From NCBI GenBank assembly GCA_036795535.1, contig DAIREN010000004.1:1-50489 (forward strand): DNA of 50,489 nucleotides, in the 5' to 3' direction. Source of the stretch: Spirochaetota bacterium (lineage in GTDB: Bacteria; Spirochaetota; JAGLSM01; JAKPMW01). The notes under the pieces are model-generated. The model saw nothing but the letters and a program-made list of their open reading frames with translations. It made no database searches and was not told the origin of the DNA. The position numbers were made by a program, and so were the translations under genes. This document shows positions 1-50,489 of the stretch, piece by piece (position 1 is the first letter of the stretch; every line of letters starts with the position of its first letter).

Positions 1-682
1 TCATCTTACCGAGCAACCGCCCCCAGAGGACATGAAAGGCCCCCACCTCATATGCGTGAAAATGGGCTACGTGCTCGAGGATCCGCCGCCAGACGTTTTC
101 CTCCGGCTCGATCCCGGCCCGCGCGAGCACTTCCTGCGTGTGCTCCAAAAAAACCCCCAGCTTGACCGGCTCCACCGGCGGAGCATCCACGGGGGGTGCC
201 GCCAGCGTGGCCCGCGAGAGTTCATAGGCATAGACCATGACGGCCTGGGCCAGATTGAGCGAAGGGTAGGCCGCAGCGAGGGGGACCGTTGTCACAACAT
301 GACACAGCGCCAACTGCTCGTTGCTCAGCCCGTTTTGTTCGCTGCCAAACACGAGGGCGACCCGCATGGCCGGATCGTTCTTTTCTTTGAGGAACAGCGG
401 CAGGTCCCGCGAATCGACGAGTGGTCGCGGGAAGGCCCGGTGGCGGGCTGTCGTCCCAACCACAAGATCAGCGCCCTTGACCGCCTCAGCCAGCGTTGCA
501 CAGACGCGTGCCCCCGCAAGAACCTCCTCCGACCCGACAGCCAGCCAGCGCGCCCGCTCGTCCTCATGCCCACTGGGATTGACAAGGACCAGATCGCCAA
601 ACCCGCAGGTCACCAGGGCCCGGGCAGCCGCCCCGATGTTTTCGGGGACTGCCGGTTCAACCAGTACAAACGTGATATGCAT
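1..682 (-). CDS. trmJ: tRNA 2'-O-methyltransferase TrmJ (SpoU/TrmH fold); C-terminal end runs off the left edge of the window
   Basis: No stop codon inside the window, so it is missing from the ORF track. Hand translation of the reverse strand from ATG 682-680 gives MHITFVLVEPAVPENIGAAARALVTCGFGDLVLVNP...RVALVFGSEQNGLSNEQLALCH...YPSLNLAQAVMVYAYEL, the TrmJ/SpoU pattern. The 32..829 + ORF is its antisense shadow. Confidence 0.8.
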   Translation of the reverse strand, partial: MHITFVLVEPAVPENIGAAARALVTCGFGDLVLVNPSGHEDERARWLAVGSEEVLAGARVCATLAEAVKGADLVVGTTARHRAFPRPLVDSRDLPLFLKEKNDPAMRVALVFGSEQNGLSNEQLALCHVVTTVPLAAAYPSLNLAQAVMVYAYELSRATLAAPPVDAPPVEPVKLGVFLEHTQEVLARAGIEPEENVWRRILEHVAHFHAYEVGAFHVLWGRLLGKM

Positions 683-865
683 CCATCCTCCAGAGCCTGC
701 CTCATCCGCCTGTCATTCAGGCGGGTACCCGCACATTGTCTGGTAAAGATAGCCGAAAACAACACCAATCCGGGCTGGTTATTACAAACATGTGATGAAT
801 ACTCCCGGAGTCCCATCTCAATATCATGAAATGCTGCGGATTTTCACCGGTTGTACCGTCCCGGA

Positions 866-894
866 CTGACAGTTTCGGGCGAAGGGGGTATGAT
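866..894 (+). promoter_or_regulatory. sigma70-like promoter candidate for the SH3b gene
   Basis: cTGACA (866-871), 17-nt spacer, TATGAT (889-894), about 38 nt upstream of ATG 932. Consensus match only. Confidence 0.4.
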
Positions 895-931
895 AGTTCG
901 TGCAGTCCGGACACCACAAAGGAGCCCCGCA

Positions 932-1567
932 ATGAAACTTGCCATTTCCCTCATCCTTGCCCTGATCGCTGTTTTCCCTCTCTTTGCCGCCGAAGAACGC
1001 ACCCCCTGTGTCGTCCTCGGCAGCCCCGTCAATATCCGCAGCGGTTCAGCCGCAAACAGCCCGGTGATTGACTCCATCGCCGAGGGCCAGATGATCGACA
1101 TGCTCCAGCTTGAAGACACACCTGTCACCATCGGCAATCTGACTGATGTCTGGGCCCAGGTGCGCACACCGGGCCAGGGTCGCCTGGGCTATGTCTTTGC
1201 CGCCTTTTTATTCCCCCTCTACGAACTGACCGCCAACCCCTGGCTCAACATGAATGCTGATGGTGTGGTCCTCGAACGAGTCTCATTTGCCCAAAACGGC
1301 ACCTTTGCCTGGGAAGCCAGCCCGGATGCCAACGGAAACCTGAAAAAAGCCACCGGTCGCTGGCAGCGCGCCGGCCGAACCATCACCCTGACCTTTACCC
1401 GCATCGCCGCCGGAATGAACATCAACCCGGGCGCACAGCGAAGCCTCTACCTCTACCGGCACGAACAGGCCAGCGCCCTCGCCAGCGAGTATTCAACGAT
1501 TTCAGGCGGACTCAAAAAGACAACCGTGTTGTACAAAAAAGCCGCCAGCGAAGGATGCAGCATGTAA
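932..1567 (+). CDS. secreted SH3b-domain protein with an unassigned C-terminal domain
   Basis: Internal ATG 932 is preceded by AAAGGAG (918-924). Signal peptide MKLAISLILALIAVFPLFAAEE. SH3b-like stretch VNIRSGSAANSPVIDSIAEGQMIDML...WAQVRTPGQGRLGYVFAAFL. The ORF-track start 851 is a TTG extension. Confidence 0.6.
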   Translation: MKLAISLILALIAVFPLFAAEERTPCVVLGSPVNIRSGSAANSPVIDSIAEGQMIDMLQLEDTPVTIGNLTDVWAQVRTPGQGRLGYVFAAFLFPLYELTANPWLNMNADGVVLERVSFAQNGTFAWEASPDANGNLKKATGRWQRAGRTITLTFTRIAAGMNINPGAQRSLYLYRHEQASALASEYSTISGGLKKTTVLYKKAASEGCSM

Positions 1568-1662
1568 CTCCTGGTCCGCTTTTACATTGTTATGTGTTTT
1601 TTGAGGAATGGCCTCAGGACGCGTCGTGGACGTGCATACGCATGGTTTTTGTATGGACAGAA

Positions 1663-1713
1663 CCCGGGATGCCTGCACCCTCTCCAGAGAGGGTGCAGGC
1701 ATCCCGGGTTTTT
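1663..1713 (+). terminator. rho-independent terminator between convergent genes
   Basis: Perfect inverted repeat cccgggatgcctgcaccctctc / gagagggtgcaggcatcccggg (1663-1708) followed by TTTTT. It lies between the gene ends at 1567 (+) and 1730 (-). Confidence 0.7.
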
Positions 1714-1729
1714 CGGAGACTGGGTCTCG

Positions 1730-3505
1730 TTACCAACTCCCGATGCGGGGCAAGCCCTCGGGCGTTCCAAGCGTGCCGGTCTCAATCACATACTGGACCA
1801 GCGCATCCGCAGTCGTCATCCCGGCAGAAACCGGGCCGCTTTCAAACGAAAAACTCGTTGTACTGGCCAGATAGGTGCTCAATGCCACCTTGTGTGGCCC
1901 AGGTCCAAGCACCGTACCCGAATAATCCGTCAATCGATATGGGGAGTACGTCTTGTTGATCTTGATTCCGGATACCTGCATATCTGAGCGGGTCGCACAG
2001 AAGTCTTGCAACTGCGCAAGCGTCATCTGATAGGTCACGAGTTCGTTCCCGAAGGGATCAAGCTCAAAGATCTGTTTGCGCGAGAGTGGTCCGGCCGGAA
2101 TCGAGCTGACCCGGATTCCACCATTGTTTTGAAATGCAGCGACAGCCCCTGTTACATGCCGCTGTCCATCCGTCATAAAGCTCCCGAGTGCAGACTGTCC
2201 CGAGAGCGTGACCGAAAGCGTCGCTATCTGGGCGTCCATAAAAGGATTTGACATGTACCCGTCCACAAGTGTCCGGACAGCGCTGTCCTCGCCGGCAATC
2301 CCGGAAACGGACACCAAGCTGCTGGATTTTTCGGTCACCTGCCCATTGACAAAGCGCAGGCGGACAAGGCCAACATAGGACAGCTTGGTCCCTGTCTGCG
2401 CAATCAATGGCGTCCCGTTGGAGCCGGCCCCTCCTTCAATCACGGAGTGCGAATGTCCACCCAGGATCACGTCCAGCCAGGAGCAACTTGAAGCCAGGCT
2501 GTTGTCGACACTGGCCCCGATATGGGTCAACGCGATCACGGCCCGGTTTTGCCTGGGCAGGCTCGCATACCCGGAAGCCACTGTCACCGGATCCGAAAAG
2601 GTCAATCCAACAACCTTGTCCGGATGGGTTGAAGGGATCCCCTGCGAGTTCCTCTCGGTCAGACCCAAAAAGACGAGCTCCATCCCGCCCGGAAAATTCG
2701 TCGTAAAGGTTGCGACCGGCTGCTGCAAGACCCCGCCGCTGACCGTGATATTGGCCGAGATCCAGCGCATGGGCGTCTGGCTCATCCGCGCGTTCAGCTC
2801 GGCCTGCCCGTAATCGAATTCGTGATTCCCGATCGCACTCAACCGGAAGCCTGACTGATACATGACATCGATCATGGGATATCCCGGTGGGGTGTACTGG
2901 TCCACATAGGGATTCCCCGAAAATCCATCGCCGGCCGACACGACCATCACGTTGGCATTGGTCGCCTGATACTGCTTGACCAGCCAGGCGATCTTCGGGT
3001 ACCCGTCCAGCGAACCGTGCATGTCGTTGACATGGAAGATAAAGACCACCCCGTTGGCCGGCCCGGTGGAGCTTGACGAGGATGAAACCGACAGTGAGCT
3101 GGAAGATGCCGACGAAACAGGCTGAGAACTTGATGAAGATGAAGCCGGTTGCGAGCTGGAGGGGGTCGACGAAACAGGTTGAACACTTGATGAAGACGAA
3201 GCCGGTTGCGAACTGGAGTATGTCGGGACTGAAACAGACTGCACACTCGAAGAGACCGGACTGGAGCAGACCGAGGAACTCGAAACGGGCGAGGATATCG
3301 AGGAAAAAGACGGCTGACTGGAGGACACAGAATGCGATGCCGACGCGCTGCTCGATATCAGACCTGGAAGGCTGGATCCTGAAGACAGCGCACTCTCCGA
3401 GGACGATTGGCCAAAGCCCGGGCCGATAGCATCATCGGAACAGGAGACAACGCTTCCGGCGAGGGCGAGACCAAATGCAAAAACAATGACAGATTTCTTC
3501 AACAA
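1730..3505 (-). CDS. lipoprotein bifunctional metallophosphatase/5'-nucleotidase (UshA-like) with a long poly-Ser tether
   Basis: Motifs HVNDMHG, GDGFSGN, GNHEFD and GGHSH, plus a C-terminal 5'-nucleotidase domain. Lipobox LAGSVVSC followed by SDD. About 130 aa of Ser-rich linker. The track start 3538 is TTG. I prefer TTG 3505, which has AAGGAG 10 nt upstream and gives MLKKSVIVFAFGLALAGSVVSC. The true start lies somewhere in 3505-3538. Confidence 0.8.
   Translation of the reverse strand: MLKKSVIVFAFGLALAGSVVSCSDDAIGPGFGQSSSESALSSGSSLPGLISSSASASHSVSSSQPSFSSISSPVSSSSVCSSPVSSSVQSVSVPTYSSSQPASSSSSVQPVSSTPSSSQPASSSSSSQPVSSASSSSLSVSSSSSSTGPANGVVFIFHVNDMHGSLDGYPKIAWLVKQYQATNANVMVVSAGDGFSGNPYVDQYTPPGYPMIDVMYQSGFRLSAIGNHEFDYGQAELNARMSQTPMRWISANITVSGGVLQQPVATFTTNFPGGMELVFLGLTERNSQGIPSTHPDKVVGLTFSDPVTVASGYASLPRQNRAVIALTHIGASVDNSLASSCSWLDVILGGHSHSVIEGGAGSNGTPLIAQTGTKLSYVGLVRLRFVNGQVTEKSSSLVSVSGIAGEDSAVRTLVDGYMSNPFMDAQIATLSVTLSGQSALGSFMTDGQRHVTGAVAAFQNNGGIRVSSIPAGPLSRKQIFELDPFGNELVTYQMTLAQLQDFCATRSDMQVSGIKINKTYSPYRLTDYSGTVLGPGPHKVALSTYLASTTSFSFESGPVSAGMTTADALVQYVIETGTLGTPEGLPRIGSW
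3110..3223. repeat. 2 x 57-bp tandem repeat (about 86% identical) inside the Ser-rich tether of the 5'-nucleotidase, with a degenerate third copy starting at 3224
   Basis: Units 3110-3166 and 3167-3223 aligned by hand with 8 mismatches in 57. They encode SSSQPASSSSSVQPVSSTP / SSSQPASSSSSSQPVSSAS. Confidence 0.8.
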
Positions 3506-3565
3506 AATAAATTTTCTCCTTACAGGCACATGCCTCAACGCTGGATTAATACTACTCCAATTTTC

Positions 3566-4594
3566 TCACTCCAGCGAGAGATCCAGCATGACCGGGTAAT
3601 GGTCCGAAATACGCGGGGAAACACCCTTCATCAGAATCCGTACCGACCCCGGTACATACCTGGCATATAACGCCGGCGAGAGAATGACGTGATCCAGGAT
3701 CGCATCGGCAAACGCTTTCGGATCTGGCCAGATCGGAGAACGCCAGGTGTATCCGTCCGGCAATGGCAGATGCGTGAGATTGACCGCCGTAAAATCATTG
3801 GCCGTATTGCCTGGATTGTCGGACTTCATGGTCAGATAGCCGATGGTGCCGGCATCGATAAATTCGATGGAAGGTGTGATCGTGTTCATGTCTCCGCAGA
3901 CCAGGATCCAGTCATTTTCTTCACTGTGATTTGACTTGATATACTCTTCCAAGGCATGGGCCTGGGCACGTCGTCTCTGCCTGTCGATTTCTTCGTCAGC
4001 AGCTTTGAGATGGCCTCCATACACCCAGAAACTGCGCGAGCCAACCTGGATATTCACCCGGGCTATGTATCGGGGCGCACTGACTGTGTTGCCTGATACC
4101 GGATCAGGATAAAAGCCACGGACCACCTGAGAATACCCTGTGATCGCAAACCGGCTCCAGACGGAGATTTCATCCTTGAGCAAATAATCCTCGTTCGGGT
4201 CGGTCGTGTTCGACGTTGTCATGCGCCAGTCCATTGCCACACCCCGGTCAGACAGCGCCTGCGAAAAACGGGGGGCATCGTAGGGCTCGGTCTCGGAGAG
4301 TATCAGGATATCAATCCCGTTGGTCGCCACGAGATCCGCAACCGTCCCCCAGGTCCCGGTCCCGGCAAGACTGTCACTGTTGAAGTCCTCAGCGTTAAAA
4401 AAAGCCACCCGGATGGTTGATCCGACACTTGCTGCGGAAAAAGAGGATGAAGCCTCTGACGAGACTGATCTCGCGGATGAGCTCGTCGCGAGACTGGTTG
4501 TGGAGCCCCCAAGATTTGGATACACGTCATCCGAGCATCCTGTTGCGAGAATCCCCGCGCCTGCAACCATGGCCAAAACAATCCAGTTCCACAT
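3566..4594 (-). CDS. lipoprotein of the endonuclease/exonuclease/phosphatase (EEP) family
   Basis: ATG 4594 with GGAGG 5 nt upstream. Lipobox ILATGC followed by SDD, then a Ser-rich tether. EEP hallmarks LILSETE, LVCGDMNT and a C-terminal ISDHYPV. Confidence 0.75.
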   Translation of the reverse strand: MWNWIVLAMVAGAGILATGCSDDVYPNLGGSTTSLATSSSARSVSSEASSSFSAASVGSTIRVAFFNAEDFNSDSLAGTGTWGTVADLVATNGIDILILSETEPYDAPRFSQALSDRGVAMDWRMTTSNTTDPNEDYLLKDEISVWSRFAITGYSQVVRGFYPDPVSGNTVSAPRYIARVNIQVGSRSFWVYGGHLKAADEEIDRQRRRAQAHALEEYIKSNHSEENDWILVCGDMNTITPSIEFIDAGTIGYLTMKSDNPGNTANDFTAVNLTHLPLPDGYTWRSPIWPDPKAFADAILDHVILSPALYARYVPGSVRILMKGVSPRISDHYPVMLDLSLE

Positions 4595-4729
4595 GCCAAC
4601 CTCCAGTGACTCGTCACGATTGATGCACTATCCCGTACTCCCGACTTTCAAGCTGAGACAACACGGGAATCCAATACCATGAATCTACCCTCTCGCACTG
4701 CGGGTGGCCCGATTTCCTCAATAAACCTG

Positions 4730-4765
4730 AAAAAAAGAACCCCCGTGACGGGAGTTCTTTTTTTT
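4730..4765 (-). terminator. rho-independent (bidirectional-type) terminator after the ExeM-like nuclease gene
   Basis: A7 (4730-4736), a 9-bp stem with one mismatch (agaaccccc / gggagttct, loop gtgac), then T8 (4758-4765). On the reverse strand the hairpin is followed by T7, just downstream of the stop at 4779. Confidence 0.7.
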
Positions 4766-4778
4766 GGCACAGAACGGA

Positions 4779-6395
4779 TTACAGCGTGATCTTGATCCTG
4801 ACAGCATAGTGATCGGTCGGGTTGCTCGAAGCGTTTCCGGAACCAATCCGCTTGGCTGAGCCGGCAACATATTTTGTCATCAGGGCTGGAGATATGACAA
4901 TATGGTCAAGTGTCAGGCCACTTGGAAAATTGAAAGTCGTTGTATTGGGATAAATGGCTGTTCGTCCAAACGAGGTAAAATCATTGGAGGCATCGCCATC
5001 ATCCTTGAGCTCAAGCATCGTTACAGTATTGCCTACTGTCCAGTCGCCGCTGTTCATTGTATTCATGTCCCCAAGAAGGACAATGTAGTCAGTTGCCAGA
5101 TTATGGTTGGCTCGCAGGTAATTGGCCAAAGCCTGCGCCTGTTCTACCCTCAGTTCCTGGGCCGAAGACTCCGTACCCGACTTGAGATGGCACCCGTAAA
5201 ACCAGACAGCATTCCCGCTGGCAAATGTGACTTTATACCGGTAAATCGTTCTGGGGCCCGGCGGATCAAGAATCTCGCTGACATCGGAAAGAGAATAGCG
5301 ACTAAAGGCACCAATACTGTTGTAATTATCACTCATTGAAGAGAACGAGTGATAATTCATTGCCCAGCCGGTTGTCGTCAGCGCTGTAGCAAAACTGGCC
5401 TCATCTCCATCATTGTTTTCAACCTCGCATAAATTGATAACATCCGCCTGGTTCGTTTTGACAATGGTTGCTATCGTACTATATGTTCCACCACTGATCT
5501 CGCCACCCTTGTCGAACTTCTCGACGTTATAGGTCATGATGGTATAGGTGGCAACAGCACCGGATGTCACGCTCGAAGCACTGAATGCCGACGAGACAGT
5601 CGAAATCGACGAAGCAGCCGACGAGCTTGTCGAGACACTCGTCGCAGATCCCGTATACAACATGACCTGCAGTGTTCCATTATAGTTCCCGACCGGCCCA
5701 CGCATGGTGTATGTTCCGGCAGTGATAGACGAACCCGACTCGTTCCGGTACTGGATTCCGCCAATCGTGACATTGCTCGAATCGCCCAGCGATGACAGGA
5801 GTATCACTGGACTGACACTCCATGCCTTGCCCTCATCGGCCGCTGACGGGACACCGGAACCTCTCACGACCGGGTTACCCGAACTGACCACACTGAATCC
5901 TGTGTAGGCTGTAACCTCCTTGAGCTGGTTATACATCTTCCCCTTGGTCGCGGTAAAACTGACGAGATCCCCGACTCCAGGCTGATCAACCGCCGTCGTA
6001 TAGACCATGATCCCTGCCTCGCTGTCCTGGATCCAGAACGCGCCGGCCGACTTGACCGCATGCACAATACCTGTCACCGTATACGAAAATGAAATTTCGG
6101 TAGAACTGGTGATAGCGGCACGAACAGTAGCGATATTGCCGCTGAACGATGAAACGCTGGCTGCGGAGGAAACAGCCGGAGCTGAAGAGGAAGAGGAAGA
6201 GACAGACCCGGAAGAATTCGCGGAAGCCGACGAGTCTCCCGCAGAAGACTGCGCCATGGAAGACAGCAAAACCGCACTGCTGCTCGAGCCGTCCGGCGGT
6301 GTCACAACCTCATCATCCGAACAAGCCGAAAAAGCGACAAAAAACTCACCACAATACCAACGCAAAAGACTCTTTTCATGGACGCTCCAATACAT
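4779..6395 (-). CDS. ExeM/NucH-like extracellular nuclease lipoprotein (OB-like domain + EEP domain); N-terminal signal peptide disrupted by a frame change
   Basis: Lipobox FVAFSAC followed by SDD, then a Ser-rich tether. OB-like region TVTGIVHAV..AFWIQD..GDLVSFTATKGKMYNQLKE. EEP motifs NLCEVEN, LLGDMNT and TDHYAV. ATG 6395 has no SD. The SD-preceded ATG at 6379 is in another frame (see finding). Confidence 0.7.
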   Translation of the reverse strand: MYWSVHEKSLLRWYCGEFFVAFSACSDDEVVTPPDGSSSSAVLLSSMAQSSAGDSSASANSSGSVSSSSSSAPAVSSAASVSSFSGNIATVRAAITSSTEISFSYTVTGIVHAVKSAGAFWIQDSEAGIMVYTTAVDQPGVGDLVSFTATKGKMYNQLKEVTAYTGFSVVSSGNPVVRGSGVPSAADEGKAWSVSPVILLSSLGDSSNVTIGGIQYRNESGSSITAGTYTMRGPVGNYNGTLQVMLYTGSATSVSTSSSAASSISTVSSAFSASSVTSGAVATYTIMTYNVEKFDKGGEISGGTYSTIATIVKTNQADVINLCEVENNDGDEASFATALTTTGWAMNYHSFSSMSDNYNSIGAFSRYSLSDVSEILDPPGPRTIYRYKVTFASGNAVWFYGCHLKSGTESSAQELRVEQAQALANYLRANHNLATDYIVLLGDMNTMNSGDWTVGNTVTMLELKDDGDASNDFTSFGRTAIYPNTTTFNFPSGLTLDHIVISPALMTKYVAGSAKRIGSGNASSNPTDHYAVRIKITL

Positions 6396-6564
6396 ATTTC
6401 ATGCTTGAAGTATAGCGCAATAACATATTCACAACATGTTAATTTTTCTATAATTAGTAGAATATTCTTACTTTTTTGTGATATTATTGTTACGGATTTA
6501 TATTCTACAATCCGGGGGAAAGAACCAGGAACGCAGCCCGGGCACAAGGTTCATGTTTCGCCCC

Positions 6565-6594
6565 TTGCGGTCACCACAGTGTGTCCGCTACAAT
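6565..6594 (+). promoter_or_regulatory. sigma70-like promoter candidate for the dGTPase-like gene
   Basis: TTGCGG (6565-6570), 18-nt spacer, TACAAT (6589-6594), 25 nt upstream of ATG 6619. It lies downstream of a markedly AT-rich divergent region (6396-6520). Confidence 0.35.
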
Positions 6595-6618
6595 GGACAC
6601 TGGATGCAGGAGGGACCC

Positions 6619-7812
6619 ATGTCAAAAACAGCCATCGAATCCATCGTCGAAACAAGAGACAAACGCGCCGAACAGACCCTTGGAGAACATGCCTGCCACT
6701 TTTCGGAGGCAAAGCGCCTGCGCAGTGATTCCGGGCGAGCCGACAATGCCAGCATCCGCACACCTTTTGCCCGTGACTCTGACCGTATCATCCATTCCCG
6801 GGCCTACGCCCGCTATATAGACAAGACTCAGGTTTTTTCATTTTTTGAAAACGACCACATCACGCATAGAGTCCTGCATGTCCAGTTCGTCTCGCGGATC
6901 GGGCGGACCATCGGGCGCTCCCTGGCCCTCAACGAAGACCTGATCGAAGCCATCTCCCTCGGCCACGACATCGGCCATGCGCCCTTTGGCCATTTCGGTG
7001 AAAAAGTGATCAACACGATCTGTCACGACGAGAAAATCGGATGCTTTTATCACAACGTCCAGGGTGTCCGTTTCTTTCATGAAATCGAACGGAACGGGAC
7101 CGGCATCAATCTGACGGTCCAGACACTGGACGGGATCATCTGCCACAATGGGGAGGTCCTCCAAAGCAGCTACCGTCCCGACAGAAGCAAGACCCCGGAA
7201 GAGATGCTCGCCGAATACCGGCGCAGCCTCGTTGAAGATGGTGTCGGGATCAATCTCGTCCCGATGACCCTCGAGGCCTGTGTCGTCCGCATTGCCGACG
7301 TGATTGCCTATATCGGGCGCGATATCGAGGACGCGATTCATATCGGACTGATCAAGCGCAGCGACCTCCCGCCTTCGGTCACTGGAATCCTCGGCTCCGA
7401 CAATGCAGCCATCATCGACCACCTGGTTCTCGACCTTTTGGAGCAGAGCTATGGCCGTGACGAAATCCGCTTCAGCGAACCTGTCTTCACGGCCCTCAAG
7501 GAACTTCTCTCCTTCAATTACTCCTACATCTACACCAATCGCCGGATCATGCGGGAACACGGCAAGGTCGCCCGGATCATCCGCATGCTCTATGACAAAT
7601 ATCATGCTGAAATGCAGGAGGGCTTTGTCGAGAACAGCCCCTTTGCCCATCATTGCCGCGAACTCGGACCGGATTTTGTGAAGCGGCAGGGTCCGCGCAT
7701 CATCATCGATTTTCTGGCCGGCATGACGGACGATTACCTGATCAACCAGTTCCGCAGCATCTTTATGCCCGACAGTTACGGCTACAAACTCAATGAAGAC
7801 CGGGCCCGCTGA
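6619..7812 (+). CDS. dgt: dGTP triphosphohydrolase-like HD-domain protein
   Basis: ATG 6619 with AGGAGG 5 nt upstream. N-terminus RTPFARDSDRIIHSRAYARY; HD motif HRVLHV...HDIGHAPFGH; C-terminal DFLAGMTDDY. Confidence 0.8.
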   Translation: MSKTAIESIVETRDKRAEQTLGEHACHFSEAKRLRSDSGRADNASIRTPFARDSDRIIHSRAYARYIDKTQVFSFFENDHITHRVLHVQFVSRIGRTIGRSLALNEDLIEAISLGHDIGHAPFGHFGEKVINTICHDEKIGCFYHNVQGVRFFHEIERNGTGINLTVQTLDGIICHNGEVLQSSYRPDRSKTPEEMLAEYRRSLVEDGVGINLVPMTLEACVVRIADVIAYIGRDIEDAIHIGLIKRSDLPPSVTGILGSDNAAIIDHLVLDLLEQSYGRDEIRFSEPVFTALKELLSFNYSYIYTNRRIMREHGKVARIIRMLYDKYHAEMQEGFVENSPFAHHCRELGPDFVKRQGPRIIIDFLAGMTDDYLINQFRSIFMPDSYGYKLNEDRAR

Positions 7813-7867
7813 AAAGGCAGGCCCGGTTGTTCAGGCAGAGAGCGGCCAAACCCCTTGCCCCGTCGGC

Positions 7868-8818
7868 TTACACTCTGGCGCGGATCGAGTTTTCGAGCTT
7901 GACAAGATCGGCCGCAAATTTCCGGATACCTTCGGAGAGTTTTTCGGTTGCCATCGCATCCTCGTTCAGGAGCCAGCGGAACGCTTTTTCATCGACAGCG
8001 AGCCTGTCAACCGGTGAAATTGTTGCAGGATCGAGCCTCCGGACCAGACTGCCATCCATCGATTCAAGCTCCTTGAGCAGTGACGGCGCAATCGTCAAAA
8101 GGTCACAACCTGCCAGTTCGACAATCTCGCCCGTATTCCGGAAGGACGCCCCCATCACCTCGGTCTTGTGCCCATGGTGTTTGTAATAATTGTAGATCGT
8201 CGCAACGGAAAGCACTCCCGGGTCTTCGATAGCCGGAATGGCATCCACCCCGCGATCCTTCTTGTACCAATCGAGGATCCGTCCGACAAACGGAGAGATC
8301 AGGGTGACCCCGGCCTCGGCGCAGGCAACCGCCTGCACCAGACTGAACAGGAGTGTGAGATTGGTATGGATCCCTTCCTTTTCGAGAACCCTGGCAGCCT
8401 CGATACCCTCCCAGGTTGCGGCGACCTTGATCAGAATCCGCTCGCGCGGAATCCCGGCTTCCTTGTACAGGGCAATCAGGTCCCGGGCCTTGGCGATGGT
8501 TGCCCCGGTATCAAACGAGAGCCGTGCATCGACTTCGGTCGAGACACGGTTGGGGACAATCTTGAGGATCTCGATCCCGAAATTGACCGCCAGTTTATCC
8601 AGACAGAGTGCGAGCCGCTTGGCGGGATCCCCGCTCTGCTTCCCGGCCCAGAGAATCGCTTCATCGACAAGATGGGCATACTGTGGATCACCCGCTGCCG
8701 CGTAAATCAGGGACGGGTTGGTTGTCGCATCGACCGGCTTGTACTGCTTCATGGACTGAAAATCTCCGGTGTCCGCAACCACCTTGGTCATGGCCTTCAA
8801 CTGTTCCAAGAGACTCAT
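7868..8818 (-). CDS. tal: transaldolase
   Basis: [20 protein letters not shown]...TTNPSL...[13 protein letters not shown]...[15 protein letters not shown] 8818 with GGAGG 6 nt upstream. Confidence 0.9.
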
Positions 8819-8855
8819 TCGCAACCTCCATGATATGTTCGCGTCCATACGCGTT

Positions 8856-9200
8856 TCACGTGGAAAGCCCCTCCAGAAGACGGTACAAACGCTCTTCCTC
8901 GTCGGCTTGAATCTCGTCGAAGCTCACCCCGATTTCACACTGGCGATATGCCAACTGATGGACCCAACACACTCTGCCCTTGAGGGTGATCCCGTCCGCC
9001 CCGGAATGGACCGTGATCGATATCCCGTCCCCGGGAACGGCATTGGCACTCCCGACGAGTTTCAATCCCCCCTTGCTGACATCAAGGGAGCGCGAAATCC
9101 CGCATCCATGATCGCCACCATCGGCTCCAAAGAGTTGATATTTGACCGGCAGGGTGAGTTCAAACCGGGGATGCCGTCGCTTGTCCGTACTGGCTGTCAT
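8856..9200 (-). CDS. PilZ-domain protein (putative c-di-GMP receptor)
   Basis: RRHPR (RxxxR) and DVSKGG (D/NxSxxG) motifs at PilZ spacing. ATG 9200 preceded by GGGGAGGAG. 114 aa. It lies 37 nt upstream of tal, so the two are probably co-transcribed. Confidence 0.7.
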
Positions 9201-9239
9201 TCGTTCTCCTCCCCGGGCTGGTCCATGGTGCTGGAGTGC

Positions 9240-9269
9240 AGTATAGCCCAATCGGATATTGGAACGCAA
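9240..9269 (-). promoter_or_regulatory. sigma70-like promoter candidate for PilZ-tal
   Basis: Reverse strand: TTGCGT (9269-9264), 18-nt spacer, TATACT (9245-9240), about 40 nt upstream of ATG 9200. Confidence 0.35.
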
Positions 9270-9401
9270 GATCCCTGACGCACCCCGGGCGGAAAAGAAG
9301 ACCGGCGACACGCCCCCTACAGGTCCTTCAGCTGCTCAGTTGCGGGTTTGCAGGGCGACTCCGGAAGCATCTACCGGGCCGTGCAGAACGGACGCCCACT
9401 C

Positions 9402-9722
9402 TCACTCCCGGGATTCCAGCATGGCCGATAACACATCGCGGACGGCACCGGCGGGGATCCCGCCATCCGGGGTATGCACCATGTACACCCGGCAACACTC
9501 CGCCCGCTCCCGGGACGGAAGCGGGAGACCCGCCGCATTCGGGCTTCCGGCGACCCAGGACTCTCGACGCCCGAACCTCCGGGTAATCCAGAAGACGGCC
9601 TGAGGATGGTCTTGCAGGTACCGCTCCGCGACCCTGGCCAGATCCAGGTCGGTAATCACCCTTCCGTCACCCGTTCGCGCCAATCCGGGAATGGCCTGAG
9701 GCTGTTCCCCATCATTCATCAT
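9402..9722 (-). CDS. hypothetical 106-aa protein translationally coupled to hydG
   Basis: The start ATG overlaps the hydG stop as ATGA (9722-9719). I recognise no motif. Coding status rests on the coupling and ORF length alone. Confidence 0.4.
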   Translation of the reverse strand: MMNDGEQPQAIPGLARTGDGRVITDLDLARVAERYLQDHPQAVFWITRRFGRRESWVAGSPNAAGLPLPSRERAECCRVYMVHTPDGGIPAGAVRDVLSAMLESRE

Positions 9723-11176
9723 ATGTAGAGATCCCGTTCACCATTCCGGATCCTGGCGAGAAGCTCGCGGGTATGGCGCTGCAGTTCCGGGGGGGTGATC
9801 CCGTCCAGTTCCCGTTCCACAAGCGCTGCCCCGACCGAACGTGTTTCCGGTGATGCGTAATCGAGAAGGTATTCCATGAAGGTGAGCACCGCATTCGGCC
9901 GGCACATATGCTGGATATGTCCCTTCTTGGCGATACACATGAACTGGCGGCCGGTGCGCCCCAAACGATAGTCGGCCGTGCAAAACGACGTGATCCGCCC
10001 GCGTGAGGCCAGCCAGCGGATTCCCTCATCCAGCGTCCGTGTATCGGACAGGACAAACTGTTGCCGAGCATGGTCTTCACGGGCCTGACTGTAGGCACCC
10101 ACCCCGATATTCGAACCGAAATCAAGTTGGGTGACACCCTGATCCAGGAGCCGTTCACGGACTGCGGCCGGCTCGCGACAGGTCAGGATCATCCCGGTAT
10201 AGGGAACCATCAGGCGAATGATCGCCACGATCCGGATAAAGGTTTCATCATCGATCTTCCACGCCGAGTTGTCGATCCATGGGGTATTGACGGCCGGTTC
10301 TATCCGAGGGAAAGAAATCGTGTGCGGCCCGACACCCCCGAACCTGTTTTCGAGATCGATCGTATGAGCCAAAAGCCCGAGGATCTCGAAGCGCCAGTCT
10401 GAAACCCCGAAGAGTGCCCCCATCCCGACATCATCGGCCCCGGCCTCGAGGGACCGGTGCAGGGCATAGAGCCGCCAGCGATAATTGGCCTTCAGACCGG
10501 ACGGGTGGATGTTGGCATAGGTCTTCCGGTCATAGGTCTCCTGGAACACCTGATACGTCCCAATCCCGACATCACGCAGAACCCGCAGTGAATCGACCGA
10601 GAGCGGCGCGGCATTCACATTGACACGGCGGATCTCTCCGTTCCCGGACTTGACACTGTAGGCAACCTTGATGGTTTGCGCAATATATTCGTAGTCGGAT
10701 TGCGGATGCTCCCCGTAGACCATGATCAGGCGTTTATGACCGGCCTCAACCAGCGCCTTGACCTCGGCCCGAATCTCCTCGTCGGTCAGTCGTTTTCTGG
10801 TGATCGCGCCGTTTTCGGTCCGATACCCGCAGTACTGGCAGTTGTTGACACAGAGATTGCTCACATACAACGGCGCAAAAGTGACGATCCGGTTTCCATA
10901 CACCGAGTTCTTGATCTCTCCGGCTGCCTTGAAAATCTCGTCCCAGATCCCGTGCTCCTTGGGAATGGCAACGAGTTGGGCCGCCTCATCAAGATCGAGA
11001 CGGGCCAGCGAACGGGCCTTGGCGATGATCTCGCGCACACGGCCTTCATCAAACCGGGTCTCTCCGATCAGCCTCGTAAAAAGATCGTCATCGACAAAAT
11101 CCCGGCCATTGACGAGATAGCGCTCGATCTCGTCCTCACGAACCACCTGATCCATCCACTCACGAACACCTGTCAT
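9719..11176 (-). CDS. hydG: radical SAM [FeFe]-hydrogenase maturase HydG-like (ThiH/HydG family)
   Basis: CVNNCQYC (CX3CX2C) radical SAM motif. ThiH/HydG-type core. A HydG-specific C-terminal extension ...SFCTADYRLGRTGRQFMCIAKKGHIQHMCRPNA. Adjacent to a TM1266-type regulator gene. ATG 11176 with GGGGGAG upstream. Confidence 0.8.
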   Translation of the reverse strand: MTGVREWMDQVVREDEIERYLVNGRDFVDDDLFTRLIGETRFDEGRVREIIAKARSLARLDLDEAAQLVAIPKEHGIWDEIFKAAGEIKNSVYGNRIVTFAPLYVSNLCVNNCQYCGYRTENGAITRKRLTDEEIRAEVKALVEAGHKRLIMVYGEHPQSDYEYIAQTIKVAYSVKSGNGEIRRVNVNAAPLSVDSLRVLRDVGIGTYQVFQETYDRKTYANIHPSGLKANYRWRLYALHRSLEAGADDVGMGALFGVSDWRFEILGLLAHTIDLENRFGGVGPHTISFPRIEPAVNTPWIDNSAWKIDDETFIRIVAIIRLMVPYTGMILTCREPAAVRERLLDQGVTQLDFGSNIGVGAYSQAREDHARQQFVLSDTRTLDEGIRWLASRGRITSFCTADYRLGRTGRQFMCIAKKGHIQHMCRPNAVLTFMEYLLDYASPETRSVGAALVERELDGITPPELQRHTRELLARIRNGERDLYI

Positions 11177-11244
11177 GTCATTCTCCCCCGTCCAAGGCTC
11201 CGGAATTTGTGAGACACGGCCGCAAGCTCTCTACCCAAAAACCC

Positions 11245-11487
11245 TCAAGCCTCTGGCTCGAACGTGACCCGTGAACTCGTCCCCGGCAACTTTCCGATCC
11301 GGCCTGACAGCACGTTGACGGCATCCAGATCTGCATCCAGAACCAGCACGATCACCGCAAGATCGCGGTCAACAAAGGGCAGACCAAGACGTCCGGCAAT
11401 GGAGCCACGAAATCGGGCAATCTCGGCATTGACCCGGGCACCATTTTGCCCGGGATCACGGATTATAATGGAAAGTGTTGCCAGCAT
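11245..11487 (-). CDS. TM1266-family putative iron-only hydrogenase system regulator (small ACT/NikR-C-like protein)
   Basis: 80-aa product MLATLSIIIRDPGQNGARVNAEIARFRGSIAGRLGLPFVDRDLAVIVLVLDADLDAVNVLSGRIGKLPG... matches the pattern I recall for the family usually found beside hydG/hydE. The internal ATG 11487 was chosen over the 11613 extension. Confidence 0.6.
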   Translation of the reverse strand: MLATLSIIIRDPGQNGARVNAEIARFRGSIAGRLGLPFVDRDLAVIVLVLDADLDAVNVLSGRIGKLPGTSSRVTFEPEA

Positions 11488-11613
11488 CACACGCACCCCG
11501 GGAAGAGAAAGGCATCCTCTCTCTTCAGGACTGTTTTTTGGCGCACGACGGCATGGAGTGCACACCGCAATGCATGTCTTAAGTATACACAATTTTCCGG
11601 CCTGAATCCTCAC

Positions 11614-11632
11614 CCCCGCGTTGCATCATTGA
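11614..11632. repeat. copy 1 of an exact 19-nt intergenic repeat ccccgcgttgcatcattga
   Basis: Identical 19-mer at 50434-50452 in the same orientation, with non-matching flanking bases. It lies between the hydG-regulator start (11487, -) and the GT2 gene (+), and overlaps the -35 of the promoter candidate at 11629. Confidence 0.9.
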
Positions 11633-11657
11633 CAGATTAATTGGAAAAGTCTAGACT
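11629..11657 (+). promoter_or_regulatory. sigma70-like promoter candidate for the glycosylation operon
   Basis: TTGACA (11629-11634), 17-nt spacer, TAGACT (11652-11657), about 42 nt upstream of GTG 11699. Confidence 0.45.
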
Positions 11658-11698
11658 GGAGAAACTGACAGAAATACTTGCACAAACCGAGGACACCC

Positions 11699-12664
11699 GT
11701 GATTTCTCTCCACACATCCATCATCATCCCCTGCTACAACGAAGAGCAGGTCATTGCCGAAACGTACCGGCGCGTCAAAGCCGTCATGAAAGAATTCAAA
11801 AAGTACGAGATCATCTTCATTGATGACGGAAGCCGTGACCAGACACGGACCATCCTCCGCAATCTCGCCCGGGCCGACAAAACGGTCCGCGTCCTGATGT
11901 TCTCCCGGAATTTCGGGCACCAGCCCGCTGTCACGGCCGGCATCCGCCACGCCTCCGGGGATGTCGCCATCATCATTGATGCCGACCTGCAGGACCCGCC
12001 GGAACTCTTCCCCGAGATGATCCGCATCCACCAGGAGCAGGGGGCCAATGTCGTCTTCGGCCATCGCACGAAGCGCAAGGGGGAGTCCTTTTTCAAGAAA
12101 ATCACGGCCAAACTTTTCTATCGCTCCCTCAACAGACTCTCGGAGGTCCCCCTTCCTCTGGATACGGGCGACTTCCGCCTGATCGATCGCAAGGTGATGG
12201 ACGCATTTTGCCAATTCGGAGAGAAAAACAAGTACATCCGCGGGATCATCAGCTGGCTCGGATTTGCACAGGCCCCGATCCACTATGTCCGCGAGGAACG
12301 CTTCGCCGGAGAGACCAAATACCCCTTCCGCAAGATGATCAAGTTTGCCACAACAGGTCTGCTCTACTTCACGAAAAAGCCGCTCAAACTGGCCATGCAC
12401 CTCGGCCTGTTCTGTGTCCTGGTCGGCTTGGGAATGGCCGCCTGGGTCATCTGGCTCCACCTCTCCGGAGACGCAAGTGTGGCCAAGGGTTGGCCATCCC
12501 AGCTCATCACCATCATCTTTTTCGGAGGCGTGCAGCTTTTAACAATTGGCGTCCTCGGCGGATACATCGGAAGTATCTTTGACGAGGTGAAAAACAGACC
12601 AGAGTACATCATCGGAGATGCCCTCAACTTCTCCGAAACCAAAACGAAAACAAAGAACAGGTAA
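11699..12664 (+). CDS. GT2 polyprenyl-phosphate glycosyltransferase (GtrB / Ppm1 / ArnC-like)
   Basis: IIIPCYNEE, FIDDGSRD, DADLQDPPE (DXD), then two C-terminal TM helices. GTG 11699 has GAGGA 5 nt upstream. The track start 11678 is TTG. Confidence 0.85.
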   Translation: MISLHTSIIIPCYNEEQVIAETYRRVKAVMKEFKKYEIIFIDDGSRDQTRTILRNLARADKTVRVLMFSRNFGHQPAVTAGIRHASGDVAIIIDADLQDPPELFPEMIRIHQEQGANVVFGHRTKRKGESFFKKITAKLFYRSLNRLSEVPLPLDTGDFRLIDRKVMDAFCQFGEKNKYIRGIISWLGFAQAPIHYVREERFAGETKYPFRKMIKFATTGLLYFTKKPLKLAMHLGLFCVLVGLGMAAWVIWLHLSGDASVAKGWPSQLITIIFFGGVQLLTIGVLGGYIGSIFDEVKNRPEYIIGDALNFSETKTKTKNR

Positions 12665-12671
12665 CGTCATC

Positions 12672-14192
12672 ATGCCATTCATGTTTACGCTCGCTGCAAA
12701 GCTACGGGCCATGGACAAGACCAACCGGTTTTCCGCTGCCCTGGTTGCCGTCTTCGTCCTGGCATCGGCCACGTTCATGATCAATTATCACCGGCCCTCG
12801 GGGATGTTTTGGGACGAGAATTATTATCTGACCGCGGTCCAGAAATACACGGACGGATATGTGTTTTTTGAGTCCCACCCGCCCCTGGGAAAACTCTTCA
12901 TGGCGCTCGGAGAAAATATCTTCAGCCGGAACGACCACCTGGACCGAAGCGCGTTTACCCTCACGGAAAAAATCGACTCGGTCCCCAAAGGCTATTCCTT
13001 TCTCGGAGTGCGGTTCTTCCCGGTCCTCTTCGCTGTCTTCGGAGCCTTGGTATTCTTCCTGATCCTTCACCGCCTCATCAAAAAACCCTTTTACGCCTTT
13101 GTCTTTTCAGGGTTTTACGTTTTTGAAAACGCGTTCATTCTCCATTCCCGGGGAGCCATGCTGGACAGCACCCAGCTCTTTTTCATCTTCTCTGCGATTG
13201 CCCTCTTCATTCGCTACACCGACGGGAAGGCCCCGGTCAAACTCCGCCACTATTTCGCGATGGCGTCCGTGGTCGGCTTGGCCATCATGGTCAAGGTCAA
13301 TGCCGCTTTTCTTCTGCTCCTCTTTCCGGTCCTGTTTCTCTATGAACACCGGGCTGCCATCAAGGAACGCTGGTTCCGGCAACGCAAGGCCTTTTGGCTG
13401 GATCTCCTCAAAAAATCGGCCGTTTCCGCGGGCGCAATCGCGCTGGTCACCTTTGTCGTTTTCATGATCCACTTCTCGCTTGGCGATCGCATTCCGGGCG
13501 GGCAAACCCAGAAGATCTCGCCTGAATACCGGTCAATCATCGCCCGCGGCGAAACCGGAAACCTGTTCAATTTCCCGATCATGTTCAAAGACTACCTGAA
13601 CTATATGTCGAGTTATCACGAGAATGTCCCCAAGTTCCGCAAGTACGATGAGGGTGACAACGGCAGCCGTCCGATCACGTGGCCATTCGGTGAAAAAAGC
13701 ATCCGCTACCGCTGGAACAAATCCGGTGGACAGGTCCAGTATCTCTACCTGCAGGGCAATCCTGTCATCTGGATCTCCGGGCTGATCGGTCTCGCCCTCG
13801 CCTTCGCCCTCATCTCGGGTCGTTTTGTCTTCAAACACAGGAGCGATGACCCCGAAAAGAACAGGCTCTTCTGGTACATCGCCTTCTTCTTCGGGCTCTA
13901 CGCGATCTACATGGCGATGATCATGCGAATTGACCGGGTGATGTATCTCTATCACTACTTCATTCCCCTGTTTTTCTCGCTCTTCCTTGCGGCACTCGTC
14001 TTTGCGTACATCTTCCGCGAGAAAATCGAGCAGAACAACCGTGTCCTGATCACGGCCTGCGGAATCTTCTTCATCGAAATCGTTGCGGTCTTCGTCTTCT
14101 TCATGCCGCTCACGTACTACTTCCCGCTTACAACCCGGGAATTCCTCCAGCGGACCTGGCTGGATATCTGGGAGTTGAAATATGTCCAGTAA
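12672..14192 (+). CDS. PMT-family (GT39-like, GT-C fold) lipid-carrier-dependent glycosyltransferase
   Basis: Polytopic membrane protein. Loop-1 FWDENYYL acidic motif. HPPLGKL. Periplasmic loop ...GSRPITWPFGEKSIRYRW...YLYLQGNPVIW, typical of bacterial dolichyl/polyprenyl-phosphate-mannose protein mannosyltransferases. ATG 12672 is 7 nt after the GT2 stop. Confidence 0.8.
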   Translation: MPFMFTLAAKLRAMDKTNRFSAALVAVFVLASATFMINYHRPSGMFWDENYYLTAVQKYTDGYVFFESHPPLGKLFMALGENIFSRNDHLDRSAFTLTEKIDSVPKGYSFLGVRFFPVLFAVFGALVFFLILHRLIKKPFYAFVFSGFYVFENAFILHSRGAMLDSTQLFFIFSAIALFIRYTDGKAPVKLRHYFAMASVVGLAIMVKVNAAFLLLLFPVLFLYEHRAAIKERWFRQRKAFWLDLLKKSAVSAGAIALVTFVVFMIHFSLGDRIPGGQTQKISPEYRSIIARGETGNLFNFPIMFKDYLNYMSSYHENVPKFRKYDEGDNGSRPITWPFGEKSIRYRWNKSGGQVQYLYLQGNPVIWISGLIGLALAFALISGRFVFKHRSDDPEKNRLFWYIAFFFGLYAIYMAMIMRIDRVMYLYHYFIPLFFSLFLAALVFAYIFREKIEQNNRVLITACGIFFIEIVAVFVFFMPLTYYFPLTTREFLQRTWLDIWELKYVQ

Positions 14193-14820
14193 CACAAAGA
14201 AATCCGAACAGACCGGTTTGGTCACGTTCCTGAAAATGGTCAACCCTCGCGATCCGGCCTGGATCTTTTTGGGGCTCACCTTGCTCGTCGGTATGGCGAT
14301 TGTCATCTCGATCGTCCCGCCAGGATTCTTGAGCTCGTCCGGGAAATTGATGAACGTCACCATCGAACATCAAAAGAAAGACATCGCCCACATCGACCAG
14401 ACCAGAGAAACCTTTGCGACCGATACCTTCTATATCGATACCATCGATTTCCCGGCCGGCAATACCCTCCGGCACGAAAAGCTCGGGGATTATGATTTTT
14501 CGAGAAACTTCTTCGTGCGGATCGAAGGCCAGATGGTTGTCAACACCCCCGGGGAGTACCGGATGATCGTTGCCTCCGATGACGGGTTCCGCCTCGAGAT
14601 CGATGGGCAGCGGATCAGCCAGCATACAAACGACCGCCCAATGGCGGAGACCGTCACCAATGTCCGGCTCGAAAAGGGAAAGCACTCCTTTGTGGTTTCT
14701 TGGTTCCAGGGCTTTGGCCAGCTCGGGCTCCGTGCCTGGTACGAGGGCACCTGCGGACGCAAGCTCTTCGGAGAATCCACGCCCTGCATCACCTTCGTCT
14801 CGACAGCAACAAAGGATTGA
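14182..14820 (+). CDS. single-pass membrane protein with an extracytoplasmic PA14 domain
   Basis: ATG 14182 with GGAG 7 nt upstream, overlapping the PMT gene end by 11 nt. TM helix AWIFLGLTLLVGMAIVISIV. PA14-like core FFVRIEGQMVVNTPGEYRMIVASDDGFRLEIDGQRI...GKHSFVVSWFQGFGQ. Confidence 0.7.
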   Translation: MSSNTKKSEQTGLVTFLKMVNPRDPAWIFLGLTLLVGMAIVISIVPPGFLSSSGKLMNVTIEHQKKDIAHIDQTRETFATDTFYIDTIDFPAGNTLRHEKLGDYDFSRNFFVRIEGQMVVNTPGEYRMIVASDDGFRLEIDGQRISQHTNDRPMAETVTNVRLEKGKHSFVVSWFQGFGQLGLRAWYEGTCGRKLFGESTPCITFVSTATKD

Positions 14821-14822
14821 GG

Positions 14823-15242
14823 ATGGGCCTCCTTGGTGGGAATTGTCGCAGCGAGATCGGAAAGCTCATCCGCTTCGGGGCCGTGGGTGTCCTGAACACG
14901 GCCATCGGTCTTGGCACAATCTATCTCTTACAGATCGGACTTGATCAGGATTATCGCTTCGCCAGTGCCGTCGGGTACACACTCGGGATCATCAACAGCT
15001 TTGTCCTCAACCGGATCTGGACGTTCAAAAGCAGCGATTCCCGGGTAGCCCGACAGGGTGCCCGCTTCCTCCTCTCGGCTGGTGCCTGCTGGCTGGTCCA
15101 GCTGGGGTTTCTGGTCGTAATGGTTGAAGGCCTGCACATCCACGAAAACGCGGCACAGCCCATCGGGATGGTGATCTATACCGGCTTGAACTATCTCGCC
15201 AACAGGCTCTTTGTCTTCAGGGGACCGGACCGGCAAGCGTAA
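14823..15242 (+). CDS. GtrA-family membrane protein (putative lipid-linked sugar flippase)
   Basis: ATG 14823 is 2 nt after the PA14 stop. 139 aa with 4 predicted TM helices. IRFGAVGVLNTAIGLGTIYLL ... NRIWTF ... NYLANRLFVF, typical of GtrA. Confidence 0.8.
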   Translation: MGLLGGNCRSEIGKLIRFGAVGVLNTAIGLGTIYLLQIGLDQDYRFASAVGYTLGIINSFVLNRIWTFKSSDSRVARQGARFLLSAGACWLVQLGFLVVMVEGLHIHENAAQPIGMVIYTGLNYLANRLFVFRGPDRQA

Positions 15243-15267
15243 GGCAAGTGTGTATCCCCGAGACATA

Positions 15268-15300
15268 ACGAGACCCGGCAAACTTGCCGGGTCTCGTTTT
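15268..15300 (+). terminator. rho-independent terminator after the glycosylation operon
   Basis: acgagacccggcaa (15268-15281) pairs with ttgccgggtctcgt (15284-15297), followed by TTT(T)CT. Located between convergent genes. Confidence 0.6.
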
Positions 15301-15326
15301 CTCAAAAGCAATTGTGCTGCGGACAA

Positions 15327-15863
15327 TTATTTTTTGACAGCCACCAGCCTGAAAACCTGGTTCTCGGGTTTGACTGTCAGCGGCTCGAACTGGACCAGCG
15401 GGCCCCCTTTTTCCGTACTGACGCCAAACACGGTCAACATCTTCCCGCTATGGAGAGCCTGCATCGTGTAGCCGCCATCCCCCTTTTTCAAGATCCAGAT
15501 CTGGTTGCTCGCGACACTTCCATTGTCATTCCACTGGACAACAGCGGCGTTGTTGTTGGTCGAATTCCCCTGGACATCGAGGCAGAGTTTGCTCAGTTCG
15601 GAGACAATCTTCCACTGTCCATCCTGACCTGATTTGATGAACTTCCAAACCTGATTTGAACTCGGCTTGTCCTTGCTGTTGATCGTCCACTGGACAATCT
15701 GCTTCCCCGGCTCACTGCTCGCAGCAGGAACATCCAGCGCCATTCCGCTCGCCTTGGAAACAATCATGAAACGGCCATCCGCGACAGGATCCGCACTCCC
15801 CGCACCGCAAGAGACCAAAAAAACCACCAACACACAGAGTCCCGCCAATACCAGCTTGTTCAT
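15327..15863 (-). CDS. lipoprotein with a ricin B-type (beta-trefoil) lectin domain
   Basis: ATG 15863 preceded by GGAGGAG. Lipobox FLVSCGAG. Three QxW-like repeats (QVWKF, QIWIL, QVFRL) and QW motifs (VQWT, VQWN). Confidence 0.75.
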   Translation of the reverse strand: MNKLVLAGLCVLVVFLVSCGAGSADPVADGRFMIVSKASGMALDVPAASSEPGKQIVQWTINSKDKPSSNQVWKFIKSGQDGQWKIVSELSKLCLDVQGNSTNNNAAVVQWNDNGSVASNQIWILKKGDGGYTMQALHSGKMLTVFGVSTEKGGPLVQFEPLTVKPENQVFRLVAVKK

Positions 15864-15972
15864 CCGCACTCCTCCATACGTACATGCAGACACGATCCAA
15901 ACCGCACGCATGTTTATATACAAATCGGCCAGTCTTTAGTGGACTGACCGCTTTAAAAACCTTCAGTAAAAG

Positions 15973-18501
15973 TCAACTCCGCCGACCTTTATCCTGCTCG
16001 ACAGCCAGCCTGTCCCGCTCCACCATCTTCTCGACGATCCTGAGCATCTCGTCATCGGCCGCGATCCGTCTTGCACGATCCAGCAGTTCTTCGGCATCCG
16101 CAAACCGCTTGAAGAGACGGTAACAATCGGCGACGATGATCAGACATTTGAGATGGTTAGGGTTGAGCAAGAGCAATCTCTCGCCATAGTCGACGGTGAT
16201 CCGGATATGGTACTTGAACTCGTCTTTCCCTTTATTACTGTCGTAGATGTCCTTGGCAATCCGTCGGGCCGCATTCACGATCCCGAAGAGGAATCCCTCA
16301 TTCAGCGGGAAGATCCTGAGAGCATACTGGTACACCCTGATCTCCTCCGCCGTATCACCCGTCTCGTGCAGGAGATTTGCCAAACGCTCGACCACCTCGA
16401 CATCCGGATAGAGGTACATGGTTTTCCTGAGGAGCTGGAGAGATCTGGCCTGATCCTTTTCCGCAAGGGCCTTGAACGCACTCGAGCGGACCGCCTCGTA
16501 GTCCGGAGGAACGAGAAGCGGGGCCTTCTTCCACTCGATCCGGATCAGGGTAAAGTCATCCGTCAGCTCCGCGCTCCTCTCGACGGCTGAAACAACACCC
16601 TCAAGGTTCCCGTTTGATTCCTCGATACAGCGCAGGAACCGGGTCTCATCCTCGTTGATGATGCGCTGCCCGGACTCCTCGTCGTGTCCGATCAAAACGT
16701 CATCGCGACCGTCAGAGCCGAGGTAGATCACATCCCCCTGTTCGAGCTGCTGCATGTGAATGACAACCTTGTTCTCGAAACCGACAGTACCGATTTTGCG
16801 GAGTGTCAGCTCTTCCTCGGTAAAGGCGGCATTTCCGCCCCGATACAAAACCGTCCAGGGGTGCTCCGCATTCAGGTAATACATGGCTCCCGTCTCTTCA
16901 TCAAGCAACCCGATCACAGCGGAGATCAGCATGCTCCCGTCGAAAGAAACAAAGACCCGGTTCAATTCTTCATAGATTTCGGTCAGCCATGCCTCCGGCG
17001 TCTTGTTCGACGCAAAGAGCGGCGTACGGTTGATATACGCGTTGAACACGACCCCCATCACAAGCGCACCGCCGGCGCCCTGCAAGGACTTGCCCATGGC
17101 ATCCCCGTTGGCAAACGCCAGATAACGCTTGTCCATCAGGACAATCTCCCGGGCGATACAGACATCTCCACCGATCTCACCATTGCGCTTTTTGAACGTA
17201 AACTTCTTTTTCTGGCTGATGTGGAAATCGACCGAGACAGTCTCGCTGCGGACTTCCTTGACCAGCAAGGGATTGATCAGCAGGGAGGTCAGGAAGTAAT
17301 CGCCGTCCTGCTGCACCTTGAGGGCATTCACTTCCTCAAAGGCCTGCTGCAACTCCCTCGTCCGCTGGGCGACCATGTCTTCGAGGTGCTCGGTGTATTC
17401 CTTGATATTGGCCGTCATCATGTTGATCGTGTTCGCCACCATCGTAAATTCGTCACCGGTGGCCAGGCTGATCTTGACATCGAAGTCCTTGTTCATGATT
17501 TTGGCAAGATTGCTGTCGATGACACCCAGCGGATGGAGCACGATCCGGTTGATCAGGATCAGAAGCGAACCAAGGATAAGCATGAGGCTGATCACGAGGA
17601 GGAGGATAAAAGGCACGAAGATCGAATACAGAAGGGCGTTGATGTCCATCAACACCAGGATGTACCAGTTGGTTGAACGCAGATTGATCAGCGAGAACGA
17701 ACCCATATGGCTCTTCCCGTCATAATCGATGAACTCGCTGATGATGGATTGGTCCTTGGCTTCATCCAGCCGCTTCATGATCCCGCGAATCCGGTTCCCG
17801 TCCTCACCCGTCAGATAGAAAATCGTCCGGTTGTCGATGTATTCTTCCTTGATGTGCGCTTTGACATGCCCTCTGTCGTTGAAGAGAATAACATAGGCAC
17901 CCTTGGACACATTGGAAACCATCTGCTTGATCATCTTGGAAACATCAAGACCGGTCCCGGTCACACCCAGGAGCCTGTCCTCATCCCAGACCGGGACATA
18001 GACCCAGAGTTTGGTCGTCAAAAGCTGCGGGTTATAGGAAATATCGATCCCCAGCTCACGCTTTTTGGATGACGTCCAATACCAGAGGTCAGCCGCGATG
18101 TCCCTGCTCAGGGTGTTGAGAAAATTCCCGTTGACGTAATAGCTCTTGGATGTGTCGACCGCGGCAAACGTATCCGTATCCTTGAGGAGGATCCGCAGTT
18201 TCCGGAAATTCTCCATGGCCATGTCCTTGAGGCCACGGTCATCCTCGTTTTTCATCCAGTTCCGCAGAATCGGGTTTTCGGACATGTATTGCGAGGTGTC
18301 GATGTTCCTGTCAAAGGTCTGGCTGAATTCGCTCAGTTTTGCCTTGAGGATTTCTTGGGTATACGCTTTCCCGACATCCTCAAAAAGGTCTCCGGCAATC
18401 TGAAGGTTGACCAAGGTCCCAACAAGACCGACTACTATGAAAATCAGTGCCGGATAGAGCGTCAACTTGACCCTCAAACTCTTGGCTTTATGCAGATTCA
18501 T
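15973..18501 (-). CDS. membrane sensor: extracytoplasmic (Cache-like) domain - HAMP - SpoIIE/PP2C phosphatase - C-terminal TPR-like region
   Basis: ATG 18501 with GAGGAG 8 nt upstream. Two TM segments flank about 250 aa. HAMP-like LHPLGVIDSNLAKIMNKDFDVKISLATGDEFTMVANTINMM. PP2C/SpoIIE-like GGDVCIA...GDAMGKSLQGA...LGSDGRDD. Helical-repeat tail. Confidence 0.8.
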   Translation of the reverse strand: MNLHKAKSLRVKLTLYPALIFIVVGLVGTLVNLQIAGDLFEDVGKAYTQEILKAKLSEFSQTFDRNIDTSQYMSENPILRNWMKNEDDRGLKDMAMENFRKLRILLKDTDTFAAVDTSKSYYVNGNFLNTLSRDIAADLWYWTSSKKRELGIDISYNPQLLTTKLWVYVPVWDEDRLLGVTGTGLDVSKMIKQMVSNVSKGAYVILFNDRGHVKAHIKEEYIDNRTIFYLTGEDGNRIRGIMKRLDEAKDQSIISEFIDYDGKSHMGSFSLINLRSTNWYILVLMDINALLYSIFVPFILLLVISLMLILGSLLILINRIVLHPLGVIDSNLAKIMNKDFDVKISLATGDEFTMVANTINMMTANIKEYTEHLEDMVAQRTRELQQAFEEVNALKVQQDGDYFLTSLLINPLLVKEVRSETVSVDFHISQKKKFTFKKRNGEIGGDVCIAREIVLMDKRYLAFANGDAMGKSLQGAGGALVMGVVFNAYINRTPLFASNKTPEAWLTEIYEELNRVFVSFDGSMLISAVIGLLDEETGAMYYLNAEHPWTVLYRGGNAAFTEEELTLRKIGTVGFENKVVIHMQQLEQGDVIYLGSDGRDDVLIGHDEESGQRIINEDETRFLRCIEESNGNLEGVVSAVERSAELTDDFTLIRIEWKKAPLLVPPDYEAVRSSAFKALAEKDQARSLQLLRKTMYLYPDVEVVERLANLLHETGDTAEEIRVYQYALRIFPLNEGFLFGIVNAARRIAKDIYDSNKGKDEFKYHIRITVDYGERLLLLNPNHLKCLIIVADCYRLFKRFADAEELLDRARRIAADDEMLRIVEKMVERDRLAVEQDKGRRS

Positions 18502-18965
18502 CGTGCATTCTCCTCATCAGCGCTGGGCAAAGAACGACGGGCACACAAAAACCGTCCCACTTCCATCATCGGTATACTGCTGCGCTGCTTGCATCAAAAA
18601 TTGCGTTTGCGACACCGTATCCCATGATATGGTGACTGACCGACGCTGTCAATCACCTATCCGCCGCGTTTTTCATCTCCAGCGAGGCCACAAGACACTC
18701 TTTTTTAGCCTCTCCTGCCGAAACCTCCCCACTAATCCTGGCAAACACCCCCGGGCAACGGCCGGACAATCTGTTGGCAATCATGCCAGAATCACCAGAG
18801 GATTTCTCTCAACCAGCCCTCAACCTGTCCCGCCACAGAAGACGCCGGGAATATTTCGACAGGAAGGTCGACCGTCACCGCACTGCCCATGCATTGCCGA
18901 CCGGTTTTCCGGACCCAAACCATGCTATCTTAAAGAAAGCACACTGTCCACCCGGAGGCCGATCT

Positions 18966-19724
18966 GTGAAACTGATATCCTGGAACGTCAATGGTTTGCG
19001 CGCTGTTCAGGACAAGGGCTTTTTTGATTTTTTCCACGAGTACAAACCCGATATCCTCTGCCTGCAGGAGACACGGCTCGGCCCGGAGTTAGCCGATACC
19101 TCATTTGCGGTTCCGGACGGGTATCACGCACACTGGGTCGGTGCCAAAAAGAAGGGCTATAGCGGGGTGGGTATCCTGAGCAAGGAGATGCCCCTTTCCT
19201 GGCAGGAAGGTCTGGGCGACCCGCAATTCGACGATGAAGGTCGCACACTGACCGCAGAGTATCCGGAATACTTCGTTGTCGCGGCGTATTTCCCGAATTC
19301 GCAACACGAACTGCTGCGACTGGACTACAAGATGGCCTACAATCGGGCGTTTTTGGCGTTTTGCGAGAAACTCCGGAAAAAAAAGCCGGTGATTTTCTGT
19401 GGCGATCTGAATGTCGCCCACGAGGAGATCGACCTGGCCAACCCAAAATCGAACACGATGAATCCGGGATTCTACATCGATGAGCGCAACTGGTTTACCG
19501 GGATGCTCGAGGCCGGCTACGTGGATACCTTCCGCGCACAGCATCCGGAGCCGGACCAGTACTCTTGGTGGTCCTACCGGTTCAACGCCAGAAAGAAAAA
19601 CATCGGGTGGCGGATCGACTACGTCGTGGTCAGCAAGGAACTTGCCCCCCGGGTCAACGAATCCTTCATTCTCCAGTCTGTCATGGGGAGCGATCATTGC
19701 CCTGTGGGAATCGTTCTCTCATAA
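18966..19724 (+). CDS. xth: exodeoxyribonuclease III
   Basis: GTG 18966 with GGAGG 7 nt upstream gives (M)KLISWNVNGLRA... CLQETR ... FCGDLNVAHEEIDL ... GWRIDY ... GSDHCPV. The 18774 extension is not Xth-like. Confidence 0.85.
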   Translation: MKLISWNVNGLRAVQDKGFFDFFHEYKPDILCLQETRLGPELADTSFAVPDGYHAHWVGAKKKGYSGVGILSKEMPLSWQEGLGDPQFDDEGRTLTAEYPEYFVVAAYFPNSQHELLRLDYKMAYNRAFLAFCEKLRKKKPVIFCGDLNVAHEEIDLANPKSNTMNPGFYIDERNWFTGMLEAGYVDTFRAQHPEPDQYSWWSYRFNARKKNIGWRIDYVVVSKELAPRVNESFILQSVMGSDHCPVGIVLS

Positions 19725-19748
19725 AAAAAGCCGCCCCGGCAGGGCGGC
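19722..19748 (-). terminator. rho-independent terminator of the DPS-like gene (overlaps the xth stop codon)
   Basis: The + strand has an A7 run (19723-29) that overlaps the xth TAA stop (19722-24). It is followed by stem gccgccc (19730-36), loop cggca, and stem gggcggc (19742-48). Read on the reverse strand, the hairpin is followed by T7, 18 nt after the stop at 19767. Confidence 0.6.
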
Positions 19749-19766
19749 CCGACAGACCCGAACACG

Positions 19767-20267
19767 TCATTTCCGGTGTTCAAGCATCATCTCGAGGTCT
19801 TCCGCCAGGGAGGCCAGATCCTCTTCGTGTTCGACTTCATCGGACAGGATACCGAGAACCATATTGTAGGTGACCGGATCCTTGTCCCGCGTAAAATCGA
19901 GCAGTTCGCTGTATGTCCGGATTGCACACTGTTCGCCCTTGATGTTCTGATCGAGAACGGTGGCGACATAGGGATCGACCGGAGCGGCATATCCGCAACC
20001 GGCGACCTTGGCCCACTCGTCAGGTGAAAGGACCGGTGTTCCACCGAGCTGCACGATGCGGGCCGCAATCAGGGTTGCATGACCGAGTTCTTCGGTTGCG
20101 TGGATATCGAGCTCCGAGATGACAGCGTCCTTCATCGGGCCTTTGACGATCTTGGCGCCGATCCAGTATTGGTAGTACGCTAGCCATTCATCAGCCAGTG
20201 CCGAATTGAGTTTTTTCAGAAGAATATCGACGTCAAGTTTGACGATTTCTTTTCCGAGCTTGCCCAT
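19767..20267 (-). CDS. ferritin-like di-iron protein, DPS-like (DPSL / bacterioferritin-related) type
   Basis: ATG 20267 preceded by GGAGGA. 166 aa. Di-iron ligand pattern E..(EELGH)..E..(EVEH). Two Cys (AGCGY, GEQCAIR), as I recall for the DPSL 'thioferritin' group. Confidence 0.7.
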   Translation of the reverse strand: MGKLGKEIVKLDVDILLKKLNSALADEWLAYYQYWIGAKIVKGPMKDAVISELDIHATEELGHATLIAARIVQLGGTPVLSPDEWAKVAGCGYAAPVDPYVATVLDQNIKGEQCAIRTYSELLDFTRDKDPVTYNMVLGILSDEVEHEEDLASLAEDLEMMLEHRK

Positions 20268-20300
20268 ATTTCCTCCATAGTTATATAACATCCGAATCAG

Positions 20301-20329
20301 AGTGTAGCGGGCAGGGCCTCTCCTGTCAA
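20301..20329 (-). promoter_or_regulatory. sigma70-like promoter candidate for the DPS-like gene
   Basis: Reverse strand: TTGACA (20329-20324), 17-nt spacer, TACACT (20306-20301), about 34 nt upstream of ATG 20267. The leader contains the palindrome TTATATAA. Confidence 0.4.
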
Positions 20330-20493
20330 GACAATGGCTTGGGTGGAGTACGAACCACAACGGCCGGCCCTCCGGCAAACCTCACACACAACGGGAATAC
20401 GTTGGAGAGTCCTGCTGCTTTCTGTTTTGCTATGGCCCACAAACAAGCAAGAACGTTCCCCATCCCGTCAGTGGCAGTCATGCTGGCACAACA

Positions 20494-20529
20494 GCATTCC
20501 CTCCCGCACCCGAAGGTGCAGGAGGGAAT
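20494..20529 (-). terminator. terminator hairpin downstream of gdh
   Basis: 16-bp stem with one mismatch: cattccctcccgcacc (20494-20509) / ggtgcaggagggaatg (20514-20529), loop cgaa. It lies 10 nt after the gdh stop. The trailing tract on the reverse strand (CTGTTGTG) is only moderately T-rich. Confidence 0.55.
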
Positions 20530-20538
20530 GGATTGTGG

Positions 20539-21798
20539 TTACGGATAGATACCGCGCATTCTTCGGGCCTTTGTCTCACGGGACAGCGCCAGAACATAGG
20601 CCGCCTGCCGATAGGTGATCCCCTGATACTGCTCGTGGATCGTTTCAACATCCTTGAAGGCCCGCTGGAGCGCCTGCATCAGTTTCCCATTGATGTCATC
20701 CTCGTCCCAGAAGAAGGTCATGATATTCTGCACCCACTCGAAGTAGGACACGATGACACCGCCGGCATTTGCCAGGATATCGGGAATGATCGTCGTCCCG
20801 CTTTTGACCAGAATATTCTCCGCATCCGGTGTGGTCGGGCCATTGGCCCCTTCAATGATGTACCGGGCCTGGACAGTGTGGGCATTCTCGCGGTTGATCA
20901 CGGCCTCGGTTGCGGCCGGAACCAGGATATCGCAATCGGTGGCCAAGAGCTCCGCATTGGAAATCGCGCGGGCCTTGGGATAGCCTTCGAGGAATTTATG
21001 CGTGTCGGTCCAGTTTTCAACATCGGCCAGATCAAGCCCGTCCGGGTTGTGAATCCCGCCCTTGATATCCGAGATGGCAACGACTTTGGCTCCCAGTGCG
21101 GCGATCAATTTTGCGGCCCAGCGCCCGACATTCCCGTATCCCTGAACGGCGACCCGCATTTTGGTCAAATCAAGACTCTTCAGTTTCATGAACTCGTTGA
21201 GAACGATCGAGACCCCGCGCCCCGTCGCGGCAGCCCTGCCCAGGGAGCCGTCGAGCTCAATCGGTTTTCCGGTGACAACCCCCGGGATGGAGTAGCCCTT
21301 GTTCATCGAGTAGGTATCCATCATCCAGCCCATGATCTTGGCGTTGGTATTCATGTCCGGGGCCGGGATATCGCTGTCCGGTCCGATGATGATCCCGATT
21401 TCGGAAGTAAAACGCCGGGTCAATCGTTCCAATTCACGCTCGGAGATCTTGGTCACATCGACGATCACGCCGCCCTTGGCGCCACCATAGGGAAGATTGA
21501 CAACGGCACATTTGAACGTCATCCATGTTGCCAGAGCCTGGACCTCTTCACGAGTGACATCCGGCGAGTAGCGGATACCGCCCTTGGCCGGTCCCCGGAC
21601 AAGGGAGTGTTGCACGCGGAATCCGGTAAAAACACGGATATGGCCGTCGTCCATCACAACGGGGAAATTGACTTCGAGCGTCCTGTGCGGTTTCTTGAGG
21701 ATGGCGATTTCGTCGTCCGGAAGACGCAGGATCTCGTTGACGGCATCAATCTGGCGGGAAACGATCTCGAGTGGTTGGATGTCTGCGTTGTGACTCAT
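20539..21798 (-). CDS. gdhA: NAD(P)-dependent glutamate dehydrogenase
   Basis: GFRVQHSLVRGPAKGGIRY, PYGGAKGG, and Rossmann GYGNVG. ATG 21798 was chosen over the 21852 extension. Confidence 0.9.
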   Translation of the reverse strand: MSHNADIQPLEIVSRQIDAVNEILRLPDDEIAILKKPHRTLEVNFPVVMDDGHIRVFTGFRVQHSLVRGPAKGGIRYSPDVTREEVQALATWMTFKCAVVNLPYGGAKGGVIVDVTKISERELERLTRRFTSEIGIIIGPDSDIPAPDMNTNAKIMGWMMDTYSMNKGYSIPGVVTGKPIELDGSLGRAAATGRGVSIVLNEFMKLKSLDLTKMRVAVQGYGNVGRWAAKLIAALGAKVVAISDIKGGIHNPDGLDLADVENWTDTHKFLEGYPKARAISNAELLATDCDILVPAATEAVINRENAHTVQARYIIEGANGPTTPDAENILVKSGTTIIPDILANAGGVIVSYFEWVQNIMTFFWDEDDINGKLMQALQRAFKDVETIHEQYQGITYRQAAYVLALSRETKARRMRGIYP

Positions 21799-21960
21799 TA
21801 TTTGTGCCTGCCTTTCCCTGCGCATTGGTGCCGGCGGGTGCGTCCTCACCAAAATGGCGCAGGCTTCTTCTTTGCTCAGGATAGACCCGTTTTATTGGAA
21901 AAGAAACAGTTTTGGGAACAATCCCGGGACTGCCAGGGCGTGGCCGAAGCCCCTGAATTT

Positions 21961-22011
21961 GTATTCCCGGTTGGCCGGTATTATCTTTGCAAAAAGCCAG
22001 TATTCCCGGTT
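21961..22011. repeat. exact 12-nt direct repeat gtattcccggtt (21961-21972 and 22000-22011) in the gdh/tig divergent region
   Basis: Read directly from the sequence. The period is 39 nt. The second copy ends 35 nt before the tig GTG. Confidence 0.85.
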
Positions 22012-22046
22012 TTTGTAATTCATCCATCATATACGGAGTCAAGCTC

Positions 22047-23381
22047 GTGTCCATCACTGCAGAAATGCACAAGCAGCCCAAATCCAGCGTCAGACTGGAT
22101 ATCGCCATCGGAAATGAAGAAGTCCGTGCAGCCTTTGACAAGGCCTATCGCGAAGTCGCCGCCAAGGCCCATATCAAGGGTTTCAGGCCGGGAAAGGCTC
22201 CCGTGGGCATTATCCGCATGAAGTTCGGCCACGCGATTTCGCACGAAGTCCTCGAGAAGCTTGTCCAGGAAGCCTATAGCCAGGCCATCAAAGAACACGC
22301 ACTCCAGCCGGTCGGACAGGGCCGTGTCACAAGCGAGATACCCGAGCTTGGCGAGAGTGACAGCCTCAACCTCACCATGGAAGTGGATGTCTACCCCGAA
22401 TTCACGGTTCCCGAGTACAAAGGGATCGCCGTTTCCAAAAAAAGTTATGAAGTGACCGACGCCGATGTCGATGCCGAACTGGGTCGTCTTTCCGAACGCT
22501 TTACCCGTTTTGAAGACAAGGCAGATGGAACCCTCGAGTCCGAGGACCTGGCCGTCGTGGATTATCAGGTTTCACTTGATGGAACCCCTGTCGAAAAACT
22601 TTCCCGCGAAAAATACAGCTACGATCTTAAAACCGGCGCAAGTTTCCCGGACTTCCAGGACGGGCTGCGCGGCAAGAAGACCGGCGATTCGTTCGAGATT
22701 CCCGGCAAAATTCCTGAGGCTTTCCCGGACAAGGAGATTGCCGGCAAAGACGTGATTTTCAAGGGGAGCATTACCAAGATGCAGAAGCGGGTTGCTCCGG
22801 TTCTCGATAACGAGTTTGCCGCCAAAATCTCGGACAAAAAGACCATGGCCGAGTTTCGCGCCATGTTGCTCGAAAACATGAAGGATCACGCGCGCCATCA
22901 TGAATCCGAGGAAGTTCAGAATACGATTCTTGAACAGCTCGTGGCAAAAACTTCGGTTGAACTCCCCGAAGCCCTCGTGGAGATGCAGCTTGAAGGCATG
23001 TTCGAAGAATTTGCAAAAACTCTGGCCCAGACGCGGATGAGTCTGGATGAGTATCTCGAGAAGACCGGCAAGACCGTCGAAAAGATGCGCGAAGACTTCC
23101 TACCCTCAGCCGAAAAAGCTGCGGTCACCTATCTGCTCGTGCGCGAGATTGCCAAAACAGAAAACGTCAAAGCCGAGGATGCCGATATTGACGAGGCCCT
23201 TGACAGCTACGCCCGCTACTACGGTCATGACCGGGATGCCCTTCGCAAGCATTTCATCGAGAACGGCGAGATCGATTCACTGGTCTGGCGCATCGTCCGT
23301 CGCAAGACGATGGATGTCCTCGAGAAGGCCGCCACCGTCAGCATCGAGAAGACCGTACCGTTTTCGGAAATCAAGGAATGA
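22047..23381 (+). CDS. tig: trigger factor
   Basis: GTG 22047 with GGAG 8 nt upstream gives (M)[20 protein letters not shown]...[19 protein letters not shown], which aligns with the E. coli Tig N-terminus. Followed by clpP-clpX-lon. Confidence 0.9.
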
Positions 23382-23398
23382 GCGAGGAAGCACAGGGA

Positions 23399-24022
23399 AT
23401 GATCGAGCAGATGAATCTTGTCCCCATGGTCATCGAGCAGTCGGGCCGTGGAGAACGGGCCTACGATATTTTTTCACGACTCCTGAAGGACAGGATCGTG
23501 TTTATCGGTGACCCGATCCATGATGTCACCGCCAATCTGGCGATCGCCCAGATGCTTTTTCTCGTGGCCGAGGATCCCGAAAAAGACATCTCGCTCTACA
23601 TCAACTCCCCGGGTGGCTCCGTGACCGCAGGTCTGGCCATCTACGATACCATGCAGTTCATCAAATGTGACGTTTCGACGATCTGTATCGGACAGGCGGC
23701 CAGCATGGCTGCCGTTCTGCTGGCGGCAGGGACTCCCGGAAAGCGTTTTGCCCTGCCCAACTCCCGTATCCTCTTGCACCAGCCCATGGGTGGTGCCGGT
23801 GGCCAGGCCAGCGAGGTCGACATCCAGGCCCGGGAGATTTTGCGGATCCGAGAAGTACTGAACGGGATCCTCGTCCGGCATACAGGCAAGGATCTGGATA
23901 CGATCCGCCAGGATACCGACAGGGATTTTTTCATGGCAGCCGAGGAAGCCAAGGCATACGGTGTGATTGACAGTGTCATCGTCAAAAAACCCGTTGAATC
24001 CAGGCCGACGGACGGGATTTGA
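23399..24022 (+). CDS. clpP: ATP-dependent Clp protease proteolytic subunit
   Basis: [23 protein letters not shown]; catalytic [13 protein letters not shown] and D. The start is ambiguous: 23378 (ATGA overlap with tig), 23399 (GAGGAA 9 nt upstream) or 23411. Confidence 0.9.
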
Positions 24023-24036
24023 GGATCGGAGGAGCA

Positions 24037-25371
<1,335 letters not shown>

Positions 25372-25380
25372 GGACTCAGC

Positions 25381-27717
25381 ATGGATGACGAGATGGATTA
25401 CCTGCCCCTCCTTCCCTTGAGGGAGGGGGTACTTTTGCCCGGTGGCGCAACACGGATCTACGTGGGCAGACCGCAGTCTCTTGAGGCTCTGCGCAAGGCC
25501 GGCGAAGGAAATATGCGGATCTTCTGCATCGCCCAGCGGGATGGAACCGTCGAAAACCCGACCGATCCTGCCGACTTTGCCGAATACGGCACCCTCGCAA
25601 AAATTGATTCCATCAGGAACGGAACCCGCGGGATCCGGGTCGTGATCCTCTCGGGACTGCAGGGTGGACGACTTGTCGCGATGGATCCGCTGAGCGGCCT
25701 GGTACAGGTCGAACCGGTCCGGGAGATCGCCGATCTTGATCCCGAAACCATCCACAAGAGCATCTCCGCCTTGCGCAGCTTTAAACCACAGGGCGATACC
25801 CTCGAGCCTGGTCTGAAAGCAAAGATGGAACGGGGTGATTTCGGGAGCATCCTCCAGCGGATCGTGGAACACTTTGCCGTCGTCCCGATCATCGCCGCCG
25901 AACTGGTCAGGGAGCCTTCCCAAAAGGCCCGTCTCGAAAAGCTGGTCACGATTCTCGAGATTCAGCGGGATACCGGTTCGATCCGGGACGAGATGCATGC
26001 CCGGGTCAAACAGAGGATCCGTGATACCCAGCGCGAATATGTCCTCCGCGAGCTTCTCCGGGACGTCAAGGGAGAGCTCGGTGCCGACGGCGTCCATGAG
26101 GAAGACGATTTCGCTTCGACCCTGGCACAGGTCCCCCTCCCGAGGGAAGCCAGACAGAGAGTTGATCGCGAATTGAAACGCCTTGAGGTTGTTCCGCCCA
26201 TGTCTCCGGAGTATGGGGTGATCCGCGGTTATCTTGAGTGGCTGAGGGACCTCCCCTGGAGCCAGACTTCAAAAGAAGAAATGGATATCCGCAAAGTCCG
26301 CAAGAGTCTTGATGCGAGCCATTACGGACTCGAGGATGTCAAACGGGGAATCCTGGAATTTGTCGCAGCCCGCTGGCTGGCCGGAGAAAAAGGCCGTGGT
26401 TCCATCCTCTGCCTCGTCGGTCCACCGGGAACCGGGAAAACGAGTCTGGCCATGGCCATGGCCGAGGCACTCGGAAGAAAATTTGTACGCATGTCTCTGG
26501 GCGGAATGCGAGATGAGGCAGAGATCCGAGGACACAGACGGACCTATGTCGGAGCCATGCCAGGAAAGATCATACAGCACCTGCGCAAGGTCGGGACCTC
26601 CAACCCGGTCTTCCTGCTCGACGAGATAGACAAACTGGGCAATGATTATCGTGGCGATCCTTCCTCCGCTTTGCTGGAAGTCCTTGACCCCGAGATCAAT
26701 AACGCGTTTCAGGATCACTACCTTGAGGTGGAGTACGATCTCTCCCAGGTCTTTTTTGTGACAACGGCAAATTCCATCCACGGAATCCCGGGCCCCCTCG
26801 CAGACCGGATGGAAGTGATCACCATCCCGGGATACACCGAGGCCGAGAAACGCGCCATCGCCATGCGCTATCTTGTCCCACGGCAGTTCGAACGGAACGG
26901 ACTCAAGACCGGAGACCTCGAGATCCTTCCCGATGCCATTGAGCATCTCATCGACGGGTATACCCGCGAGGCCGGGGTGCGCGGGTTGGAACGGGAGATC
27001 CAGCGGATCTGCCGGAAACAGGCCCTCGCCATCCTTGAAAAAAAGAGCAAGTCGCACACCCGGATCGACGCCACGGCGCTGGCACGGGTCCTCGGCAAGC
27101 CACGCCACAAGAACAGCGAGATGTTGCGGATCGACAGGCCGGGCCTGGTCCATGGACTGGCCTGGACCGCAGTGGGCGGTCAGGTCCTGGATATCGAAGC
27201 CCGGGCCTCCCGCGGCCAGGCCCGTCTCCTTCTGACGGGAAAACTGGGCTCAGTCATGCAGGAATCCGCACAAACGGCCCTCTCGCTTGTACGCTTCATG
27301 CTCGACAACAAAACTGAAACCAATTTCTCCGAAACCGATTTCCATGTCCACGTTCCCGAAGCGGCAACCCCGAAGGATGGGCCCTCGGCCGGCATAACCA
27401 TTGCCAGCGCGATCTATTCCGCAATCACCGGCAGGATTGCTCCGTCGGATATTGCCCTGACCGGCGAGGTCTCCCTTCTTGGACGGGTCCTCCCGATCGG
27501 CGGGTTGAAAGAAAAGGTCCTGGCTGCCAAACGCCTCGGTGTCCAGAGGATCATCATTCCCGATGGAAACCGTCCCGATCTTGAAGAGATTGACCGCGAG
27601 ATACGCAAGGGACTCGTATTTCTCCCCGTTCGTGATTTTGAAGAAGTCGTCAAGGAGCTGTTCCCCCAAAAAGGCAAGGGGCCAGCCCAAGGAACAACCC
27701 GGAAGAATCCGGGTTGA
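25381..27717 (+). CDS. lon: Lon protease
   Basis: LON N-domain LPLLPLREGVLLPG, Walker A GPPGTGKTS, catalytic PKDGPSAG. Confidence 0.95.
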   Translation: MDDEMDYLPLLPLREGVLLPGGATRIYVGRPQSLEALRKAGEGNMRIFCIAQRDGTVENPTDPADFAEYGTLAKIDSIRNGTRGIRVVILSGLQGGRLVAMDPLSGLVQVEPVREIADLDPETIHKSISALRSFKPQGDTLEPGLKAKMERGDFGSILQRIVEHFAVVPIIAAELVREPSQKARLEKLVTILEIQRDTGSIRDEMHARVKQRIRDTQREYVLRELLRDVKGELGADGVHEEDDFASTLAQVPLPREARQRVDRELKRLEVVPPMSPEYGVIRGYLEWLRDLPWSQTSKEEMDIRKVRKSLDASHYGLEDVKRGILEFVAARWLAGEKGRGSILCLVGPPGTGKTSLAMAMAEALGRKFVRMSLGGMRDEAEIRGHRRTYVGAMPGKIIQHLRKVGTSNPVFLLDEIDKLGNDYRGDPSSALLEVLDPEINNAFQDHYLEVEYDLSQVFFVTTANSIHGIPGPLADRMEVITIPGYTEAEKRAIAMRYLVPRQFERNGLKTGDLEILPDAIEHLIDGYTREAGVRGLEREIQRICRKQALAILEKKSKSHTRIDATALARVLGKPRHKNSEMLRIDRPGLVHGLAWTAVGGQVLDIEARASRGQARLLLTGKLGSVMQESAQTALSLVRFMLDNKTETNFSETDFHVHVPEAATPKDGPSAGITIASAIYSAITGRIAPSDIALTGEVSLLGRVLPIGGLKEKVLAAKRLGVQRIIIPDGNRPDLEEIDREIRKGLVFLPVRDFEEVVKELFPQKGKGPAQGTTRKNPG

Positions 27718-27731
27718 TGAAAGGACTCATG

Positions 27732-29324
27732 ATGAAACATAAAATACTGATCAGCGACAGTTTTTCCAAAGAAGGAATCGAAATCCTCACGCGAGAGCCG
27801 GGATTTGACGTGATATACACCCCCGGACTCAACGAAGACCAGCTCTGCGAGGCGATCCGGGATGTCGATGCCCTCATCATCCGCAGCGCGAGCCGTGTCA
27901 CAGCGCGCGTGCTGGCATCAGCCGAAAAGCTCGCCCTCGTAGCGCGGGCCGGTGTCGGGACGGACAACATCGACAAGAAGGCCGCCACGGACCGCGGCGT
28001 GATCGTCATGAACGCACCCAGCGGGAATTCGGTTTCGACAGCCGAACTGGCCTTGGCGCATATTTTTGCGCTGGCACGGCACATTCCCCAGGCCAATGCC
28101 TCCATGAAGGCCGGCATCTGGGAAAAAAAGAAGTACAACGGTGTCCAGCTTGCCGGCAAGACCATCGGCATCATCGGATTGGGCCGGATTGGAAGCAATC
28201 TGGCACGTCGCTGCAAGGCCTGTGACATGCGCGTCATCGGGTCGGATCCGTTTTTGAGCGATGAGCAGATCACGATGATCGGGGTTGAACCGGTCGAACT
28301 TGATGTAATGTGGAAGACCGCGGATGTCATCTCGGTTCACGTTCCGATGACGGAGAAAACACGGGGTTTGATCGGCGAGCGGGAGATTGCCATGATGAAA
28401 CCCACAACGATGCTCGTCAACTGCGCCAGAGGCGGGATCATGGACGAGGCTGCGGTGGCCGCGGCCGTTTCGTCCGGAAAACTTGCCGGTGCCGCCTTTG
28501 ATGTCTTTACCGAAGAACCCCCAAAGGATTCTCCCTTTGTCGCGGTTGAAAATATCGTCATGACCCCGCATCTTGGGGCCTCAACCGAAGAAGCCCAGGT
28601 CGAGGTGGCGATAGAAACAGCCCAGGAGATCGTGGATTATTTTACCAGCGGCATGATCAAGAATTCCGTCAACATGCCCGCCATGGATGCGGCCACCCTG
28701 GCGGTCATGCAGCCCTGGATCCGGCTCTCCGAGCGGATGGGAAGTTTCATGGCCGGCCTGGCCAACACCGGCGTTACGGGGGTCGTCCTGACCTATGCCG
28801 GAGATCTCGCCGACAAACAGGTCTGGTTCCTGACCCAATCGGCTCTCAAGGGACTCCTGGATCCGGTTCTTTCAAACGAGGTCAATTTCGTCAACGCACC
28901 TGTCATGGCCAAAGAACGCGGGATCCAGGTCTCGGAGAGGCGGGAATCCATTCCCAACGAATCAGGCCCGGTTCTCAGCCTGCAGGTCACAACCTCCAAC
29001 GGAGAGGTTCATGAACTTCGGGGAACAGTCTCAGGCAGCGATATCCGCTGTACGAGTCTGGACGGTTTTGCCTTCATCCTGGAGCCGGCCGGAACAATTC
29101 TGGTCGTCCATAACCGGGACGTCCCCGGCGTGGTCGGCCTGCTCGGAACAAAACTGGGAAATGCCGGCGTGAACATTGCCAGCATGCGACTCGGCCGGCG
29201 GTCAAAAGGGAGCGAGGTTCTGACGATTCTCTCCATCGACGGAGATGTTCCCGAAACAGTCCTGGCCGAAATCAGGAACGAAGCGCCGATCGTCGATGCC
29301 AGAGTGATCGTGTTGCCGCAATAA
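27732..29324 (+). CDS. serA: D-3-phosphoglycerate dehydrogenase (long form with ASB/ACT domains)
   Basis: MKHKILISD..., GIIGLGRIGS NAD site, TPHLGAST, C-terminal ACT-like region. The track start 27714 is a TTG overlapping the lon stop. ATG 27732 has AAGGA 6 nt upstream. Confidence 0.9.
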   Translation: MKHKILISDSFSKEGIEILTREPGFDVIYTPGLNEDQLCEAIRDVDALIIRSASRVTARVLASAEKLALVARAGVGTDNIDKKAATDRGVIVMNAPSGNSVSTAELALAHIFALARHIPQANASMKAGIWEKKKYNGVQLAGKTIGIIGLGRIGSNLARRCKACDMRVIGSDPFLSDEQITMIGVEPVELDVMWKTADVISVHVPMTEKTRGLIGEREIAMMKPTTMLVNCARGGIMDEAAVAAAVSSGKLAGAAFDVFTEEPPKDSPFVAVENIVMTPHLGASTEEAQVEVAIETAQEIVDYFTSGMIKNSVNMPAMDAATLAVMQPWIRLSERMGSFMAGLANTGVTGVVLTYAGDLADKQVWFLTQSALKGLLDPVLSNEVNFVNAPVMAKERGIQVSERRESIPNESGPVLSLQVTTSNGEVHELRGTVSGSDIRCTSLDGFAFILEPAGTILVVHNRDVPGVVGLLGTKLGNAGVNIASMRLGRRSKGSEVLTILSIDGDVPETVLAEIRNEAPIVDARVIVLPQ

Positions 29325-29332
29325 ATTCTACA

Positions 29333-29785
29333 ATGGACGGAATCACCTTCAAGCGGATCTCCCGGAGGGGCCTCTGGGAGATCGAGCCGCTCTGGCAGCG
29401 GCTGAATGCCCTGCATGCCGACGTTTCCCCCCATTTCGGGGACCTCCACGAAAATCTCACGTTTGACCGGAGAATGGGCGGGCTCTTCCGCCTTGAGGAT
29501 CAGGATCTCCACATCCTGGCCGCCTGCTCGGAATCCCGCATGATCGGCTACGTCGTAGCCGTGGTCTATGAGGGTCGTGGCGAAATCGAGTCCCTGTTTG
29601 TCGACGAAGCATTCCGGCGACGGGGAATCGGCCGGGAACTCTGTGTCCGGTCCATGTCATGGATGCGGGAACGGGAATGCCGCACCATGGTTGTCGCTGT
29701 CTCGTTCGGGAATGAATCCGTCATTCCTTTTTACCGATCGCTCGGTTTTTGCGAGCGGATGGTCTATCTCCAGCACAAGGAATGA
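29333..29785 (+). CDS. GNAT-family N-acetyltransferase
   Basis: IESLFVDEAFRRRGIGRELC (motif A, R-x-x-G-x-G) and ...PFYRSLGF. Confidence 0.8.
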   Translation: MDGITFKRISRRGLWEIEPLWQRLNALHADVSPHFGDLHENLTFDRRMGGLFRLEDQDLHILAACSESRMIGYVVAVVYEGRGEIESLFVDEAFRRRGIGRELCVRSMSWMRERECRTMVVAVSFGNESVIPFYRSLGFCERMVYLQHKE

Positions 29786-29800
29786 CGGATTCTCCCCGGA

Positions 29801-30757
29801 TTACCGGACACCCGCAGAAACAAATTGCTCAAGCTCGTTCCACGCCAGGAAAACCGAATAATCCCCCTCGGCATACGACCCTGCAATATAGGGATCGAAA
29901 TGGAAATCCAGACCGGTGGGTGTGATGCAAAAATTCTCGAGATGCCCGCCGTTAACCTCGTTCGGCCAGCTTGCGCCCTTCTCCCTGAGTTTGTCCTGCA
30001 CCAGTCTGAGAAGCGGTTCAAGCATTCCCGTCCGGAGAAGACTGCCAAGCCTCAGGACCCGTGCCGATTCTCCGGAGATGGCAAAATTGAACGAGTGCGT
30101 CCATCTTCCTGGATGGGCACCTCCGGTGTAGGTATACAGGGCGAAACGCACGCTGACAAACCGTTCTGTCGCCGCATACAGGTCATACCCGAGATGGTGT
30201 GCCCAAAGTCCGGTATTTCCGTCCCGTTCCTCCGGATCTGCTGAACTCTTGAGGAAGGCAGCATGATTTGAAACGGCAAAATTCGAGAGAATTGCGGTTA
30301 TTGTGGTATTGGCATACGTGTTATACCCGCCCACAACCGGCCAGGCGCAGGAGGCTTCGTGACGATTCTCCCGAAAATCGCCGACCACCCGCTCCCGTGC
30401 AACCACCCGGGCCGGAAACTCCTGCCTTTGTGACCGCCAGGTCCAGACCGGACGGAAGATTGCCGTTGTTCCGTCCGGGATATCTGCCGTGATGCTTCCC
30501 GGCAGGATCGCTTTGTTTGTCGACGTAAACACGATCTGCGTGTCCATAAGCCGACCTTCCAACTGGATCTCCATTCCGTTTGCCATCCTTGCCGTCACAG
30601 TCGCAGCATCGCTGCGCACAACCAGATCGGCAATCCATGCCTGTCCGGAGAACGTCCCGGCGAGGTGAAGCCTGAGTCGGGATTCTTCCTGACGGGTTGC
30701 GGCACTCAAGCTGACAGAAAGAATGATGGCCAAAGCAGCAAAGACTGTGTTTTTCAT
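29801..30757 (-). CDS. secreted DUF3298/RsiV-C-like domain protein
   Basis: Signal peptide MKNTVFAALAIILSVSLSAA. The YTGGAHP hallmark, followed by F.I.......L.L..LL and a terminal F.FDPY..G.YAEG pattern. Confidence 0.65.
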   Translation of the reverse strand: MKNTVFAALAIILSVSLSAATRQEESRLRLHLAGTFSGQAWIADLVVRSDAATVTARMANGMEIQLEGRLMDTQIVFTSTNKAILPGSITADIPDGTTAIFRPVWTWRSQRQEFPARVVARERVVGDFRENRHEASCAWPVVGGYNTYANTTITAILSNFAVSNHAAFLKSSADPEERDGNTGLWAHHLGYDLYAATERFVSVRFALYTYTGGAHPGRWTHSFNFAISGESARVLRLGSLLRTGMLEPLLRLVQDKLREKGASWPNEVNGGHLENFCITPTGLDFHFDPYIAGSYAEGDYSVFLAWNELEQFVSAGVR

Positions 30758-30868
30758 GGTCGTTTCTCCAGATTCTCAAGGCGGACAGGGTTGAGGACAC
30801 CGTTTTTTGGTGAACATTCTCGTGCCCTGTCAGGTAAGTGGTATATCATCCATAACAGGAGCGTACAT

Positions 30869-32494
30869 ATGACACACAAAATGCACACCGTATTCATCCT
30901 GGTCTCCAGCCTCATTGTCAGCCTTGGAATCTTTGCCTCATGCAACTCAAAAGACCAACAGGCGATGTTGCGCCAGGAGCGTGAGTACACCGAAGCGGTC
31001 CGGCATGCCCGGGCACCATCCATGAATGGCGACGGCCTTGCCAAATCCAAGATGGACGGCATGCCGGCCGGCATCGAACACGACAGGGAGCAGTACGAGA
31101 AGCGTACTGAAAACGGCTTTTTCGATGCTGCCCGTATCCCGCTTTCGACTTTCTCCATTGATGTAGATACGGCGTCCTGGGCCAACATCAGACGCTTTTT
31201 GCAATCAGGCCGACTTCCACCAAAAGATGCCGTCCGTCTTGAAGAATGTGTAAATTACTTCCCTTATGCCTACGAGGGGCCAAGCGATGGTCGTCCCTTT
31301 GCCGTGCATGCCGAAGTTGCCGACTGTCCCTGGGCCGAAGGCCGTCAGCTCGTCCGAATTGGCGTCCAGGGAAAGCATATCTCTCTGGAAAACCTTCCCC
31401 CGGCGAACCTTGTTTTCCTCCTGGATGTCTCCGGCTCCATGTTCTCAGAAAACAAGCTGCCCCTTGTAAAAAATGCCCTCTCGATGCTGACACGGAAACT
31501 CAGACCGCAGGATCGCGTTTCGATTGTTGTCTATGCCGGAGCAGCCGGACTGGTTCTTCCCCCGACCAAAGGGAGTGACAAAGAGACAATTCTTGGCGCA
31601 CTGGACCGGCTGCAGGCGGGCGGATCAACGGCTGGCGGAGCAGGCATCAAACTCGCCTACAAGGTCGCTGAAGAGAATTTTGACCGGAACGGAAACAACC
31701 GGGTCATCCTCTGCACGGACGGGGATTTCAACGTCGGAGCTTCGAGTGACGGAGAAATGGTCCGGCTCATCGAAGAAAAGCGGGCCACCGGCGTTTACTT
31801 GACGATCCTTGGCTTCGGGATGGGAAATTACCAAGATGCAAAAATCCAGAAGATGGCTGACGCCGGAAACGGAAATTATTCGTACATCGACTCCGCCATG
31901 GAAGCACGCAAAGTCTTGATCAACCAGATGGGCGGCACGCTCTTGACGATCGCCAAAGATGTCAAGATCCAGATCGAATTCAATCCGGCCTACGTCGGCT
32001 CCTACAGACTTCTCGGGTACGAGAAGCGCATGCTTCGTGCCGAAGATTTCCGTGACGACAAAAAGGATGCCGGAGAACTCGGTGCCGGACATAGCGTGAC
32101 AGCCATCTATGAAATCGTCCCCAAGGGCGGCGCCAATCCTTCCGGATATGTCGAACCCCTGCGCTATGCGACGAACGCGGTCTCGACAGGCGTCTTGAAC
32201 AATGAACTTGTGACCGTCAAATTGCGCTACAAACTTCCGGGCAATGACACGAGCACCGGTTTCTCCATTCCTGTCCGGACAGGTTCCACCAGGATCGACA
32301 AAGCCTCCCAGGAAATGCGCTTCGCTGTTTCGGTGGCCGAAGCAGCCCTGCTCCTGTACGGTTCGGAATTCAAAGGCAAGGCAGATTGGAACACCCTGAT
32401 CGATCGTGCCAAAAGCAGTCTCGGCCGGGATGAGGAAGGGTATCGCGCAGAGTTTATCCGTCTGGCCAAACTTGCCGCCGGGATGCAGGACTGA
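30869..32494 (+). CDS. lipoprotein with a von Willebrand factor A domain (YfbK-like)
   Basis: ATG 30869 with AGGAG 7 nt upstream. Lipobox GIFASC. N-terminal STFSIDVDTASWANIRRFL...VNYFPY. MIDAS LLDVSGSM. C-terminal DUF3520-like region. Confidence 0.8.
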   Translation: MTHKMHTVFILVSSLIVSLGIFASCNSKDQQAMLRQEREYTEAVRHARAPSMNGDGLAKSKMDGMPAGIEHDREQYEKRTENGFFDAARIPLSTFSIDVDTASWANIRRFLQSGRLPPKDAVRLEECVNYFPYAYEGPSDGRPFAVHAEVADCPWAEGRQLVRIGVQGKHISLENLPPANLVFLLDVSGSMFSENKLPLVKNALSMLTRKLRPQDRVSIVVYAGAAGLVLPPTKGSDKETILGALDRLQAGGSTAGGAGIKLAYKVAEENFDRNGNNRVILCTDGDFNVGASSDGEMVRLIEEKRATGVYLTILGFGMGNYQDAKIQKMADAGNGNYSYIDSAMEARKVLINQMGGTLLTIAKDVKIQIEFNPAYVGSYRLLGYEKRMLRAEDFRDDKKDAGELGAGHSVTAIYEIVPKGGANPSGYVEPLRYATNAVSTGVLNNELVTVKLRYKLPGNDTSTGFSIPVRTGSTRIDKASQEMRFAVSVAEAALLLYGSEFKGKADWNTLIDRAKSSLGRDEEGYRAEFIRLAKLAAGMQD

Positions 32495-32732
32495 GCGGAA
32501 TTCCACGCACTGCCGGATCCGGTCCGGACTGAGGATGTTCACCAAAACAACGACTCTCTGGATGCCATCCCATCCGGGGAGTCTCTCTTCCATCCAAACA
32601 CCTCGCAATCATCCATCCTGCGGACGCAACCCTGAGCGTTCAGCCTGACCATGCCTGGCCTGCGGAGACGATCGCGTCAGGCGATCAAGCAAGGCGAAGC
32701 ACCCGGGGCCGGCCAGGCATTCGTGGGCAGAC

Positions 32733-32766
32733 AAAACGCAACCCCTGTGGGAGCAGGGGCTGCGTT
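32733..32766 (-). terminator. rho-independent terminator of the orphan 661-aa gene
   Basis: 13-bp stem with one mismatch: aacgcaacccctg (32735-47) / caggggctgcgtt (32754-66), loop tgggag. The upstream AAAA on the + strand gives a U-tract on the reverse strand. It lies 26 nt after the stop at 32792. Confidence 0.65.
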
Positions 32767-32791
32767 CCCTACAGATATGGACAGGACAGGA

Positions 32792-34777
32792 TCAGCGGGC
32801 ATTCATCAACTGGTTCCAGAGAGCAGTGCGATAATTCTTGTGGTTGTTCCAATATTCGTTGATCAAGCCGCGATATTTGTTGATGGCCTGTTTTTCGGAG
32901 TTGTCCCGCACGAAGTAGTTTTTGACTTCATCGTCATTATGGACTCTCTTCCATTTATCATCGATATCACGGAGCAAGTCGTTCCACTCACTTCCGAGCA
33001 TCATCTCCCTGAGCTTGCGCGTCTGTTCTGGTGTTTCCCCCTCGACCCCGCGTATTTCCCTCAATGCCTCCTGGTAAAACTCCCGGACGGCCTCGTTGGT
33101 CCCGTCCCGCATCTTGCGGCGTTGACCGTTGGCGTAGTGGGGAACACAATCATTCATGCACTTGTTTTTGGAGTGACCGGAATGCTTGACACTGATTTTG
33201 ACATCATGAGCCATCTGTCCGGCTTCCTGGGCCGCGCGTATAGCAACCTGCTTCCCTTTATTGCCCGCCGCTTTGGCGGCATTCCCGACGGCACGATAGG
33301 CCGCCTTGAACTCGTCTCCGGCCATATCGACGATCTTGTCCAGAATCGAATTGACCAACCTGTCCGGATTGAACGAACCGGACAGATTGAAATTGATCCG
33401 CTTGCCGAACACCGTCAGATCACAGGCCACACCACCTCCAAACTCCGAACGCATGGCCTTCAGATCGATCGCGATCCGGCGCAGATTGAGGGTAGATGTG
33501 ACCCGGTTGACCAGGACCTTGAGAGCCTTGTGGTTACGCACCCGTTTCAGCAAGATCTCGCGAATGGAATTGTTCATCTCGACGGAAAACTGGAGACCAT
33601 CGTCAAAATTGGCCGTAAAATCGATCTTCCCGTTGAGCGCACTCCCGATTCTCGCTTCTCCCTTGAAGGCGAACCCCTGTGCAATTTCTAGCTGTCCGAC
33701 TTTGCCACCGTTGGGCGAGAAGAGAATCTCGACATCGTTAAGGGCAAGATCCTCGGGGATTACATTCGGCATGCGTTTCCCGAAGACCCTTGTGATGATC
33801 TTGAGGAGATCCGAGTAGTTGAGTTTGTTGACCTTGGCCTGGAAGGCCAACTGTCCGTCCGTCGGTGAAAAATCGACAACAGCCCCGAAGACAAGATCCA
33901 TTATCTTGGCAGTTTCGATTCCGAATCCGATCTTGGTCGGTGTCGGAGATCCGGGAATCCAGCCGATCTCGAAGGCCGCGTTTTCAAACACCACACCTTC
34001 ACGATTTTTGAAGACTCTCGACAGTCCAAGCGGATTCACCCAGCGATCCTGCATGGTTCCGGCAAGTGTCAACTCCTGGGTCACGCAATCATACGAGAAT
34101 TCGGTCAGCGTCGAGAGCGGCTTGTCCCATTGGGTCGGCTGCACGCGCACTGCAGCCTGAACCGAGATGACAGGCGTCAGATCCAGATTGATCAATTTTT
34201 TCTTTTTTTTGGCCGTCTCGCTGATCTGCGGTTTGTCCTCGCTCTTGGCCAACTCGATACCGACATCGAGCGCAAGCGAGAGTCTTTGGACAAAAAGCCG
34301 TGTCCCGAGTTTCGGAATCAGGAGGAGATTGAGATCCCGACGGGAGAACATGAGATCGCCACGGAGGGAGATCCCGCCCGGTGCGACCCGGGCCGTGACA
34401 TCAATGAATGGTGCCTTGATATCCAGCAATCGCACAATCGGTTTGAGATGCTTTTTTGTATCGATCCGGGCAACAATCGCGAGCCCGTCGGCATTCAACT
34501 TGAGGGTGGTGTCCTGGAGCCCGATCCGTTTCAGGACGGAATACCCGGGGACTTTGGAGAGGTCGTCGGTCTGGACCTTTGACTCGAGATTGAGGGGGGT
34601 GATGGTGCCCTGGAATGAAAAACTTCCGACCTGCGGAAGCGTGACAGTCCAGTTTTGCCCCTGACGGGTCGCCTGAATCGAGCCGAAATGCTTGACGGAA
34701 ATCTGTTCGGCAGAAAGCGGAAGCAGAGAGCTGGCAAGGAAGGCTACTGCAAGCAGGATGTTTCGTCGTAATATCAT
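32792..34777 (-). CDS. hypothetical secreted protein, 661 aa, no recognisable domain
   Basis: ATG 34777 preceded by GGAGGA. Signal peptide MILRRNILLAVAFLASSLLPLSAEQ. Long region with beta-rich character, an internal KKKKK, and a charged helical C-terminal region of about 150 aa. It has its own terminator. Confidence 0.7.
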   Translation of the reverse strand: MILRRNILLAVAFLASSLLPLSAEQISVKHFGSIQATRQGQNWTVTLPQVGSFSFQGTITPLNLESKVQTDDLSKVPGYSVLKRIGLQDTTLKLNADGLAIVARIDTKKHLKPIVRLLDIKAPFIDVTARVAPGGISLRGDLMFSRRDLNLLLIPKLGTRLFVQRLSLALDVGIELAKSEDKPQISETAKKKKKLINLDLTPVISVQAAVRVQPTQWDKPLSTLTEFSYDCVTQELTLAGTMQDRWVNPLGLSRVFKNREGVVFENAAFEIGWIPGSPTPTKIGFGIETAKIMDLVFGAVVDFSPTDGQLAFQAKVNKLNYSDLLKIITRVFGKRMPNVIPEDLALNDVEILFSPNGGKVGQLEIAQGFAFKGEARIGSALNGKIDFTANFDDGLQFSVEMNNSIREILLKRVRNHKALKVLVNRVTSTLNLRRIAIDLKAMRSEFGGGVACDLTVFGKRINFNLSGSFNPDRLVNSILDKIVDMAGDEFKAAYRAVGNAAKAAGNKGKQVAIRAAQEAGQMAHDVKISVKHSGHSKNKCMNDCVPHYANGQRRKMRDGTNEAVREFYQEALREIRGVEGETPEQTRKLREMMLGSEWNDLLRDIDDKWKRVHNDDEVKNYFVRDNSEKQAINKYRGLINEYWNNHKNYRTALWNQLMNAR

Positions 34778-34809
34778 GGTTCCTCCGGTGTGGTAGTATG
34801 CCTGCAGTC

Positions 34810-34860
34810 AAAAAAACACGGCTCCGCGGTTTGATGCGGAGATTGCGTGATCGCGTGTTT
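34810..34860 (-). terminator. terminator-like nested hairpin with a U7 tract, 33 nt upstream of the orphan gene start
   Basis: Reverse strand: AAAAACACG-cgatcacgcaat-CTCCGC-atcaaacc-GCGGAG-c-CGTGTTTTT-TT. This gives a 9-bp outer stem and a 6-bp inner stem. It could be a second metH terminator or a 5'-leader element. Confidence 0.45.
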
Positions 34861-34912
34861 TTGATTGCACCATTAGTAACACGAGAGAAAACCAATTGTC
34901 ATCGGAATGACG

Positions 34913-34952
34913 AAAAAATCCCGGCAGTCGGCCACCCCCCGACCATCTGCCG
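34913..34952 (-). terminator. rho-independent terminator of metH
   Basis: Reverse strand: CGGCAGATGGTCGGGGGGTGGCCGACTGCCG (GC-rich hairpin, 34952-34922), followed by GGATTTTTT. It lies 25 nt after the TAG at 34977-79. Confidence 0.7.
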
Positions 34953-34976
34953 ATGTCAGGAGAGAGGCTGATGCAC

Positions 34977-37900
34977 CTAGTCGACCGTGAAGTACTTGGC
35001 CTGCGGGTGATGGACGATAAAGGCACTGGTGGTCTGCTCGGGAACCATTTGATGATTGTCACTCTCGGTGACACCAATCTCCTCTGCATGAACCAGTTTG
35101 AGCAGGGTGCTGTTTTCCGCAAGATCGGGACAGGCCGGATACCCGAAGGAATACCGGCTTCCCCTGTATTTCTGCACGATAAAATCATCGATACCCGCAC
35201 CGTCTTGCCCGTCGATCCCCAAATCGCGCCTGATCTGACGATGCCAGAATTCGGCCAGGGCCTCGGCACTCTCGACAGCCAGACCGTGGAACAGAAGGTA
35301 TTCACGATAGCGTCCTGCATCATACAACTCATGGGCGTAGCGATCCGCACCTGGCCCGATGGTGACAACCTGAAGCGGCAGGATATCGAACCGCCCGCCC
35401 GTTTTCGGCAGGAAGTAGTCCGGAATCGAACGACCCGGTGCCCTCTTTTGCCTGGGAAAGTTGAGGCGGGCGATTTCCTTGAATGATCCGTCACAGACAA
35501 TCAAACTCTCACCCTCACTCTGACAGGGGAAATAGCCCCACGCGACTTTTGGGGTAAAAAGTTCATGATCGCGCACAAGGGCTTTGAGACGCGAGAGTTC
35601 CGGTTTGGCCTCGCGTTCAAGGAGTGCTTCAAATTCTTCTTTGGAAAGTTGCCCTCGACGAAAACCCCAGCGGCCCCGAAAGAGAACGCTTTCAGTTAAC
35701 AGCGAAAAGACATCATCAAGCGAGATATCTTCGGTCGAACGGCTCCCGTAAAAAGGCGCTCGCGGAACGGCATCAAGGACCTGAACGGATTCAACATCCC
35801 CTGCTGCTTCTTGGGCAGAAATCCTCTGCGCGGCATGAAGTGCAGTGCGGCGACGGATATCGGCATGCTTGATCCGGTCAGCGGCAACCGCTTCAACGAG
35901 TCCACCGTCCCGGACCAGGGTCATCCCCCTCAGCCCGTCAAACGCATCCGCGCTGTAGACGACTGTTCCGTCATAGACCGCCTGGCAGTCCTCATCGGCC
36001 CATTGGCGGGTCAAGGCTGCGCCTCCCAGGAAGACTGGCAGGCGAAGACCGGCCGACTGGAGCGCTTCCAGATATTCCTTCATGATGACGGTCGACTTGA
36101 CCAAGAGACCGGACAACCCGATCGCATCCGCACCAACCTCACGGACCTTCTCGATGATTGTCTGGATCTCGCACTTGATGCCCAGGTTGTAGACCTTGAA
36201 CCCGTTATTGCTGAGGATAATGTCGACAAGGTTTTTCCCGATGTCATGGACATCCCCTCGGACTGTTGCCAGAACGATACTGCAGGGCTTGGAGGCATCC
36301 TTCTTCTCGATCCAGGGCTGCAGGATCTCGACAGCAGCACGCATCGTCTCGGCGGACTGGAGCACAAAGGGAAGCTGCATTTTGCCGGATCCGAAGAGAT
36401 CTCCCACGATTTTCATGGCCGGGATGAGAATCTCGTTGATGATGGACAGGGCATCATGCGAGGAACGGGCTTCCTCAAGCATCACGTCGAGCGCGGCCCG
36501 GTTCCCGCGGATAATGGCCTGTTCGAGCCGCTTCTCGACCGGGAGGGAAACCTGACTCCCGGACACAGCTTCCTGTCCCGCCGATCGATCCTCGAAGCGT
36601 TTGATGAAATCAAAAAGAGCATTTTCAGTTTTATTGTAGATCAGGGCCAGGGCCGCTTCCCGATCCCCGTCATCGATGGCCGCCATGGGAACGATCGAAG
36701 AGGCATGCACGATCGCCATATCGAGTCCGGCATCCACCGCTTCGGCCAGAAAGACGGAATTGAGGATTTTCCTCGGCTGGGGTGAGAGTCCGAACGAGAT
36801 ATTGGAGAGACCCAAAACCGTCCAGACCCCGGGCAGGGCCGCTTTGACACGGCGGATTCCATCGAGGGTTTCAACCCCGGCGTTTCTCGAATCAGGGTCG
36901 CCGCTTCCAAGCGTGAAGGTCAGGACGTCAAAGACAAGGTCCTGTGGCTTCATTCCGACGCGATCCACTGCGAGAGCATGAATCCTCCGGGCAACCTCGA
37001 GTTTCTTTCCGGCCGTCTTGGCCATTCCATCAATTTCATCGATCGTCAAAGCAACCAGCGCGGCGCCAAATCGTTTTGCCAGCCGACAAACCCGCTCGGC
37101 ATACTCCTCGCCGGATTCAAGATTGACGGAGTTGACAAGGGGGCGGCCGCCGTACAGTTTGAGTGAGGCTTCGAGCACCTCGAGGCTGGTCGAATCAATC
37201 ACGAGCGGAAACCGGGTGCGGGTGACGGCCTTCGAGACGGCCAGTGTCATGTCGCGGACTTCATTGCGCCCCGTATAGGCAACACAGAGATCGAGGGCAT
37301 GCGCTCCGCCCGTTTCCTGGTCAGCGATCACCTCGAGGATTCCGTCCCAGTTTTCGGAGGTGAGGAGTTCCTTGAAGCGCCGGCTCCCGTTGGTATTGGC
37401 CCGTTCACCGATCATCAGGGGGCGTGGTACCTGGAGCATGTTTTGCGCCGTATACAGGCTGGCCAGGGTCCAGGCGCGTTCCCGTTGACGGGCGGCCGGC
37501 TTGACCCCGGGAGTTGCCCTGGAGAGGGCGGCAATATAGTCGGGACTCGTTCCGCAGCAACCACCCACAATCTGGACGCCGTCTTCGGCAACATAGCGTG
37601 CCACACGCTGGGCAAAATCCTCCGGAGAGAGGGAATAGACCATCTTCCCGTTGATGTTCTGCGGCATTCCGGCGTTGGGCATCACCATCGTGAATCCGGG
37701 GAAGGTCTGACTGATCTCCCTGATATACGGGGCCATCAGATCCGGACCGGTCGCACAGTTGATCCCGAGGATGTCCACGCCCATGGCGGATGCAACAGAG
37801 ATAACGGCCGAGATATCGCTCCCCACGAGCATCGTTCCTGTGGTCTCGATGGTCACAGAAAGCAGGATCAGGATATCCCGTCCCGAGGCAACGATCACAT

Positions 37901-38417
37901 CCTGCGCCGCTTCAATCACTGTCTTGAAGTGCAGGGGGTCCTGGCAGGTCTCGATCATGAAAATGTCGACGCCACCATCCGCGAGGGCCTGGATCTGAGG
38001 GAGATAGGCGGCATAGACGGCATCATGATCAATCTGTCCGAGGCTGGCAAGGCGTGTTCCCGGCCCGATCGATCCGGCGACATAGCGCGGCTTGCCATCA
38101 CCAAACCCGTCCGCTACGCTTCGCGCCAGCCGGGCCGCCGCCAGATTGATCTCCCTGGTCTGATCGGAGAGACTGTATTCGGCAAGGACGTAGCTGCTGG
38201 CACCAAAGGTATTCGTCTCCACGATGTCGGAACCAGCCGCATAATAAAGCCGGTGCACCTCGCTGATCAAATGTGGTGCGGAGATATTGAGATACTCGTT
38301 GCAGCCATGATGGCCACCCCAGTCTTCATCCCGGATTTCCATTTTCTGGATCTCTGTGCCCATGGCACCATCCAGAAGAAGCAGCTCTCCGGCTGCCAGC
38401 CGCTCGCGAAGTGTCAT
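34977..38417 (-). CDS. metH: cobalamin-dependent methionine synthase
   Basis: Hcy-binding LLLDGAMGT...GGCCGTSP; pterin-binding domain; B12 motif GDVHDIGKN...SGLL; AdoMet activation domain ...RYSFGYPACPDL. ATG 38417 was chosen; the track start 38447 is TTG. Confidence 0.95.
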   Translation of the reverse strand: MTLRERLAAGELLLLDGAMGTEIQKMEIRDEDWGGHHGCNEYLNISAPHLISEVHRLYYAAGSDIVETNTFGASSYVLAEYSLSDQTREINLAAARLARSVADGFGDGKPRYVAGSIGPGTRLASLGQIDHDAVYAAYLPQIQALADGGVDIFMIETCQDPLHFKTVIEAAQDVIVASGRDILILLSVTIETTGTMLVGSDISAVISVASAMGVDILGINCATGPDLMAPYIREISQTFPGFTMVMPNAGMPQNINGKMVYSLSPEDFAQRVARYVAEDGVQIVGGCCGTSPDYIAALSRATPGVKPAARQRERAWTLASLYTAQNMLQVPRPLMIGERANTNGSRRFKELLTSENWDGILEVIADQETGGAHALDLCVAYTGRNEVRDMTLAVSKAVTRTRFPLVIDSTSLEVLEASLKLYGGRPLVNSVNLESGEEYAERVCRLAKRFGAALVALTIDEIDGMAKTAGKKLEVARRIHALAVDRVGMKPQDLVFDVLTFTLGSGDPDSRNAGVETLDGIRRVKAALPGVWTVLGLSNISFGLSPQPRKILNSVFLAEAVDAGLDMAIVHASSIVPMAAIDDGDREAALALIYNKTENALFDFIKRFEDRSAGQEAVSGSQVSLPVEKRLEQAIIRGNRAALDVMLEEARSSHDALSIINEILIPAMKIVGDLFGSGKMQLPFVLQSAETMRAAVEILQPWIEKKDASKPCSIVLATVRGDVHDIGKNLVDIILSNNGFKVYNLGIKCEIQTIIEKVREVGADAIGLSGLLVKSTVIMKEYLEALQSAGLRLPVFLGGAALTRQWADEDCQAVYDGTVVYSADAFDGLRGMTLVRDGGLVEAVAADRIKHADIRRRTALHAAQRISAQEAAGDVESVQVLDAVPRAPFYGSRSTEDISLDDVFSLLTESVLFRGRWGFRRGQLSKEEFEALLEREAKPELSRLKALVRDHELFTPKVAWGYFPCQSEGESLIVCDGSFKEIARLNFPRQKRAPGRSIPDYFLPKTGGRFDILPLQVVTIGPGADRYAHELYDAGRYREYLLFHGLAVESAEALAEFWHRQIRRDLGIDGQDGAGIDDFIVQKYRGSRYSFGYPACPDLAENSTLLKLVHAEEIGVTESDNHQMVPEQTTSAFIVHHPQAKYFTVD

Positions 38418-38487
38418 CCTGTCCCGCCTGTTGTGGTTTGCATACAAAATATACTCCGTTCAAGGTCCGTCTCAAACGATATCCCTC

Positions 38488-38517
38488 TTGACAATCGAAG
38501 TCCAAATCACATATTCT
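38488..38517 (+). promoter_or_regulatory. sigma70-like promoter candidate for the GHKL-like gene
   Basis: TTGACA (38488-38493), 18-nt spacer, TATTCT (38512-38517), about 60 nt upstream of ATG 38577. Confidence 0.35.
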
Positions 38518-38576
38518 GTTTGTGGACCTGCGGGATTCTGTTCGCGGGCACCAAGACCCGCAGAAATGGATGTTGT

Positions 38577-39338
38577 ATGCCACAGACTGAAGCAGGGATA
38601 CGCCAGGAAGTCGAGCGTTCCCTCGATAAAAACGATATCATCACGTTTCGGACCTACTACCTGAGCGACTACGGAGAAATGGTGTTGCGTGTCATCGCCT
38701 CCTCAATCCTCGAACGATTCGGCCGATCCGACTTGATGGATATTGTCTACAGCGCCGCCAAGGAGCTGATCATCAACGCGACAAAGGCCAATCTCAAACG
38801 CGTCGTCTTTACCGAACTCGGTCTGGATCTCCTCAGCCCGTCGGAGTACGAAAAGGGGATGCACATCTTCAAGGAACGTCTCGTCGAAGACAAGGTCAAA
38901 GAGTACGAAAAGGTTTTCAAGGAGATGGACTATCCCGTTGTGTCGACATTCTACTACTGGCCCAATGTCCTCAACATCAAGGTCAAAAACAGTTTCATGC
39001 TCCTGCCGGAGGAAGAAAAAAAGATCCGTTCCAAATTCGAACGGGCGCATTCGTTCGCGAATCTCCTGGATTTTTACATGGAGTACGGAGATGACACCGA
39101 AGGCGCCGGGCTGGGACTGGCCATGGTCGGAATCCTTCTCGACGAGAGCGGGATCGACAAGCACGCCTTCACGCTCTACTCGAACCAGTATAACGAAACG
39201 GCCGCCCGCCTCGAGATTCCCCTGACAAAAGACTATGTCCCGAGACGGGTTGTGTTTGAACGTGAACGCGCCAAGTCGGGACTCTCGGCCGACGAGTTTC
39301 GCAAGATCTTTCAGCCACACAACCATTTTCCAAACTGA
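38577..39338 (+). CDS. stand-alone GHKL/HATPase_c-like protein (possible anti-sigma-type Ser kinase or pseudokinase)
   Basis: This is the 3' third of track ORF 37299..39338. N-box-like AAKELIINATKAN and G2-box-like DDTEGAGLGLAMVGILL. The expected DxGxG (G1) position reads VKNSFM. The rest of the track ORF is antisense to metH. Confidence 0.5.
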   Translation: MPQTEAGIRQEVERSLDKNDIITFRTYYLSDYGEMVLRVIASSILERFGRSDLMDIVYSAAKELIINATKANLKRVVFTELGLDLLSPSEYEKGMHIFKERLVEDKVKEYEKVFKEMDYPVVSTFYYWPNVLNIKVKNSFMLLPEEEKKIRSKFERAHSFANLLDFYMEYGDDTEGAGLGLAMVGILLDESGIDKHAFTLYSNQYNETAARLEIPLTKDYVPRRVVFERERAKSGLSADEFRKIFQPHNHFPN

Positions 39339-39355
39339 CATCCGGAGGAAACTGC

Positions 39356-40930
39356 GTGAAGATGGCCGCTTTTTTCTGGACGCAGTTTGCCGGTGCGTTT
39401 AACGACAATTTCTACAAAAACGCCCTGATCCTCTGGATCAGTTTTGGCGCACCCGGGCTTGAACCCGGTCTACGGAATACCCTCATAATTCTCTGTTCGG
39501 GAATTTTCATCCTCCCTTTTTTTCTTTTTTCAGCCACAGCGGGCTGGCTGGCTGACTCCCAATCCAAAGATCGTGTCATCCGCTGGACAAAACTGGCAGA
39601 GATCCTGATCATGGGTGCGGGAGCCATGGCGTTTTTGGCCGGAAGCATCCCGGCCCTGATCATCGTCCTCTTTTTCATGGGTGCCCAGTCTGCATGGTTC
39701 GGACCGGCAAAATACGGGGTGATTCCCGAGCTCGTCCCCGAGGAAAACCTGCTGCGGGCAAACGGTCTGGTCGCAATGGGCACCTTTGTCGCGATTTTGA
39801 CGGGGACCCTGTTTGGCGGCATGGCCGGAAGCCTGAATGATGGCCGCATCCTGGCCGCCTGCTCCGTTGTATTGATCGCAGTTTTTGGCTGGCTCGCCAG
39901 CCTGAAGATCCCCCGGCTAGGCGCGAAGGCCCCCGGGACACTCCGGGCAGGAGGATGGATCTGCGAAACCGGAATCCGGCTTGGTGAAATCAGACGAGAA
40001 ACACGGATCTTTCCCCTCCTCGTAGCCATCTCCTGGTTCTGGTTCCATGGTGCCTTCATCCTCCAGCTTCTCCCGATCCATATCATGCATGCGGGGGAAA
40101 ACACCATCCTTCCTGCCGCTCTGGACTGGATGCACGGAAGTGCGGGAATGGCCGGCTCACAGGTTACCCTTTCCCTGCTGCTCTTTTCCGGCGGAATCGG
40201 GATCGGGTCGATGATTCCCGGCAGGCGGAAGACACGACATATCGAAACAGCGTCATCGGTCTGGGCCCTGGGTCTGCTGTCACTGACAGCCATGCTCGTG
40301 CCCCTGGTTGAAGACATCTTTCCCGTCGTCTTCTGCATCCTGGCCCTCTCCGGCATCGCAGCAGGACTCTACTCGGTTCCTTTGTATGCCGCGATCCAGG
40401 CCACAGCACGCCCGGCAATCCGGGCACGAATTTTTTCCGGCGGGAACATCCTTGATGCCGGGTTCATGGTCGGCGCCAGCCTCCTGATGCAGGTGCTCGA
40501 GATGACCAGGATTGCGCCGGTGCAGCGCTTTCTTGTTTTAGGGTTGCTGGATCTCGCGTTCCTCGCGGTTTGGATCCGCAAGCGGAGCGACCTGGTGGAG
40601 AGAGTCCGCCTGCGATTTCTCCAGGATACAAGACGGGAATTGCTGGGGCATCCTGATGGCCCCGCGGTCTTCCTCTATCCCGGGACTGTCACAAAATCCG
40701 GAATGGCATCGTTGGCCTTGTCGTTTTCCTGTCTTCCTGCAGGGTATCGCGGGGAAACGGTTCCACAGGACGAGTGGAATCGGCTGCTGGCGTCCGATGT
40801 GAGCATCATCCAGCCGGAGGGTGTCACGGTTCCCGCAGGAATCCCTGTCTTCATCATTCGTCTTGAGCCGTCCGGCTTTGTCTGTCATCCGGCAGAACCT
40901 GGCGTCACAGCCCCAGCCAACAAGGTATAG
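39356..40930 (+). CDS. MFS transporter of the LplT (lysophospholipid transporter) type with a C-terminal extension of about 125 aa
   Basis: GTG 39356 with GGAGGA 6 nt upstream. N-terminus FFWTQFAGAFNDNFYKNAL is typical of LplT/Aas-associated MFS proteins. About 12 TM segments. The tail contains HPDG and LYPGTVT, faintly reminiscent of acyltransferase blocks I and III. Confidence 0.75.
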   Translation: MKMAAFFWTQFAGAFNDNFYKNALILWISFGAPGLEPGLRNTLIILCSGIFILPFFLFSATAGWLADSQSKDRVIRWTKLAEILIMGAGAMAFLAGSIPALIIVLFFMGAQSAWFGPAKYGVIPELVPEENLLRANGLVAMGTFVAILTGTLFGGMAGSLNDGRILAACSVVLIAVFGWLASLKIPRLGAKAPGTLRAGGWICETGIRLGEIRRETRIFPLLVAISWFWFHGAFILQLLPIHIMHAGENTILPAALDWMHGSAGMAGSQVTLSLLLFSGGIGIGSMIPGRRKTRHIETASSVWALGLLSLTAMLVPLVEDIFPVVFCILALSGIAAGLYSVPLYAAIQATARPAIRARIFSGGNILDAGFMVGASLLMQVLEMTRIAPVQRFLVLGLLDLAFLAVWIRKRSDLVERVRLRFLQDTRRELLGHPDGPAVFLYPGTVTKSGMASLALSFSCLPAGYRGETVPQDEWNRLLASDVSIIQPEGVTVPAGIPVFIIRLEPSGFVCHPAEPGVTAPANKV

Positions 40931-40936
40931 TGATTT

Positions 40937-41929
40937 TCACAACCTGAGTGCCGGTTTGAGAAGCCAGCAGTGATGGATCTTCTGATTGCGAAAATCCCGG
41001 GGGATCGTCTCGCGGGTGATGTTCTCGACACGGGCAAAGGACGAGACTTCGTCGTCAAGCGTGAAGTCCGTCCGGTTATTGGAAAACACAAGCACTCCGT
41101 CAGTTGACAATGCGCGAACCAGATGCCGCAGAAGCCAGACATGATCCCGTTGTACATCAAAACTGGTCTGCATGGCTTTGCTGACGGAAAAGGTCGGCGG
41201 ATCGGCGATGATCAGATCGAAACTGGACGGAGCAAGACTGGCGGCGTACTCCAGAACGTCTGCCCGGATCAGACGATGCCGGGACGCGTCCGGAAAATTC
41301 AAAAGATGGTTCTCTTCGACCCAGTCGAGATAGGTGTTGGAAAGATCGACCGTTGTCACGGATTCCGCCCCCCCGGCGAGAGCATAGACGGAAAAACTCC
41401 CCGTATACGCAAAAAGATTGCAAACACGACGTCCGTCGGCAAGGTTCCGGACCAGAGCCCGGGTCGGTCTGTGGTCAAGAAAAAGTCCGGTATCGAGATA
41501 GTCTGCAAGGTTGACGAGAAACGAGAGTCCACCCTCGTGAACCGTCATCCTGTGGCCGGTTTCGGCGACCCGTGTATATTGTTGCTTCCCTCGCTGACGC
41601 TGCCTGACCTTGAAAAAAATATTGTCCTCCGGAAGCGCGAGGACGGCAGCGGCAGCCCGACAGAGCTGCTCCATCCGGACGATATGCCTGTCTTCATCCG
41701 GGGGCGTAAAAGTGCGGTACTCGGCAATATGAAGCATGTCCTCGTAGCGGTCGATCGCCAGCGGAATCTCGGGGATATCGCAATCATAGACCCGGTAGCA
41801 GGAAATCGACTCACGTCGTCTCCAGCGTGCAAGATGGGTTTCCGTCCGCCTGAGTCTGTTCCCCAAAAAAATGCATTGCTGGGCGATGTGTTCATCGCTA
41901 TAGCCGTACTGCTCAGGTTCACGAATCAT
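40937..41929 (-). CDS. class I SAM-dependent rRNA methyltransferase, RlmK (YcbY C-terminal half)-like
   Basis: NRLRRTETHLARW...CYRVYDCDIPE...VNLADYLDTGLFLDHR...NLFAYTGSFSV...DPPTFS...FDVQRDH. The internal ATG 41929 was chosen. Confidence 0.75.
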   Translation of the reverse strand: MIREPEQYGYSDEHIAQQCIFLGNRLRRTETHLARWRRRESISCYRVYDCDIPEIPLAIDRYEDMLHIAEYRTFTPPDEDRHIVRMEQLCRAAAAVLALPEDNIFFKVRQRQRGKQQYTRVAETGHRMTVHEGGLSFLVNLADYLDTGLFLDHRPTRALVRNLADGRRVCNLFAYTGSFSVYALAGGAESVTTVDLSNTYLDWVEENHLLNFPDASRHRLIRADVLEYAASLAPSSFDLIIADPPTFSVSKAMQTSFDVQRDHVWLLRHLVRALSTDGVLVFSNNRTDFTLDDEVSSFARVENITRETIPRDFRNQKIHHCWLLKPALRL

Positions 41930-42026
41930 GCGAGTCCCGTTTTTTACAAAAATGCCAATATTGCCATGATCTGACCACTGCAAACGTATAAGAAGGGAAA
42001 GATTAGGCCCATCGGAGGTGATCAAC

Positions 42027-42608
42027 ATGTGCGCACATCGTATCCCGACCAGATTGACTGCAGCCCTCGCCACAGGCTTTCCCGAATGGCTCAAAGAGCA
42101 GGAACATCGTTTTGGAAAGCTCCACACCATTCATCCTGCCATACTCGAGAGTCTGTCCCTCTGGGCGCACGAAGTCCTGCTTTCATCCCCGGGAGATCCC
42201 GACCTGGACGAGATCGAGGGAGCCATCTCGCGGATTTTCAAAATGGAAGGGGTGGTTGTATTTCATCTTAAGGCCTGCGTTTCGGCAGCCATCGAGTACT
42301 GCGCCCTGTCCTACGGAATAGAGAATTTCGGGTTGCGGGGAAAACGGGACGAACTTGTCGCCTGGCTGAATACAACCGAGCTGTATGCTTCGGTGGATGA
42401 AACACGGGTCCGCACAGCCGTCACCTGTCTGCTCGATGAGCTGGATACCCAATTCTACAAGGGTATTGATTTTGATCAAGATGGCTTTTCCGATCGGCTC
42501 CGCACCGCCGGACTCGGCCAACCGCATGAGGAATGGCTGGATTGGCTGGCCGTTGATGCTCTGACCTATCTTGATACCGAGGGATTTATCCAGGAAACCG
42601 GATTCTGA
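42027..42608 (+). CDS. hypothetical cytoplasmic protein, 193 aa
   Basis: ATG 42027 with GGAGG 8 nt upstream. No signal peptide and no motif I recognise. Acidic helical C-terminus. Confidence 0.5.
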   Translation: MCAHRIPTRLTAALATGFPEWLKEQEHRFGKLHTIHPAILESLSLWAHEVLLSSPGDPDLDEIEGAISRIFKMEGVVVFHLKACVSAAIEYCALSYGIENFGLRGKRDELVAWLNTTELYASVDETRVRTAVTCLLDELDTQFYKGIDFDQDGFSDRLRTAGLGQPHEEWLDWLAVDALTYLDTEGFIQETGF

Positions 42609-42610
42609 CT

Positions 42611-43792
42611 TCAGTCCAGCTGGAGAATCATCCCCCGCAAATACTCGCTCTCGGGCATGTGAAGCACAATCGGGTGATCCGCTGGTTGATGGGCATACTC
42701 GAGCACCCTGGCAGTCCGTCCTGCGTCAGCCAGCGCCTCCCGGACGATGCCCGTAAACGTCTCGTGATCGACATGGTGCGAACAGCTGTAGGTCGCCAAG
42801 ATTCCTCCGGAAGAGAGAAGTTTGGCTGCACGCAGATTGAGTTCTTTATATCCCCGGACAGCCCCCGCCAATTGTCGCTTTGAAGGCGCAAACGGTGGCG
42901 GATCGAGAATGATCATGTCCCAACGCTGGTCCCTGTGCTCCCGCAGATAATCAAAAGCATTCCGTACGATGGGCGTGTACTCCGAAATGCCATTCCGATC
43001 GGCATTGGCCGCTGCGAGTTGGATAGCTTGCTGGGAACTGTCCACAGCAGTCACACTTTGGGCACCCGCTCGAGCCGCAATCAGTCCAAAAGCACCCTGA
43101 TTGCAAAAAACATCCAGGACGGTCCGGCCTTTCGCAAAAGCCGCCACCCGGGCGTACTGCTCCTTCTGGTCAAGGTAGAGCCCGGTTTTTTGGCCATGAA
43201 GAGGATCAATGGCGAAAACGATGTTCTGGAGATGGATGGTCTCGTCCGGTTGGAGATCTCCATACAAGATGGTGGTTTCCCGGGCCAGACCCTCGTATTC
43301 ACGCACAGGGGCGTCATTTCTCGCGACAATGCAGCGTGGCTTCAAGAGGTCGACCAGCATCCCGGCAATCTCGTTCAGGCAGGTATCGACCAGACGGGTC
43401 AGGGCCTGGACCACCAGGATATCCCCGAAAGAATCGATCACCAATCCGGGAATCCCGTCGGATTCGGACCAAAACAGCCGGCAAACATCGGTATACCCGG
43501 CTGCGCGTCTCGACTCGATGGCACGAACGATCCTGGTATGGACCAGGGTATCATCAAAAGGGACGTTCTCGTGTGTATAGCGACGCCAGACGATCTGCGA
43601 ACCCGGATTGACAAGTCCTCTCCCGAGAAACCGTCCTTGCCGGTCATGAAGGTCAGCCGTCATTTCGTTGTCCGGCGGAAGGCTCTCAAGCTCACCGGCA
43701 AAAACCCAGGGATGACCATCAAGAACGCGGTGGTACCCGGAACGAAGCCGGAGCCCGGCTTCCCGGACCGGCATGGGGTCGTGGTCTGTCAT
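42611..43792 (-). CDS. rlmI: PUA-domain class I SAM-dependent rRNA (cytosine-C5) methyltransferase, RlmI-like
   Basis: GHPWVF PUA-like N-terminus, GLYLDQK, VLDVFCNQGAFG, ILDPPPFA. ATG 43792 overlaps the upstream stop as ATGA. Confidence 0.8.
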   Translation of the reverse strand: MTDHDPMPVREAGLRLRSGYHRVLDGHPWVFAGELESLPPDNEMTADLHDRQGRFLGRGLVNPGSQIVWRRYTHENVPFDDTLVHTRIVRAIESRRAAGYTDVCRLFWSESDGIPGLVIDSFGDILVVQALTRLVDTCLNEIAGMLVDLLKPRCIVARNDAPVREYEGLARETTILYGDLQPDETIHLQNIVFAIDPLHGQKTGLYLDQKEQYARVAAFAKGRTVLDVFCNQGAFGLIAARAGAQSVTAVDSSQQAIQLAAANADRNGISEYTPIVRNAFDYLREHRDQRWDMIILDPPPFAPSKRQLAGAVRGYKELNLRAAKLLSSGGILATYSCSHHVDHETFTGIVREALADAGRTARVLEYAHQPADHPIVLHMPESEYLRGMILQLD

Positions 43793-44409
43793 TCGGAAGC
43801 CTTTCGGGCCTTCCTGAAGATGGCGCCCTCCCACGGACCACAGGCAAAGAATCCGTTTGTCTGTGTCATCGAAAAGCGCAGGGTTTCGGGGCTGGCTTTG
43901 ACAAAGGCCACTTCCGTGATATTGGCACCGGCAAACCCGGAAAAATCCCGCCGGTCAATGGCCAGCATGTAGCGCCCGGTCTCCTCCGTGTACTTGCCAT
44001 ACACGGTTCCGATCCCCTGGCAGAGATTGACCTTCATCATGAATTTTCCGTTTTCATAAAAATTGAGCAGGAGGTACTGGTCGCTTTCGCAGAGCCAGGA
44101 TGCTTTGAGCGCGGTCACCGGGTCCTCTGCCAGGTCCTTGTCAAAGATCCAGCCTTCGAGATCCTTGAAAACGACTTTGAGCCATTGCCCCGTGCGCCCA
44201 CCGGAGATACCGGCCACCGCTTCTCCTTTTTTGACCTCGACAGCCGTGTTTTGAGGAACAACCGCCAGAAGCACAGCATTGGTCGCTGCATTTTGCCGGA
44301 GCTCAGCCCCGCCTCTGGTCTGCACGTAGAGGACATTCTCTTTTTGCGAAGAGCATCCGGCGAGGATGGCGAGAAGAATTGGCATCAGGAAGAATGTACG
44401 GAAAGACAT
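43789..44409 (-). CDS. lipoprotein with an SH3b-like domain plus an unassigned C-terminal domain (paralog-like of 932..1567)
   Basis: MSFRTFFLMPILLAILAGCSS lipobox. VQTRGGAELRQNAATNAVLLAVVPQNTAVEV...WLKVVFKDLEGWIFDKDL. ATG 44409 was chosen. Confidence 0.65.
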   Translation of the reverse strand: MSFRTFFLMPILLAILAGCSSQKENVLYVQTRGGAELRQNAATNAVLLAVVPQNTAVEVKKGEAVAGISGGRTGQWLKVVFKDLEGWIFDKDLAEDPVTALKASWLCESDQYLLLNFYENGKFMMKVNLCQGIGTVYGKYTEETGRYMLAIDRRDFSGFAGANITEVAFVKASPETLRFSMTQTNGFFACGPWEGAIFRKARKASE

Positions 44410-44633
44410 GGGAGAACCACCAGGCATGAAAATTTTGACAGAAACCGGCCGGTCTGCATTGCACCATTTCTGCTCCTCAAATATAGCGCTGCGTCATGCC
44501 GACGGCAGTAACTCCGAGCAGCCTGAGGTGCAACGGGACATTGCCCGGAATCCTGGCCAAGCGTCCAACCTCTCTCGTGACCGGAAGCTGACCTGACCAG
44601 AGAGCAAGCAAGGAATCCCGGCATCAGAAGCGA

Positions 44634-45527
44634 TCATCGAATCCCGAATTGATCGCGGAGAACGGCGGGAATCCCGTCAGCCCCCAGAGCCACAACCCCC
44701 TGGATGAATGGTCGCGCGATCAAGACGCGTTTGGCGCCCAACGCTGCAGCTCTGTGCAGGTGTGCTCTGGTACGAAGACCGCCGTCGACCCAAACCTCGC
44801 CACAATACTTCCGGACCCGGCCGACAAGACGTTCCAGACTCCAGGCAATCCCTTCCAGTCCATCGGCGACACGGCCCCCATGATTGGAGATCACGACAAT
44901 ATCGGGACGGACAGCCTCGACCAGTTCGAGTTCCTGATCCCGGCAGATCCCCTTGATGATGAACGGGACCCGGATCTCCCGACGCAAGTCCTTGAGGAGT
45001 GCCGCATCCTTTTTTTCCAGCCCGGCCTTGCTCTCGACCGTTGCCAGTGTGCATGCATCAATGTCTGTCCCGACACTCTCCGCCACGTCCTGCGCCATCT
45101 CGTAGCGTTCCAGTATCTTCCGGTTGACATGGGGTTTGATGATGATCGCACCCTGACGGCCGTGTCGCCGGAGTGCATCCACCCCGTCCGTGAATTTGTA
45201 GTCCGGAACCCCGTCTCCGATGCAGGAAAAAATGCCGGCAGCGCCGGCTCCCGCCACCAGGGCATCATGAAAATCGCGCTCGGGCATGGCATCTCCGATG
45301 TTTTCATCAACGCCCGTGATCGGAGCAACCGCGATCTCGGGAAGCGCGGTCCCTGCCGGACCCCCGATTTCATCCCAGGAGAGGACGTTGTGCATAAAGG
45401 TCAGCCCCTCCCCCTTCCCTCCCATCCCTGGGACTTCTCCGGCACAGGCGTGACCGTCACAGAGGGCACAGCCCCGGCAGGCGCCGTGTGTGATCGAGTT
45501 GAGTTGCGTTCTCCAGGCAGTAGACAT
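44634..45527 (-). CDS. FMN-dependent alpha-hydroxy-acid dehydrogenase/oxidase-family TIM-barrel protein with a Cys-rich N-terminus
   Basis: ATG 45527 with AAGGAG 6 nt upstream. IIKGI, VVISNHGGR, VDGGLRTRAHLHRAAALGA. N-terminal C17-x2-C20-x2-C23-x4-C28. Confidence 0.7.
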   Translation of the reverse strand: MSTAWRTQLNSITHGACRGCALCDGHACAGEVPGMGGKGEGLTFMHNVLSWDEIGGPAGTALPEIAVAPITGVDENIGDAMPERDFHDALVAGAGAAGIFSCIGDGVPDYKFTDGVDALRRHGRQGAIIIKPHVNRKILERYEMAQDVAESVGTDIDACTLATVESKAGLEKKDAALLKDLRREIRVPFIIKGICRDQELELVEAVRPDIVVISNHGGRVADGLEGIAWSLERLVGRVRKYCGEVWVDGGLRTRAHLHRAAALGAKRVLIARPFIQGVVALGADGIPAVLRDQFGIR

Positions 45528-45570
45528 GAGGTTCTCCTTGCTGTTTCGGTCCATTCATCCCGTTCCATCA

Positions 45571-45612
45571 ACAAGAACGCCGGAACTGCATGGGCAGGCG
45601 ACCGGCGTTCTT
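45571..45612 (-). other. 12-bp perfect hairpin between fba and the FMN-dehydrogenase gene
   Basis: caagaacgccgg (45571-82) / ccggcgttcttg (45601-12) with an 18-nt loop. It is followed on the reverse strand by TTGATGG and has no clear U-tract. Possibly a weak terminator or processing/stability element. Confidence 0.35.
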
Positions 45613-45707
45613 GTCAGATGAGTCTGTATTGGCGAGTACTGTCAGAGCCACCAAGGTGGTGCCGCGGTTCTCATGCGGCACACGTTCCTGGGCCGACCCG
45701 GCAGGAC

Positions 45708-46712
45708 TCATTTTGTGAGAGCCATGATTTCCGGGGCATGCCCGGCACTGCCGAGGACATTCTCGTTCTTCGCCTTGTACATCGCCTTGAGAGCGTCACG
45801 GGCCGGACCGAGGTATTTTCTCGGGTCGAATTCGCCGGGCTTGTTGGCAAGGACTTCGCGGATCTTGGCCGTCATCACGAGGCGGCCATCGGAATCGATG
45901 TTGATCTTGCAGACGGCCGACTTCGATGCATCGCGAAGCTGGTTCTCGGGAATACCGATCGAATCGGCCAGTTTCCCGCCAAATTTGTTGATGGCTTCAA
46001 CAGCATCTTGGGGAACAGACGACGATCCGTGCAGAACAATGGCGAATCCCGGAATACGTTTTTCGATTTCTTTAAGGATATCCAGGCGGATTTCGGGTTT
46101 CTGGCCCGGCTTGAACTTGAACGCGCCATGGGATGTCCCGATCGAGATGGCGAGTGAATCCACTCCGGTCCGGGCGACAAAATCCTGAACCTCTTCAGGC
46201 TGGGTGTATGTGTGATGCTCGGCCGAAACTTCATCCTCAACACCGGCAAGCACTCCCAGCTCTCCCTCGACAGTGACATCATGGGCATGGGCAAACTCCA
46301 CCACCTTTTTTGTGAGGGCAACGTTGTCCTCATACGGAAGGTGCGAGCCATCGATCATGACGGATGAAAAACCGCTCTCAATGCAGGAGACACAGGTTTC
46401 ATAGGAATCACCGTGATCGAGGTGCAACGCGATCGGAATCTCTCCGACACCCATCTCCTTTGCCTTGCGGCGCATCATCTCGATGGCACCCTGTCCGAGA
46501 TAGGTCAGAAGGGTCTGGTCGGCATAATCCCGGGCACCCTTGGAGACCTGGAGAATCACGGGAGATTGTGACTCGAGGCAAGCGAGGACAATCGCCTGAA
46601 GCTGTTCCATGTTGTTGAAGTTGTACGCCGGAACAGCAAAGCCGCCCGACACTGCCTTGGCAAACATGTTCTTTGTGTTGACGAAGCCCAGTGATTTGTA
46701 GCTGATGGCCAT
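45708..46712 (-). CDS. fba: class II fructose-bisphosphate aldolase
   Basis: FAVPAYNFNNMEQLQAI, PIALHLDHG, SVMIDGS, LHGSSSVP. ATG 46712 with AAGGAG 6 nt upstream. Confidence 0.9.
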   Translation of the reverse strand: MAISYKSLGFVNTKNMFAKAVSGGFAVPAYNFNNMEQLQAIVLACLESQSPVILQVSKGARDYADQTLLTYLGQGAIEMMRRKAKEMGVGEIPIALHLDHGDSYETCVSCIESGFSSVMIDGSHLPYEDNVALTKKVVEFAHAHDVTVEGELGVLAGVEDEVSAEHHTYTQPEEVQDFVARTGVDSLAISIGTSHGAFKFKPGQKPEIRLDILKEIEKRIPGFAIVLHGSSSVPQDAVEAINKFGGKLADSIGIPENQLRDASKSAVCKINIDSDGRLVMTAKIREVLANKPGEFDPRKYLGPARDALKAMYKAKNENVLGSAGHAPEIMALTK

Positions 46713-46751
46713 GATACGCTCCTTTATGGATACAAAAGATTGTGCTGTTGC

Positions 46752-47204
46752 TTACATTGACTCGAGTGCGGAGATGATCTCCTCCGCGTTTTTGGCTGCA
46801 AGGAGAGCGGTTTTGACCCGCTCGTTTTTGGCAAGCATGGCAATCCTGGCAAGAATCTGCAGGTATTCACGATGCTGGTGGCTTCCCGCCGCGACCATCA
46901 GGGCAAAATGGACCGGCTTGTCGTCCATCGAGCCGTAGTCACTGATTCCCTCGCGGGAAACCCCTATCGCAATGACAATATCCCGGACGGCATCACTGTA
47001 GGTATGTGGCACGGCGATACCCAGCCCGATGCCGGTGCTCATGATGTTTTCACGTTCGAGGATTCCGTTCCGGAACTTGTCGTGATCCGCAATCAAATCA
47101 GACCCGGTAATGCACTCCATCAGACGATGGAGCGCCTGCTGCTTGTGTGTCTCGGCATCAAAAAAAACGATTCGTTCACGGGAAACATATTTTTGGAGCA
47201 TCAT
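46752..47204 (-). CDS. ptsN: PTS EIIA(Ntr)-type protein PtsN
   Basis: MSTGIGLGIAVPH active-site His motif; PVHFALMVAAG...HREYLQILARIA. The start is ATG 47204 or 47201, immediately after GGGAGGA. It lies 39 nt upstream of fba. Confidence 0.8.
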   Translation of the reverse strand: MMLQKYVSRERIVFFDAETHKQQALHRLMECITGSDLIADHDKFRNGILERENIMSTGIGLGIAVPHTYSDAVRDIVIAIGVSREGISDYGSMDDKPVHFALMVAAGSHQHREYLQILARIAMLAKNERVKTALLAAKNAEEIISALESM

Positions 47205-47395
47205 TCCTCCCGGGAGTGGTTCTGAGAAAGAAACAATACACAAAAAGACAGGAAAAAAAAAGAAACGGCTTTCGGGTCCGTGGTTCCCCAACCACCGATG
47301 TACCGTCTTTCCAGAGCTGAAAATTCTCTGGCAATGCCCGAAGAGCCGGGATAGACTGGTGAGCATCAAAGAAATTCGGGACACAGAGGGTAGGT

Positions 47396-48958
47396 ATGGA
47401 GCCGGACCGGGCGCTTCAGGGACAGGCATTGACTCCCGAAACATTCCTGCAGATGCTTGATTGCAAAGCTGCGGATCTGGTTCTGCTCTGCAGGTACGTC
47501 CTCAAGCTGCAGAATATCGAGGCAGTCTTGCAGCGACCACTGCTCGGGCGCCTCTTCATTGAAGCATCCAAGATCGAAGAAGTCCTGGACGCCTACGGCG
47601 CCAAGAATAACAAGCACTGGTGCCGTTTCAGAAGCCTGGTCGCGGCACTCAAAACGTTCTCAAATGCGACATACATCTTCCTCCATATCAGGAATGCCGC
47701 ACCACGCTATCGCCTTCTGCCCATTGAGGGGGATTTCTTCGGGGATACCGGACGATGCACCACCCGGCTCGGGACAATGCTTGTCTCCATTGTCCGGACC
47801 TTTGTCTCCGAGGCCCGCCGAACGGGCATGGCCGTGCGCGGACGGTTTCGCCAGGCAAGTCCTTTGTACGACATGCCGTTGACGGGGATTCTCCCGGCTG
47901 ACAGACAGTTCCAACATATTGCCTCCCCGGCCAAAGTGGTCGTCTATCTTGCAACCGCTTTCCTGTCCGAATCGGGCCAGTCACTCCTGCAGGATCTGGC
48001 CGGAAAGCTGGATCGTTGCCGGTATCCAGAGTGCGTGCCGGATATGTTCAGCGAACGCACGCTGCGGGTTGCGGAGCGGGAGTTCCACAATCTGCAGGCC
48101 ATGTACGATACCCATATCTCGGATACGGATGCCGAGCAACAAGACCGGAATCTCCCGGTCATCCGGGGTCATGTCTCCATCATTTACCACCTGCTGGAGA
48201 TCGCGACCCTGCTCTCGCACCACTATGAGCGCCATATTGCCGGGCACGGAAGCGGGAGGTCCCGGACCCGCCCGATCGTCAACGTCGATGAACTCCTGGA
48301 GATCCTCATCGAATACTCGCTGGCCTATGCCGGCAAGTTCATGAAATCGGCGCAACATCTCTGCAGGACGATGATCAGACGCTATGCCGAACCGGCACGG
48401 ATCGAGGTCCCAGTCCCGGTGTACCGCGGGTTCCATGTCCGCCCCTCGACGCTGGTGGCCAAGATTGTCCTCCATTACGGGAGCGAGGTCTATCTCGAAA
48501 CCAGTGACGGTTCCCGCTACGACGCGTCTTCCCCTCTGGAACTGTTTCGCGTCAATGAAAAGATCAACGCCGAAAAGCGCCGGATGCTGGCCCAGCACAT
48601 GGCTGCCATGCCCGAGATCAAGCAGGCCGCCGAAGACGCCTCGGTCAAGCAGGAATTGATGCGCAGGGTCTTTTTCAGACTGCTGCAAAAAAAGGACATC
48701 GTGATCTACGAGGGACATCTTCCCTTCGACGACATCAAACCCGAGGATGGAGAGATCCTCCCCGAGTTTCTCAAGCGGGCGCTGGCCTATTTCCTGGCTC
48801 ACGGGCTGATTGATATCCGGATCGACATGAAAGTGGCCTTTTGCGGAGACAGGCGGGTACTGGACGACATCCACGTCCTGGCTGAACACGGGTACGGCGA
48901 GGATCGCTATGGCAATGATGTCATGCTGCCCCCGCCGCTGGCCTATTTGAAGCGCTGA
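47396..48958 (+). CDS. 520-aa protein with an unassigned helical N-terminal region of about 330 aa and a C-terminal HPr-like phosphocarrier domain carrying a large insertion
   Basis: GFHVRPST (His347, codon 48434-36) matches the HPr His15 motif G[LIF]H[AVT]RP. GSRYDASSPLELF aligns with the Ser46 region. IDMKVAFCGDRRVLDDIHVLAEHGYGE matches the last strand/helix. About 85 aa are inserted between them. Confidence 0.65.
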   Translation: MEPDRALQGQALTPETFLQMLDCKAADLVLLCRYVLKLQNIEAVLQRPLLGRLFIEASKIEEVLDAYGAKNNKHWCRFRSLVAALKTFSNATYIFLHIRNAAPRYRLLPIEGDFFGDTGRCTTRLGTMLVSIVRTFVSEARRTGMAVRGRFRQASPLYDMPLTGILPADRQFQHIASPAKVVVYLATAFLSESGQSLLQDLAGKLDRCRYPECVPDMFSERTLRVAEREFHNLQAMYDTHISDTDAEQQDRNLPVIRGHVSIIYHLLEIATLLSHHYERHIAGHGSGRSRTRPIVNVDELLEILIEYSLAYAGKFMKSAQHLCRTMIRRYAEPARIEVPVPVYRGFHVRPSTLVAKIVLHYGSEVYLETSDGSRYDASSPLELFRVNEKINAEKRRMLAQHMAAMPEIKQAAEDASVKQELMRRVFFRLLQKKDIVIYEGHLPFDDIKPEDGEILPEFLKRALAYFLAHGLIDIRIDMKVAFCGDRRVLDDIHVLAEHGYGEDRYGNDVMLPPPLAYLKR

Positions 48959-48969
48959 GGATCTGGATA

Positions 48970-49758
48970 TCACTCAAACCGCATGTGCTTGACCGACTGC
49001 CCGGTCCGGGCAAGATTGCGCAACGAATCAATCCCGATTTCGAGATGGGTTTTGACAAACTTCGCAGTCACGCTCGTGTCGCTTTTGCTCGTCTTGATCC
49101 CCTCGGGCACCATCGGGTTGTCCGAAACAAGCAGCAAGGCTCCGCGCGGAATCTCGTTGGCAAAGCCGACCGTAAAGAGGGTTGCCGTTTCCATATCGAT
49201 CCCGATCGCGCGGATTTTTTGCAGATACTCGCGAAAATCCTTGTCATGTTCCCAGACGCGACGGTTGGTCGTATAGACCGTCCCGGTCCAGTACTCGAGC
49301 TTGCGCTGGCGGATCTCGATCGAAACCGCCTTGTGCAGACGGAATGACGGCAGGGCCGGGATCTCGGGCGGCAGATAGTCATTGCTGGTCCCTTCGCCCC
49401 GGATGGCCGCGATAGGAAGAATAAAGTCTCCGAGTTTTGTTTTTTTGAGACCGCCACATTTTCCAAGAAACAGCACAGCCTGGGGCTTGACCGCCGACAA
49501 GAGATCCATCACCGTCGCGGCAAGCGGGCTGCCCATGCCAAAATTGATGATCGTCACCTCGCCGGATGTTGCCATCTGCATCGGCTTGTTGCGGCCAATA
49601 ATCTCGACCCCGTGCATCTCGGCAAACATTTCGACATAATTGATGAAGTTCGTCAGCAGGATGTACTTGGCAAAGCTCGCAAGAGGGGCTCCGGTATAGC
49701 GGGGAAGCCAGTCCTCGACGATTTCTTTTTTTGTCGGCATGCCTTTTCCGCTTGTCAT
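48970..49758 (-). CDS. amn: AMP nucleosidase (short, catalytic-domain-only form; PNP/UDP phosphorylase fold)
   Basis: ATG 49758 with GGAGGG 5 nt upstream. KYILLTNFINYVEMF, INFGMGSPLAA, GKCGGL, IDMETATLF. Confidence 0.75.
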   Translation of the reverse strand: MTSGKGMPTKKEIVEDWLPRYTGAPLASFAKYILLTNFINYVEMFAEMHGVEIIGRNKPMQMATSGEVTIINFGMGSPLAATVMDLLSAVKPQAVLFLGKCGGLKKTKLGDFILPIAAIRGEGTSNDYLPPEIPALPSFRLHKAVSIEIRQRKLEYWTGTVYTTNRRVWEHDKDFREYLQKIRAIGIDMETATLFTVGFANEIPRGALLLVSDNPMVPEGIKTSKSDTSVTAKFVKTHLEIGIDSLRNLARTGQSVKHMRFE

Positions 49759-49828
49759 GTGTACCCTCCGGATGCTGTTGGGCCAAGTATAGCACCCGGA
49801 CAGGATGGGCGTCAGCACGCACAGGAGA

Positions 49829-50311
49829 TTACAAAACCCGGCGGGCACCCCGATAGCGTGTCCGCCAGTACTCGATCCTCATGTCCGTGTATTCCACTGT
49901 CTTTCCCGCCCGGGGCGAGTGGATAAAGCGGTTGTTTCCCGCGTAGATTCCAACATGGGAGACACCATTGCCATAGGTATGGAAAAAAACCAGATCGCCG
50001 GGTTGCGGGTTCTGTACTGTCCGGAGCTGTCCGAATTGTCCGGCTGCGGTGTGGGGAAGCTGGACGCCGACCTGACGAAAGACATAAAGCACAAAGCCGG
50101 AACAGTCAAACCCCCGCGGGTCACTTCCGCCATACCGGTAGGGGGTCCCGAGATAACGACGTGCGATTGTCAGGACTTCACCCCGCTTGCCTGCAGGCTG
50201 GACCGTACCCGTGGGGGTATTGGTCACTTGTGCCTGGCTGGTCGTTGTCATGCAACCGGCAAGACACACGAGCAGGAGCAAATGTCCCAGACCGTGTGAA
50301 AGTGTCTGCAT
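49829..50311 (-). CDS. NlpC/P60-family cell-wall peptidase lipoprotein
   Basis: Lipobox VCLAGC. YRYGGSDPRGFDCSGFV (catalytic Cys), HVGIY (His), FIHS. ATG 50311 preceded by GGAGGA. Confidence 0.85.
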   Translation of the reverse strand: MQTLSHGLGHLLLLVCLAGCMTTTSQAQVTNTPTGTVQPAGKRGEVLTIARRYLGTPYRYGGSDPRGFDCSGFVLYVFRQVGVQLPHTAAGQFGQLRTVQNPQPGDLVFFHTYGNGVSHVGIYAGNNRFIHSPRAGKTVEYTDMRIEYWRTRYRGARRVL

Positions 50312-50433
50312 GGATCCTCCATCAGAATGCGCATTCCCTGTCAATATCGGCGGGTTGGATACCGGAACTGACACTGCAGTCCCGGTTCCGTTCATCCGAT
50401 GAAACCTTCATCAAAGAGACACCACGCTGAATT

Positions 50434-50452
50434 CCCCGCGTTGCATCATTGA
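50434..50452. repeat. copy 2 of the exact 19-nt intergenic repeat ccccgcgttgcatcattga
   Basis: Identical to 11614-11632. It lies 123-141 nt upstream of the NlpC/P60 start (reverse strand). Confidence 0.9.
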
Positions 50453-50489
50453 AAAAGGTAACCGAAGGTCAGATGCGTTGCCTCACATT

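Follow-up and report, generated by a model that had tools for sequence, protein, structure and literature searches.

A conserved PA14 lectin-like partner of a PMT-family glycosyltransferase in a four-gene Spirochaetota operon

A PMT-family glycosyltransferase and a small membrane protein with a PA14 domain are encoded side by side in a four-gene operon of a Spirochaetota bacterium, and the same two genes adjoin each other in several phyla. This dedicated PA14-PMT partnership is the main new result of the analysis. The window, which is the whole 50,489-nucleotide stretch of DNA that was analysed, also encodes a GtrB-like GT2 synthase and a GtrA-family protein in the same operon. We consider it slightly favoured, with a probability of roughly 0.55, that the operon specifies an O-glycosylation system which works outside the cytoplasm, depends on a lipid carrier and modifies Ser-rich linkers and tethers, and in which PA14 would serve as an in-trans lectin module.

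The operon and its surroundings

The four genes form a unit, 11699-15242 (+), of tightly packed ORFs in the order GT2-PMT-PA14-GtrA. The features of the region are as follows.

11629..11657, +, candidate sigma-70-type promoter TTGACA-N17-TAGACT; 10/12 matching positions, ~40 nt upstream of the GT2 start
11699..12664, +, predicted GT2 polyprenyl-phosphate sugar synthase, GtrB/PgfS/CsbB type, 321 aa; PF00535, E 7.6e-39
12672..14192, +, PMT-family (GT39-like) GT-C glycosyltransferase, 506 aa, no MIR domain; PF02366, E 2.7e-24 and PF16192, E 1.9e-26
14182..14820, +, single-pass membrane protein with a predicted periplasmic PA14 lectin-like domain, 212 aa; PF07691, E 2.9e-7
14823..15242, +, 4-TM protein of the GtrA family, 139 aa, a candidate to flip the lipid-linked sugar; PF04138, E 3.1e-29
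15260..15303, +, intrinsic terminator (hairpin and U-tract) at the operon end; 14-bp G+C-rich stem at 15267-15298, then UUUUCUC
15327..15863, -, Ricin-B (beta-trefoil) lectin lipoprotein, convergent neighbour; PF14200, E 9.6e-27

The reading frames in the sequence bear out the coordinates, strand and spacing given in the initial annotation, with a 7-nt gap between GT2 and PMT, an 11-nt overlap between PMT and PA14 and a 2-nt gap between PA14 and GtrA. Profile searches with PF00535, PF02366, PF07691 and PF04138 each matched the expected gene. The promoter-like site noted earlier is present, but because such sites occur in the region as often as expected by chance (2 found against 2.0 expected), the case for it lies wholly in its location in the sole intergenic gap. 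The terminator that had been placed after the operon is a strong hairpin (-32 kcal/mol, z = -6.1), which none of 200 shuffled sequences matched in folding, and it was missing from the output of a simple scan.

Relatives whose PA14 is as little as 44% identical still keep the gene order and differ in what lies upstream. The Campylobacterota carry the same four components in other orders, PA14-PMT-GtrA-GT2 and PMT-PA14-GtrA-GT2. The Ricin-B lipoprotein gene is kept beside the operon in the window's clade (L001-L005, L090-L092) and is absent from remoter relatives; it is possibly associated with the operon.

The PMT-family enzyme and its PA14 partner

By sequence motif and predicted fold, the GT-C enzyme is a true PMT relative, as proposed in the initial annotation, which had noted its WDENYY motif. 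In addition to the PF02366 and PF16192 matches, the sole PDB entries matched by its sequence were Pmt1 (1.5e-15) and Pmt4. In the alignment, WDENYY falls on FDEVHF, the Asp-Glu motif in yeast Pmt1, and D48 and E49 are invariant among 16 diverse homologues. The AlphaFold model (pLDDT 84, pTM 0.90) matched Pmt4, Pmt1 and Pmt2 at TM 0.75-0.80, with Pmt4 the best at TM 0.80. An ArnT-like or arabinan-type GT-C, which the initial annotation had named as the competing assignment, does not fit, with TM scores of 0.31 to ArnT and about 0.45 to Emb. Residues 317-558 of Pmt1, which form the MIR region, have no counterpart in the window PMT.

The small protein encoded next to it was correctly described as a single-pass protein with an external PA14 domain. 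It scores 30.9 bits against PF07691, above the gathering score of 24, and its model (pLDDT 81) contains a TM helix at 25-44 followed by a beta-sandwich at 57-206. The best fold matches were sugar-bound MpPA14, RTX-adhesin PA14 and the Cea1A, Flo and Epa domains, with Foldseek E-values of 7e-9 to 1e-6 to sugar-binding PA14 domains. In the alignment with MpPA14, the SDDGF motif of the family falls on the DcisD Ca2+/sugar motif, and a QG pair falls on L11 Gln156-Gly157. The DcisD residues D133-D134 are invariant in 60 PA14-family sequences, and conservation reaches at least 90% at Q176 and G177. Sequence and model thus identify the protein as a probable lectin with a predicted Ca2+/sugar site.

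A small PA14-family gene directly adjoins the PMT gene in 63 of 80 genome loci from several phyla (63 of the 71 outside Patescibacteria). These pairs occur in Spirochaetota, Brevinematales, Campylobacterota, Gammaproteobacteria and Bdellovibrionales, so the co-occurrence anticipated for related genomes extends far past close relatives. No more than 19 nt separate the two genes in 62 of the 63 loci. Their stop and start codons usually overlap, and 45 of the loci have overlapping genes. For the reciprocal test, PA14-family genes were collected independently from metagenomes, and all 31 of those with sufficient flanking sequence adjoined a PMT gene. The PA14 module is also naturally fused to another GT-C (L107:2-1534) and to LtaS/OpgB-like sulfatase-fold membrane transferases (L016, L107). 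By this conserved adjacency and these fusions, the PA14 protein is a dedicated PMT partner; a physical complex between the two is putative. Patescibacteria PMT loci have no PA14 gene, yet they do have polyserine neighbours, and PA14 is therefore not needed by every member of the PMT family. A literature search turned up no paper connecting PA14 with PMT or GT-C enzymes, in line with the earlier statement that such a component lies outside the known Gtr and Pmt systems.

Sugar donor, candidate acceptors and proposed mechanism

The GT2 protein carries DAD as its DXD motif, together with a TM pair at the C-terminus. Its gene starts with GTG, has GAGGA 5 nt upstream and, at 321 aa, equals the gene length called in relatives. 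The best NCBIfam match was PgfS (2.2e-87; 293 bits, below the cut-off of 500), ahead of ArnC (7e-49). Against the PDB, GtrB sll0501 scored 3.3e-75, ArnC about 5e-43 and archaeal DPMS 2.8e-18. These comparisons indicate a GtrB/PgfS-like enzyme and not a Dol-P-Man or Ppm1-type synthase. Of the earlier GtrB/Ppm1/ArnC label, the polyprenyl-phosphate sugar synthase therefore stands, with GtrB as the best fit, and the Ppm1 part falls away. Mannosylation is accordingly not to be assumed, and the transferred sugar need not be mannose. The fourth protein was rightly assigned to the GtrA family, whose accepted role is to help lipid-linked sugar across the membrane; relatives and Campylobacterota also encode it together with PMT, PA14 and GT2.

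Three lipoproteins with Ser-rich tethers are the likeliest acceptors in the window, a role that we infer.

1730..3538, -, candidate acceptor, lipoprotein 5'-nucleotidase/metallophosphoesterase whose lipobox Cys is followed by a long Ser-rich tether; PF00149 and PF02872, maximum 70% Ser per 20 aa
3566..4594, -, candidate acceptor, endonuclease/exonuclease/phosphatase-family lipoprotein with a Ser-rich tether; PF03372, maximum 55% Ser per 20 aa
4779..6395, -, candidate acceptor, endonuclease/exonuclease/phosphatase-family lipoprotein with a Ser-rich tether and linker; PF03372, maximum 60% Ser per 20 aa

The description of these tethers as near-pure poly-Ser was overstated; they are Ser-rich, and in their richest 20-aa windows Ser makes up 55-70%. 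Their genes lie outside the operon at a distance of 5-10 kb, which counts against a protein O-glycosylation reading. Across the genome loci, polyserine tracts occur in 28 of 650 PMT neighbour genes (4.3%), spread over 21 of the 80 loci. All 28 lie no more than four genes from the core, compared with none of 118 remoter genes (Fisher p = 0.003), and the directly adjacent position showed no enrichment over positions 2-4. Signal-peptide-like N-termini were found in 24 of the 28, and those checked with Pfam include secreted enzymes (LPMO10, GH18, GH16, amylases and pectate lyase). The result was repeated in PA14-selected metagenome loci (9/250). This suggests that exported polyserine-linker proteins are unusually frequent beside PMT genes, at about 4% of neighbours against an unmatched background of 1.1%, a literature value for one genome. 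Native Ser-rich-linker enzymes of Cellvibrio japonicus are heavily hexosylated, and Cel5B carries a hexose ladder with mannose as one of its sugars, in a study that did not identify the transferase (PMC10755729). This hexosylation and the clustering of polyserine-linker proteins beside PMT genes lend indirect support to the idea of Ser-rich acceptors. The PMT-PA14 pair was seen in Cellvibrio species other than C. japonicus.

In the mechanism that we propose, the GtrB-type GT2 would work at the cytoplasmic face and use a nucleotide sugar to charge undecaprenyl phosphate with a monosaccharide, as its homologues suggest, and GtrA would help to shift the lipid-linked sugar to the periplasmic face. 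The PMT-family GT-C would then pass the sugar to Ser (or Thr) hydroxyls of exported proteins, within their disordered, Ser-rich tethers and linkers. For this step the enzyme has the PMT fold and the catalytic Asp-Glu motif, and we infer the acceptor from family precedent and genomic association. PA14 would act as a dedicated subunit, docked to PMT by its TM helix, with a periplasmic Ca2+-dependent lectin site that would bind an already attached sugar or the acceptor region and thereby keep PMT on Ser-rich stretches. It would thus be an in-trans functional analogue of the eukaryotic PMT MIR domain and of the WW-like element of mycobacterial PMT. The MIR of Pmt4 binds an S/T-X-S/T motif (PMC12586580), and what makes up for the absence of MIR in bacterial PMTs has been posed as an open question (PMC12331936).

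Comparison with known systems and alternative readings

The eukaryotic PMTs (yeast Pmt1/Pmt2/Pmt4, human POMT1/2; GT39) have PF02366, PF16192, the loop-1 Asp-Glu motif and the predicted fold in common with the window PMT, and they act on S/T-rich disordered regions with the help of an extra lumenal module that recognises the acceptor or product (PMC12586580, PMC7759382). In contrast, the window PMT lacks the MIR beta-trefoil in loop EL4 and has a separate, adjacent single-pass PA14 protein instead. Its donor would come from a GtrB-type undecaprenyl-phosphate sugar synthase, whereas theirs comes from Dol-P-Man synthase. The actinobacterial Ppm1/Pmt system (M. tuberculosis Rv1002c) also has a bacterial PMT without MIR and glycosylates exported proteins extracytoplasmically from a polyprenyl-phosphate sugar (PMC12331936). 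However, its synthase is of a different type and its Pmt is not an orthologue (NF058602, 24 bits against a cut-off of 800). Mycobacterial Pmt chooses Pro-rich sites via an in-cis WW-like C-terminal element of EL4, whereas the window has a predicted lectin in trans and Ser-rich associated proteins.

Gtr-type systems (GtrA/GtrB/GtrC O-antigen glucosylation; CsbB/GtcA/YfhO) likewise bring together a GtrB-like GT2 (the Synechocystis GtrB match above), GtrA and a GT-C, with the same logic of making the lipid-linked sugar, flipping it and transferring it outside. The window differs in that its GT-C is PMT-family and not GtrC/YfhO/ArnT-like, in the fourth conserved component, PA14, and in an acceptor that is likely a protein. 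The streptococcal GtrB-PgtC2 and Pgf (PgfS/PgfM1/PgfE/PgfM2) systems, in which GtrB or PgfS works with GT-C enzymes, O-glycosylate S/T-rich disordered segments of lipoproteins and membrane proteins extracytoplasmically and shield them from proteolysis (PMC12041528). PgfS is the sub-cut-off best match of the window GT2, and Campylobacterota versions resemble these systems in carrying a second GT-C. Unlike the window type, the streptococcal GT-Cs are YfhO or PgfM types with no PA14 component, and the window-type carriers are Gram-negative. Adhesin PA14 domains (Marinomonas MpPA14, RTX/Lap adhesins, yeast Flo/Epa/Cea1) have the same fold and conserve the DcisD and L11 Gln-Gly Ca2+/sugar-diol residues. 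In contrast to these, the window type stands alone as a protein of about 190-210 aa with one N-terminal helix in the inner membrane, and is genetically tied to a glycosyltransferase, not part of a giant surface adhesin.

It is possible, although rather unlikely, that the acceptor is a glycan or glycolipid (LPS/LOS, periplasmic glucans, capsule or peptidoglycan) which the PA14 lectin recruits to the GT-C active site, on the model of classical Gtr-type O-antigen glucosylation or the CsbB/GtcA/YfhO teichoic-acid systems. Gtr-type three-component systems are classically glycan-directed (reviewed in PMC8035078, PMC11127046). The sugar-binding motif of the PA14 module is intact, and the module is fused to LtaS/OpgB-like sulfatase-fold transferases. 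Such transferases usually decorate glycans or lipids, and a sugar-binding PA14 together with these fusions fits a glycan acceptor as well as a protein acceptor. However, the GT-C is a clear PMT relative, and to our knowledge all characterised PMTs act on protein Ser/Thr. No conserved LPS, O-antigen or glucan biosynthesis genes were found around the PMT-PA14 pair, and the nearby enrichment of polyserine-linker proteins also argues for the protein O-glycosylation that we favour.

Canonical actinobacterial Ppm1/Pmt-type O-mannosylation, with PA14 sharing the operon but acting on its own as a periplasmic lectin or sensor, seems doubtful. The GT-C does belong to the PMT family, and mannose is among the C. 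japonicus Cel5B sugars, but the GT2 is GtrB/PgfS-like and not DPMS-like, the actinobacterial Pmt equivalog model falls far below its cut-off, and aminosugar and deoxysugar genes lie directly upstream in one relative (L008). An independent role for PA14 is at odds with its bidirectional adjacency to PMT, with start and stop codons that overlap, and with its fusion to transferases. The constant adjacency, together with a short SSS stretch just past the TM helix in the window's clade, would also fit a self-contained enzyme-substrate pair in which PA14 itself is the PMT acceptor. We regard this as highly improbable: the 60-sequence family has no conserved Ser/Thr-rich segment, its conserved positions are those of the lectin site and the beta-sandwich core, and the fusions of the module to enzymes fit a subunit instead.

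The four-gene operon and its two glycosyltransferases

The operon consists of four plus-strand open reading frames separated, as the initial annotation had described, by a 7-nt gap, an 11-nt overlap and a 2-nt gap. The GT2, PMT, PA14 and GtrA assignments that the annotation gave them all scored above the curated Pfam thresholds.

Genes of the operon and the Pfam matches of their products
11699-12664 (+): GT2 glycosyltransferase, 321 aa; PF00535, E 7.6e-39
12672-14192 (+): PMT-family GT-C transferase (PMT), 506 aa; PF02366, E 2.7e-24, 86.5 bits against a cut-off of 22.7; PF16192, E 1.9e-26, 93.3 bits against 32.4
14182-14820 (+): single-pass PA14 protein, 212 aa; PF07691, 30.9 bits against a gathering score of 24
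14823-15242 (+): GtrA-family small 4-TM protein, 139 aa, 2 nt downstream of the PA14 gene; PF04138, E 3.1e-29

The GT2 gene starts with GTG at 11699, with GAGGA 5 nt upstream, and this start yields a 321-aa protein matching the product called by gene callers in relatives. The promoter proposed for the operon, TTGACA-N17-TAGACT, is present at 11629-11657, but a consensus scan found such sites to be no commoner than in shuffled sequence, so it is the position of the candidate that recommends it. The proposed terminator was missed by a simple terminator scan and recovered by folding, as a 14-bp stem followed by UUUUCUC (-32 kcal/mol, z = -6.1). No Rfam family was detected anywhere in the window and therefore no riboswitch leader.

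The sole PDB sequence matches of the PMT were yeast Pmt1 (1.5e-15) and a fungal Pmt4. Its WDENYY motif aligned to the catalytic FDEVHF of Pmt1 in the first extracytoplasmic loop, and D48 and E49 were invariant among 16 homologues of 41-64% identity. The AlphaFold model of the PMT (pLDDT 84, pTM 0.90) was compared with known structures using Foldseek. It matched Pmt4 (9i5k) with an E of 2e-15 and a TM score of 0.80 and Pmt1/Pmt2 with TM scores of 0.75-0.76, compared to ~0.48 for oligosaccharyltransferases and 0.31 for ArnT. The PDB, motif and fold matches thus all point to PMT and away from the ArnT or arabinan-type transferase that had been raised as the alternative, and as judged by sequence and predicted fold the GT-C is a true PMT relative. 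It has PF02366, PF16192, the Asp-Glu motif and the fold in common with the eukaryotic PMTs (Pmt1/Pmt2/Pmt4). In contrast, the MIR β-trefoil in loop EL4 is theirs alone; Pfam found no MIR domain in the PMT, where residues 293-331 replace Pmt1 residues 317-558. The PMT is also not an orthologue of actinobacterial Pmt (NF058602), against which it scored only 24.2 bits relative to an equivalog cut-off of 800. Homologues of ~485-505 aa number in the hundreds and occur in many phyla. Some PMT homologues carry an N-terminal extension of ~250 aa (P0094, P0109, P0123, L042:5149-7434, L050 and L058); a fused PA14 module was ruled out there, as the PA14 HMM gave no match and Pfam found nothing.

The best PDB match of GT2 was the Synechocystis polyprenyl-phosphate glucosyltransferase GtrB (sll0501), at 3.3e-75 over residues 4-308 (full length), compared to ~5e-43 for ArnC and only 2.8e-18 for the archaeal Dol-P-Man synthase (DPMS). 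The sequence has a DAD motif (DXD) and two C-terminal hydrophobic helices, and its top NCBIfam model was streptococcal PgfS (293 bits, under the equivalog cut-off of 500). Because of the GtrB, PgfS and ArnC matches, GT2 is assigned from its sequence as a GtrB/PgfS/CsbB-type undecaprenyl-phosphate sugar synthase whose sugar is not readable from sequence. With respect to the mannose donor of PMT enzymes, which a Dol-P-Man or Ppm1-type synthase makes, GT2 is far nearer to GtrB, PgfS and ArnC than to DPMS, and aminosugar genes are present in one relative. In this relative (L008:1-4972), PMT-PA14 is directly preceded by genes for a dehydratase/epimerase, a DegT-type aminotransferase, two more epimerases/reductases and a short GT2, which suggests transfer of a modified amino or deoxy sugar in that organism. 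Given these dehydratase, aminotransferase and epimerase genes, the transferred sugar probably differs between lineages. A GtrB-like GT2, GtrA and a GT-C are found together as in Gtr-type three-component systems, with the GT-C belonging here to the PMT family. Streptococcal Pgf systems, in contrast, need a PgfS equivalog, PgfM-type GT-Cs and PgfE, whereas the operon has a sub-cut-off PgfS score, a PMT as its GT-C and no epimerase.

The PA14 partner of the PMT

Homologues of the PA14 protein with 44-73% identity, all in Spirochaetota-like metagenome bins, keep the arrangement GT2-PMT-PA14-GtrA, also in those cases where the genes upstream are different. A genome scan with the PMT alignment against one genome per species gave 80 loci, on which a PA14-family HMM was then run. 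A ~190-aa PA14-family gene directly adjoins the PMT gene in 63 of these loci. The carriers of the pair are Spirochaetota, Brevinematales, Campylobacterota, Gammaproteobacteria (Cellvibrio, Marinimicrobium, Marinagarivorans) and Bdellovibrionales. No PA14 neighbour was found in the nine Patescibacteria PMT loci, which have polyserine neighbours all the same. PMT precedes PA14 in 55 loci and follows it in 8. The coding regions overlap in 45/63 loci and are spaced by ≤19 nt in 62/63, a pattern typical of co-translated subunits. For the reciprocal test, PA14-family peptides were the sole seed of a metagenome scan, and genes with at least 1.5 kb on each side were counted. Each of the 31 small PA14 genes obtained has a PMT gene as its immediate same-strand neighbour.

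Word-index searches had suggested a tiny PA14 family (9 relatives with a protein query, 15 with a 60-sequence profile). This was overturned because the PMT-seeded genome scan, the metagenome scan and an exhaustive profile search all found many members. The profile search gave 353 cluster representatives at E ≤ 1e-30, and about half of the best 150 representatives are full-length single-domain proteins of 150-240 aa.

The four-component set recurs in Campylobacterota as PA14-PMT-GtrA-GT2 and PMT-PA14-GtrA-GT2. PA14 modules also occur as fusions within GtrA/GT2 clusters on Campylobacterota-type contigs. One is joined to a different polytopic GT-C (L107:2-1534, +; PA14 HMM E 4e-28) and others to multi-TM sulfatase-fold (LtaS/OpgB-like) transferases (L016:10633-12993, -; L107:1917-4265, +). 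Taken together, the pairing, the reciprocal adjacency, the four-gene recurrence and the fusions suggest that the PA14 module serves membrane transferases as an accessory domain on the extracytoplasmic side. Nothing on PA14 combined with PMT or GT-C enzymes was found in the literature searched. PA14 is a widely conserved, previously undescribed fourth component of a system that combines Gtr-type logic with a PMT-family transferase.

In Sulfurimonadaceae and Helicobacteraceae, PA14-PMT-GtrA-GT2 is followed by a polytopic protein of 600-650 aa (c3; L022:8714-10663, +, with homologues in L013, L014, L016 and L021) that has weak PMT/PMT_2 matches (3e-5) and is reminiscent of S. mutans PgfM1/PgfM2. 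It was considered as an acceptor and set aside, being more probably a second GT-C.

The model of the PA14 protein (pLDDT 81) has an N-terminal helix (25-44) followed by a β-sandwich (57-206). Its top structural matches were sugar-bound PA14 lectin domains, namely MpPA14, an RTX-adhesin PA14, Cea1A, Flo and Epa (best E 7e-9). In MpPA14, the DcisD motif Asp110/Asp111 and the L11 residues Gln156/Gly157 bind Ca2+ and the sugar diol (PMC8092209). Profile-to-PDB alignment placed the family SDDGF motif on this Asp-Asp and the family FQG motif on this Gln-Gly. Across 60 family members, D133 and D134 never vary, with conservation of at least 90% at Q176 and G177. The lectin-site (DcisD) motif is therefore conserved in the PA14 family, forming a predicted Ca2+/sugar site. 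One architectural variant of the small PA14 family, P0277 (375 aa), combines a TM helix with a PA14 domain to which four Sel1 repeats are appended.

Polyserine proteins near PMT loci

No one acceptor gene is consistently found next to the pair; apart from PMT, PA14 and GT2, the commonest neighbour family is present in only 12 of the 80 loci. Of 650 neighbour genes outside the core, 28 (4.3%) carry a polyserine stretch, defined as at least 55% Ser over 20 residues, and many of these tracts are 100% Ser. The 28 genes are spread over 21 of the 80 loci, and every one is at most four genes away from the core, with 0/118 farther out (Fisher p = 0.003). The immediately adjacent position showed no enrichment relative to positions 2 and beyond (p = 0.53), setting the scale at ≤4 genes. 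Polyserine proteins are thus associated with PMT loci, in some cases immediately beside the glycosylation genes, as in Kangiella (L028), Cellvibrio (L071, L072, L075, L076) and Spirochaetales (L019). In the PA14-selected metagenome loci the signal was replicated, with polyserine in 9 of 250 genes (3.6%). For the genome loci, the binomial p was 2e-9 relative to a background of ~1.1%, which is a literature figure for one genome and not a matched control. It derives from Saccharophagus degradans, in which polyserine linkers occur in 46 carbohydrate-active proteins (PMC2699552); we take its genome to comprise roughly 4000 genes.

Signal-peptide-like N-termini are present in 24 of the 28 polyserine neighbours and a lipobox in ~10. 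Ten were checked against Pfam. All were genuine proteins and eight had recognisable extracellular or carbohydrate-active domains.

Polyserine neighbours with recognisable domains
LPMO10-PKD-CBM5/12 protein
CBM5/12-GH18 protein
α-amylases
GH16 protein
pectate lyase with CBMs
choice-of-anchor lipoprotein

The window itself has Ser-rich segments in only 3 of ~42 genes. All three encode lipoproteins in which the lipobox cysteine is immediately followed by the Ser-rich segment, and they are the acceptors proposed in the initial annotation.

Ser-rich lipoproteins of the window
1730-6395 (-): 5'-nucleotidase/metallophosphoesterase and two EEP-family nucleases in a row, 5-10 kb from the operon

This trio resembles a surface-tethered cluster scavenging extracellular nucleic acids.

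Polyserine linkers abound in, and typify, the secreted carbohydrases of Cellvibrio, Saccharophagus and Teredinibacter; ever since they were first described, the literature has called their function unknown. Native C. japonicus Cel5B and Cel5D migrate ~15 kDa heavy. Cel5B is positive in glycoprotein staining, contains Man, Glc and Gal and gives a mass ladder with 162-Da steps from 71 to 75 kDa (PMC10755729). The Ser-rich linker of Cel5B gave no peptides and the responsible transferase was not named (PMC10755729). Streptococci use GtrB or PgfS plus GT-C enzymes to glycosylate, outside the cell, the S/T-rich disordered regions of their lipoproteins and membrane proteins, which protects these from proteolysis (PMC12041528). 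Nothing direct on O-glycosylation of polyserine linkers in bacteria was found in the literature searched.

Proposed mechanism, alternatives and neighbouring genes

The interpretation of the operon as an extracytoplasmic glycosylation machine is supported as far as sequence analysis reaches, and the underlying observation is confirmed. What the four proteins are and how they fold, the catalytic motif, the conservation of the lectin site, the conserved pairing and fusions and the association with polyserine proteins are firm, and the following mechanism is proposed on this footing. GT2 would make an undecaprenyl-phosphate monosaccharide, GtrA would assist its flipping, and the PMT would move the sugar onto Ser of disordered Ser-rich segments emerging in the periplasm. 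The PA14 protein may dock on the PMT via its TM helix, and its Ca2+ site may bind already-added sugars or the acceptor region, promoting dense modification of Ser runs. PA14 would then be the trans equivalent of the MIR domain and of the WW-like EL4 element. The MIR domain of Pmt4 binds the substrate S/T-X-S/T motif (PMC12586580), and work cited in PMC12331936 implicates MIR in processive displacement of the mannosylated substrate. In the mycobacterial PMT, the WW-like EL4 element confers a preference for Pro-rich sites. The full reading is that a large non-actinobacterial PMT subfamily has the small single-pass PA14 proteins as its obligate lectin subunits, and that enzyme and lectin jointly O-glycosylate exported proteins, on their polyserine linkers and lipoprotein tethers, in Spirochaetota, Campylobacterota, Cellvibrionaceae and other Gram-negative lineages. 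We hold it tentatively, with a probability of about 0.4.

It is possible that the acceptor is a glycan or glycolipid instead of a protein, since glycans are the classical targets of Gtr systems, the PA14 site is of the sugar-binding type and LtaS-like partners usually decorate glycans. However, the GT-C is a PMT, no conserved LPS or glucan genes lie nearby and PMT loci carry the polyserine signal. Ordinary actinobacterial-type mannosylation with PA14 as an unrelated passenger is contradicted by the GtrB-type synthase, by the failed actinobacterial Pmt equivalog test, by the PMT-PA14 adjacency that holds in both directions and by the existence of fusions. The PA14 protein is also unlikely to be itself the substrate of the PMT, because no S/T-rich segment is conserved in its family. 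Glycosylation of polyserine segments by the PMT and its PA14 lectin is the reading that we favour.

To our knowledge, work on PMT-type O-glycosylation in bacteria has been confined almost entirely to Actinobacteria. Our results point to a large, unstudied Gram-negative PMT subfamily that nearly always has its own membrane-anchored lectin. If the PMT-PA14 reading is true, it would identify the enzyme behind the heavy hexosylation of Cellvibrio carbohydrases and give polyserine linkers a biochemical rationale, and a trans PA14 lectin would perform the role that MIR has in eukaryotic PMTs. How bacterial PMTs compensate for the missing MIR is posed as an open question in a mycobacterial PMT study (PMC12331936). 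The link between the PMT-PA14 system and polyserine linkers is testable. As the pair occurs in cultured, tractable strains, MIR compensation, the purpose of polyserine and the identity of the hexosylating enzyme can all be addressed directly. On the practical side, linker glycosylation influences how stable and how protease-resistant industrial carbohydrases are, and enzymes expressed in E. coli lose it.

Three further features lie close to the operon.

Neighbours of the operon in the window
9719-11613 (-): HydG/ThiH-like radical SAM protein with a BATS domain, plus a small upstream ORF
15327-15863 (-): Ricin-B (β-trefoil) lectin lipoprotein, convergent to the operon
15973-18501 (-): dCache-HAMP-SpoIIE (PP2C phosphatase)-TPR membrane sensor, a conserved convergent neighbour

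The radical SAM gene and its small ORF, divergent to the operon, are syntenic with it in close relatives and probably unrelated to it; the small gene in the same position in L004 carries a TM1266-like Pfam domain. The Ricin-B lipoprotein keeps its position across the clade of the window (L001-L005, L090-L092), not in more distant relatives. [quoted passage not shown] The dCache-HAMP-SpoIIE-TPR sensor is also found beside the PMT-PA14 pair in a relative with a 48% identical PMT (L008, L009) and may be linked in regulation to the glycosylation genes.

Follow-up and report, generated by a model that had tools for sequence, protein, structure and literature searches.

A widely conserved protein family in which an insert-interrupted HPr-type domain is fused to a large helical domain

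HPr is a phosphocarrier of about 88 residues. The helix-2 surface of free HPr contacts EI and EIIA, NPr passes phosphate to EIIA-Ntr, and Crh lacks His15, the residue that is phosphorylated in HPr. PRD domains, which are helical, contain conserved histidines that are phosphorylated by HPr. Known MTPs (FPr/FruB, DhaM, and EI-HPr-EIIA) join HPr to other PTS domains, namely EI, EIIA-Fru, and EIIA-Man (PMC2405797). In E. coli, HPr is documented to act on a target outside the PTS, glycogen phosphorylase, phosphorylating a histidine that lies in a His-rich pocket of this protein; the partners are separate proteins of which the target is a known enzyme (PMC13324651; PDB 9s8b and 9s8k). The targets of the PTS in many bacteria without PTS sugar transporters are largely unknown, and the genome studied here is one example; a dedicated domain fused to HPr offers a direct handle on one such regulatory output.

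We analyzed a 50,489-nucleotide stretch of DNA from a Spirochaetota bacterium (hereafter, the window), in which an earlier note, made from the sequence alone, had described a 520-residue protein carrying an HPr domain with an insert, fused to about 330 further residues. The open reading frame is present in the ORF list exactly as claimed, and motif conservation, the predicted fold, and alignment to a sister subfamily confirm the proposed architecture. The parts of the gene and its neighbors are as follows.

45708..46712, minus strand: class II fructose-bisphosphate aldolase (fba), downstream of the EIIA gene (NF005481, 595.8 bits, cut-off 511; PF01116)
46752..47201, minus strand: stand-alone EIIA_2 of 149 residues (start corrected), active-site His66 in GIAVPH (PF00359, 92.4 bits)
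47202..47395, no strand: intergenic region separating the divergent EIIA_2 and split-HPr genes (sequence read)
47396..48958, plus strand: whole gene for the 520-residue protein, N-domain plus split HPr (ORF list, relatives, AlphaFold model)
47396..48385, plus strand: N-domain, residues 1-330 (model secondary structure, invariant columns in alignments A3 and A6)
48386..48547, plus strand: first half of HPr, residues 331-384 (PF00381, hhalign, Foldseek, conservation)
48434..48436, plus strand: CAT codon of His347, which corresponds to His15, the phosphorylated residue of HPr (codon read, conservation)
48548..48790, plus strand: insert, residues ~385-465, inside HPr helix 2 (absent from sister proteins in A3)
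48791..48892, plus strand: second half of HPr, residues ~466-499 (gapped Foldseek, A3 profile)
48893..48955, plus strand: C-terminal tail YGEDxxGNxxxLPxxLxYL, residues 500-520 (invariant in alignment A1, shared with sister forms)

A Shine-Dalgarno-like GAGGG stretch precedes the start of the gene, and its stop codon occupies 48956-48958; a consensus scan of the intergenic region (47202..47395) found no sigma-70-like site. Full-length relatives of the protein are 96-41% identical to it at 100% coverage, and the AlphaFold model of all 520 residues has a pLDDT of 87.4 and a pTM of 0.80. A paralog search of the contigs of the genome revealed no second copy of the gene; a weak PF00381 match on contig C101 that might have been one is a methyl-accepting chemotaxis protein. 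The family search returned more than 1,147 matches, and at least 549 GTDB species fit the search patterns. The family spans hundreds of species in the Spirochaetota, the Planctomycetota, and the wastewater glycogen-accumulating Competibacteraceae, and the matches include MAGs of Oceanispirochaeta and Marispirochaeta. The earlier note knew of no characterized protein of this architecture, and we likewise found it absent from Pfam, NCBIfam, the PDB, and the literature searched; a full-text search identified no paper describing the N-domain plus split-HPr architecture or the family.

Like HPr, NPr, and Crh (PF00381 and TIGR01003; ptsH and ptsO), the C-terminal part of the protein contains a G-x-H-x-R-P loop with equivalents of His15 and Arg17. 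In the first half of the domain, the active-site loop RGFH347VR349P lies between strand 1 and helix 1, and strands 2 and 3 and the start of helix 2 follow. The His347 motif reported earlier (YRGFHVRPST in context) was verified at the level of its CAT codon, and R344, G345, H347, R349, and P350 are kept in 101/101 split-form family members; the active-site histidine and arginine are also retained in sister forms whose HPr domain is contiguous (A3). The second half carries the end of helix 2 (LAxG), which is followed by strand 4 (KVAFCGD) and helix 3. Its last strand-helix unit, MKVAFCGDRRVLDDIHVLAEHGYGE, which had been recognized by eye as the terminal beta-alpha unit of HPr, is present and is modeled as a strand (479-485) followed by a helix (486-497). 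The Ser46 region that had been proposed is present as YDASSPLELF, and the window protein itself has Ser378 and Ser379 at the equivalent positions, but the serine is not a conserved feature of the split family (58/101 at 378 and 49/101 at 379), in which respect the family differs from HPr.

The split form also differs from HPr, NPr, and Crh in that its HMM scores fall under the curated cut-offs. PF00381 gave 18.1 bits against a cut-off of 23 and aligned profile positions 4-49 of 81 to residues 337-384, and TIGR01003 gave 20.6 bits against a cut-off of 47.9. The HPr HMM, which the earlier note had looked to for coverage of both halves, thus reached only the first half, below threshold; with E values up to 1 allowed, PF00381 matched 27 of 30 relatives (best E 2.3e-4), and hhalign related the first half to the genome's own HPr with a probability of 85%. 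A domain-only AlphaFold model (pLDDT 91.6) yielded Foldseek matches that were nearly all solved structures of HPr, NPr, and Crh, the top match being the HPr chain of 9s8b. Alignments of the first half to HPr structures had rmsd values of 1.4-1.7 A and probabilities up to 1.00, and gapped alignments spanned nearly the whole of HPr (TM 0.81, HPr-normalized, for 3le1_A and 3le3_A; 0.75 for 7x7h_B). The HPr fold is therefore retained in the prediction, with its beta-alpha-beta-beta-alpha-beta-alpha order correct and interrupted by an insert of about 80 residues. When the A3 profile, which includes the contiguous sister forms, was compared with the PDB, it matched HPr end to end (residues 2-88, E 7e-11). 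The assignment stands despite the half-covering HMM because the fold search and the A3 profile override it; it rests on the invariance of the active site, the predicted fold, and the existence of a sister subfamily with an uninterrupted HPr. As shown in silico, the modeled C-terminal part is a complete HPr fold with a strictly conserved His347/Arg349 catalytic loop. The data support a C-terminal HPr-type phosphocarrier domain that has an intact active-site motif, is interrupted by an insert, and forms one polypeptide with a large conserved domain.

The sister forms (436-443 residues; for example, P0204, P0210, and P0232) were found in a phmmer search of 1.84 billion representative proteins with the N-domain. 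They share with the split form a homologous N-domain (23-31% identity over ~320 residues), the HPr active site, and the C-terminal tail. They differ from it in that they have no insert, PF00381 passes its threshold in 7/8 of those scanned (26.8-41.8 bits), and the Ser46 equivalent is kept in 7/7 members aligned in A3. This ~440-residue subfamily is likewise uncharacterized.

The insert, whose limits had been estimated as 386-470, was placed at ~385-465 by alignment to the sister proteins, in which it corresponds to a clean gap (A3). In the ~520-residue clade the insert is a derived trait; the sisters have the same N-domain and tail with an uninterrupted HPr. In the models it consists of a long conserved basic helix, two more helices, and a short strand, and the strongly conserved residues of the basic helix are R385, N387, E388, N391, K394, and R395. 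A Foldseek search with the whole C-terminal domain, insert included, found no fold match besides HPr. Because the insert sits on the HPr helix-2 surface, the docking of EI could be altered. That the compact HPr fold tolerates ~80 residues within its partner-recognition helix bears on how HPr chooses its partners. A further difference from free HPr is the 21-residue C-terminal tail, which is specific to the N-domain/HPr superfamily and in which Y500, E502, D503, G506, and N507 are kept in 101/101 split-form sequences.

Whereas HPr, NPr, and Crh are free proteins, the split domain is permanently fused to a 330-residue domain, and the earlier description of this part as helical agrees with the model, in which it is all-helical. 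AlphaFold predicts two helical bundles, one with helices at 14-142 and the other with helices at 178-329; the linker between them (~143-177) is modeled with low confidence. Conserved residues form a His-rich patch (H231, Y237-D238-T239, R257, H265, H275, and E278-R279-H280 in A3 and A6), and the superfamily-invariant residues also include E61 and D65. The same phmmer search placed the N-domain in 307 representative clusters, nearly always alongside HPr. The N-domain had no Pfam, NCBIfam, PADLOC, PDB, or fold match, and at E values up to 1 the window protein and 30 relatives had no PTS family other than HPr. The protein resembles the MTPs in having an HPr domain inside a larger polypeptide, but what is joined to HPr here is not a PTS domain and has no match among described families.

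Several candidate relatives of the N-domain were rejected. In the Foldseek search with the full model, a CHAD structure (6qva; PF05235) ranked first, but with an E of 0.14 and TM scores of 0.20/0.30, and hhalign gave a probability of 0.2% against a CHAD alignment built from eight carrier genomes. Among 30 members searched with E values up to 1, none matched PRD (PF00874), and no PRD structure occurred in the best 50 Foldseek rows. Similarities to the CitA sensor domain (phmmer against the PDB, E about 1) and to histone H2B (A3 profile, E 0.007-0.07) were attributed to chance, in the latter case to chance helix similarity. A role in a defense system was also set aside, PADLOC being blank for the window protein and for one short-form member and P0168 being the only TIR fusion found.

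The genome (94% complete) encodes one EI, one canonical HPr, and seven EIIA_2 domains. The window had been said to contain no gene for EI, HprK, or EIIC, and this holds: the only EI match in the genome is on contig C145, and HprK and EIIC have zero matches genome-wide. Because there is one EI, one HPr, and seven EIIA_2 domains without an EIIC match, the PTS looks regulatory. The earlier note further suggested that the split protein may be of the NPr type. This is not supported; the NPr-like slot is already filled by a canonical 91-residue HPr, which is encoded with a canonical ptsN in an hpf-ptsN-HPr operon on contig C65. The split-HPr gene lies on contig C4 beside a different EIIA_2 paralog; unlike the genes for HPr and NPr, it is outside an rpoN/hpf-ptsN-(rapZ)-ptsO neighborhood or a ptsHI operon. 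EI (PF05524) was found in 50/50 genomes carrying the split form. In the background samples, however, EI is near-universal, with 200/201 genomes from the window's phylum and 149/151 from the Planctomycetota having it, so this co-occurrence is uninformative. EI was unmatched in two Planctomycetota genomes that carry a short form (G288 and G395).

The divergent neighbor had been identified as ptsN with an intact GIAVPH motif. The gene is divergent and encodes an EIIA_2 domain with that motif, but its identity as PtsN did not hold, since neither of the PtsN cut-offs of NCBIfam is reached (TIGR01419, 52.1 bits against 138.7; NF008145, 41.4 bits against 221). Its best NCBIfam model is that of a fructose-type IIA domain (83.5 bits, cut-off 103.5). 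The assignment of the next gene as fba was borne out by its NF005481 score. A 149-residue EIIA_2 ortholog occupies the same divergent position beside P0005, P0007, and P0010, and the order EIIA then fba is repeated beside P0005 and P0007. The EIIA_2 neighbor is kept in 4/4 loci of the window's clade, beside relatives that are 48-57% identical, and in 0/80 loci from other lineages; EI, EIIA, and free HPr were all absent from 949 ORFs neighboring family members elsewhere. The pairing is confined to the window's own clade and therefore cannot define the function of the family; the EIIA_2 protein is a candidate phospho-partner, specific to that clade.

PPi-type phosphofructokinase was the commonest neighbor in 80 GTDB loci (16 loci), and thiolase, PhaC, G6PD, glycogen synthase, and 6-phosphogluconolactonase also recurred; fba in the window is a further case. 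We rejected a central-carbon function deduced from this neighborhood, because the theme reflects lineage synteny, mostly in the Competibacteraceae, and was lost after dereplication. In a Pfam scan of 89 neighbors within two genes on either side in 24 dereplicated lineages, no conserved neighbor was found, the commonest family occurring in only 3/89 proteins.

The family is real and widely conserved, and it probably adds a new regulatory branch to the PTS. The explanation that we favor, and to which we give slightly better than even chances as a whole, is that the protein is a cytoplasmic signaling protein forming a side branch of a regulatory PTS that lacks transporters. Most likely, we infer, EI phosphorylates His347, and the His-rich N-domain is controlled or itself phosphorylated as a result. 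The single EI would phosphorylate His347 from PEP, and the phosphorylation state of His347 would switch the N-domain, either through altered packing of the HPr module on the N-domain or through passage of the phosphoryl group to a histidine of the His-rich patch (H265/H275/H280). As the output, the N-domain would bind a target. In the window's clade, phosphate may also be exchanged with the divergent EIIA_2 paralog (through His66), whose gene precedes fba.

A different use of the same neighbor, which we consider rather unlikely, is that the protein is a dedicated NPr-like carrier that shuttles EI phosphate to EIIA_2, with the N-domain and the insert only tuning or localizing this transfer; it is essentially the idea of the earlier note. 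The presence of a GIAVPH-intact EIIA_2 in all four loci of the clade is consistent with such a carrier, as is the excess of seven EIIA_2 domains over one free HPr, for which extra carriers would make sense. However, the protein is equally conserved in the other lineages, where none of the 80 loci has an EIIA neighbor; a strictly conserved 330-residue domain and a C-terminal tail would be left unexplained, and the canonical operon with ptsN and HPr lies elsewhere in the genome. The invariant E61, D65, H231, D238, R257, H265, H275, and E278-R279-H280 resemble an active or phosphate-binding site, and the N-domain could instead be catalytic, either phosphorylating His347 with a donor that is not EI~P or acting on it as a phosphohistidine phosphatase, so that the protein would be a self-contained, PTS-independent phosphotransferase. 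The two short-form Planctomycetota genomes without an EI match would fit this arrangement, but EI accompanies the split form in all 50 carriers, the all-helical fold is unlike any known kinase or phosphatase in Foldseek and profile searches, and a search of 30 members with E values up to 1 found no motif or family for nucleotide binding or PEP utilization; we judge this reading clearly improbable.

Loss of phosphotransfer altogether, leaving an HPr-like module that, like Crh, only binds proteins as a scaffold, would account for the HMM scores under threshold, for an insert that disrupts the helix-2 surface for EI and EIIA docking, and for the unconserved Ser46 equivalent. We regard this as very improbable, because His347, Arg349, and Pro350 are present in 101/101 split forms, with the histidine and arginine also in the contiguous sisters, and conservation of this kind would be difficult to account for if no chemistry took place at the histidine.

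Within the signaling explanation that we favor, a more specific switch can be imagined by analogy with two known targets of HPr, the His pocket of glycogen phosphorylase and PRD domains; a functional analogy between PRD domains and the N-domain is possible. EI would load His347, HPr would phosphorylate one of the histidines H265/H275/H280 of its own N-domain, and the phosphorylated N-domain would control a central-carbon or storage enzyme or regulator. The likeness to the glycogen phosphorylase system lies in the invariant His-rich patch, and the difference in that the putative acceptor of the split protein is fused in cis and its fold is unmatched. This detailed version is rather doubtful; if true, it would be a previously unrecognized class of PTS output, present in several phyla with only a regulatory PTS.

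The gene under study occupies 47396-48958 on the forward strand and encodes 520 aa, so that the ORF list bears out the position and length given in the earlier note. A Shine-Dalgarno-like stretch, GAGGG, lies directly 5' of its ATG, and residue 347 is the expected histidine (codon CAT at 48434-48436, context PVYRGFHVRPST). The gene and its immediate neighbors are as follows.

45708-46712, reverse strand: class II fructose-bisphosphate aldolase gene (fba), after the EIIA_2 gene (NF005481, 595.8 bits)
46752-47201, reverse strand: EIIA_2 gene, 149 aa, divergent, upstream (PF00359; start set from 149-aa orthologues)
47396-48958, forward strand: split-HPr gene, 520 aa (ORF list)
48970-49848, reverse strand: AMP nucleosidase gene, convergent, downstream (NF005500, 415.6 bits)

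The EIIA_2 ORF as listed (230 aa) is over-extended; because its orthologues are 149 aa long, we place the gene at 46752-47201, which leaves an intergenic region of 194 bp before the split-HPr gene. The AMP nucleosidase ORF, too, probably begins too far 5', since its NF005500 match starts at residue 37; orthologues beside relatives of the split-HPr gene have 259-271 aa. The rest of the window is ordinary chromosomal DNA, with genes for Lon protease, an MFS transporter, a SpoIIE-type phosphatase, and a radical-SAM enzyme. Two of its ORFs have no Pfam match (32792-34777, reverse strand, 661 aa; 37299-39338, forward strand, 679 aa), and the second of these is overlapped by an opposite-strand ORF of 1,156 aa (34977-38447, reverse strand).

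Family HMMs alone do not settle whether the C-terminal part of the protein is HPr. PF00381 aligned residues 337-384 with profile positions 4-49 of 81 at 18.1 bits (cut-off 23), and TIGR01003 scored 20.6 bits (cut-off 47.9). A profile built on the C-terminal 193 residues, with 24 relatives, matched almost exclusively HPr among solved proteins, through the first half only and with E ≥ 0.05, and hhalign paired it with the canonical HPr of the same genome at 85% probability over 47 columns. The earlier note had held that an HPr HMM failing to cover both halves would refute its reading; the HMM does literally fail to do so, but this is outweighed by the structural models, by relatives that lack the insert, and by a joint profile of both forms.

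AlphaFold gave confident models of the full-length protein (pLDDT 87.4, pTM 0.80) and of the domain by itself (pLDDT 91.6). The predicted elements are a strand (333-339), the active-site loop, a helix (348-361), two strands (365-368 and 374-376), and a helix from 380, followed past the insert by a strand (479-485) and a helix (486-497); this predicted order is that of HPr. When the domain model was compared with the PDB using Foldseek, HPr, NPr, and Crh filled the hit list. First-half alignments had an rmsd of 1.4-1.7 Å and probabilities up to 1.00, and alignments gapped over the insert placed nearly the entire HPr on the model (HPr-normalized TM 0.81 for 3le1_A and 3le3_A, 0.75 for 7x7h_B). 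No Foldseek E-value was below 0.026; such weak values are expected when only ~50-85 residues match.

When residues 1-330 were compared by phmmer with 1.84 billion representative proteins, 307 clusters were retrieved, in which two length classes, ~500-550 aa and ~432-457 aa, could be distinguished. The shorter form is 23-31% identical to the window protein along the entire N-domain, and PF00381 scored above threshold in seven of the eight short forms scanned (26.8-41.8 bits; the eighth, 21.3 bits), in some of them over nearly the full profile (e.g., 2-78 of 81). The joint alignment of split and short forms confirms the insert within the HPr domain: the short forms have a single clean gap opposite window residues ~385-465, pick up again at the "LAxG" end of helix 2, and continue through strand 4 and helix 3. 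Both forms share the tail GYGEDxxGNxxxLPxxLxYL. With the insert handled as an insertion state, the profile of this alignment matched solved HPr proteins end to end (3le5, E 7e-11; 3le1, E 1e-10; chain residues 2-88), and it also matched NPr (5t17) and E. coli HPr. Taken together, the models, the insert-free short forms, and the joint profile indicate, by prediction and by transitive homology, that the C-terminal domain has the HPr fold in full, with the split falling within helix 2.

Among 101 split-form sequences, R344, G345, H347, R349, and P350 are invariant, as are the tail residues Y500, E502, D503, G506, and N507. The first helix of the insert is nearly so (F384, R385, N387, E388, N391, K394, and R395 in 96-101 of the 101), and the remainder of the insert is variable except for Y438 and D473. 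The Ser46 equivalent is unconserved in the split form (Ser at 378 in 58/101 and at 379 in 49/101) and is Ser in all seven contiguous forms in the joint alignment.

The N-domain is predicted to consist of two helical bundles, made up of helices 14-142 and 178-329, with a low-confidence linker between them. Residues that are invariant or nearly invariant in both subfamilies include E61, D65, N72, H231, Y237-D238-T239, R257, H265, H275, and E278-R279-H280, and they would make up a polar patch rich in His along the helices 220-240 and 253-285. The N-domain matches no described family or fold: the window protein's N-domain had no family match in Pfam or NCBIfam, no family besides HPr recurred among 30 relatives searched against Pfam at E up to 1, PADLOC gave no match, PDB sequence searches returned nothing above chance, and Foldseek found no significant match. 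CHAD was the top Foldseek row (E 0.14, TM 0.2-0.3), but the profile-profile probability against CHAD proteins from carrier genomes was 0.2%, and we rejected this assignment. In one representative cluster (P0168, 759 aa), a TIR domain (PF13676, 86 bits) precedes the family's N-domain, a hint that an NADase-type effector can be joined to the module. Our full-text literature searches found no paper on the architecture of N-domain plus split HPr, and a 2008 survey of PTS phosphoryl-transfer proteins lists HPr fusions only with EI or EIIA domains (PMC2405797). The phosphocarrier module is the known part of this protein; what is new is the architecture, split, tailed, and fused to an N-domain without a described family.

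The genome assembly is 94% complete and contains one EI (a 607-aa frame on contig C145) and one canonical HPr (91 aa, with His15 and Ser46), the latter in an operon on contig C65 (L006, G000:C65:10131-13373) that encodes a long HPF (252-aa ORF), a PtsN-like EIIA (156 aa), and HPr. This hpf-ptsN-HPr order is the arrangement reported for spirochaete rpoN-linked ptsH genes (PMC2405797), and the operon likely holds the organism's true NPr/PtsN pair. EIIA_2 domains occur in seven ORFs (on contigs C164, C69, C65, C17, C46, and C50, and at 46752-47201 in the window), two of them within frames of 711 and 919 aa. As there was no match to EIIC or HprK in this assembly, the host PTS looks transporter-less and purely regulatory, with many EIIA outputs.

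That the His, Arg, and Pro of the active-site loop are strictly conserved speaks for phosphorylation of His347; on the rival reading, the module would be a non-phosphorylated scaffold. The donor would be EI, the only known donor in the genome. EI is present in 50 of 50 family-carrying genomes and in nearly all background genomes (200/201 in the window's phylum and 149/151 in Planctomycetota), so the co-occurrence fits EI as donor and is not evidence for it. The two Planctomycetota genomes with no EI (PF05524) match, G288 and G395, both carry the short form; incomplete assemblies may account for this. The permanent fusion to a conserved N-domain bearing a His-rich patch, the conserved tail, and the conserved basic helix that opens the insert point to an intramolecular switch as the likeliest mode of action; a self-contained enzyme is a rival explanation. 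In such a switch, phosphorylation might alter the packing of the HPr module on the N-domain, or the phosphoryl group might be passed to an N-domain histidine, for which PRD regulators offer a looser analogy. A hand-over of this kind has a direct precedent in E. coli, where HPr is reported to transfer phosphate to a histidine that lies in a His-rich pocket of glycogen phosphorylase (PMC13324651).

The earlier note had proposed an NPr-type phosphocarrier divergent from ptsN, and the protein could accordingly be a dedicated NPr-like carrier for the neighboring EIIA. The genome has several EIIA paralogues, of which the neighbor is one; as it falls short of the PtsN equivalog cut-offs, the label ptsN is unjustified, nor can the split HPr be shown to be "NPr-type." The divergent EIIA_2 gene is kept only in the window's own clade, beside the relatives P0005 (57% identity), P0007 (56%), and P0010 (48%); fba follows it at the P0005 and P0007 loci, and a transaldolase gene is near at all three. 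We found no adjacent EI, EIIA, or free HPr gene in 80 loci from other lineages. The commonest neighbors there, phosphofructokinase (16 loci), seryl-tRNA synthetase, thiolase, PhaC, and G6PD, reflect within-lineage synteny, and we did not read function from them. Once the loci had been dereplicated to 24 lineages, no Pfam family occurred in more than 3 of 89 neighbors (within two genes on each side); the gene is a loner with no conserved neighbor across the family. Within the window's clade, the putative switch could plausibly have a further partner in the EIIA_2 encoded beside it (His66).

More than 1,147 proteins in a 90%-identity collection matched at E ≤ 1e-3, and a search with two signature peptides matched at least 549 GTDB species genomes. 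Most hosts belong to Spirochaetota, Planctomycetota (Phycisphaerae), or Competibacteraceae. Distribution is patchy: of 201 genomes sampled from the window's phylum, 3 have the family, and of 151 sampled Planctomycetota, 31 have the superfamily, in most cases the short form. One locus labeled Synechococcaceae cyanobacterium SM1_2_3 (L034, JAAUTD010000079.1) has phosphofructokinase, seryl-tRNA synthetase, thiolase, and PhaC neighbors as in Competibacteraceae loci; the contig is probably mis-binned, and a cyanobacterial occurrence is therefore doubtful. In one planctomycete (G353:C1:2813152-2814709), the split-form gene is divided between two neighboring frames (profile positions 5-207 and 210-519), owing to a frameshift, because the copy is broken, or through an error of assembly. 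In each of two MAGs, the family is present twice, on separate contigs (L064 and L082 in JAFGXR01; L061 and L077 in DDST01).
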